From Chrysomallon squamiferum (Eukaryota > Animalia > Mollusca), in assembly GCA_012295275.1 (NCBI GenBank), contig CM022665.1, positions 40,114,001 through 40,178,000 on the forward strand: 64,000 nt of DNA. Reading direction: 5' to 3'. The translations under genes were made by a program, and so were the position numbers. Every line of letters starts with the position of its first letter. The first letter of the stretch is position 1. The notes below the pieces were generated by a model that saw only the letters and a program-made list of their open reading frames with translations, did not search any database and was not told where the DNA came from. Positions 1 to 64,000 of this stretch are shown here, piece after piece.

Positions 1-206
1 TGTCAATATTTTAATAGATTTAAAATAGTGCTTTCATTTCTGTTAAATGGTTTACTTAAAAGAATTTTTTTTTCTGCTAACTAATAAGAGCATGCATATT
101 TTCTCGATCAGTTTTCATCATAAAACAGAAACTATATCACACGTAACAAAATGTTAAGAATCGAATTTTATGAGGTAAACAATCATTTATTTATTTGTTG
201 TTGCAG

Positions 207-356
207 GAGGACGAGGCTGAGTTACAGAAGGACTCACTGTCAGATGCTCACAGACTCGCGCGACAGCTCACAGTGTGTGAGAAACTCATTCTAGAAAACA
301 CTGTAAAATATGCTGCAAAAGCAAAATCGACAGAAACTTTGGAAAACGGCAGCTAG
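207..356 (+). CDS. Terminal coding exon of an unidentified gene entering from the left
   Basis: Acceptor ttgttgcag|GAG, then 49 open codons (EDEAELQKDSLSDAHRLARQLTVCEKLILENTVKYAAKAKSTETLENGS) and TAG. Followed by AT-rich UTR-like DNA with AATAAA near 1800 and 2192. Confidence 0.6.
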   Translation, partial: EDEAELQKDSLSDAHRLARQLTVCEKLILENTVKYAAKAKSTETLENGS

Positions 357-3116
357 CACTCGTCGCTTGTTTAGTTTATAATGGAACTGTTTTTAGAAGA
401 TAAAAAAATTGTTCATATTGAACTCCTTTTAACTTGGTTATAGTCTAAAAAATAATAATAAAAATTCAAAAATATACAATAAATGGTGAAAGTTTAAAAC
501 ATCAGATTAACTCTTTGCACAAACCCAGAATTTATATGCTGATCCATTGAGAGTTTTATAGACAAATTTATCCACTTAGTGAATAGTGTAACTGGTTGTG
601 AAAGTAAACTATACCTTGGCCTGTTGACTTGTGCACAACACCTTTTAAATAATTTATTATCTAAAAAGTAAACAGCTTTATTTTTGCATACATTTATCAA
701 CCATTTTGTCCTGATTTTAAAAATGATCATAGTTTATTTGTCCAAAAATGATTACTCTGTAATTATAATATTACACTGGTCCACTTCACTTACTCTACTG
801 TGTTGAACAAATTCATCAGCATTATAAACTGGGGACATTATCTATCTAGTCAATTGAATAAACTTTGAATTATTGAACCATTTTGTCTACATTTTAAAAT
901 ATAAATTTTGGATCTATATTAATTTTGTATTTCTTTAAGTGTGTGTGTGTGTGTGTGTGATTGTTTTTTTTACAGGAAATAAATATAATTTCTTAACATT
1001 TCAGAAGATATGTGTAATGTCCGATTCACTCATGAAAATGGTAATGTAATACTGCAAGTAGATCATTGTCTGGCCCCCTAGTGAAAGAGAATTTAAGGAG
1101 GGAGGGTGCATGATGATAGACCAGTGCAAGCACCAAAACCCATATTTCCTGTAACATATATACATATGTGTAAAATATATATAATTTTTTGGGGTATACC
1201 TACACTTTATCAATTTTTTAAATTAAATAGTTCCAGGGGTAACAGCCATTTTTATTTTATATATATATTTTTTTTATATATACGTGGCTTATATAATGTG
1301 AATTGTTATTGCGGAGAATATTGCTTGTTTGTAGACAGCTACAGTCATCATTACACCAGCATTTGCTCAAAATTTAGAACTATGATAAATCTCTGAAGAT
1401 GAGACAAGCTATTCAACATAACACATCTAACTGTAGTTATATATTTTTATAGTTAGATATATTTAATACTGCAAAAATTGACTTTTTAGGAAAGTGTATT
1501 TTATATTGAAATTTTAAAAGCTCACATATTCAGTAGTATGAATTGTTGCTTTTCAACATTAAACTGGATTGAAACTTTTATGTTTAAGTCATATATGTTA
1601 TACACTGGAGTGTGTTTATGTATGTATGTATGTGTGTGTGTGTGAGTATGTGTTTATATATACATATAGTTTTTATTGTTTATTTTTATTATACCAAATG
1701 TATATTTCCTTTTTTGCTGTGATTTGCGTGGCTTGTAGAAGATACCTGTGTAATTATACTTCATTCTTAAATATAAACAGAAATGTGTTTTCATAAGTTA
1801 ATAAACACTTTTACGTCATGGTTAAATGTTTTGTCATTTTATATATAACCTTTTTTTTTTTTTTTTTTTTTTTTTTCTTGATTGTTACCACTGGCTGGAT
1901 TAAAGATGAAATTTTGCAATTATAGGATTTGTTATCTGTTTTAAAATTCAATTTATCCAGGTATATTTGTAGTGTTTTTGTATTTTGGTCATTTTATTTT
2001 TTTAAAAAGCTGCCTTAAAACAAAAATAATATCCATTTACAAATACTTTTTTCTTTCAGTTTTCTTTTTTTTGTTTTCTTTTTCAAAAAATGAAGTTACA
2101 ATCATTATATTTTATAAAGTAAATGCTGAGAAAATATATAAATAACCATATTTTACATTGCTACAGATTCTTTATTATTATTATTACGTAAAATAAAATG
2201 AAAATGCATTTAACTGCTATATATTGTCTTTATTTATTTTTAAAAAGACTCCCACCAAGAAACCGCGATGAAAATTTATTCTCATCACAATATATTTATT
2301 AATAATTACCCCCAAAATCACATAAGATGTTCAGATAAAAATATTTAGATTCAGTTACATATTTGTTGAATTATAATTTTTATTATTATTTTTTATTTTT
2401 TTCGTTTTATTTTGTAATAGTAGTAGCAATAAAAGATATAATATTTTATGTCTACATTTAACCATGTTTGTCCCAGAAATGTATTTTTAAATTATGAATA
2501 AACCACATTCTTTCTAAACCTAAATCAATATTGTATTAGTTATAATACGAAATAAACGCACACACCTATTTCCTTTATGTTTATCATTTATTCTTGAACA
2601 ATATAGGGAAAATACTCAATTTTGATTGCATAATCGACCAGTCTGAAGTTGAATAATATACACCCATCAAACTTGCAGAGATGTTTATTTGTATTTATAA
2701 ATGAAAATACGTTTTTCAGTTGTAAATACCATTAAAAATTAAATTAAATTGGATTTATCACTCAAGTCGATCGTACGTAGCCTACCTGAAAATTGAAACG
2801 TTTCTTCTTCTTCTTGTTTTTTTTTTTTTTTTTTTTTTCATGGAAGTAAAGAGCGGAACGACGATGTAACAATAAAAATATTATTATTATTATTATTCGT
2901 TTCTTTAGTCTTGGTGAAAAATTACTATTTTTTTTTTTTTTTTTTTTTTTTATCATAATAATGATCATTGTTAAAACAGAAATGCCGCCTCGATAAAGTG
3001 GTATTAATGCATTATTTCAAATAAAAGAACGTGTCTGAATATAAAATGAAGTGGGGTTGTACCATAGAAGTGACTTATGTCTCATTTCTTCAAATTTATA
3101 TATATATTTTTTTTTT

Positions 3117-3148
<32 letters not shown>

Positions 3149-3240
3149 TTTATTTATGTTATTTTTTTTTATTATTTATTATTATGTTTTTTCCCACGTC
3201 CCTTAGGACTCACTCCCACACGGACAACAACTGCAGTAAC

Positions 3241-3281
<41 letters not shown>

Positions 3282-3344
3282 CATTGAAACAAATTAATTC
3301 TGACTGTTACTTCAGAGAATTTGGCTTGTACATTTTTTAATTTT

Positions 3345-3530
3345 CTTTAGCATCAGTGGATCTATTTTAATCGTCTTTTCAAAGAGAGGAAAGGACATAC
3401 CACTGTATGTGATGTACGAATCACAAGACACTGGCTTGGACAGTAGAAGAAGACCCATTTGTCTGTCTTCAGAACTCGATTCTAAATTGACCGCGCACCA
3501 AGTAACCGCGCTTTGCTACTGGAGCTAAGC
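3345..3530 (-). mobile_element. Decayed tRNA-derived SINE (molluscan Nin/Deu-domain type)
   Basis: Minus strand begins TAGCTCCAGTAGCAAAGCG (A-box-like) with a B-box-like GAATCGAGTTC. The body resembles the copies at 10285-10415 and 56910-57110. Family assignment is from memory. Confidence 0.55.
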
Positions 3531-4329
3531 CTTGTTCTGTCCTGAGCCCAAGTCTACTAGAAATACTAATAAATTACAAGTAAAAGACTTCACGCAAACT
3601 TCTGTCCACCTGCCGAGCAGTACATTGTTATGTTAACGATGATGTTGTAATAGTCAATTGGTGCTTGCCACGTTTCTTTTCTTTCTTAACCAAACAAAAA
3701 TAAATCACACGTAACCGGTAAGTGAAATAAAACCAAAGACTGCATCCCCAAGTGTTACATACAGATATACTTCGTACCGTTTGGTTATAACTGTGTGTTA
3801 ATGGAGGTGATATTTTCAATATATTCTTGTTTGTCAATATCCACCTCATTAAACCTGTCTATTTACATTTGATGTTTACTCTGGAATTGCAAACCCAGGA
3901 GACTGTCACAGTTAAACGAACCTGCAAATAGATGGGGTTTATAATGCATAACGAACTGGAAAGCAAAACGCTATAGAATTAAATGTAATGGGCGAGCTCG
4001 CATAATTGTGTTTAAATGGTTTCAAGGCTGAAGTACTTTTTAAGATAGTGCACGAAGTTTACTTTACTTGCTCGCTCGACCTTTCAAAATATCATGTTTC
4101 TGTGGGGGTTTTTAAAAATTATTTCTAAGAAAAGTAGACACTGGCAGTGCAGCCTTCATGATAAAACTCACGCTTGAAGTTTCAGAGTCTCAAAGAGAAG
4201 TGCACGTACTATTAAGCCTGATTTAACGCAGATGCTGAGATTAATGTTTTTATTTAACAAGATGATGGACGATTTTACCTTGATGATCTGTCTTTACTCG
4301 AATGGTGAATTCTTTAATATCGAATGACG

Positions 4330-4360
<31 letters not shown>

Positions 4361-4514
4361 TACTCAAATGGTGATCTGTCTTTAATGATGTTCTCTTGGC
4401 ATTCAAGGAAAGGAAATTAGAGGAGCTCTACAGACAAGTTTTCTTGCTCTGAAATAACTCAGAATTTAATATTTGAAACTTTGATAACATTTCAACGTAT
4501 TAAACTAATTTCAG

Positions 4515-4835
4515 CCAATTTAATTAAGGATATACCGCGAGTTAGAACAATGCAGAGTGAAAGATTGTTTCAAATGGGAAATCTGACACATCGGCGAGTG
4601 GCCATCTTGCTGAAAAAACCTCCAGAACAGAGAGATTCTGTCGAGATCGAAATTGTAAAAGAGTGGCTGAAGAAGAAAAGTCAGTTGTTGAACGGCATAC
4701 AAGCGGGTAAGAGGAATGAACAAACGAACGAACGAACGAATCAACCAACCAGACTGTCTACGAATGAATGAATTAATATTTGTATACTTTAATATTTATT
4801 GTTTTAGATAACAGATATGTTTCTGATATAACGAT

Positions 4836-4925
<90 letters not shown>

Positions 4926-5350
4926 CACATCATAAAGTAACCATCAATTATCAGCAACGGATTTTTTTTTATGTAAACCTACCCATATGCAGGAAAGAAG
5001 AACATACAATGATGTTTTATGAAACATTTGTTAGGTACTGGCTGAAAATAAAAATAATCCATTGAAAACATTGATGTTGAGTTAATGAGACAAGTTTAAA
5101 AATATCGTTTTTTCCTGTTTGGTCAAGTTGTGTATAAAGGATCCCTGTTAATGATAACCAATAGTGCTATTCTGGTAGGTGTTCACTTTTGTATCATCAT
5201 CATATCATCATTGTTGTTGATGTTTTTGTTGTAGTTGTTATGATTAATATTAAAATTCGCTGAAATATTATTAATACATATTATTGCATTCATTCAGTTC
5301 CAGAGATTTATCTGGAAATAATGATCAAAGACAGACGCGTTTAAAAAAAT

Positions 5351-5387
<37 letters not shown>

Positions 5388-6839
5388 CTACACATAAACA
5401 TACACAGATAAATAAATTGACAATAAAAAAAAAAATAATAATAATAATAAAAAAATAAAAATAATAAATAATTAATGATGATGATGATGATAAAAATAAT
5501 AATAAATAGAAATGGGTGTCCGATTTGCGCTTTCTTCTTGGATCCATCTTTGGGCGACAACATGTTTTCATACGTCATCTTTTGAAAAGCTAAATTTCCT
5601 ACATTGCTTCTTAATTAGATAAATTAGTTTATAAATACGAAAATAAATCAACTGACTATTACTGAGGCAAAATATTTAAACAATTCCGCATCTCGAAAAA
5701 TATAATTATTATAAATACAACGACACAACACAATACGTGTTTACTTGTACCGTGAATACATACTTCTTTTGCTTTATTCTGTTTCAGAAAGAATTTCCAA
5801 ACCGCGTCTCAAAATGAGAAACGTTTTCTCTGTCTGGACATTTTTTTTTTTTTTTTTTTTTTTTCATGCTAATATAATCATTTTCTAGAAATGTGCCCAT
5901 GATTAATTTCATAGGTATCGTCGAAATTAGATTAGAAATTACAAAATCAATATTAATATGCATTTTAGATCAGTCGATCATGTGCAGTTAAACTGAAAAT
6001 CGTTTACCGCGCAGGCAGACTTCGGGAATAATTAATCGACTGGTCAAAACCAAAACAGCGCACCTCCGCACGTTTCCCCGTAATTAATCACAGAACATTG
6101 ATTGTAATTCTGTGATCATGGTCTAATTTAGAGGCCGTCTGCGTTCTTTCCCACAAACACGTTTTGCACGTGCATTATTATTAATATAGCTTTCTTTTTT
6201 TATATAGCCTTGACGTTGTTGTAGTCAGTCGTTTCCTTGTCATTGTGTTATTATTGCAAGTTGTTGTTGCTGTTGTTGCTGCCATTATCATTTTCGTCAT
6301 TACAGTTATTTTTTTCTAATGACGCTGCTGTTGCTGTTACAGATAATAAAATGCTTAATCAAACAGCATCGAATATTAAAATTATCTTTTCCTTTATTTT
6401 TTTCCTGAATCTTTGACATGTCAAAACATTTTATTAATTTATTTATTTATTTAACTTGTTTGAATTATTCTTAGGAAAAAAAAATAATAATAATAAGAAG
6501 AAGAAGAAGTAAATAAATAAATAATCTAAAAAGAAAAACAAAATTCTGTTTTAGTTTCCATTAATGAATTTATTGGCAAATTTTGTTCATTTACACTGAA
6601 TATTGTGAGCATAACTTTCAATGTGTAGCTTAATTATTAATTAGAAAAACAAAGAAATAAATAATAATTGTCCCACTCTCTTCTAAATCACCGTATTGTT
6701 TTCTCTAAGTTTATTTTTAATTATTTTATTATTTTTTATTATTATTATTATTTTCTTCTTTTTTTTTTAAATTTATTTATTTATTTATTTATTATTATTT
6801 TAGGGTTGTTTTCTTTTTCTTATTATATTTGTTCAATTG

Positions 6840-6871
<32 letters not shown>

Positions 6872-7175
6872 GTTGTTGTTGTTGTTGTTTTTTTTTGTTT
6901 TTTTTTTTGTTTTGTTTTTTTCTTTTTTATTTGTTCTGTTTTTGTTTGACATTGTGTTGTTATTTAGGAAAGAAAAATCCTAATTTTAGAGTACTATCGA
7001 TTATACGCACTTAATTTCCTTTTCTTCTCGAATCGAGCACAACAAATGATGTCAAGTTTACGTTATACATTTTCTGATTCATTTCAGACGTCTTACACGA
7101 TGTTGTGAAGCACTGTGAATACATGAAAGCGGTAACCAATGACGTCATCATTAAACAGGGAGAACCAGGCAAATG
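4515..7175 (+). CDS. Cyclic nucleotide-binding domain protein (CNBD1/2-like), two exons, incomplete
   Basis: Exons 4515-4706 (ATG at 4550) and 7088-7175 have AG/GT sites and matching phase 1: ...RRVAILLKKPPEQRDSVEIEIVKEWLKKKSQLLNGIQA|DVLHDVVKHCEYMKAVTNDVIIKQGEPGK. The IIxQGxxG motif marks the start of a cNMP-binding domain. Confidence 0.8.
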
Positions 7176-9039
7176 GTAAGAATGGCTTTGTGTTTCTCTC
7201 TAGATTTATGTTCTTGTTCTCTCTTGTTCAGTTTTATTTTATTATTATGACTGTTAGTCATTATATTTTTCTTCTTCTCTTGTTTCTCTTCTTTTTCTTG
7301 TTATCGTTCTTGTTGTTGTTGCTATTATTGTTATTATTATTATTATATATATTTTTTAAATTCATTATACGATCACCTTTGTTGTTACTATTAAGGTTAA
7401 GCAACTGTTGTTTTCGTATTTTTTCTGTTCACGCAAAATTCTATTTGTTTTGCATCCTTACGAATATGTTTCTCACGCAAATTGTTTAACCAAGCATATA
7501 CTCAATGTGTCATCTGATTTATTATTATTATCCGTAATGTTACATGACATGTATAAAATACAACTCCTTAATAACATCTAAGGCACGTAGACCACGCACG
7601 TGGACATTCTATACAGAAGGGAGTTTTGTGAAACCAAGACCCACCCGATTCCCGATTCCGATAGGTGTCAATTAACAGGGTATTCATACTTGGAACTGTC
7701 CTGGTGAGATTGAGGCTAAATGTCACATTAAAACTGGTAATTACAATAAAATACAATTAATGAACAGTAGTGTCAAATACATTAATTAGTAACCTTATTA
7801 TTTTTGTCAGCTGGATGTCGTAGACGAAGTCATGTTGTGTCGTAGACTGCTTTAGCCTACACGATAGTATCGCACAATGGCTGACCTGTCAGATCACAAT
7901 GTCTTGCGATTCTGGTATAAACAGAAAAACAACTGAATTAAAACGTAGGCTATGTCAAATGCGGGTGGGATAAATCTGCGGTTCATTTTGATTGTGAAGT
8001 AAAAACTCATTCTTTAAGTTACATCCACCACAATAACAGCGCACCTCACTTTCTGAAGCCATGGTTACCCCCTCTGATAAAGTAAAAGGCAAAAGATTTC
8101 TTTTGTTTGAGAAATCGTAAATTTGCCCTTTCTAAAGACAGTGAAAACTAAGAATATATTAGTATCAGTCGTTGCTTTGATACAAATATTCTTGGTTATA
8201 TTCCAATCGATATATCTTTACAAAAAAGTACTTTTAAGTTTAGGCAACCAGTTATGACGTTATCGAGAAACTGATGACGTCCATTCATCTGTGGTTTAAT
8301 GTCAGACTGGTTCGGAACTTTTTTGCTTTTTAAAAGAGTACATTTTATACATTTACAAACATGTAACTCTAGAAAAACGTATGTATTTTGTTAGTCTAAC
8401 TAATCATCTTTAATTCATATTTGTAGTATAAATTATTAATTATTGCTTTTAGTAATATAAATATTTAATTATTATTTTCAGTAATATGAATTATTTATTA
8501 TTAATTTTTTCCTGATCGATGATAATTACACTGTTAATTACATTTATTGATACTTTTGATAAGCAACTAACGTACAGATTTTATTCAGCCCGTGTTACCG
8601 CTGTGTAGTTTTAAATTTAATTCATGTCGTAGTCTCCTCACCCTCCATACTATTCTGCAGACTGATGTTACCATTTTTACATATTGAAAATATTTGATCT
8701 AGAAGGCGTAGTTCGCTATCAATTTCAGGGCAGCTCGGTGGAGTAGTTTAAGCGCTATATGATGTCTACTCTGATCGATTCAGCTAAGTCAGGCCATAAC
8801 TTAATCTTACTTGTTTATATATAAAACACAATTTCGTCTGAACATTTGCACGAACTGATAAAATATTACTCTAACGGAGCCATACTGATTCGCACTGTAT
8901 ACTGTTTTTCCTGATCAAACACTCCAAAGCTGTCTACAAAATAAGTACATTCATTGCAAAGCCATCAGCAAGGCAGGGTTAAGATCTCTCAGGACGCATT
9001 AAGCACTAAAAAAATTAGTCTCTGTGGGGTTTTTGTGTA

Positions 9040-9088
<49 letters not shown>

Positions 9089-9451
9089 TCAAAATATAAA
9101 CAATAATAAATTATAATTTTTATCATTGTATTTAATTTATATGTATGTATGTTGTTGTTGTTGTTTATTTATTGTTGGGGCCCGCATTTGTGGACCCTGG
9201 TTCAGCTTCACCATTTGGAGATTTTGAACCATATTTTATTTATTTTGCTTAATCCAATCTTAGGCGAGAACAAACGAACTAACGTACGTACGAAGGAATA
9301 GGGTGAACAGACGTACGAACGAACGAAACAAATTTATGAATTTATGGTTGACACCAAATGAACGAATGACTGGAAATTGTGTTATTTAATATAAGTGAGA
9401 CTTTTATACTATCAGTTCTGTGCTAAAGATGATTTTCGATGATAATATAGT

Positions 9452-9651
9452 NNNNNNNNNNNNNNNNNNNNNNNNNNNNNNNNNNNNNNNNNNNNNNNNN
9501 NNNNNNNNNNNNNNNNNNNNNNNNNNNNNNNNNNNNNNNNNNNNNNNNNNNNNNNNNNNNNNNNNNNNNNNNNNNNNNNNNNNNNNNNNNNNNNNNNNNN
9601 NNNNNNNNNNNNNNNNNNNNNNNNNNNNNNNNNNNNNNNNNNNNNNNNNNN
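9452..9651. other. Assembly gap (200 N)
   Basis: Run of exactly 200 N, typical of a scaffolding join. Confidence 0.99.
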
Positions 9652-10284
9652 ACTTCAGCAAATATCCCTCATAGTTATTCTTTTAGCCAATTTCGAGAGC
9701 AACGTAATGATCAGTTTCATTCGATTAGAATAATTTTAACATTTCATTGCTTCATGACTTACAATTTAAAACATTCATTTCTAGCGATAACAGGTTCAGT
9801 AAGAGTCCGTTTCTTTCATTTTATCTGTGTACCTATTTCCGTCATTTTCTCCGTTTTAAATATTAAACACACACATTAAAACACGCACCGCGCACGCATC
9901 CTTTTATTCTGCTGTTGAGTATTTTTTCTAGCGTAGAGTAATATAAGTGTAATTTGTAATTGCTTACGGGCTAAGCACTCAGTACAAATGCAACGACTCT
10001 GCTGTATTCTACGTAAAGTTTTATTATTCATTAAAGTAGAACTTTACAAGACTTTACAAGACTTTATTTTGTTGTGGCTCCTAACAAATATCAAACACCA
10101 TCGTCTTATAAGTTACTGAATACTACACATCGTTTACTGCTGAGAATGTTTATTAATTATTGTTGAAAATGAATGTTTGCGTAACAAAACACAACATATT
10201 TACACATTTTAACGTTAACGGCTAACGGTTATTATCTGTCAGTCGTTTATCTTTTTCTTTTATAATGAAGAAAAGAGGAAAGCG

Positions 10285-10415
10285 GCAACACCATCCACGG
10301 GTTACTCTGATCGGTTAGCAGCGAGGAATCTTTTCTCTGCGTGCTACCATAGAGATAAATGACTTGCCACAGCCTTTTGCAAACCACTGTAATGGAGCAG
10401 TGGTTGTAATGGAAC
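10285..10415 (-). mobile_element. SINE fragment (also present in block copies 2 and 3)
   Basis: gggttactctgatcggttagcagcgaggaatctttt...ccacagcctttt...ggagcagtgg matches the SINE body seen at 3345 and 56910. Confidence 0.5.
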
Positions 10416-10505
10416 ATAGCCTAAAAGGGACCGGTGTGAAAGCTTGATCTCGTCATCTATCACACTGAATATCGATGTTATAATCACCGAGAAATATTCC
10501 GGGTC

Positions 10506-10558
10506 CAGGAGGGGGATCTTCGGGGATTTCCCAGTCGCACAAACACCCTCCCAATTAA

Positions 10559-10589
<31 letters not shown>

Positions 10590-10609
10590 ACAAACAAAAT
10601 AAAAACAAA

Positions 10610-10668
<59 letters not shown>

Positions 10669-11293
10669 GTAAGTAAGTAAGTAAGGGAATAAGTAAATAA
10701 ATAAATAAATAATAATAATAATTATAATAACAACTGATGTCCACAGCAGTGGTGTGTAGAGGGAGGCCGAAGGGGCGGTGGCCCTAGGCACCCAGATGGG
10801 AGGGGCATCCAATCAGAGAAAAGAACTTAATAAATTTGGTTGATTTATATTTAAATCGAATAAAGTGTTTATTTTATGTTTCATCTGTGTTTATATATTC
10901 AAAATACCTGCCTTATACTTGAGATTTTAGGGCATACAGTCAAGGAGTTGGCATCACCAGACCTTTGCACGCCATTGGTCCACAGACATATATATATGCT
11001 CGCTTCCCCTCCTGTAGTTGCACAAGTGACACTGAAGTTGATGTGCGTACAGTCTTTGTTGCATTCGTTTTGAAACTGAGGACAACGTATGACGACATTG
11101 CAGGCGCACATGCTGCTCAGTGTGAACGAAGGCAAGTGACTGTATTAAGTAGCACTGATGTACGCATCAGTTTGAAACAGTTCACAACAAACACTCACTC
11201 ATTCAGTCTCACTCTGTCTCATGTTTCAAATTATAAACGTTTACATATTGCTTTGGAAATCCCCTCCTTACCTAAAGTTTAATCCGCCTCTTG
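10506..11293. mobile_element. Non-autonomous DNA transposon (MITE-like) with GGTC flanking duplication
   Basis: Clearest in copy 2 (41203-41990): ggtc|CAGGGGCGGATT...AATCCGCCTCTTG|ggtc. Copy 3 is at 50476-51236. Confidence 0.55.
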
Positions 11294-11681
11294 GGTCTAT
11301 TACGCAAAAGTGCAAACTTGATTGTATGAGTTTAATTCATATTACGAAGTAAAAAATCAATTACCACGTATATCTGCTGCACCGGTGAAAATTTTGTTGT
11401 GTTTATTTAAAAATGAGTTGAAATAAGCACGTTTATATATGTTTTAAAATAATAATAAAGGTTATGAAAAAAATAAATAAATGTCAAATTGGTACCAGTA
11501 ACATGTACATAACCGTTCAAATAGAAAAATAAATAAATAAATAAATAATATCTTGCTTTAAATTTTGGTAATGATTTGAAAATTACTTGTAAACTGGGAT
11601 TGTATGCAAAATAAATGTCATAGTTATAAATATATTTTTTTTAAAATTACCCCCCAAATAAAATAAACTGGGATTGTATAA

Positions 11682-11727
<46 letters not shown>

Positions 11728-12753
11728 TACAATTTATATTATTGTAAATTATTTTTGGTGCTAAAAATAATAAAGTTTTAAAATGTTTTAAATGATGACA
11801 CTCTTTAAACTTCTGTACTTTTTGAAAACATCTACTATTACCTATGCTTTGGCCCAAATACTAGAATAACAGAAAAACTTATTTTAAAAGCTCTACGTAA
11901 TATTAATAAGTTCAAAGCAGTGAAATGAAAATGTTAAAATCTGCAACTTTATTATAAAAACTACAAGTTTACACCTAGAAAAAAAAACATCTAGAAATAT
12001 TTTAATGACTTCTACGGTGAAGGATCTGTTACGTTCAATACTTTCGGCCGACTTTTCCTTCAGTTCTGAATACAACAGTGTCATTGTTTTGTTATTTATT
12101 TCTGCGCTGTACTTTGTGGGTAATGGTGTCTGTGTGTCTGAGAGATTTTACAAATGTACTCAAATCTGTTATTAAATTCCCTTCAATTTTATGTTAAGCT
12201 GCTAATCGGCATAATGTGCATACTGACCCAATCACTGCGTCTTTGCTCGATCGTCCGTTTATACCTCTGTTTGTGCGTGCGTGTATGCGTCTGTGTGTGT
12301 GAGGGGAATACTTCTCTTTGGGGTTATTTAAAGTAGTATATACTGAAGTTTTGCAACATCCATTACAGAATTACGAAGATGACTGAAGATGAAATAAGCC
12401 TCTTTATTCAGTGAAACAAAATAAACTGAAGCTCAAATGCACACGGGATTTAAGAAATTGATACGCACCGTGCAAATACGTATTTCTGTTTATTTATTTA
12501 AAGCCTATTTTATTGGGACGCATGATTCGAACCATCTTGAAATGTAGTTCGCCAGTCATGAACCCTCCCTAACTACGAGGTTGCAAATTATTTAAATTAT
12601 TACGTTCATATAGTCCATAATAATAAAATAGAAAATAAATCAATAATAAAAGTAAAAATAAATAAATAAATAAAATATAAAAGAAAAAAAAAAAACACAC
12701 ACACACACACACAAAAATAAAAAATAAATTGCATTATGCTTTTTTCTCTTTAA

Positions 12754-14687
<1,934 letters not shown>

Positions 14688-14704
14688 CTTTGTTAATAAG
14701 AGAC

Positions 14705-14754
14705 TGACGTATGTTGACATAGCAACGGCGAAAGGTGACGGAGACGGGCGGGAA
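14705..14754 (-). promoter_or_regulatory. Proximal promoter of paralog 1: CRE-like TGACGT, RFX X-box, GGGCGGGAA box
   Basis: TGACGT at 14705-14710, GTTGACATAGCAAC at 14713-14726 (X-box consensus GTTGCCATRGYAAC), GGGCGGGAA at 14746-14754; 18-67 bp upstream of the ATG. Confidence 0.6.
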
Positions 14755-15452
14755 TAGACAACTTTTCGAAAAGGTGTGGCGTTATTTTTACTATTTTATT
14801 TTCATTTTATTCCATTATTATATTATTTATTCCATAATATCTAAGAAATTCTGGTTTACTGTTATAATATTCGTGAGAATTAAAACGCATTAAATAAGTT
14901 AGCAAATACTCTCAATTAGTTGAGATACATGTACATGCATATAATCTCGAAACAAAATAAAATAAAAGAACTATAAACAAAGAAAAAAAATCAGAAACGC
15001 TTAACTAAATGCAATGGAATATTCAAATCATGGCGAAATGTAATCCAACATAAATCACAACATTTGTGGCAATAGGGACATTTGTAAATGCTCATAAGTG
15101 AACTATTTTAACATGGTTGCCATTTTTGCTAAAATTAATAACCGGATATTTACTTCGTTTTACAATCGTTTCTTCAAAATACATATAATACTGTTTACAT
15201 TCTTCATATTGTTCTTGCCCACAATCATTAACACCGTATGGTGAATAATAATGTCAAAAAAAATATTTAAAAAAATAAAAATAAAAATAAAATAAAATAA
15301 AAGAGAGGAATTTTTCCAAAATTTCATAATGGTAATGACAGCAGAAGTTTTAAAATGATCATGCGTTTTCACTGAACCATAGACTTGGGGCCACGTGACA
15401 GCGATGGAACTTAATACAGCAGAGTCGGCGGAGACTCAGCGTCTGTCTACTG

Positions 15453-15650
15453 CAGTGGTTCTCAGCGGGTGCGCCCGGAGACGTATTTAGCTGTGCCCCA
15501 CGAAATTCTAGGATCTAGGTAGATATTTGCGATGATAAAAATTTGATTATGTTAAGAGCGGAAAGATATCCAGTAAGAAATAGCCGGTTACCCGGAAGAA
15601 AATTTTATACACGTTATAAACTCGTGATGAGCTGACGAGCAAGCGCGGCT
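15453..15650. mobile_element. hAT (Charlie-like) terminus at the end of block copy 1
   Basis: CAGTGGTTCTCAGCGGGTGCGCCC starts exactly where homology to copy 3 (55854) stops. No clear partner TIR found. Confidence 0.45.
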
Positions 15651-15654
15651 GCTC

Positions 15655-16080
15655 AAGGGTGCACAGTAGTTTACCAGTGACAGTGTGAGTGATAGGGTGT
15701 ACAGGCTGCGCAGTAGTTTACCAGTGACAGTATGAGTGATAGGGTGTGCAGGCTGCGCAGTAGTTTACCAGTGACAGTATGAGTGATAGGGTGTGCAGGC
15801 TGCGCAGTAGTTTACCAGTGACAGTGTGAGTGATAGGGTGTGCAGACTGCACAGTAGTTTACCAGTGACAGTGTGAGAGATAGGTGTGCAGGCTGCGCAG
15901 TAGTTTACCAGTGACAGTATGAGTGATAGGGCGTGCAGGCTGCGCAGTAGTTTACCAGTGACAGTGTGAGTGATAGGGTGTGCAGGCTGCACAGTAGTTT
16001 ACCAGTGACAGTGTGAGTGATAGGGTGTGCAGGCTGCGCAGTAGTTTACCAGTGACAGTGTGAGTGATAGGGTGTGCAAG
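15655..16080. repeat. 47-bp minisatellite, about 9 copies
   Basis: Unit CAGTAGTTTACCAGTGACAGTGTGAGTGATAGGGTGTGCAGGCTGCG, head-to-tail with no spacers. Confidence 0.97.
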
Positions 16081-16279
16081 TGTGATACACAGCCAGAGTT
16101 GTCTTACGACACATATTCCTATCACTGTCACTGCCCATCTGAAACTTTAATACTTCATGGAATTTTAGCCTATTATAGTCTTACATTTGTTAAAAGGAAA
16201 CGACTGCACAATATACACCATTAAAAATATAGCCTTTGTACAGTTTTTTGACATTTTAATAGTCCATTGCTTAGGACAC

Positions 16280-16553
16280 AAAAGATGCAGCCATATGAAC
16301 GTACCCAGTCACATGAATGGATACAAACTCGCACACACTCGCAGGAACACACATACACACAGATGGATGCCCATACATGCACACACATACATATATACAC
16401 ACACACAAACAGACACTCACACTTATGCTAACATTTCCTATTGGATATTCTCATCATCTCTTTCTCAGACAATGCAGACACACATAGTACTTATTTCATA
16501 GTATCTAGCTTGTATTCTCTTTGCCAATCTCAGTCAGTTTTTATAAACTAAGC

Positions 16554-16646
<93 letters not shown>

Positions 16647-16758
16647 ACGTATTTCTAAAACTCACTTCATAGTAGCTATCCTGTAATCTATGCTTTTATA
16701 AAGTAAACTCTCTCTCTCACATACACTTATTTCTAATTATCATAATAGTCATAAACAA

Positions 16759-16801
<43 letters not shown>

Positions 16802-17246
16802 GGAATTTAACACAGATATATATTTCTATTTGGTGCAGTTTACATTTTTGTAGGCCTTTTTTTTTCTGCTATATTTCTGTTAAATACGTTTTTTTAGTTT
16901 TTAATGTGTAACCTTAAGAATGTAGTTTTTTTGTGATTAACTAAATTAGAAATTAGCAAGATTTATATTTTTGTTTTAAATGAAATCAGAAAATTAAAAT
17001 GAGACAATTAAGTTTGCTTCATTCAAAATGTAAAAACCAAAAACAAAAGACATTTCATCATTCTGTGAATTGATGTCAAAGATAAAATTTTGTTTGATGT
17101 TTTGAAGTAGATTAAAATAGTAACAAGAAACGTTTTACAGAGAAAAAAAATAGTAAAAGCTGAATGACTATTAATACATTAAATTCACATTCATTTAAAT
17201 TAACATTTGTTTTTCTCTACCTTTAATTTCCATATATATATATATA
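16280..17246. repeat. Diverged copy of the GTF2E1 downstream flank (57397-58174), left half
   Basis: Collinear match (roughly 85% by eye) ending in the same ...atttcca(TA)n tract. Confidence 0.85.
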
Positions 17247-18019
17247 AGAAAATCGATTCATTAATAACCAAAGAAAACAACGTGAACTTGTATAATGCTC
17301 GCGCTGCACCGGTGCATTCCTAAATTGGAGGAAATATATATAAAAATAAAATATCATGTCTGCGCCCCTGAAACATGATTGGAAATATTAGTTTTGTTGG
17401 TAAGTTTTGATTAGTCATAGTAATTCTGATTCGTTATAACCATTGTTAACTCTTATACTACAATCGTGTTGTATCAGTAAATGTTTCTGAAGTAAAAAAT
17501 TAAAATGCAATGAATATTAAGTCCAGATTTCTTATTTTTATTTTAATATTTTTTATTAGGAATCGTAATTTCAGTCTCGACTCAGTGCTAGTGCTAGTCC
17601 TGAATAAACATCCAAGTTTCCTTTCGTCACGTTCCAACCACAGATATGACAGCATACTTTAGTGCACATTATTCTTATTGCAGACAGCACTCAATTGTGA
17701 TTTCATTAAAAACTACATTTAGACTCATTTATAATTTATAATCATAATGATAAATACATTTCATCATTAATTTTATTTTGTTATCAGTTATTTTTTAAAT
17801 TATTATTCAAAGATGCAAGGCTGATTTCAAACAAATTTGGCAAGTGATGTAAATATTTGATATATTTAAATATAAACCAAAGAATTTTATTTTATTTTAT
17901 TTTTTATTATTTTTTAATTTTATTTTATAAAGCAAATTTTGATATCAAAATATATAAGCAAAACTGAAAGTGAAAATAATATATTTTAATAAAAATATTT
18001 ATCTTATGACTTTCATATA

Positions 18020-18053
<34 letters not shown>

Positions 18054-18088
18054 TTCATTACAGGTGAAACCCCTGTAACTTTGACAAC

Positions 18089-21047
18089 ATGAATATTAAC
18101 AGTCCATTGTTGTGTAGGATTATAAATTGGAAACTTTATCATTTGATTAGTAATATCTGTGTCAAAAAAATCGTGCCTTAATCTGTCAGTTTTCAAGATG
18201 TCTCGTTGTATTCTGGTTTGTTCACCTTGCCAGCACAAAGACACTGTGTGTTATGTCAGAGTTGAGCCTTGCATACAATGTCTCCATTGTGTGCAGCCAA
18301 GGCTAGAAATACGAAGACGAAAATGGTAATCATAACAATAATAATAATCTGTTTATTTATTAGTGTGGGTGTGTGTGTGTGTGCGCACGTGTATACATAC
18401 ATATGCACAGTACCTCTGATACATTTTAAATAATGGGTTGTCTGAAAAGTTTTGAACAATTTCCAGAGTTGTGTTTTAAAGCACTTTATGTGACAGTGTA
18501 ATGTTGGTATGACTGATAAAGTTTGCATCACTTGCACAAGTTGCAGTGTGATAACCTACTGGCTACGTCTCACACAAGAAATCGGTCATCTCTTCCTTTT
18601 GTGATGTTTTGTCAGCTGTTATCAACAACAAAAATAGGTAACCAAAAGTTGTATTTTCAACATGTAATTATTATTTTTCCTTAAAAAGGGTAAAATCACT
18701 GCAGGAACATGTAAAAATCATTTTGTGAAGGTGCTAAATGTGAATCAGTAATTTGGAGATGGTTTGCAAAATTCAGATGCATGGGATTTCAGCTTAGAAT
18801 ATGCCAATCGCTCTGGAAGACCTTCAGATTTGGATAATGATTTATTTGAAGGTAAACACTGAAGCTAACCCAAACTTCATGACTGAGGAGCTTGCAGAAA
18901 TATTGGCTGTCCCCAAAAATACAGTTCATGAACGCTTAGTGAAATTTTGGTACATTTACCCGCTATGATGTTTGGATACCTCACAACCAGTCAGAGGAAA
19001 ACTGCATGGACCAGTGCTTCATCTGCATGCTGCTCTTAAAATGCAATAAATCTGGACCTTTCTTTAACTTACTATCACCAGAGATGAAAAATGGATTGTC
19101 TCCACTAACACAGTGTGAAAAAGTTGCAGACATTTGTGTGAAAATCCACCAACAGACCTACCAAAGCTGAATGTTCATGAAAAAAGGTTATACTTTTGTC
19201 TGTTTGGATTTCAAAGTCATTATGTATTATGAGCTGCTACCAACCAGTTATATCATCAATTCTGATTACCACTGTCACCAGCTGGAAAAAAATATTAAAA
19301 AGCCAGAACTAGCCAGCATGGAAAGGGTTGTGTTCCAACAAGACAATGCCAGACCTTGTATGTGTTTTTGGCTGCCCACACAATGTCATACGAGTTGGGG
19401 TGGAGTCTCTTACTATATCAACCACACCCTCCCAATACTGCACCTTCTGAGTTTCATTTGTTTAGGTCCCTGCAATATTTGTGCAATATTTATTGATCTA
19501 GATGCCATCAAAAAAATCCTGGATAATGTCTTTTCCTCCAGGACAGCCCAATTCTGCATGGGTGGAATTATGTGGCAGTCAAACAGATGAACTAAAGTTA
19601 TTCATAAAAATGGAGGATTTGATTTATTAATAACATTTATTGTAATGTGGATAAATCTGTTTTATTTCCATCCTTCAAAAATGCTCAGAATTTGCTGGAC
19701 AAACCATTATATGCCCTTAATTTGTCATCATGGATACGGAACTTCGAAATTTATCTACTTTATTTCATATAATACTGATAGTTTAAAATCGTATTTGTTA
19801 CTGAGATAAGTAGCATTGTACTTTATTATTTTTTCAGAATATTATTAGTAAATTACATACAAATTATAATGAAATGAGTATATCTTGTTATTATTTTTTA
19901 ATAAAATTTTTTTTTTTATTATTATAATTATTATTATTATTATTATCAGATTCGTCCAGTCAGAGTAAACATAAAGCCTATAAAACAAGAGGTAATCAGT
20001 TCACTCAAATATGACTGTTGCTGAACTTGCTAAGGCCTTGAGCAAAGATACAGGTTGGTTTAATAATAGCATATATAAATGTATATATATATATTAAAAG
20101 TAAATAAAAATAAACACATAAGAATAAAATGCATACATCAGTGAACACATACACCATATACATATATATATACACATACACACACACACTTTTAATTTTT
20201 ATCTTTTATTTTTTTTATTAATTAATATAATTATTATCTTGCTAATAATTAAACAATATTGATTAATATGATATTTAGCATCTTGGATGTGTTTGTAATT
20301 TTCCAGACCATGTTTTTGATGTGCTGGCCTATGTTCCAGGTGGTGACAAATTTGATACAGAAAACTCGGGTATGAATGAATTTAACACAAATCTTCAAAA
20401 GAAAATCAGTGAAGTACATCTGTTTAAGATTATAATAAGGAAAGATTGTAATTTGTGTACAATAAGTGAGCAATGATCATTTAATAATAATGTCTTGATG
20501 TTATTGTAATATATAAATGTAAGATATGGATAATACGTGTGTGTGTGTGTGTGTGTCTATAGACAGAAGTATTAGTTATTTAGATACAGATACGGATATA
20601 GTTACGTGTTTGTATATATCTAGAGAGAGTGAGAATCGGAGAGACAGAAAAACAAACAGAATGAGAGAGAACAAGAGATACTGATTAATGTAAATTTTTA
20701 AAATTATGTTATAAATGAAATAAAAATGCAGTAACAAACAGGTTTTGAAGCACTGATGTTAGTTCCTTTTCTTATGTAACTTTGCCTATCATCTTTAATT
20801 TTATTACTGCTAGTATTATTATTACTACTACTACTACATTATAGTTATTATTTTTCTTTCATTTTTATAATTATTACTAATAACTAGATACATATTATAA
20901 TTAATATTCTTAATTTATGTAATTAATTAATAAATTAATTTTTGATAGAAATTGATGATTTGAGAGTAATCCAAGAAGTTGTAAAAAAATCAGGCTACAG
21001 ATGCAAACTTGGACAGAAAACACAAGTTAAGGAAAAGGAAAACAAAG
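18089..21047 (+). pseudogene. MTIF2: Mitochondrial translation initiation factor IF-2, disabled 5' fragment
   Basis: Exons 18089-18325 (transit-peptide-like; in-frame TAA 18179, TGA 18263), 19950-20053 (frameshift), 20307-20369, 20949-21047. They give NMTVAELAKALSKDT|DHVFDVLAYVPGGDKFDTENS|EIDDLRVIQEVVKKSGYRCKL...EKENK, matching the MTIF2 N-domain. No G-domain exons follow. Confidence 0.75.
18433..19707 (+). mobile_element. Full-length decayed mariner transposon (~1.27 kb)
   Basis: Imperfect TIRs (ATGGGTTGTCTGAAAAG... / ...GCTGGACAAACCAT) with TA on both sides. Broken transposase motifs WFAKFR, RSGRP, WIPH, DEKWI, QQDNARP, APSEFHLF. Confidence 0.9.
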
Positions 21048-21179
21048 GTATAATCCGCCAGTACATATAACATTAAATTTAATATCTTCACTCTAACACA
21101 CACACAAACACACACACACATGAAGGAATGAGGACTGCAGAGATGTGGGAACAAATCTCACTGCTGGAAACACTTGGAA

Positions 21180-21527
21180 TTAAAGGCTGATAAACCTACG
21201 GAGTGGCTCGTAAGTAACGAGGTTATTTCTGATTGCGGAATTTACACAAAGATGACGTTCTGTTGAAGAACAGGGTGAAAAATGTCTTGGAGTTAATGGA
21301 GAACACTTTCAATAATATTTGTAAACATATTGAATGTAAATTCTTTTTTTTAAATAAAAAGAAAACAAAAGAAAAAAGATTAATGAATTGAATTTCAGAA
21401 AGAAATTCTTAAATTCAAAAGACAGAATGGAAAGATGAATTATATGAAAAGACTGGTTAAAAAATAAAAGTTGTGATTTTTAGTAAACATCTTTGATATG
21501 AAGGTTACCTCCTTCTCAGTTGCTCAT
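21180..21527 (-). pseudogene. Possible orphan last two exons of an unidentified gene
   Basis: Exons 21527-21509 and 21259-21180 have AG/GT sites and matching phase: MSN*EG|ERHLCVNSAIRNNLVTYEPLRRFISL*. No homolog recognised. Confidence 0.3.
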
Positions 21528-21964
21528 CTTGAAATAAAAATCACAAAATACAGTGTCACTATTTATTTTAAATAAAAGTCATGTTGTTTTGTTTTGGGGT
21601 TTTTTGTTTGATAATTTGTTTCTTTGTTTTGTTATTTTAATTAAAGCAAACACAAGGGTGAAAAATAATAGTAATAAATAAATAAATAAATAAATAAACA
21701 ATAACAAAATAATAATAATTAAAAAAAACATACCTTAAAATGCTGATCTTTAGAATTTAACCAATACTGACATTATTATATACAATATTACAAATTATAA
21801 TAGTTATTTTTTATTTTATAGTTTTTTTTTAAAAATAAAGTATATAATACCTACAACATAAAATCTGCTCAGAATACTTTCATAAAACTACTTTCACAGA
21901 ACAATTTATCAGAATCATTTTCATTTAGGCCAGTTTATAAAATGCTATGATATACAAAGATATA

Positions 21965-22560
21965 TATAGTGAATTCTGTGAGAACCAGATTTTGTTGGGA
22001 TATGCCATTTTAGACAGAGTGCCAGTTTATAAAGATTAAAATAACATAAAATTGGAATATGTTTTATTACAAGTTAAATGTCTAACAAGTGTGAGTGTTA
22101 AAATAGTCTGTCACTGACAACTGTGTTTTTTTCATATTTCTCTCCAAAGCAAACTCCTCTGTCATGGCCTCCATGTTTTAACATCAGTTGCAAAAGTCTT
22201 CTTTTGGTTGTAGCAGCAACAAATTTAATTAATTTTATTATTTTAAGAATGATAGTGTATAAAAGTTTGCATGTATCATCAATCCATTCAGATTTTTCAG
22301 TTTGCAGGTCATTACATTTTCTTTCTGCCAAATAGTTGGTTTCATACAACTGTTGGTAATGAATACTGCATTTTAAATTGCTTAGCTAAATCTTTCTGTT
22401 TAAACAGTGGATTTGATGTAAACTATTCAAGTAATTTCACTTTAGACTGCATTGAAAGCTTGGTAAGTTGCCATTTTTTTAGGTTGTTCTGACATTACGA
22501 TGAATTCAATAAAACAATGCAAAATGTGCGCCATATTCATTTATGCAGGCGTCTGCTTTT
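21965..22560 (-). mobile_element. pogo/Tigger remnant
   Basis: Tigger-like terminal sequence (...ttagacagagtgccagtttata) and a decayed CENP-B/psq-type HTH: QLTKLSMQSKVKLLE*FTSNPLFKQKDLAKQF. Confidence 0.5.
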
Positions 22561-24009
22561 GATACTAAATCTAAAATGAATGAATTCACCTAGGTATCAA
22601 TACACACTAACAATAATCTTGTTCATCTGACTGCATACAGTAATTACAAGAAGCATGGCATCATTGTCTGTTAAACCTTGTCAGAGATTTTAGATGAATC
22701 ATGGCACAATAAGTGCGTAATTTTACCATAATTGTGTTAATTAAAATTGTGACAGATCACACAAAAACTCAAACAACATATTTTATTGATTTCAGCCAAA
22801 ACATTTTTATAAACATGAAAGTTGAGATGTTTTCAAAAGTGTTTATGGTGAAAACAAAATTCATCAATTGATCATTGGACTGCATATATTCCTGATATAT
22901 TAAATAAAATAAAACTTGCCTAATAGCAAAACATTATAATCATGCGTTAGTATGTATGTCTGTGCATGTATGTGCATGTGCACATGCATGTGTCATGAAT
23001 GTTAGTCTTCCTGCATATATTATATATACATACCTGTGTTTCAAACTTGACAAATGGACAATCAGTCTCCAAAATTATCAGCTGTTTCAGATGACTCCCT
23101 TCACTGATTTTCAAAGAAAACTACAATAACAATAATAATAATAAAATAATAGCTTTTACTTTATACATTATTTACATACCGAAAAAGAAAAGTGACAGTA
23201 AAGTAATTAAAGAAACTTATTTTGATAGGCAAAGAAACTAAGATACATTTAATGAACCAAGTTTGAAAATTAACAGTTTCAGTACTTTACAAATTAAAAA
23301 ATCCAAAAAAATATAAATTAAAAAAAAAGAAGTTTTATTACCTTTATTAGAGTTGTTTGTACGTATTCTAATGTAGAAAAAAAACCCAACAAAAACACCA
23401 CTGTAAGTTAATTTATTGTAAGAACAACGTCATATCAATTTCATGGAAGATGATGAAACTGCTTACTTCTACTACTGCCTTGAGAGGACCTTTATCCAGA
23501 ACTCTAGCCTTGGAGACTACATTTTCTACCGGTTTTCTGAAAATTTTAAATATATATATATACACACACATAAATATAAAATCTTCTACATTATTTTAAC
23601 AAACATATATTTGAATACAAAAAATGTGCATATATAATTACATTTACATGTGTATATTCATAATTACACATAAAGCATACTTCCATTTTAATAGTTTCAT
23701 TATCCATCAAGAAGATATTGAAATAAATTTCAATTCTCTCATAAATTTTCTGTTCATAAGACAATTAGGACTTCTAAAATAAAACAGAGTTACCTGGTTT
23801 CTAGATGGTAATCCATCACATCCCAGGCATCTCAGAACAGTGGTATGTCATCAAAAATGACAAACTGATTGGCTGGGTGGTCAGGACTTACAGTATTCCT
23901 TCAAGAGAAAAAAAACAACAAAAAACAGCATCCAGATAAACCTGTTTGTACTTTAACTTTTATACAAAATCATAGAAGTTTGTAATCTCAAATTCTGTGA
24001 GAGAGGGTG

Positions 24010-24228
24010 ATGGGTTAGGATTAAGATTAGGGTTGGGGTTGGGGTTGGTGTTAGGGTTAGAGGTTGGTGGTTAGGGTTAGGGTTGGGGTTGGGATCGGGT
24101 TATATGTTGGTGGTTAGGGTTGGGGCTGGCTTGGGGTTAGAGGTTGGTGGTTAGGGTTGGGGTTAGAGGTTGGTGGTTAGGGTTGAGGTTGGGGCAAGAT
24201 TGATGATGTGTTTAGGTTAGGGTTAGAA
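24010..24228 (+). repeat. Degenerate TTAGGG/TTGGGG telomere-like tract (intronic)
   Basis: Runs of ggttag, gggttg and ggttgg. Confidence 0.85.
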
Positions 24229-26070
24229 ACTGAGTAGTTTTGGGATTCTCGTTTTGTGGGATTTGGGTTCAAGATTCTGGCTATTAAGGATTTAGGTTCA
24301 GGATTTTGTCTGACATTCAGCATCTTGACTTTTTGGCCTGCGACACAAATTTTTAATAGGTATACAATAATTTATATTCAATAAAACATGGATACTTCTT
24401 GCTTAAGACTAACAAACCTATCTTCTCAGTGTGTTCCCTCTATCTATAAATCACCCCCAAAAAAAAAAAATTAAACACAGATATCCCAAATCAGTAATTG
24501 CTATAATGAGGAACATTATTTCTAAGTGAAATGAAAGTATGAGTGTTTATTTACTTATCAAATCCTGAGACTTTGAGTGAAGTGACTCTTCCACACTGAT
24601 CTATCAACATAGACAGATGTCCATTCCTCATCATAATCAAACCATTCTGAAATGTACAGTGTTATAATATACACAGTAATTTACAATGTCATAATTAACA
24701 TGAAATACACAATGTTATAATGAACGTGAAATATACTATAATAAAATATACATTAAATATATAATGTTAAGATGCATATTAAATATGTTTTAATGTATAT
24801 AAAATACATAATGTAAATTATTAAACCTACTCTTACCTCATTTTTATATGCCTGGACAATATCAGTAACTGGCAGTGGTACAAGGGGAGCAACTCCACAA
24901 CCTGGAGCTTTGATGTAAGCTGTAAATAAAACAATAATAATCAGCATTTGTTTTTGAATTTATTTATCTATTTATCATTTAGTAAACATTAACTAGAATA
25001 ACATTTAATTTTATTTAGAACATTATTATGATAACCACTATTTATTTATTTAGATCATTATTATGACTACTGCTACTACTTTTCCTACTACAATTACTAC
25101 TACTACCACTACTGCTACTACCATTACTATTTCTGCTGCTTCTACTACTGCTACTAGTGTCACCATTTCTGCTACCACCACTACAGCTACAACTATTACT
25201 ATTACTAGTATTCCTATTAATATTATTATTACTATTACTTCAACTATCATTACAGTGGGTTGCCAGAGCCCAAGGAAAGGAAAGTATTGCACCCCCAACT
25301 CATCTCCAAGACCCTTTGACCAATGCAGAAGTGAACCCTTTACCCACAAAACAAGTATTTTAAGAAAATTCTGATGTAATTAAAGTAAACTGCATTTAAT
25401 GCTAACATCATATATAAAAATTTTGATTCCAGAAATAAAAAATATCATTGCATAAAAGTTGTGTGCAAGCAATATGACAGTGCCATCAATACAACAGGAA
25501 TTTATATATACAAATATTTTCATGAAAATATTCAAATGTCATCCATAATATGATAGGAATTTACATATAGACATTAGAAGTTATGGAAGGAACATTTTTT
25601 GTGTGATAGAGAAAGTATACTATTCTATTACTACTTTTTTTATTTATTTATTTTTTTGTTTATTTATTATTATTATTATTTTAATTTTGGGCCTGCCATG
25701 GACTACTCCCATTATTAGTACTGCAATAAGAATGACAATCACCATCACTATTATACCACAGCCATCAAATCATATGTTAAAATTTACAGTTCTTACAAAT
25801 TAGGTTTTCCTGCATCCTCATAATGCCAGCTTTCTCATAAAAAAACTAAGTAAGTAAATTCTTCCATATTTAACCATTTTCTCACCTAAAGTATTTCCAT
25901 GGCTGTCTGTTTGTACAGGTCCGTTTGGCTTTCTAGGTTTCTTTGCTTCTTCATTATCTCCCCTTTGTAACACAACGACCCCTGACCTCTCCCAGCAGAG
26001 GGAGTTGATAACTGATGGAGCAGTCACATCACTTTCCTGAATAACAAGTCAAAGAAAGAAGCAAACATTA

Positions 26071-26770
26071 TTTGAATAATTTTCTTTATCATGATTTTAA
26101 TAAATTGTTAGTGTCTGTTTGTCATTAAATAAATCAAGTAATAAAGTAATAAATAAATAAATAAATAAAACAAGACTGTAGAAATGTTTGTTTTCTCTTT
26201 AATTATCATTATTTGGGATTGACATTTGAGAAGTTAATAATAAAAATGCCAAAATTCTGACGCAAACACTCTATATTAATGTGCCTTAATATTAAAACAG
26301 TCACTATTAATGTGCCTGAACACTAAAGCAAATAGCCCATAATAATGTACCTGAACATTAAGCAATGAGTTCATATTAATGTGCCTGATATATTAAAGCA
26401 AACTTTCCATAATAATTATTTGAATAATTTTCTTTATTGTGATTTTAATAAATTGTTAGTATCTGTTTGTCATTAAATAAATAAATAAATAAATAAAACA
26501 AGATTGTAGAAATGTTTGTTTTCTCTTACTTTATTATTATTTGGGATTGACATCTGAGAAGTTAATAATAAAAATGCCCAAACTCTGACTCAAACACTCT
26601 ATATTAATGTGCTTAAACACTAAAGCAAATAATCCATAATAATGTGACTGAACACTAAAGCAATGAGTTCATAATAATGTGCCTGAACATAAAGCAATGA
26701 GTTCATACTAATGTGCCTGAACACTAAAGCAATGAGTTCATATTAATGTGCCTGAACATTAAAGCACTCA
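26071..26770. repeat. Local ~345-bp duplication containing ~35-bp tandem units
   Basis: 26071-26400 resembles 26416-26770; unit TAATGTGCCTGAACACTAAAGCAATGAGTTCATAT. Confidence 0.85.
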
Positions 26771-27906
26771 GCCCATAAATAACTGCTTGAAACGCATACT
26801 AAATGAAAGCCAGCCAAATTCAAGTTGTTGCAGCAAGTGATATAAGTGAGTAAATGTTAATATCTAATAGTATTACTTTTCCCAACACATTTGCCAAAGC
26901 TTTAGCATAAAGTTCAGTTCCTGCATCTTCAACATCTGCAGTGACAGAAGGAAAATACATATTATTACACGTGTGTCACAAAATATAAACACATACAAAG
27001 GATAAAAAAAGTAAAGAATGAACTTTATTATTATTTCAAGTCTGAAATGTGTTTCCACCACAGTTCTGATTGTGACAGATATAAGTATGTTTGTGGGTCA
27101 GATAAGAGATGTATGGATGTGTGAATGTATGATGATGTATGTCACAGAACAGACTACTTTGATGTCACTGGGCAATGAATGAAAATTTCTACCATAAAGG
27201 ATTTGTACTAGTTTCTTCCTTAGGAAACAACAGAAGACATTTTGCTTAGTAACTCAGTTTACAAAATAAAATCAAAAACTAATAATAATAATAAAAGGAT
27301 TAAAAAACATTAAATAGTTTGTTACCTTTGTAATACTTGTGAGCATCTTCATACACCTAAAAAATAATTTATTTTTCATTATTATAAACACAAAAATTAA
27401 CTTAAATGCATTTTATTTCCATAGGATTCCTTTATTTCTTACTACTTAACAACCTTTTACTACTAATAAATTTAAACCTACAATTTAATTTTGATAGTGA
27501 TAAAAGCAATTAACATCTTATTTTATTATTGAAAACAGCCTTTTTGTTTTTGCAGACCTTCTGAAAGGTCCTTGAAGTCTGTTTATCCACATGACCCTCC
27601 CCACCAAGTTCATGGACCACATTTTGAAGACTGAGGCTATAACCTAATAACTTACAATATGGATAGAAGATCCAGGCAGGACATCGTGAAACTGGTTGAG
27701 AAGCAGCAGTTTACAGAGTCGCAGTATTTCACTCTGTGGGTATTTGTAGTTGCTGTCTTTTGATGAACTCTGAACTGTTGCTATGGTGGCAAACAGTTCT
27801 ATGTCTCTTAGGAGAATTTCACATTTTCTGTTCTCTTTCTTGACCTGATGATTTTAAAATAAATAAACGAAAAGATAAATAAATAAATAAATAACGAAAT
27901 AAATAA

Positions 27907-27973
<67 letters not shown>

Positions 27974-27989
27974 GTATTATAATATAATA

Positions 27990-28047
<58 letters not shown>

Positions 28048-29412
28048 AATAATAAGTATCATTACACATAATAATAACACTAATAACAATAACAACAACA
28101 ATAATAATAATAACACAACAATAACAACAGTAATAATAATAATAATAACTAATTAATTAATAAGTATAATAAGAATAACAGATAACCTTCTACACTGTGA
28201 TTCTGTAATGGCAATGATTTTAATATAGAAAATAATCTTTCCATTCACTGGCTTTCATTTGTATCTGTTGAAGAAATGCTGCCATTTAAACTACAAAAAT
28301 ACTATACATGTCCTAATATTTTTTTCACAGCCTATCTGCAGTTGTATTGACTTTGGGATTTCATTACTGACCCTTCTGAATACATAAAAACCTAGAATAA
28401 GGCTAAAAATGAGAAACTATTTAACAATATGACTGTAAGCAAATCTCGCCTTGGCCTGTGTGGTGTAGGTTCCATTGTGTAACTCCAGATACAGCTCTCC
28501 ATGCCAGATACACAAAGTTTTCTTACTTTCTTTTTCTACCAGTGAAAAAAACTCATCTGGTCCACTCAGTTTCACTCTGCAGTGAGATAGTTAGAATAAA
28601 GAGAAAATTAAAATCTGTTCTTAACTGTTTCACAGATAAAAAAACAAATAGTATTATTGTTATTAAAATTGCTTGTTATTTATAAATAATTTCAGAAATA
28701 ATAATAACTGATCTTGACAGTAGTTTTATGGAGATATATTTTACTCATACGTTTGAAGACTAGTTGTCTTTTTAATTATAATATTATTATAAAAACAGAA
28801 TGTTTGATAAATAATACTAATATATATTCAAGAGATGTAGATAGAGAGAGAGAGTGAGAGAGAGAGAGACATAAAGAGGAGAAGAGTATGTGTGTGTTTG
28901 TGTGTGTGTGTGTACATACAGAAATTAACAGAACATTTGATTTTGAGATGTCTTGAACATTATAACATTAATACAGTATATCATTAATGCAAGTAATCTA
29001 ATATCTTTGGGAGTAAACAATATATTGTATATGTGTTGTAAACTTACTTTGGAATTCCATCCACATTTTCTAATCTTTGTAGCTTTTCCAACATCTCCTC
29101 TCTGATTCGAGAATAAAGAAACAGAAAACAGAAAATGAATACAACATGAACAATAGTGATGATGATGATGATAATAACAATAAAAATATCAATAACAACA
29201 ACAATGAAACAATTTAATAATAATAACAGTAATAACAAAATTAATAATAATAGTAATAGTAATATTAATGGTAAGAAGAAACAGAAATAGCAACATTCAC
29301 CTATACAACTACATACATGATACAGTAACAGGATGGGAGAGTGTGTGTGTGCGTGTGCGTGTGTGTGTGTGTGTGTGAGTGAGTGAGTGAGTGAGTGAGT
29401 GAGTGAGTGAGT

Positions 29413-29462
<50 letters not shown>

Positions 29463-29511
29463 CAGACATAAAGAGAAGAAGAGAGAGTATCAATAATACA
29501 AAAGATTTTTT

Positions 29512-29562
<51 letters not shown>

Positions 29563-30882
29563 AGAACAGACATAAATAAAGAAGAAGAGAGAGTATCAAT
29601 AAACAAAAGGAGAAAAAAGAGAGAGAGAGAGAGAGAGAGAGCAGACATAAAGAGAAGAAGAGAGAGTATCAATAATACAAAAGATTTTTTAAAAAAAGAG
29701 AGAGGCAGGGATTGACAAACACGTGTTAACAAAAGAGAATTTAAAACTTACGTTGGTCCATGGCCTCCATCTCCATATCCAAACAGATAACAGCTTCGTC
29801 CAGATCTGCCTTTGTCCTTAAAATTTTTCACACTGAACAAAACCTGAACCAAAAATCACAAAACACGTTTTATTATTAACTCTGTGGTAATTTTCTCACT
29901 GCTTATCCTTTTAATAATTCTGTTTACATTTCACATACTCTTCAGTGTAGTAATGTTAGACATTTACATGCGAACTGAGTAAGAAATTGAAATTTGTTAA
30001 AAGAATTATAATAAAATTTAAAGTTTTAAAATTTAATAAAAAAAGAAGCATTACCTCCTGCACATCTCCTTTCATACAGTAAGAATCACCAGGAGGAAAA
30101 TGAGTCAACACTGAGGTTCCATCCAGTCCTGACCACCAGAAAGTGTGGTGCTGAAATAATAATAATATTATTATTATATTGACCATAATGATGACCATGA
30201 TGATTGTAGAGAGATAAATAAACAAAAAGTTGGGTTTTTGAAACTTTGTATTTTTTTTTTTTTTTTCCAGCTTTATGTTCTGTTTTTACATTCTTTCACA
30301 TCAAATGAAATAAAAAAATAAAACCACCATACTTTTTGAGAAAACTAAATACAAAGATGTTTCTTCTTTGTTTTCCTTCTTTTTTACATTCATATATATA
30401 AAACTCTAAAAAAAAAAAAAATAATAATAATAATAATATAACACAAATGAGATTAAGCATCAATCCATGTTTTCTTTATTGTAATACTTTAAACTATCAT
30501 CAAATATTAGTTTACAATTAAAAAATAAAAAGTTAGATATTATTTAGATATTTATATATATATATATATATATACTTACTGTAGTTTTTAAATTTCGTTT
30601 TCAAATAAATATAGCATAAAAACTATTCAAATATGTACTTTAATTTAAACTATATAAAATAAACTATATTAAATTAAACTTTATAACATCTGAATTTTAT
30701 TGACTTAATTTTATTAAATATATATCAAGGAATATGACAGAATATTTTTGTGAACTTACAGGAAACTTGTTGACAAGATTCCAGCTTAGTTTCTGTGTGA
30801 GAAATCTTGACATTCCACAATGTTTCATTATCTGTGGTATCTGAGCAGAGTATCCAAATGTGTCTGGTAGCCAGAACTGAAA

Positions 30883-30913
<31 letters not shown>

Positions 30914-31778
30914 ATTTTTAAAAAAAAAAAAAAAAAAAATAAATAAAATAAATAAATAAATAAATATAATTTTAAAAACCAAAACTAAAACTTAAAACTA
31001 ACACAATAAAAAATTAAATTAAATAAATAAATAAATAAATAAATATGATTTTAAAAACTAAAACAACAAAATTTGGTATTATGTATTTATTTATTTTTAC
31101 TGTATATTTTAAAATTATATTTTCTTAATTACTTTTTTATTGGTAACACAGATATTTATTTATTTATTGTTTCATTTATTTATATTTTAAAATTACATTT
31201 ACTTCCTTGCTTTTTTTTACTTCTTAACCTACTTTATTTTATTTTTTTTTTTTTATTTTTTTTTTTCTTTTTTTATCTTAATAATATTTTTAAACATAAT
31301 TTTAAAATACATAAATAAATGAAACAATAAATAAATAAATATCTGTGTTAGCAATTAAAAAGGAAGTAAGAAAATATAATTTTTAAAATATCCAGTAAAA
31401 ATAAATAAATACATAAATAAAATTAATAAAATATTTGTTTAAAAATAATTTTAAAGACAAATTAATTAATATATTCTACCTCGGTACAAGTGATCCCAAA
31501 TTCTTTTCTGAAAAATTGTTGACCATAAAGAAACTGACGCACAAAAGCTTCTCCGCTTGGAATGTTCCCATCCTATAAACAAATGGAAGAGGCAAAAATA
31601 AAAACAAATAAAATAGAAATACTAATTATAAAATTTAAATAAACTAAAAACCATAGTAAATTTTATTATGAACAAATATTATATTTTTATGCTTTACTGG
31701 TGTTATGATTAGCTAAAAGAAAATATATCAGAATTGTTTTATTATTGTTAAATAACATGTTAGAAAGACTACCAACAA

Positions 31779-31816
<38 letters not shown>

Positions 31817-32334
31817 GTGTGAGAAAAAAAAACAACAAATATTTCCTTATTATGTACTGTATATTCAATTTGCATAATCTTTTTAACTTTCTGATGATAC
31901 AATGAAATGAAAGAAATTTTATTTAATTACTAAATTTCGTCACTTTTCTTAACGTGCTTGAAAAAGTAAACATTCAGAATATTAAAAACAAATCAGACAG
32001 GACAGAAACAAACTGTCAACTCCTACCATTTCAACCCAGGATCCACCAACAGGTATAAACCTTCCTTCCTTTGCATAGTGCTTTATCTTCTCATACAGGC
32101 CAGGGTAATGTTGTTTAACCCATTCAAACTGCTGAGCCTATCAAAGTAAAATGAATAAAAACATTTCAAATTAACCATTCATGTTATATTTGAAAAATGG
32201 CCTAAACAGAGTTTGTACACTTCCATTCCAAATATTTCTTTGATTTATGTTAAGTTATGGTTTATGAAAATCCACCAACATGTTATAAACACAGTTTGTT
32301 TTTGAAAATAAACATTCAAATGGTTTAAAAAAAA

Positions 32335-33230
32335 TCAGATATGTTATTTATTTTAGGTAGTTATGGTTTTGAAAATACAGATATGTTATTTATTTTAGGT
32401 AGTTGTCATTTATGAAAATACAGATATGTTATTTATTTTTTTAGGTAGTTGTCATTTATGAAAATATAGATATGTTATTTTTTTAGGTAGTTGTTCATTT
32501 TTTGAAAAAATTTATGTTATTTTTATTTTTTGAAAAAGTGGTTTGAAAATTATATTTATTTTAGGTAGTTGTCATTTATGAAAATGTTTATGATATGTTA
32601 TTTATGTTAGGTAGTTATGGTTTATGAAAATACAGATATGTTATTTATTTTAGGTAGTTGTCATTTATGAAAATACAGATATGTTATTTTGAGTAGTTGT
32701 GGTTTATGAAAATATAGATATGTTATTTATTTTAGGTAGTTATGGTTTATGAAAATACAGATATGTTATTTATTTTAAGTAGTTGTTGTTTATGAAAATA
32801 CAGATATGTTATTTTGAGTAGTTGTGGTTTATGAAAATACAGATATGTTATTTATTTTAGGTAGTTATGGTTTATGAAAATACAGATATGTTATTTATTT
32901 TAGGTAGTTGTTGTTTATGAAAATATAGATATGTTATTTATTTTAAGTAGTTGTGGTTTATGAAAATACAGATATGTTATTTATTTTAAGTAGTTGTTGT
33001 TTATGAAAATACAGATATGTTATTTATTTTAAGTAGTTGTTTATGAAAATATAGATATGTTATTTATTTTAAGTAGTTGTTGTTTATGAAAATACAGATA
33101 TGCTATTTATTTTAAGTAGTTGTTTATGAAAATACAGATATGCTATTTATTTTAAGTAGTTACTGTTTATGAAAATATATATTTATTTTCAGTAGTTGTT
33201 GTTTATGAAAACAGAAAGTTATTTTTTTTA
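32335..33230. repeat. ~43-bp minisatellite, about 20 copies, in a MAN2C1 intron
   Basis: Unit TTTATGAAAATACAGATATGTTATTTATTTTAGGTAGTTGTTG. Confidence 0.95.
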
Positions 33231-34974
33231 ATGTAGTTGTGGTTCATAAAAAATGATTTATCATTCAAATCAGTATTGCACATAACAAACAGCTGGATAT
33301 TAACATGAAACAAAAAAAATCTGTTTAAATTTTAGAACATCTGATATGATACATCAAATATCCATTAATTTATTTATGACTGAAGACAGTATTACTTTTT
33401 AATATTTTTACATACATTATTATGACAAAAACAAGAACAGTAAGAACTATGATTAATACTATTACTACCACTACTACTACCACCATTATAATTATTATTA
33501 TTATTACAAGTACAAAACTGCATGTTTAACAAAAGGAAATTAGAGAAATAAGAACACTACCTGTGAACAAGTAAACACAAATTGTGGATACTGCTCCATC
33601 AATCTAACTGTTGTACTCCAGGATCGGGCACATTTTCTAATTGTCTCTGCATAAGGCCACAACCAAGCTACAAATAACATTTCAACACAATAAATAAATA
33701 AATAAATAAATACATAAAAGAGGAAGAAAAATAAGTAAAAGAAAAACAGTAACAAATATATAAATAAATAAAGGAAAATAAATCACAAATGAAAAGGATA
33801 AGAAAGTAATATTTTAAGATGCACAAAAACCATAAGCATACTTTCTATCACACACACACACACACATCCATACCAACACACACACACACACACCAGTCAT
33901 CTGTGTACACACAGAAATAACCATTGCACAAATTAATGAAACCAAATGTTACCTGTGTCAATGTGGGCATGTCCCATGGCATGGATCACATGTTGACTGT
34001 CACCATTCTTTTGTGAAAAAAATTGTTTTCCTAACTCTCTTCCTCTGAAACAGCAAGTACAAACACACTAAAATGCCCACAACAATACATAGACATGGTT
34101 TTGCTACTTTTCATCCATGAAAATGTTTTTAAATAAAAGTCTGTTCCGTAGCAAAAACTTTTAAAAATTGTTAACTGATATTTTTGTTTATATTTTATTA
34201 TTATTATTATTATTATTAATCTGCATTTTGTTTTTCTGGCTTTTTGGGGTTCAGTTTATTCATTAGCATTAAAAACTTCACCTCACTCTCCCTCCATCCC
34301 TCTCACACACGAACACCAACCCCCAGACACACACACACACACACACAAATTACTGGACTCACTTGCTATAAGAAGTCTTGTTTCCTACTTCTATCTGATT
34401 GATGATGTTGTTGACAGCATACAAAGACTGGTAACTTCTTTCACTGTCAGCTGGCAAGTCCTAAATTTTAAAAATACTTTTTAAATAAAATCTTCTACCA
34501 CAAATCTTCTATCATACTTAATTTAACTGTTCCCTCCACTTCTCAGAAACTAGTGCAACAAACATAACATTTCATTGCTTTAATCTTATCTTACTGTTTT
34601 TAACTGAACATTTTCTATCATTTGCAGTTACATGAGCTTGTAAAGAATGCGTCTGCTGGTTAATTTATAAAACGAAGCAGTGACTTCCATGTAATGGAGT
34701 GTTTGTAACTACAACATCATAATTATTTAGTGAGTAATTTGATTCAGTAGCAGAATGCATAACTTGTAGACACATAAATATACAAACTGGAGATCCTTTA
34801 TCCAAAGTTTTTCTGAGAAATAGAAATAGTGGAATCTTACAGTTTTCAGACTGTTTTTCATACACAAAATTCTTAAAATTATTATTAAAAAACATTGTTA
34901 AAAAGTTATTAAAAAATTAATTGTACAAGCTGTATATGAAATATAAATTGTAGTCATATTCTGATTCATATTCT

Positions 34975-35090
34975 ATAGACAGGCTAGGCTGTCTCCTTAT
35001 AATCAAAAATCCTAAAAAATTTTTAAAAAAAATGAAATTCAAAGCATATCCAGTTTGAAATATTCTGAATAAGGGATTCTCAATCTGTAC
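34975..35090. mobile_element. Short Tigger-type MITE
   Basis: Ends acaggctaggctgtctccttat... and ...ataagggattctcaatctgta are weak inverted repeats. Confidence 0.35.
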
Positions 35091-36129
35091 CTAACTAACT
35101 AATTTTCAGTAACAGTTTTTTTATTTTTTTTTATTTTTTTATATCTACTTTAACTAAATATATAAAAAAATAATAATAATAATAGCAGATCAAGAATATA
35201 TTCAAAGTACCTTTGCCATTTCATAAAGAACCATTAAGTCCCAGAATAAATTGTCTGCTTCCCTGTCAAAAATGGCCAATTCAGCTTTTGACAGTTTATA
35301 TGTTCTGTCGGGATCTGTTGGTGAAATTGTTCCACCTTTTCCTGCCCCAAACAAACCATTGCAGGCCATTTCTATGTATAAAGACTGTCTGAAAAAAAAA
35401 AACAAAAAAAAAATATTTTAAATATTTTGTAAAATAGTAATTTCCCTCTAAAATGTCTCACAAATACAAAAAATTAAGACAATTTAACAGTATATCTGCT
35501 GATAAAATATTACAAAGGAAATTAATTTTTTGTTCTCCCTCTTCAAAATAATTATTACTTTATTCCAAAAAATTAATATCTGTTATTTTAAAAATAATAT
35601 TTATGCTTTCTGTATTAAATTACTAATGTAGTTTTAATGTATTTTGTTGCACTTTGACCATTTTCCTGACAGTTAAATACTTGGTTTTTTTTTATAAATA
35701 GTATCTCAAATTTATCCTTGTTAAAATATTCTGTTTTAAAAAACAATATGAAGTAACATCTCCAAATGGAGACAAAAGACAAACAATATCGCTAATAAGA
35801 AATATATATTCATACAGACATAAATAAATATACAAATACATACCACATAAACACAAAAATACACATATACCTGCACACTCACAATTTCTAATGTGAACAC
35901 ACATTAAAATATACATACAGACATGAAAATAAACATTTTAAAATTACTTCATTTTTCTTTTTTCTGTTTTCTAGACAAAATAAAGTCTTCTCTACCAGAT
36001 TCATGTTCTCCACTTAAACCCTGAAAAATATGACAACTGAAATGATTTGTATAAATAAAATAAAAAAATAATAAAAAATAGCTGCAGAATAATAGTAGTA
36101 GTAGCAGAAGCCATATTTGTTGTAATAGT

Positions 36130-37830
36130 TGATATGGACCATAACAGATCGAAAGCTACATCTACTGATTTTAAGGCTGGTTTTACAAAAGAATTTAATT
36201 CTTTTACTTTTTTTTGGAGAGCTTTAGGGAGAGTAGAATTGGCGAGATTCTCCTCCAGGAATTTCATGTGATGTATGCATTGCAGAATGCCATACATCAG
36301 TTTTACTAAACTTGGCAGAAGGTTTGTTTTGTTGCTAACGTTATTTTTTGATTTTGGGTTTTTGGTATTATTTAGTTACACCATGTTTTCTAAGGTAAAT
36401 ACATATACAGACAAAAAAGAAAGGTACAAGTAGATAACTATACACAAAAAAAGTACAAGTAGATAACTATACACAAAAAATTACAAGTAGATAACTATAC
36501 ACAAAAAAAGTACAAGTAGATAACTATACACAAAAAAGTACAAGTAGATAACTATACACAAAAAAGTACAAGTAGATAACTATACACAAAAAAGTACAAG
36601 TAGATAACTATACACAAAAAAGTACAAGTAGATAACTAAATTCTTTAAAAAGAAAGAATGTTTACACTGTCTGGCTGGCTAACTAGTTTCGCAATACTGC
36701 GCTTCTTCAGAGCCTAAGAGGTGAATCCAAAGAAAGTTTGGTTGTTGGCTCATTTATGATATATTTGACTAATACATTCAGTGGGTGTGAAATGTGCTCG
36801 CAATTATAGAGATCACACTGGATCAGAAATCTTATTGTTAAGGGTCTGGGATGTTCATTACAACAAGCTGTAGTAACAATGGATGTGTTCACAACTGGCC
36901 ACTTTTGGTTTAAATTCAAAGTCGTTGCCCTTTAAGCTTAATTCAAGTAATTCCATAATAATTTCGGTTGGTCTGACTGTATTTGGATATTTTTCTAACG
37001 CTCTCTCAACTGATTCCATGCCTGCATCGATGTTTATGTTAGTGTACATGGAATCAATATCCAGGGTAACTGAAAAGGAGTTTGGTGGTATTTTTGTTTT
37101 AGATAAAAGATCATCTGTATTTTCAACAAAACTAGCATGTCTCTTTGCAATTGGTTTTAAATAAAAGTCAATATATTTGGAAATGTTATAAGATTCCGAT
37201 CCACAATCAGAGATGGTAAGACAGTTCATCTGTTTTTTTATTTATGTGACTCTCTTCCTGTTGACGAACAATAATTCTGTTGAATTTATTTTTATTGGTT
37301 CGCCACATGGCTTCCTACAATTTTTTATAATATTTCGTATTATTTAGTTGTCTATGGGTTTCGCGGATGTGATTTTCCCTTGACAAAATAACAGTTGCTG
37401 ATCCTTTGTCTGTTGGTTTGATTATTATTTTGAGATTTTTGCATAGATTGTTGACAGCATGTCATTCCATAACCGAGAGATTTTGTTTATTTGAATAAGC
37501 TGTTAATTTTCTATCATTTTCATATACATTTCTGTAAGTTTTTACGATCTCAGGATCAATTTTTGAATTATCAGGTGTCCAACCAGAATTTTCTGTCAAT
37601 GGTAGTTCTTCTCCACTTGAGTTTTTAAAATAACCGGCTAATTTCACCTTATGTTCAAAAATAGCTCAGTCCATTATGCCATCATCAAGAAGCCCTTCTA
37701 AACCAGTTTTGGGCTGAAGGGTAGGAACAAAGTTAAGACCTCAGTCCAACAGTGACTTTTCAGCGGTTGTTAGAAAGTTATTGTTTCCTGTTAGATTTAC
37801 GATGTTTGTACCTAACCCTATATTATGGTG
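36130..37830 (-). mobile_element. Penelope-like retroelement remnant (reverse transcriptase)
   Basis: Fragments NLT...EKSLLD*GLNFVP, IKPTDKGSATVI, ISDCGSESYNISKYIDFYLKP, TLDIDSMYTNI, LLELSLKGNDFEF. Confidence 0.85.
36420..36638. repeat. 29-31-bp tandem repeat, about 7 copies
   Basis: Unit AAGTACAAGTAGATAACTATACACAAAAA. Confidence 0.95.
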
Positions 37831-40401
37831 GTTAATACCATTACCTGAATTTAATTTTTTTTATTTATTTATTTTACCTGTATTGGTTCTCCATTTATCC
37901 AAACCATGGCTTCAGCACTACAGTTCCACAACAGCCTCACCTCAGAATCTTCCCAAGCAGATGGAATATCTATCTCAGCACGAAACCAGTGAGTTGACCA
38001 CCTTGAAAATAAATAATATATATTAATAAATATACTTAAAATGAATGAATTAATGAATGAAAATACTTGCCATTATCATGTTTTTAAAACAAATGAAATT
38101 TTCAAAATGAGTTGTTACTACAGTGACAGTATTTAGCTTGTATACATATAAGATGCCAGATATAAGTCAGTGCATTAATTTGTGAATATTTAGACTACGT
38201 ATACAATGACATAGAAAAGATAACAAGAAAAATGAGAAGAAATAGAGCAGAAGTATATACAACAAACAAACAAAATAAATAAATTTTAAAAAATAATTCA
38301 AGAAATATTCTTTAATATCTATATGTGATTACTTATACAATTTAATAAAAAAAAAAAAAAAAAAAAAAATAGGGGAAAAATTATTCTTTAATTTCCATAG
38401 ATCCCTTCAGTTCTTACGTGGGTCCAAATGATTGGCCAACAGATACTGGAGAGTAATCTCCCTTGATAGCCTCTTCATAAGGAATTCTTCCAGGAGCTTC
38501 ATAATGTTCTATCTTGGTTACACGGGCATGGTCACGATACAACCTGAAATCACACAATGTAGAAATATTAAAACAAGAGATGGTATATAAAGATTAGATA
38601 CAAATGGTTTAAATATTCAGCATATATTAAACTTGAAATTAACCTAGAGAACAGGAAGAAACTGGTTAAAATATTAGAATGCTATGCTTAATATTTATAT
38701 ATATATGTAGATGTGTAACATTTTTATTTATTATTATATTTTCTATATGTATTTTATTACTGGCATTATGATTATGATTAAGATTATTATTATTTGTCGT
38801 TATTATCAAATCAAATTGTTATTATTATTATTATCATCAGTATTATTACATGTACTCTTATTATCATCAACATCATATTTACTACTATTGAAACTGCTTT
38901 ATTATTTTGAAACATTCTTGGCCCTGTTATTTCTTCATAATTTTAGACTATATTCTGTTATAACTGTATTTGATACATACTTTCCAAACAGATTAACATC
39001 TGTAAAGTAGACAGATGAAAGAAATTTGTCTGCTCTTTCAAGAGTTGTTCTCCTGTTTTTGAAAACCACATGATCCATGTTCAAGTTACAACTGGCAATC
39101 AAAAAGAGCCTTTGAAAATAACATTAATAATATAATGAAGATTTGGTATTTACAATCAGAACATATAACAAATTTTATGTTCTTCGTTAATAGTTATTAT
39201 ATGTAATATTGAATTAGAATGAATTAGATAATCTTAACATTTCTGTGTGTGTGTGTGCATGCAAGCATGTGTGCAGATATGTGTTTTATGCATGTAACTT
39301 TGATGTGATGTTATGCTGCCTTAACTGGCTATTATTTAATCTATATAACACTTCCTCCAACATATAAATAAAAAAAAAAAAAAAAAAAATTACTGGAAAG
39401 ATGGTGCCAAAAAAAAATAAAGAAATGCATATATAATATGTCATATTAAGGCAATGAGGCATATTTGCATGTCAGTGAAATTATAATGTGCATCTCATTT
39501 TTATCTTCATCTGTGCACATCTTTAAATAAATACATTTTAAAAATTAATGGATGATAACAGTGTGGTTTAACAAATATTAAGAATGAACTTCTGCACAAA
39601 AAAAAAATATTTGTACAAAAGCTCTGACATATTATAGTCATGGCATTATTTATAAAAACTATTCATATTATGACATGGTAAAATTGAACAAGCTGATGAT
39701 AAATGATCCTATTTTTTAACCCAGTATGATTATCTGAGTATGAATATTCTGTTATTTTTTCAAAATGCTAGCTAATGGGACATTTTGCCAACTTTACCAC
39801 TTTTCGTCTCAAACTCTCCATGACGAAATGACATCATATCTTAAAAAGGAAAAATAATTACTGATTACCCTTAAAATCGAAGTTGTTCGTTGCATGTATC
39901 TATAATTATCTTAATAAACCAATCGGAATCTTCATCAGACGCAGGCTACTCAAACATGAGCGTTTTAAAATGTTACCGTTCAAATTACCTATGTGACAAT
40001 AACCTGATACAACCGATCGAATAACAGTATGTCTGAATTTCCAAGAACTGAAAGAAATTCACGTATCTGTTACACACTAAACTGTATTTTTTGGCGTGAT
40101 ACAAAAAACATGCATTTACTGCTATTCTTCTTTGTATATTTCCGCCATTATTGATTCGCACTACGTTATAAACATCAACGGCTTTATCGTTTAGCTTTTT
40201 TAAAACACAGAACAGATTACGTATTTGTTAAAGTATTTCTAATAGTGACAGTAATAATAATAGTTAATGTTACCAAACAGATGTTTGATTAAAGCAAACT
40301 AAAAACAAGCTTAATAATAATAATAATAAATCAAAGACATTTTTAATAAGCATTTGAAAGCAGCAAAGGGAGTGAAATAGATTATTAATGATTATTAATT
40401 A

Positions 40402-40998
40402 ATATGCATGGGTGGGTGTGTATTTTATTTTATTGTAAATTCCTTAATCATGTTACTTTTTTTATGAAGGTGAGATTGTTTGTTGTTGTTGTTGTTTTTT
40501 TTTTTTTTTTTTTTTAATTTTAATTATTTGTTTATTTATTATTTTTACATTTGATCTTTTTGAATAATAAATAAGTTATAAAATATTATCCAGTAGCATA
40601 AAATTTAAGAAGAGGAAACAAAATTGGCCATTAAATATCTCAAATCTTTATTCTCTTTGTTTTATATCACAAATAAATCTTTTAATCACTTTTATTTTTT
40701 ATTTCATTAAAACACAATCACAATATTGAAGTCATCGGCATCATTTATTTCGAACAACAAATATTTGGCATTCCTCGCTATAGTCTAAGCACTTTATTTA
40801 CAAACATAAATAAACATCTATCTAGGTAATTTCGTTTGGCGGATTGTCCAACGATTAAATATCCCTGACGACTTTTATATTGTTTTTTATCAGCCGTGTT
40901 AGGTTGGTTTTTTCTTTATTAATAACATCCTGCAATGAAATTGCGTGGTTATGGACATTGCACCACTAACACTGTCATTTGGTTTCTCAGTTAAAATT
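40402..40998. repeat. Diverged copy of the GTF2E1 downstream flank (58173-58770), right half
   Basis: Starts atgggtgggtgt, the sequence that follows the (TA)n tract at 58173. Ends ...gttaaaatt as at 58770. Confidence 0.85.
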
Positions 40999-41254
40999 CG
41001 CGGACATTCTCGCCTGAAGATGGAATCGTTTATATGCGTGTTACCACAGAGATAAAAGACTTACCACAGCCTTTTGCAAACCATTGTAATGGAGCAGTGG
41101 TTGTAATGGAACATAGCCTAAAAGGGACCGGTGTGAAAGCTTGATCTCGTCATCTATCACACTGAATATTGATGTTATAATCACTGAGAAATATTCCGGG
41201 TCCAGGGGCGGATTCAGGGGGATTTCCCAATCGCACAAACACCCTCCCAAGCAA

Positions 41255-41305
<51 letters not shown>

Positions 41306-41375
41306 GTAAATAAATAAATAAATATGTAAATAAATAAATAAATACATGAATAAATAAATAAATAAATAAAAATAA

Positions 41376-41408
<33 letters not shown>

Positions 41409-42494
41409 TGATGTCCACAGCAGTGGTAAGCAGAGGGGTGGGGCCGAAGGTATGGCGGCCGCGGGCACCCAGATTGGAGGGGCCATCCAATCAGAGAAAA
41501 GAACTTAATTAATTTGGTTGATTTATATTTAAATCGAATAAAGTGTTTATTTTATATTTCATCTCTGTTTATATATTCAAAATACCTGCCTTATACTTGC
41601 GATTTTAGGGCATAGAGTCAAGGAGATGGCATCACCAGACCTCTGCACGCCATTGGTCCACAGACATATATATATGCTCGCTTCCCCTCCTGTAGTTGCA
41701 CAAGTGACACTGAAGTTGATGTGCGTACAGTCTTTGTTGCATTCGTTTTGAAACTGAGGACAACGTATGACGACATTGCAGGCGCACATGCTGCTCAGTG
41801 TGAACGAAGGCAAGTGACTGTATTAAGTAGCACTGATGTACGCATCAGTTTGAAACAGTTCACAACAAACACTCACTCACTCAGTCTCACTCTGTCTCAT
41901 GCATCCTGTAAAATTTATAATTTCAAACTGTAAACGTTTACATATTGCTTTGGAAATCCCCTCCTTACCTAAAGTTTAATCCGCCTCTTGGGTCTATTAT
42001 GCAAAAGTGCAAACTTGATTGTACGAGTTTAATTCATATTACGAAGTAAAAGATCAATTCCCACGTATATCTAGATCTTTTAAAATGGTTAGTATTCTGA
42101 AGACTCATTCTTTCTTGGCTTTTTGCGTCCATTCTTTAAAATTGTACGCTTTTTTGTCAAGGTAAAGGTGTTAAAATAATAGGTCTTGAGAAAATATATT
42201 AAATGTTTTACAATAATAATAACAGGAACACTTACTACTATGACAGTTTTAATTACTTTAGTTTTATTTTTTTTTTTTTTTTTTATTATTTTACTTATTA
42301 TGTTTTTAACTTTTAAAATTTTTAGAATAATATATTTTATTATCAAATAAATAAACATACTTAAAAATGGTATGAAATAAGCACGTTTATATATGAGAAA
42401 GGTTAAGAAAAAAAAATATGACATATTGGTACCAGTAACATATATATAATCCTACAAATAGAAAAAAAAAAAAAAAAAAAAAAATAAATAAATA

Positions 42495-42559
<65 letters not shown>

Positions 42560-43563
42560 TAATACAAATAATATAATTTATATTATTGTAAATTATTTTT
42601 GGTGCTAAAAAGTTTTAAAAGTTCTGAAATTTTTTAAATGATGACATTTTTTAAAAATGATGACACTTTTTGAAAAACTTCTATTACCTATTTGGCCCAA
42701 AAAATACATGAAAATATCTGCTATTACCTATGCTTTGGCCCAAATACTAGAATAACAGAAAAACTTATTTTAAAAGCTCTGCATACTATTAATAAGTTCA
42801 AAGCAGTGAAATGAAAATGTTAAAATCTGCCGACTTTTCCTTCAATTCTGAATACAACAGTGTCATTGTTTTGTTATTTAATTCTGCGCTGTACTTTGTG
42901 GGTAATGGTGTCTGTGTGTCTGAGAGATTTTACAAATGTACTCAAATCTGTTATTAAATTCCATTCCAGTTTATGTTAAGCTGCTAATCGGCATAATGTG
43001 CATACTGACCCAATCACTGCGTCATTGCTCGATCGTCCGTTTATACCTCTGTTTGTGCGTGCGTGCATGCGTCTGTGTGTGAGAGGAGAATACTTCTCCT
43101 GGGGTTATTTAAAGTGGTATAAACTGAAGTTTTGCAACATACATTACAGAATTATGAAGATGACTGAAGATGAAATAAGCCTCTTTATTCAGAGAAATAA
43201 AATAAACTGAAGCTCAAATGTACACGGGATTTAAGAAATTGATACGCACCGTGCAAATACATTTTTCTGTTTATTTATTTAAAGCCTATTTTGTTGGGAC
43301 GTATGATTCGAACCATCTTGAAATGTAGTTCGCCAGTCTTGAACCCTCCCTAACTCCGAGCTCGCAAATTATTTAAATTATTACATTCATATATTCTATA
43401 ATAATAAAATAGAAAAATAAATAAATAATAATAATAAAAATAAAAATAAATAAATAAATAAATAAAATATAATAGAAGAAAACAAAAAACACACACACAC
43501 ACACACCCCAAAAAACAACAAAAAAACAAACAAAGAAAATGCATTATGCTTGTTTCTCTTTAA

Positions 43564-45527
<1,964 letters not shown>

Positions 45528-45544
45528 CTTTGTTAATAAGAAGC

Positions 45545-45594
45545 TGACGTATGTTGACATAGCAACGTCGAAAGGTTACCGAGACGGGCGGGAA
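45545..45594 (-). promoter_or_regulatory. CRE-like / RFX X-box promoter of paralog 2
   Basis: TGACGT at 45545-45550, GTTGACATAGCAAC at 45553-45566, then GGGCGGGAA. Confidence 0.6.
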
Positions 45595-46609
45595 TAAACA
45601 ACTTTTCGAAAAGGTGTGGCGTTATTTTTACTGTTTTATTTTCATTTTATTCCATTATTATATTATTTATTCCATAATATTTAAGAAATTCTGGTTTACT
45701 GTTATAATATTCGTGAGAATTAAAACGCATTAAATAAGTTAGCAAATACTCTCAATTAGTTCCATGCTCATTTCACCAATATAGAAATAATATATATATA
45801 TATGTGTGTGTTGTTTTTTTGGTTTTGTTTTTATTATTTATTTATTAGATATTAATGGCGCGAGAAAATGCTTCGAGAATACTCAGGTTTTTCGTTCTTA
45901 ATGTTTTTCAGTCACTCGTCTTAATACGCTAGTGGTCGATACCGAAGGAAAAATATTTTGTTTTCGAAAATCAACATGCAGAAAATAGAAAAATAGCGCT
46001 ATTTTCAGTTGGCGAATTCTTCAAACCACTTAGAGTTAATGAAAAACGATTTAAAAGGAAAAATATCAGTGTCTATTATCTGGCTTCAATGATTATATTA
46101 ACTTACAGTCCAGGTTTTGTTTACAGTTGTTTATGAACGAGTGTTGGTGCACGTGTGTGGAAAATACGTTTACCTTTTGTTGTGTAGTATTACTGTTATT
46201 ATCATTAACACCGTCACCACTAGGACTAGTGCTGCTGCTAAGACGACTACTACTGCTACTTATAATACTAATACTTCTAAATGCAGCTACTGTTAGGATA
46301 ACACAGGCGACTGCAGGAACTTTTTGAATGAGGTTCAGAATCGGTGCTCTTCAGGGCGCTGTTGTGCTGTTTTCCTTTTTAGCCAATAACCAATGAAAAC
46401 CGCGAATTGTTTTCCATGTTTATGAGTCGGTGCATTTCAACAGTCTTTTGTTGCTAATTGATTAAAGTCTGTAATGTAATGGCAGCCAGGTTTAACCTAT
46501 TATAAAAACAATAACAACAACAATTCTACATTTGTATTGTTTTAAACGTATGTGTAACCGTTATGTCCTCATCTAATTTCCATTCCTTTTCATTTTGTGG
46601 CGTTTCTTT

Positions 46610-47101
46610 TTTTACAGTTATTCAGTGTTACTTTACAAAAGTGAATAAATACAAACAAATCAAAGAAATAAAGAAATAAACAATCAATCAAACAAATAAA
46701 ACCAAATACAAAGATACATACATGCACACATACGTACGTACGTACATAAAATTCAGTTATAAATGTTCAGTATATAAATATTTGATAAGAATAATATATA
46801 AATAAATAATAATAATAAAGGATTTAAAAGAACATTTACTGCAGACAAACTTCATTTCAATGATTACAAAACATTCTTACACTGACTAAAGATTAAGATA
46901 CGGTTTTTTATCGGCACAAATGAAAATATCAGTTTCTTAGATGATTAGTTACAGAGGCTAGTACTCACAAAAGAGTTCTGACAAAGCAGGTAATTTGTAA
47001 ATGTTTGTTTTGTTTTTTTTTTTTTTTTTTTTTTTTTTCGTCGAGTATTAAGCACAACTCTATTTGTTTTCTTTCTTTTTCTTTTTCTTTTTTTCTTTCT
47101 T

Positions 47102-47137
<36 letters not shown>

Positions 47138-47258
47138 CTTTTTTTAAATATATATATCTAAGAAACACTTTTCTAAGTGAACTGCATCAGCGGAACTGTA
47201 TGTCCATGTCCGCGAGTTGATGAATAATGAAATAGTTTTTAAATAGATCCCTCCGCCC

Positions 47259-47348
<90 letters not shown>

Positions 47349-47508
47349 CTTTTCTTTTCATTTTCGTTTGTTGTTGTTGCTTTTTTACTGTAAATGATTC
47401 ACGTAAAAGTTTTGATTCGTTAACATCTTAACTTTGAGTAAAGACCTTGATTTTTATTATTATTTTTATTTTTGTTTTGTTCCTTCTTTCTTTCTTTCTT
47501 TCTTCATC

Positions 47509-47584
<76 letters not shown>

Positions 47585-48205
47585 ATAAGTTACTGAACAC
47601 TACACATCGTCTACTGCTGAGAATGTTTATTAATGATTGTTGAAAATGAATGTTTGCGTAACAAAACACAACATATTTACACATTTTAACGTTAACGGAT
47701 TTTTACAGTTATTCAGTGTTACTTTGCAAAAGTGAATAAATACAAACAAATCAAAGAAATAAAGAAATAAACAATCAATCAAACAAATAAAACCAAATAC
47801 AAAGATACATAAATGCACACATATGTATGTACGTACATAAAATTCAGTTATAAATGTTCAGTATACAAAATATTTAATAAGAATAATAAATAAATAAATA
47901 AATAATAATAAAGGATTTAAAAGAACATTTATTGCAGACAAACTTCATATCAAGGATTACAAAACATTCTTACACTGACTAAAGGTTAAGATACAGCTTT
48001 TTATCGGCACAAATGAAAATATCAGTTTCTTAGATGATTAGTTACAGAGGCTAGTACTCACAAAAGAGTTCTGACAAAGCAGGTAATTTGTAATGTTAGT
48101 TTTTGTGGGGGGTTTTCATCGAGTATTAAGCACAACTCTATTTATTTTCTGTCTTTTTCTTTTTCCTTTTTTCTTTCATTCTTTAAAAAAAAAAAAAATA
48201 ATAAT

Positions 48206-48262
<57 letters not shown>

Positions 48263-48362
48263 AAACACTTTTCTAAGTGAACTGCATCAGCGGAACTGTA
48301 TGTCCATGTCCGCGAGCTGATGGATAATGAAATAGTCTCAAAATAGATCCCTCCGCCCCAGA

Positions 48363-48420
<58 letters not shown>

Positions 48421-48579
48421 TTTTCTTTTCTTTTCATTTTTTTTTGGTTGTTGTTTTTGTTGTTGTTGCTTTTTTACTGTAAATGATTCACGTAAAAGTT
48501 TTGATTCGTTAACTTTGAGGAAAGACGGGGATTTTTATTATTATTATTTTTTGTTTTGTTCCTTCTTTCTTTCTTTCTT

Positions 48580-48670
<91 letters not shown>
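46610..48670. repeat. ~1-kb tandem duplication
   Basis: 46610-47580 matches 47700-48670, with microsatellite length differences. The spacer 47582-47700 matches 10108-10222 and 50078-50190. Confidence 0.9.
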
Positions 48671-48676
<6 letters not shown>

Positions 48677-50527
48677 CGGTTTGCACTTATAGAGGAAGTT
48701 CATACGATTTTCATGTTTACTGGTCGAAAGACTTCCTCGTAATAATAACGTAATTTTTCGTCTGCTTTCGTAAATTCTGCCAATGGCTGCAGGCTTAGGT
48801 AAATATGATCAGTAACACTTCAGCAAATATCCCTCATAGTTATTCTTTTAGGCAATTTCGACAGCAACGTAATGATCAAATTCATTCGATTAGAATAATT
48901 TTGACATTTCATTGCTTCATAACTTACAATTTAAAACATTCATTTCTAGCGATAACAGGTTCAGTAAGAGTCCGTTTCTTTCATTTTATCTGTGTACCTA
49001 TTTCCGTCATTTTCTCCGTTTTAAATATTAAACACACACATTAAAACACGCACCACACACGCATCCTTTTTTTCTGCTGGTGAGTATTTTTTCTAGCGTA
49101 GAGTAATATAAGTGTAATTTGTAATTGCTTACGGGCTAAGCACTCAGTACAAATGCAACGACTCTGCTGTATTCTACGTAAAGTTTTATTATTCATTAAA
49201 GTGTAACTTTTCCCTTAAGATTTTCTTGTTTTGATTGCAACTGTTTCTTTGTGTGTGTTTGTAAAAATAGTGTCTGTATTATTACCTATCCAGGAATAAA
49301 TAATGAAAGTTACACTCAACAGAATAACACCACATTTTCAGAAATTCTGGACCAGACCCTAGCCAATGCTTTCAACGTGGAAAGTGATTTTTCAGTTTCT
49401 TATAAGCTAGTGACCTATTTAGATATAATGTGCCAATTTTGTCTTCTTTCTGCCTGCTAGACTTTCACGTGAAACCGAATATTCCCGACAGTAACCTAAT
49501 TAGGTAATTCTGGCTTTGAAGGTAATAATACATTTTCAGCGATTTGCTTTTCTCCTGCGGCCTATGGCAAAGACATTCAAAAATCCATCTTTCCGTAGAC
49601 GCAAAATGAATTATGATGTAACTCCAGCAGAAGGCTTTCCTCTCCTTTCTTTCAGAACACTGTATTATGGTCTTGAAAACGTTGTTCGTTAGTTTTAATA
49701 CAGCAAGAATGCAGCAGGTCGTTTACGATGAACACTTCAGGTCGGTGTTTCTAACATGAGGCACACGACCCAAATGAGGACAATTTAATTATGACGTATT
49801 AAGAACAAAAAATTTCTGAACTCGCTGATATCGATGACCAATGAATCCTGCCAGGCAGAACAAACAATTAAATTCAGTTCCACTTGTTTTATGAAATAAT
49901 TATGCTAATGAATAAGTGTTCCGAACTTGGTAGGCTGTTATGCCAAAGGGGGTATGAATATCGTGGAGGGGGTAAGTAGACCAAGACCCCTAATGCTTTA
50001 AGTAAATCTGGCTACTTTCCGATTTACAAGACTTGATTTTGTTGTGGCTCCTAACAAATATCAAACACCATCGTCTTATAAGTTACTGAAAACTACACAT
50101 CGTTTACTGCAGAGAATGTTTATTAATGATTGTTGAAAATGAATGTTTGCGTAACAAAACACAACATATTTACACATTTTAACGTTAACGGCTAACGGTT
50201 ATTATCTGTCAGTCGTTAATCTTTTTCTTTTATAATGAAGAAAAGAGGACAGCGGCAACACCATCCACGGGTTACTCTGACAAGTTAGCAGCGAGGAATC
50301 TTTTCTCTGCGTGTTACCAAAGAGATAAAAGACTTGCCACAGCCTTTTGCAAACCATTGTAATGGAGCAGTGGTTGTAATGGAACATAGCCTAAAAGGGA
50401 CCGGTGTGAAAGCTTGATCTCGTCATCTATCACACTGTATGTCGATCTTATAATCACTGAGAAATATTCCGGGTCCAGGGGCAGATTCAGGGGGATTTCC
50501 CAGTCGCACAAACACCCTCCCAAGCAA

Positions 50528-50582
<55 letters not shown>

Positions 50583-50585
50583 AAA

Positions 50586-50624
<39 letters not shown>

Positions 50625-51799
50625 TGATAATAATAATAATAATTATAAAAACAACTGATGTCCACAGCAATGGTGTGTAGAAGGGGGCCGAAGGGGCGGT
50701 AGCCCCAGGCACCCAGATGGGAGGGGGCATCCAATCAGAGAAAAGAACTTAATAAATTTGGTTGATTTATATTTAAATCGAATAAAGTGTTTATTTTATG
50801 TTTCATCTGTGTTTACATATTCAAAATACCTGCCTTATACTTGAGTGTTTAGGGCATAGAGTCAAGGAGTTGGCATCACCAGACCTCTCCACGCCACTGG
50901 TCCTCAGGCATATAAATATTTGCTCGCTTCCCCTCCTGTAGTTGCACAAGTGACACTGAAGTTGATATGCGTACAGTCCTTGTTGCATTCGTTTTGAAAC
51001 TGAGGACAACGTATGACGACATTGCAGGCGCACATGCTGCTCAGTGTGAACGAAGGCAAGTGACTGTATTAAGTAGCACTGATGTACGCATCAGTTTGAA
51101 ACAGTTCACAACAAACACTCACTCACTCAGTCTCACTCTGTCTCATGTATCCTGTAAAATTTATAATTTCAAATTGTAAACGTTTACATATTTATTTGAA
51201 AATCCCCTCCTTACCTAAAGTTTAATCCGCCTCCTGGGTCTATTATGCAAAAGTGCAAACTTGATTGTATGAGTTTATTTCATATTACGAAGTAAAAAAT
51301 CAATTCCCACGTATATCTAGATCTTTTAAAATGGTTAGTATTCTGAAGACTCATTCTTTCTTGTCTTTTTGCATCCATTCTTTAAAATTGTACGCTTTTT
51401 ATCAAGGTAAAGGTGTTAAAATAATAGGTCTTGAGGAAATATATTAAATGTTTTAAAATAATAATAAAGGAACAGGAACATGACAGTTTTACTTTAGACG
51501 TTTTAGATTTAATTATTTTAGTTTTATTTTATTTTTTTATTGTTTTATCATTATTATTATTTTTTTTAACTTTTAAAATCTTTAGAATAATATATTTTAT
51601 TATCGGAAAATAAATGTCATAGTTATAAATATACGTTTTTTTTAAAAATTACCAAAAAAAAAAAAAAAAAAAAAAATAATAATAATAATCAAATAAAAAA
51701 AATATATGAAAAGGTTAAAATAAAAAAATAATAAATGTCAAATTGGTAAACCAGGAACATATATATAATTTTTTAAAAATTACGAAAAAAAAAAATAGT

Positions 51800-51849
<50 letters not shown>

Positions 51850-52015
51850 ATCTTGCTTTAAATTTTGGTAATGATTTGAAAATTACTTGTAAACTGGGAT
51901 TGTATGGAAAATAAATGTCATAGTTATAAATATATATCTTGCTTTAAATTTTTTTAAATTACTGTAAAAAAAAACAATAAAATAATAAAAATACCGGAAA
52001 AAAAAAAAAAAAAAA

Positions 52016-52046
<31 letters not shown>

Positions 52047-53007
52047 TAATTTATTTTATTGTAAATTATTTTTGGTGCTAAAAATAATAAAGTTTTAAAA
52101 CTATAGAAATTTTTTAAATGATGACACTCTTTAAACTTCTGTACTTTTGAAAACATCTACTATTACCTATGCTTTGGCCCAAATACTAGAATAACAGAAA
52201 AACTTATTTTAAAAGCTCTACATAATATTAATAAGTTCAAAGCAGTGAAATGAAAATGTTAAAATCTGCAACTTTATTATAAAAACTATAAGTTTACACC
52301 TAGTAAAAACCATCTAGAAATATTTTAATGATTTCAACAGTGAAGGTTTTGTTAGGTTCAATACTTTCGGTCGACTTTTCCTTCAATTCTGAACACAACA
52401 GTGTCATTGTTTTGTTATTTATTTCTGCGCTGTACTTTGTGGGTAATGGTGTCTGTGTGTCTGAGAGATTTTACAAATGTACTCAAATCTGTTATTAAAT
52501 TCCTTTCCAGTTTATGTTAAGCTGCTAATCGGCATAATGTGCATACTGACCCAATCACTGCGTCTTTGCTGGATCGTCCGTTTATACCTCTGTTTGTGCG
52601 TGCGTGCATGCGTCTGTGTGTGTGAGGGGAATACTTCTCTTTGGGGTTATTTAAAGTGGTATAAATTGAAGTTTTGCAACACACATTACAGAATTATGAA
52701 GATGACTGAAGATTAAATAAGCCTCTTTATTCAGTGAAATAAAACAAACTGAAGCTCAAATGCACACGGGATTTAAGAAATTGATACGCACCGTGCAAAT
52801 ACAGTTTTCTGTTTATTTATTTAAAGCCTATTTTGTTTGGGACGTATGATTCGAACCATCTTGAAATGTAGTTCGCCAGTCTTGAACCCTCCCTAACTAC
52901 GAGCTTGCAAATTATTTAAATTGTTACATTCATATATTCTATAATAATAAAATAGAAAAATAAATAAATAATAAAAATGAAAATAAATAAATAAAATATA
53001 ACAGAAG

Positions 53008-53051
<44 letters not shown>

Positions 53052-53108
53052 AAAAAAAAAAAAAAAACAAACAAACAAAGAAAATGCATTATGCTTGTTT
53101 CTCTTTAA

Positions 53109-55046
<1,938 letters not shown>

Positions 55047-55063
55047 CTTTGTTAATAAGAAGC

Positions 55064-55113
55064 TGACGTATGTTGACATAGCAACGGCGAAAGGTGACGG
55101 AGACGGGCGGGAA
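55064..55113 (-). promoter_or_regulatory. CRE-like / RFX X-box promoter of paralog 3
   Basis: TGACGT at 55064-55069, GTTGACATAGCAAC at 55072-55085, then GGGCGGGAA. Confidence 0.6.
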
Positions 55114-55626
55114 TAAACAACTTTTCGAAAAGGTGTGGCATTATTTTTACTGTTTTATTTTCATTTTATTCCATTATTATATTATTTATTCCATAATATT
55201 TAACGAAATTATGGTTTACTGATATAATATTCGTGAGAATTAAAACGCATTAAATAAGTTAGCAAATACTCTCAATTAGCTGAGATACATGTACATGCTT
55301 ATATAATCTCGAAATAAAATAAAATAAAAGAACTATAAACAAAGAAAAAATCAGATATGCTTAACTAAATGTAGTGGAATATCGAAATAGTTTATATCAT
55401 TCTCGATGGCGAAATATAATCCAACATAAATCAGAACATTTGTGGCAATAGGGACATTTGTAAATGCTCATAAGTGAACTATTTTAACATGCTTGCCATT
55501 TTCGCTAAAATTAATAACCGGATATTTACTTCGTTTTACAATCGTTTCTTCAAAATAAGTATAATACTGTTTACATTGTTCTTTTTGTTCTTGCCCACAA
55601 TTATTAAGACCGTATGATGAATAATA

Positions 55627-55667
<41 letters not shown>

Positions 55668-55946
55668 AAAAAAAAAAAATAAAAGTAAAATAAAAAATAA
55701 AAACATGAGGAATTTTTCCAAAATTTCATGGAGGTAATGACAGCAGAAGTTTTAAAATGATCACGTGTTTTCACTGAACCATAGGCTTAGTGCCACGTGA
55801 CAGTGAAGGAACTTAATACAGCAGAGCCGGCGGCGATTCAGCGTCTGTCTACTGTGTCGTACTTTCCGTCATTACCTTCCAGAGTTAGTCAGACGTGCAT
55901 CATCTTTAGAACTACTGTTGTAATTCTTCTGTTTACTGACCTGGTG

Positions 55947-55980
<34 letters not shown>

Positions 55981-56909
55981 CCCTAACCCCCACTTGTTCG
56001 TTTTTGAAATTTTCGTGTTTCCGTTCTAGAAGTATTTTTAATTTTCGGACGAAAAATGTCTGCACAAAATCAGGAAGAAAGAAAATACTGGTGAATACTT
56101 TTCGCTTCCGAAACCTCTGTGCAGTTTAGATATTTTATTTATTTAGGCAAATTGTCATCTTACTCTTTTAGCTGTAAATTATTCTGTAGCTTCTGGGAAA
56201 TGCATCATATTCAACAATTATCACCTTGTGTTTGGTCATATGAGGAAAACAACGGACTAGCATTTGACATAAACACCTTCCATACGGTTTGCTGAAAATA
56301 ACAAATAATCGCTTTTAAGACTACATCTCTGTTTGTTATGTTATTTGCACCACATTTATTCTTCTTCTAATATTTCTATGGGAAATTTTATCAGCATGAC
56401 TTTGTACAGTTTTACAGTTTACTACTGATTTAACATCATGGTTAAATTTATCCTTTGTAAAGTTTCTTCTCATTTTTAATCTTGTGTAAGAATCCGTACT
56501 TCAGATTCTGGCTGTGAAATCCAAACCATTGTATTGAATGTGTATGTATGTATTGATTTAGTAAATCTTTCCACACAAACTCACAGGCTCATCTATGCTC
56601 ATAAAACAGTTGAACACACATTTGAACACACATTCACATGAATCCTGACCCACACACAGCCAAATGAGCATACACACACAGTCACATGAACAAAGACTCT
56701 ACCCACACTGAATAGCCTTTAATCTTTTCCCCTTTTGTAAACTGTATATGCTCTCACTCACACTCTGTGTTTGTATGTATAATTATTTAGTCAGTATGAG
56801 AATCTTGTTCCACTGTTCTCCCTGACTGGCTGATATGTATCACTGTCTGATCATGTAATAATTTTTCCTATTAAAACCAAATAAAATAAACATAAAATAA
56901 TAATTGTGA

Positions 56910-57110
56910 CTGTATGGCACCTCGACATACTCCATCATTAAAGGATATCAGATTGATAATATTAGAGAGGAAACCCACTGGCATCATTGCATGGAGCCTT
57001 AGGCATTTGTACTGATTAGTTGCAGAATGTATTATACCTTAACCTTCCCCATGACAGGAAAAAATATACAAAAGCCTTTGATATTCAGACTTTGATGTCT
57101 GGTTGGAATG
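56910..57110 (-). mobile_element. SINE fragment
   Basis: attagagaggaaacccactg...gattagttgcag...ttccccatgacagg...gcctttgatat; same family as the copies at 3345 and 10285. Confidence 0.5.
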
Positions 57111-58992
57111 GTTGTATTGCTAAGTTTATTGTCACAAAGCAAATACCTTAATATTAACACTGTCACAAAAAACAGAGTTAATACAAGTAAATCATACTTC
57201 TGTTCCATTTCTATTCCTGAGAGGACAAATATGTTATTTTTATAATCTATTTTGAATTAATTCACCTACTTTCTGTCTTCCTAATGTTAGTATACACATA
57301 AACCTTTCCACACAAAGGCTTATCTGTGCATATAACCTTTCTTAAAAACACAATCACATGAACACAGACATTAACACACACAGTTACAAGTACACAAAAG
57401 ATGCAGCCACATACACACACACACACACACACACACGTACCCAGTCACATGAATGCATACAAACTTGCACACACTTGCTGTCACATGGACACACACATAC
57501 ACAGTAACACTTATGCTGGCATTTTCTATTGGATATTCTCATCATCTCTTTCTGAGACACACATAATACTTATTTCATAGTTTCAAGCCTGTATTCTCTG
57601 TGCCAGTCTCAGTCAGCTTATATAAACTAAGTGTCTCTCGTACACATATTTCTAACACTTACTTCATAGTATCTATCCTGTAATCTATGCTTTTATAAAC
57701 TAAACTCTCTCTCTTATATACATGTATTTCTAATATTTATGTGGTAGAGTCCAGCCTTAATTCTGCGCTATTTTACCTTTTATAAACTGAACTCTTTCTC
57801 TTTCTCTCACACTTATTTCTAATACTCACTTCATAGTATCTAGCCTGTAATCAGTTTTTATAAATGAATTAACTCTCCCTTTCATTCTCTCTCCCACCCA
57901 ACATTTCTGATCAAAAGTTTTGTTTAGTTTTTAATGGTAACCGTAAGAATGTATTTTTTGATCAACTAAATTAGAAATTAGCAATATTTTTTTTTTTAAA
58001 TAATTTACATTTTTGTTTTAAATGAAGTCAGAAAAATTAATGTGACAATGAAATGTACTTCATACAAAATGTAAAAAAATAAGACATTTCACCATTAATA
58101 AATTAAGTTCACATTAATTTTAAATTAACATAAGTTTTTCACTACCTTTCATTTCCATATATATATATATATATGGGTGGGTGTCTATATTATTTTTCTG
58201 TACCTTTCTTAATCATGTTTTATGAAGGTGAGAACTTTTATTTTTATTTTTAATTTTTTTTAAATTATTTGTTTATTTATTATTTTTACATTTTATCTTT
58301 TTAAATAAATAATTGATAAAATATTATCTAGTAGCATATAATTTAAGAAAGCAAAAAAAAAAAAAAAATAGTAATAAATAAATAAAATTGGCCATTAAAT
58401 ATCACCAAAACTTTACTCTTTGTTTTAAATAATAATTGTTTCTTTTAATCGCTCTTATTTTTTATTTCAGTAAAAAAACTATTGCAATATTGAAGCCATT
58501 GGCATCATTTATTTCGAACTCAAAATATTTGTTATTCCTTGCTATAGTTTACACACCTGTTTGCAAGCACAGACATCTATCTAGGTAATTTCGTTTGGTG
58601 CATTGTCCAATGATTCAATACCATTGACGACTTTTATATTGTTTCTTTTATCAGCCATGTTAGTTTCTGTTTTATTAATAATGTCCTGCAATAAAATTGA
58701 TGGTTATGGACATTGCATCACAACCTTAACAAAACCACTAACACTGTCATTTGGTTTCCAAGTTAAAATTATCATGTGAAGTCAGCAGCCGACTAGTTTT
58801 CCCATGGTTGATCTTTATGTATCAGATGTAAATGAAAACTGTCATATGTGATTATTACTCTTTTTAAACAATACTTTGCCCATTTTGCAATCCAAAGTAC
58901 ACAAGTTTTAAAAAAAATTAAGAAGAAGATAAAAAAGTGAGATAAGGATGATACGTGTTATTTAGAATATGTCATATATATAGATTTTTTTA

Positions 58993-59023
<31 letters not shown>

Positions 59024-59525
59024 TAAAATAATATAAAATAAATTGAATTACAATTAATAAATGTGAAAAGGTGGTATAAAAATAACAAAAACATCAATAT
59101 AAAAAATAATATTTTAATATTTGTTTCTCAAATAACTTAACTGTAATATCAAAAGTTTAAAATAACAGATGCAGTTTTACATTATTATTAAGAGTAAAAT
59201 ATAAACAGGAAATGTTAAACTTTCTTTCAGCTGATTTGCCAGTTAAACTGATTAAGTGAAACCAAGCATAACGAACAGTTATAACAGTATAAAGAAAAAA
59301 AAAAAAGAAAAAAAAGTGTTACTCCCCAATTTAATGTATAATAAATGCTGAAATTTATAACGTGAAAAAATACATAAATACACATACCTACACACATACA
59401 AACACATTTACACGAAAACAGAGAAACATACATACTCAAAAACTCTTCAGAAACATTTTTCAAGAAACGTTTAAAACAACAACTTCTTTTTAAAAAAATA
59501 CCTATATACATTTATTAACCACTGA

Positions 59526-60156
59526 TTATTCGTACATGTGCTGATACCACTCTTGTCCGATCCTGATATATTCTTCTTTTTCCTCAGCTGTCATCTGTTC
59601 CACAACATCTGGTGTGATTTCAGTGTAAGGAATCTTTTTATCTCCAACTATCACCAAGGGAACGGCATCTTCATCTTCCTCGCTTTCAATCTCATCAACA
59701 GCTGAAAAATGTATTGTAGAATAACAGCTGATATACACTGAATGATGTGGATCGAGAGAAAGAGAGAGAGAGAGAGAGTTTATAGAATTTTATTGATCTA
59801 CCTATCTATAATTATTTACAACAATAATTATTATTATTATTATTATTATTATTTATTAATAATGAATATCAACATTTCTTAGGAATCAAATACAATATAA
59901 CAGATTTGTAAAAAAACATTAGCAAAAGTTGTTATTTTTTTTTTTTATATGAAAAAGAAATTACACAATACAGTTTTAAATGTGGTAGTTGTGTGTCACA
60001 GGAGACTACTGAAATCTGACTTAAAACTGTTAAATAAAATTTAAGCTAACCATATAATACAGATCAAATAAAAATTTAAGTCATCCAGCAAATGTTGTTT
60101 AAGTTATATATGTATGAATAAATAAAAATAATTAAATTAAAAAAAATATATACTGT

Positions 60157-60211
<55 letters not shown>

Positions 60212-60990
60212 TACATATATACACATACACTGTTATTTCAAAAAGTTATGATTAAGAAGCTTGTTCTTAAACTTTAAAATGTTGATATATTAACTATTAG
60301 AGTTAACTGTAAATAATATATTATATAGGTATACATAACTGATTGTCACAGTGCAAAATAATTTTCAAATCTGTCTTAGCCCCAATTCATATCTGGTTTT
60401 GCTGTTAGTTTACCAGTAATGTTACATAAATTTACTCTTGACAGATTTTCAACTGCATCGGATTCAGGATAGATAATCTATCTGTATCCTAGCTTATAAT
60501 ATATGCAGTTTACATTTGTTTGTTTTTTTAATACTGAAATGAAAGAAATTACCACTCACAGTCATAATGTATATAATAATACTCACCACCAGACCATTTA
60601 TATGGCTTACTGGCAAACCAGACATTCAAGAAAACTGGCTTTAGAAGTGTATTAAATGGTATCTGTGTTCTTTACTTTTCAATGACTGTTTTATATTTTA
60701 AGTTTATACTAACAATTAAGCGTCAGTTAACAAAAAAAAATGAAATTTCCAGAAATCTATGTCGTGTCCAGGCCCAGGCTTGCTGGTTAAGTGGTCTGGT
60801 ATGTGTACTTACCACCAGTAGAAACTGGGGGTTTTTGTGCAGCCTCATCTTCAGAAGAACTGCTGGAATCCTCACTGCCAGCTCCCGGGATCAAAGCTCC
60901 AGTGGCCTTTTTCTCATGTACCAGCAGTGTGTTCATAACCTCAGCAGCATCCACCTTTGACACACCCATCTCAGCTACAGGTTCACTCAC
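59526..60990 (-). CDS. GTF2E1: General transcription factor IIE subunit 1 (TFIIE-alpha), last two exons
   Basis: Exons 60990-60813 and 59701-59526 join in phase 1. EVMNTLLVHEKK and the acidic C-terminal domain ...VGDKKIPYTEITPDVVEQMTAEEKEEYIRIGQEWYQHMYE* match TFIIE-alpha. Upstream exons are not in the window. Confidence 0.92.
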
Positions 60991-61477
60991 CTGCAAAAAA
61001 TAAAAAAATAAAAAAATTGTAATAAATAAAATAAAATTTTGCTATAAACAACACTTTATTATTTATAATAAAAAAATAATAATAATAATAATAATAATAA
61101 TTAAAAAAAAAAAAAGTTTTATATTAAAGACGTGTATGTGATTAATTAAATAATTAATTTATAAATAATAACAAGATAAAAGTAATATATGTGCTTTAAA
61201 AACTGAATCCACTAAACCAGGCTCTCACTCAACTGACCTGGGTCAGACATCACACTAAACCAAACCCAAATAAAAGTACAGGTTGACCCTCACTAATCTG
61301 GCAATCACTAATGCAGTTCTATCACAAATCAGGACAAATTTTGGCTGGAATAACAAGTAAACTTGCTGCTAATCTTTAATGATGCTTCTGTTGGTGTCTA
61401 TTGCAAACACATGCAAGCCAATCCTATTTGAGATTCTTCATTTAATATTATAATGTGCTGATTCTTACCTTAACCGG

Positions 61478-63850
61478 CAGTGTTCAACATTAAATGTTTT
61501 TATTACTAGACCAGTGGACTAGTATGTCTCAGAATTTACTAGACCTGACCTAATATCAACTAGACCAAACTGATGAATATACCTTAGGCAGGGATAATTT
61601 TGTTGAACTTTGCTTCATATTGCACATTATTTGAAGAGTATACATAATCATTAACCAATGTAACTATATTTGAATAAAACATTGAAAAAAACATTGTACT
61701 GTAACATTTTTTTTGGCATATTGTACTCATGACTGAACAATATTTAACATTAAAAGTTAACGCTTGTAGTCTTATTACACTGGAACAAGCTAAACTGTCT
61801 CTGTGGCAGACAATGCAATATCACTTTTCTGTTGATGGTTTGTGATGACTCTTTCAGTCTGAGCTTGAATATTCACTTTTGTACACAGATTACTCATGGA
61901 TATTTTTATCTGCATCAATTCCATGGGATCATGGAAATCAGGATGCCTCGCCCTTTGCCCTCCATGCCACCACAGTTCCAATGCTTGTTGTGCATTGTAA
62001 CAGCCACATTTATCCCATCAACCAATATGGCCATCAGGCAATTCAGTATATCAATGTCCAGACGAGACCGCCAGTCTGACTTAATTCGGGCCATTCGGGA
62101 CTTAACCCTCTCTCACAGATTGCACTAGAGACTGGAATGCATAAGATGATCTCAACAAGCATGAGGACATTTTTCAGAGAATCCTTAAAGGTCTGGTTTG
62201 TAAACAGTCTATTAAAGAAGTCAGCACACACTGATGGTTCTGGGTTGTCTGTTCATGTGAACCTTCAGTGCAGACCATTCTGCTTCTTTAATGTGATCAA
62301 CGTCACAGCCCATTCTCTCCAGTACAACTGAATAATAGTGGCACAGTTCATTTAAACTTTTTTCTCCATACACTGCTCTCTCTGCCCCAGTTTGTGGAAG
62401 ATTGACTGGATAGAAAATTTGCATGTGCCTCAAGAGACGATCAGACTCTATGTCACCAGCTCTACTACTAATGTGGTTGATAACCAAGTCAATAAGAGCA
62501 TTCTGCTTAGTTAGGAACTGTTCCTGTGTCTATGTTGGGGAATGGAATTGAACATTCTTAAACTTATGGTCTTTTGTGACAATGTCCAGAAAATTCTGCA
62601 AGTTAACACCTGGCCACTGGTGTAGAGCTGAGAGTCTTAAACATGCAGTCTCCAGGGCCTCATTTGCTAATACATCCTTCAAGAAGTGCATGTAGTTCAA
62701 AACATTATAGTCCTTCTGGTGTCTAAGAATAAGTAGTGCTCTAGCTTGAACATCAACAGTCCTTGACTTCCCCTTGAATGTGGTTTCAAAATGTGCCACG
62801 AATGTAGAGTACTGACTCAAAAGGACATCAAGACATCAGCTTTGATGTGGCATCCACCTTGTTCCAAACAGACAAGTTTGACCATCTTGTCTTCCATGGG
62901 CTCTGACAACTTTAGTTGTCTCAGTGCCATAGCACTGTACTGGTAGTATTTATGTAAAGTAATTAGTACAGACTTGAGATCATCAAACATATTACCATCC
63001 TTTTGCTTCATTGCATCTATGGTCCCGAGTTCAAGTCTGTTGCTAACACAATGCATTGCAAACAAGTGAGGTACCTGGTCTTTGAGCAACTTAGCCATTA
63101 TAAATGTATTCCATAAAATGTCTACAGGCTTGGTCAGTATGGTACCTTTGATTTTCATTTAGCCTTCGAATAACAACATCCATAGGACCAATTACAGCCG
63201 GCTGACAAGCTGGAACCCCACTAGGACCAGAGTCTGACTCCAAGTAAGAACATTCTGAAACAACTGTGCCACGTTTGATGTCAAACATTTTATTTTTTTG
63301 TTTGTTTATGTGACGTGGATGCAGAGTGGCTTTTTATAGCATCAATTCTAAAATTATTTGTATCCTCGACAAATCTCCCTACAGTTTCTTATTTTCTGTA
63401 TGGGATGCAGAACATGATATCGCTTTCTTAGTCAAGCCACAAGAACTCGTCTTTCCATTTCTGCCAGAACTGTCGTTTTCGCTTTTCTTTTTCATATTTT
63501 TATTTATATTTTTATTTAGATTCTGCCTTACGCTTTCTTTGTCAGATGAAAACACGTATTTATGTGGTCCATGTTGTCTGCTCGATTACGACCGTAAACA
63601 GTCCGAAAACGGAATCAATTGTTCGTATATTTGAACACATCGGAAAATATTTATTCAGAGAACGTACACAATTGTATGCTTTGCATTTTATTGCCTTATT
63701 CGATTTATTGGACCAAAACAAACAAAAAATATTATAGTATTTACGACATAGATTTATACGTAGGAAATTTAGCACGCATATCTTCTTTATTCAACAAATC
63801 CCGGACGATTTCCGGCTAGACTGAACACCTCTTTAGTCCCACTACATGGG
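61478..63850 (-). mobile_element. Decayed hAT transposon (ZNF862-like transposase) in a GTF2E1 intron
   Basis: Frameshifted fragments: WKDEFLWLD*ESDIMFC (TTF-type Zn finger), MHCVSNRLEL, KYYQYS, IPVSSAICERGLS (hAT dimerisation). The CAGTGTTC left end is plausible; the right boundary is uncertain. Confidence 0.85.
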
Positions 63851-64000
63851 CGGGAAAAGTAAAAACGGTGGGATAGATCTTACAGGACGAGCATGAGGGC
63901 CAGATTATGAAATGAGAACAAAAAACAGTAAAAGCCAGTTCTGTTCGTGATAGCAAGAAGTTAGCGTGGTTCAGTTCCCCCGCGGATGTAATTGAGACAT

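What the first reader, a model, noticed from the sequence alone, without database searches (positions are those of the whole stretch)
17247..40401. 23-kb cassette of fragments from several genes sits inside a (TA)n tract
Seen: 16280-17246 matches 57397-58174 up to the (TA)n run, and ~40402-40998 resumes the match right after that run (58173-58770). The window therefore holds both an empty and a filled site. The filler contains intron-bearing, disabled pieces of unrelated genes: MTIF2 5' exons (+), possible orphan last exons (-), and MAN2C1 from its upstream region through exon 24 (-). Inference: multi-locus capture by a large mobile element, or template-switch duplication. I could not find TIRs or Helitron ends. 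A precise deletion in the other copy is the alternative.
Basis: partly seen in the sequence, partly recalled or inferred. Interest (0 to 1): 0.7.

Follow-up and report, generated by a model that had tools for sequence, protein, structure and literature searches.

The report
Shuffled duplicate of two broken genes
A 23-kb block holding the broken front part of an alpha-mannosidase gene and of a likely mitochondrial initiation-factor gene splits a copy of a nearby sequence; it is likely a recent duplicate made through a DNA circle, a known route, rather than transposon cargo.

Summary
The filled and empty sites are real. The block holds a 24-exon MAN2C1 fragment (residues 9-799 of 1031; one stop, one frameshift) and an MTIF2-like 5' fragment; that name rests on recall plus one weak Pfam hit. 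Both genes start at the block's ends and point inwards. No terminal repeats or Helitron ends were found, and the 'orphan exons' were not confirmed. Contigs of 4 runs (3 studies) hold a second, probably intact version of the MTIF2-like region. One contig with that version's divergence and depth crosses the (TA)n junction, and flank depth roughly equals cassette depth in 4 of 4 runs. So the TA joint is probably older than the duplication that made the pseudogenes (about 2% per lineage, against 10-18% flank divergence). Best reading (0.45): two permuted, circle-type duplications, as in the cattle KIT alleles. Main rival (0.25): one circle from a head-to-head gene pair inserted at the TA run. Transposon capture is unlikely (0.07). 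The donor loci, the right joint and the inner joint were not seen in reads. Known kind of event, no sign of function; interest 0.3.

The parts
9652..15452 (.). Block G copy 1 (unidentified repeated block left of the filled site)
   Evidence: Matches 48817-55854 in three pieces at 3.0, 4.3 and 7.1% substitutions; the odd one out at 166 of 290 variable columns
16272..17246 (+). Left half of flank X, ending in the TA run
   Evidence: Matches 57397-58174 at 10-18% substitutions with low complexity masked; 17057-17166 is missing from the empty copy
17232..17246 (.). (TA)n run at the left joint
   Evidence: Sequence; crossed by X4 record 17, 17106-17277
17247..21047 (+). MTIF2-like 5' fragment (name recalled): upstream region, then exons 18064-18325 (ATG 18089; stops 18179, 18263), 19950-20053 (frameshift), 20307-20369, 20949-21047
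   Evidence: Translations, splice scan, Pfam IF2_N E 0.1 only; second version in 4 of 4 runs
18700..19600 (+). Decayed mariner-type transposase inside an intron of the MTIF2-like fragment
   Evidence: Pfam Transposase_1 E 7e-4, below cut-off; low depth in reads, no high-copy signal
21048..23033 (.). Middle piece holding the joint between the two gene fragments; unassigned, likely intron DNA with a transposon remnant
   Evidence: No Pfam hit of note; CpG-poor like gene bodies; pogo/Tigger-like motif near 22345-22494 is recalled only
23034..39078 (-). MAN2C1 pseudogene fragment, 24 exons, C-terminal ~230 residues absent
39079..40401 (-). Upstream region of MAN2C1, CpG-rich at 39802-40401
   Evidence: CpG o/e 1.39, against 0 of 70 CpG-rich windows in the cassette interior
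40402..40998 (+). Right half of flank X
   Evidence: Matches 58167-58770, 14.7% substitutions
40999..41021 (.). About 23 unmatched bases at the go-back joint (58770 joined to 50295 in empty-site terms)
41022..45761 (.). Block G copy 2
   Evidence: Matches 50295-55279 at 4.0%
48817..55854 (.). Block G copy 3
57397..58770 (+). Empty site: whole flank X with (TA)n at about 58158-58174
59529..59789 (-). Open frame holding the last coding exon of GTF2E1 (TFIIE alpha), next to the empty site
   Evidence: Pfam TFIIE-A_C E 5e-18

Best explanation
The block is a dead duplicate of the 5' part of MAN2C1 and of a likely MTIF2 gene, likely made by two successive circle-type (permuted) duplications and not by a transposon. 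Step 1 (old, inferred): a stretch beside GTF2E1 (block G plus flank X, 50295-58770 in window terms) closed into a circle, opened at its TA run and entered between MAN2C1 and MTIF2, which would have stood head to head. That gives a working locus of the order MAN2C1 / right X / G / left X / MTIF2. Step 2 (recent, inferred): a circle from that locus, closed between an MTIF2 intron and MAN2C1 intron 24, recombined through block G back into the G copies beside GTF2E1. That gives the order seen: G, left X, MTIF2 front, joint, MAN2C1 front, right X, G. The copies, cut off from their 3' ends, have decayed since. Shown: the order of parts, the lesions, the lack of element ends, a second version of the MTIF2-like region, and one diverged contig across the left joint. 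Inferred: that the second version is the working gene, the head-to-head ancestor, both circles and the crossover in G.
For: (1) Both genes begin at the cassette's ends and face inwards. Both terminal 600-base windows are CpG-rich (o/e 0.95, 1.39), against 0 of 70 interior windows. (2) No element ends: the best inverted match of the two 500-base ends scored 31 (shuffle maximum 38), the best direct match 20 (maximum 37). (3) Two ages: 1 stop in 2346 MAN2C1 coding bases (23 of 24 exons counted), or 3 with the MTIF2-like exons, implies 0.8-2% neutral change on this lineage (95% upper bounds 4.4 and 5.7%); 7% would give about 9 stops. The X halves differ from the empty site by 10-18%. (4), 4 of 4 runs: version B at 17405-17712 (27 other letters, 14 gaps; depth 225.7, 20.8, 215.2, 94.1). 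X4 record 17 crosses the joint with 31 letters on the right, 14 other letters and depth 216.2; B's rate predicts 14.7 changes, the window-like variant's rate 5.7 (P 0.002). (5) At 17151, a place missing from the window's empty copy, total depth is 1.15, 1.05, 1.00 and 1.23 times the total at 17568, against 0.32, 0.31, 0.49 and 0.44 expected if B lacked the flank. (6) In X2 and X5 the listed exon places 18107-18149 are covered only by B-type letters, and total depth at 18581-18693 in X1 and X2 leaves no room for a further copy, so B is likely the working gene. (7) Right X runs straight into G at a go-back joint. G1 is the odd copy towards left X (120: 22: 29 sites) and G2 next to right X (9: 17: 6), as hybrids would be.
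Against: The donor locus was never seen: no genome is held. The tool warns that contig depth is no copy number. The flank variant in the reads shares the empty copy's letter at 4 of 4 listed comparable places, so it could be an undeleted allele of the empty site, which would give the same depth as B. X4 record 18, in which the versions merge, begins at 17248, one base inside the cassette, as a different upstream donor would also cause. The 17151 deletion of the deep flank contig in X1 is absent in X4, so record 17 is not that same haplotype. Only 24 of 110 loose ends, 40 of 143 letter rows and 32 of 435 pieces were shown; only one listed piece bridges the joint. Whether B lacks the two stops could not be seen (5 of its 7 exon differences are listed). 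The G pattern is patchy, was divided after viewing, and its sites are not independent. The spacer between G and left X is not homologous between copies. A 200-N gap at 9452-9651 leaves the left context unsure.
Confidence: 0.45

Rival explanations
1. One recent circle. MAN2C1 and MTIF2 stand head to head at the donor; a circle cut from inside both genes opened in the shared upstream region and entered the TA run of an older copy of X, probably through a short TA match.
For: Same order of parts, inward-facing 5' ends and lack of element ends. In X1 the merged contig reaches at least 7 bases into the TA run (from_end values), which a donor with its own TA run would also give. The flank variant resembles the empty copy at 4 of 4 places. 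Needs only one event plus an older tandem duplication.
Against: Record 17 crosses the joint with B-like divergence and depth. Flank depth matches cassette depth in 4 of 4 runs. No clean loose end at the joint among the 24 of 110 shown. The right TA remnant is decayed for so young an event.
Confidence: 0.25
2. Internal deletion of a copied locus. An old permuted move placed intact MTIF2 and MAN2C1 tail to tail inside X; the window is a paralogue, a null haplotype or a decaying sex-linked copy that lost the middle.
For: Also predicts a shared left joint. In X4 the two versions have nearly equal depth (215.2 and 203) and share letters at 17248-17434 that the other three runs lack, as alleles or converting copies would. 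True orphan exons in the middle would fit a collinear remnant.
Against: In X2 the window's version and B stand about 1:2 (9.4: 20.8), which is not a simple heterozygote unless the sample is pooled. A common null allele of a likely essential gene is implausible (general knowledge). The orphan exons were not confirmed.
Confidence: 0.17
3. Cargo of a TA-targeting transposon (MuTAnT/TAFT-like, Pack-MULE or Pack-TIR) or of a Helitron.
For: A filled and an empty TA site exist. TA-targeting Mutator-like families are described (PMC4486113, passages), and Pack-TIRs occur in animals (PMC8277862, abstract).
Against: No TIR above shuffles; no TA array on the right; no TC...CTRR ends in either orientation; the ends read as gene-upstream DNA; depth at the left end (17338-17902) is of the same order as in the exon and intron further in.
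Confidence: 0.07
4. Assembly artefact: a chimera of haplotypes or paralogues in a repeat-rich scaffold.
For: A scaffold gap at 9452-9651. At 17058 the reads of all 4 runs disagree with the window. The exon 4 frame break lies in an A run. The inner and right joints are untested.
Against: Window-identical contigs lie on both sides of the left joint (records 2, 4, 10) and a contig crosses it. 4 runs of 3 studies hold 0.64-0.75 of the words of 33300-41200. The three stops are substitutions.
Confidence: 0.06

Closest known systems
Serial translocation by circular intermediates at cattle KIT (Durkin et al. 2012; not read, seen as described in passages of PMC3927395)
   Same: A segment moves with shuffled order, and part of the fused locus then returns to the original site by non-allelic homologous recombination; my two-step model has this shape.
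   Different: Here tens of kb rather than about 500 kb, old and decayed, with no known phenotype; the donor locus is inferred, not seen.
Circle-mediated segmental duplications (A-B/C-D to B-A/D-C; PMC7450558 and PMC7188851, part 1 of 4 of each read)
   Same: Permuted order, no element ends, and a short filler at a joint (about 23 bases at 40999-41021; they report gains or losses of 1-27 bases).
   Different: Those cases compare donor and copy directly; here a tandem duplication plus an insertion gives the same order in the window, so permutation is not proven.
TA-microsatellite-targeting MULEs (MuTAnT; TAFT and Micron as mentioned there; PMC4486113, passages)
   Same: Insertion into a (TA)n run, with an empty site of about nine units.
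   Different: MuTAnTs have long TIRs, TA arrays on both sides, 9-base TSDs and many copies; none of these was found here.
Pack-TIR / Pack-MULE gene capture (PMC8277862, abstract and outline; PMC3276141, passages)
   Same: Intron-bearing gene fragments in a new place.
   Different: No enclosing TIR element; the X halves are not inverted repeats and showed no transposon hit.

Membership tests
Circle-mediated (eccDNA) duplication | Permuted order between donor and copy | tested here: inconclusive
   Window order and the go-back joint fit, but tandem duplication plus insertion gives the same order; donor not available
Circle-mediated (eccDNA) duplication | No element ends; only short indels or microhomology at joints | tested here: inconclusive
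   No TIR or direct repeat and about 23 filler bases at one joint; the inner joint could not be resolved to the base
Circle-mediated (eccDNA) duplication | The copy's two ends are adjacent in the ancestor (MAN2C1 and MTIF2 head to head) | not testable with these tools
   No eukaryote genome held; metagenome scans found nothing; no paper holds both gene names
Serial translocation with return by NAHR | The returning segment carries joints of the first event | tested here: inconclusive
Serial translocation with return by NAHR | Hybrid homologous blocks on both sides of the returned segment | tested here: inconclusive
   Copy-specific sites 9:17:6 in the first 300 columns, 37:22:23 in the next 1200, 120:22:29 in the last 1711; patchy and divided after viewing
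TA-targeting MULE / Pack-MULE / Pack-TIR | Terminal inverted repeats | tested here: not met
   Score 31 against shuffle maximum 38; nothing terminal
TA-targeting MULE / Pack-MULE / Pack-TIR | TA arrays or a target duplication on both sides | tested here: inconclusive
   Perfect TA run on the left, decayed remnant on the right; a 2-base TA duplication cannot be excluded
TA-targeting MULE / Pack-MULE / Pack-TIR | Ends repeated at many sites | tested here: not met
Helitron | 5' TC and 3' CTRR ends (definition recalled) | tested here: not met
   Neither orientation shows them
MAN2C1 (GH38 cytosolic alpha-mannosidase) | Collinear homology to named MAN2C1 proteins | tested here: met
   E 1e-14 to 5e-13 for one exon against 4 proteins; residues 9-799 in order
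MTIF2 | Significant homology to an IF2 protein | tested here: inconclusive
   Pfam IF2_N E 0.1; no IF2 hit; the fragment stops before the GTPase domain (recalled layout)

The most novel reading that the evidence does not exclude
A second natural case, outside cattle and in an AT-rich animal genome, of serial circle translocation with return: a circle opened at a TA run split a head-to-head MAN2C1/MTIF2 pair, and a later circle carried both gene fronts back by recombination, with both sets of joints still readable. My search of the three terms together listed only two papers, both reviews by their abstracts.
Probability: 0.3. Interest if true: 0.5.

Novelty: new member of a known kind. Interest (0 to 1): 0.3.

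Why it matters
If the two-step model holds, it adds a rare, datable example of circle-mediated duplication with return, and shows that a 'filled versus empty site' can mislead: the apparent insertion joint may be older than the duplication. It would also mean that two working housekeeping genes were pushed apart in their shared upstream region and survived. The copy itself looks dead, so the value is for structural evolution and for correct annotation (a 24-exon MAN2C1 look-alike that is not the gene), not for new function.

Tried and rejected
No genome is held, so donors could not be mapped. MTIF2 identity: PDB searches with single exons or a read-through gave only de novo proteins, a hydrophobic chance match or nothing; HMMER over 1.84 billion representatives gave 0 hits at E 0.001; the word-index search gave 0 of 5 candidates. 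Metagenome scans: 303 pattern matches, none confirmed; 0 exact matches to the left end. Block G: 19 of the 42 frames lay in or beside it, as did 9 of the 19, with no Pfam hit above cut-off; Atlas best score 0.89, unnamed, nearest named family DDE_1 at 0.79, a lead only. Only 4 of 11 listed runs were laid, on 3371 bases. Similar short motifs at the two cassette ends were not above shuffles. The filler at 40999-41021 had no convincing template in the window. Earlier scan notes: nothing. Literature: the TAFT paper is not held; searches were off target, and the listings of 50 and 69 showed no matching case; MAN2C1 with MTIF2 gave 0 papers; Dada (PMC3706591, passages) targets small-RNA genes and does not fit. 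No supplementary files were read. A precise deletion in the empty copy was rejected by parsimony only.
Full report
Observation. The window is AT-rich eukaryotic DNA (GC mostly 0.22-0.38) with one 200-N gap at 9452-9651; no genome is held, and the organism appears only as a code. Self-BLAST (rows kept if at least 140 bases long, or complex and at least 40) shows that 16332-17062 matches 57416-58096 and 40402-40998 matches 58167-58770. Base-level alignment places both halves at the one (TA)n run of the empty site. The left side keeps a perfect TA run; the right side keeps a decayed remnant. I call this 1.4-kb flank X. The empty copy lies just past the last coding exon of GTF2E1 (Pfam E 5e-18). 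The order is G1, left X, cassette, right X, G2, other duplicated pieces, G3, whole X, GTF2E1.

Contents. One exon found four MAN2C1 proteins among 5 candidates. tblastn with P0001 covers residues 9-799 of 1031 in order on the minus strand. The model has 24 exons from ATG 39078 to 23034; exons 4 and 17-20 score weakly and are placed by splice sites and phase. Lesions: TGA at 23834-23832, a one-base frame break in an A run at the end of exon 4 (possibly an assembly error), and a GC donor after exon 15 (possibly natural). No later exon was found. On the plus strand four coding exons between 18064 and 21047 carry two stops and a frameshift. Their MTIF2 name is recalled likeness plus Pfam IF2_N at E 0.1; five other searches gave no IF2 relative. 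A mariner remnant lies in one intron. The middle piece, 21048-23033, gave no hit of note in six frames and only weak splice support for orphan exons; it is CpG-poor like the gene bodies, which fits intron DNA.

Ends. The two 500-base ends share no inverted or direct repeat above 200 shuffles; local repeat scans show only AT-rich chance pairs; neither orientation has Helitron-type ends; each end motif occurs once in the window with up to 3 mismatches. Both ends lie just upstream of a gene that points inwards. Both are CpG-rich, against 0 of 70 interior windows (55 of 209 in the whole window, so this marks DNA outside gene bodies, not promoters as such). Two independent captures that both end just upstream of a gene are less likely than one break between two head-to-head genes (inference).

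Two ages. Stops imply 0.8% (MAN2C1 alone, 23 of 24 exons) to 2% (with the MTIF2-like exons) neutral change on this lineage, with 95% upper bounds of 4.4 and 5.7%. The X halves differ from the empty copy by 10-18% and the G copies by 3-7.5%.

Reads. Eleven runs were listed, four holding 0.64-0.75 of the words of 33300-41200 (the best holder may be the source sample). Four runs of three studies were laid as contigs on 16660-20030. All four hold a second version, B, of the MTIF2-like region: 27 other letters and 14 gaps over 17405-17712, and 7 other letters over the exon stretch 18072-18310 in X2 and X5. Window-identical or close versions occur beside it. In X1 and X2 total depth at 18581-18693 (373.8, 32.8) is about B plus the window-like versions, so no third copy of B's depth is evident and B is likely the working gene. 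Five of B's seven exon differences are listed; whether the other two remove the stops was not shown. X4 record 17 spans 17106-17277 with 14 other letters, 9 gaps and depth 216.2 (B 215.2; the window-like variant 203); its divergence fits B (14.7 expected) better than the variant (5.7 expected, P 0.002). At 17151, which the window's empty copy lacks, total depth is 1.00-1.23 times the cassette total in 4 of 4 runs, against 0.31-0.49 if B lacked the flank. Against this: depth is no copy number; the flank variant shares the empty copy's letter at 4 of 4 comparable listed places and could be an undeleted empty allele; record 18 starts at 17248; the 17151 deletion seen in X1 and X5 is absent in X2 and X4; and the tables were cut (24 of 110 loose ends, 32 of 435 pieces). 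I put about 0.6-0.65 on the left joint being shared with the working gene.

Block G. Right X is followed after about 23 unmatched bases by G from the 50295 position, a go-back joint. In a three-way alignment (3211 columns kept after masking low complexity and gap edges) G1 is the odd copy at 166 sites, G2 at 61 and G3 at 58, with 5 three-way sites. G2-only sites lead next to right X and G1-only sites lead towards left X. This is what hybrids from a crossover in G would show, but the sites come in patches, as gene conversion would also leave. G itself is unidentified.

Mechanism. Best (0.45): an old circle of G plus X, opened at TA, entered between head-to-head MAN2C1 and MTIF2; a recent circle from that locus, closed inside both genes, returned by recombination in G. 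Rivals: one recent circle into the TA run (0.25); internal deletion of a copied, allelic or sex-linked locus (0.17); transposon cargo (0.07); artefact (0.06). The first two share the circle and the head-to-head ancestor, neither of which could be seen here.

Comparison. Permuted duplication through circles is described in human (PMC7450558 and PMC7188851, first quarter of each read); the former also cites yeast, tilapia vasa and cattle KIT. The cattle case includes a return by non-allelic recombination (passages of PMC3927395; the original was not read). TA-targeting MULEs have TIRs and TA arrays on both sides (passages of PMC4486113); TIRs were tested and not met. It works like a circle-mediated duplication; membership is inconclusive because the donor is missing. 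No paper in the library holds both gene names, and one search for serial translocation, circular intermediates and invertebrate listed two papers; most subscription papers are not searched.

Verdict. Real and structurally interesting, but most likely a dead segmental duplicate of a known kind. Interest 0.3; 0.5 if the serial-return reading is proven.

Noticed in passing
window 36700-37800 (-): Decayed reverse-transcriptase-like frames in MAN2C1 intron 3, Penelope-like by recall; no matching Pfam hit.
   Followed up: partly
window 61700-63600 (-): Broken hAT-type transposase upstream of the GTF2E1 3' exons, likely intronic; Pfam Dimer_Tnp_hAT E 0.003, below cut-off.
   Followed up: partly
window 12531-12960 vs 53112-53321: A patch of block G where copy 1 differs by about 20% while neighbouring DNA differs by 0-4%; open frames on both strands; unidentified.
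   Followed up: partly
window 17248-17434: Within each run the versions merge here, yet X4 carries letters and a 13-base deletion that the other three runs lack: a hint of gene conversion between the copies, or of allelism.
   Followed up: no
window 18527-18897: A 371-base skip in X4 and X5 and not in X1 or X2: a deletion variant at the mariner remnant.
   Followed up: no
window 15656-16078, 32331-33252, 36420-36638, 26067-26766: Young minisatellites (47, 43 and 28 bases) and a 340-base tandem duplication with 35-base repeats.
   Followed up: no
window 46609-48667: A 1-kb tandem duplication (86%) between G2 and G3, with a 116-base piece of G at its joint.
   Followed up: no
window 174-353 and 4421-4700 (+): Exon-like frames of other genes left of the scaffold gap; no Pfam hit above cut-off.
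   Followed up: no
window 17058: Nearly all laid depth in all four runs reads another letter than the window: a likely assembly error or private variant.
   Followed up: no
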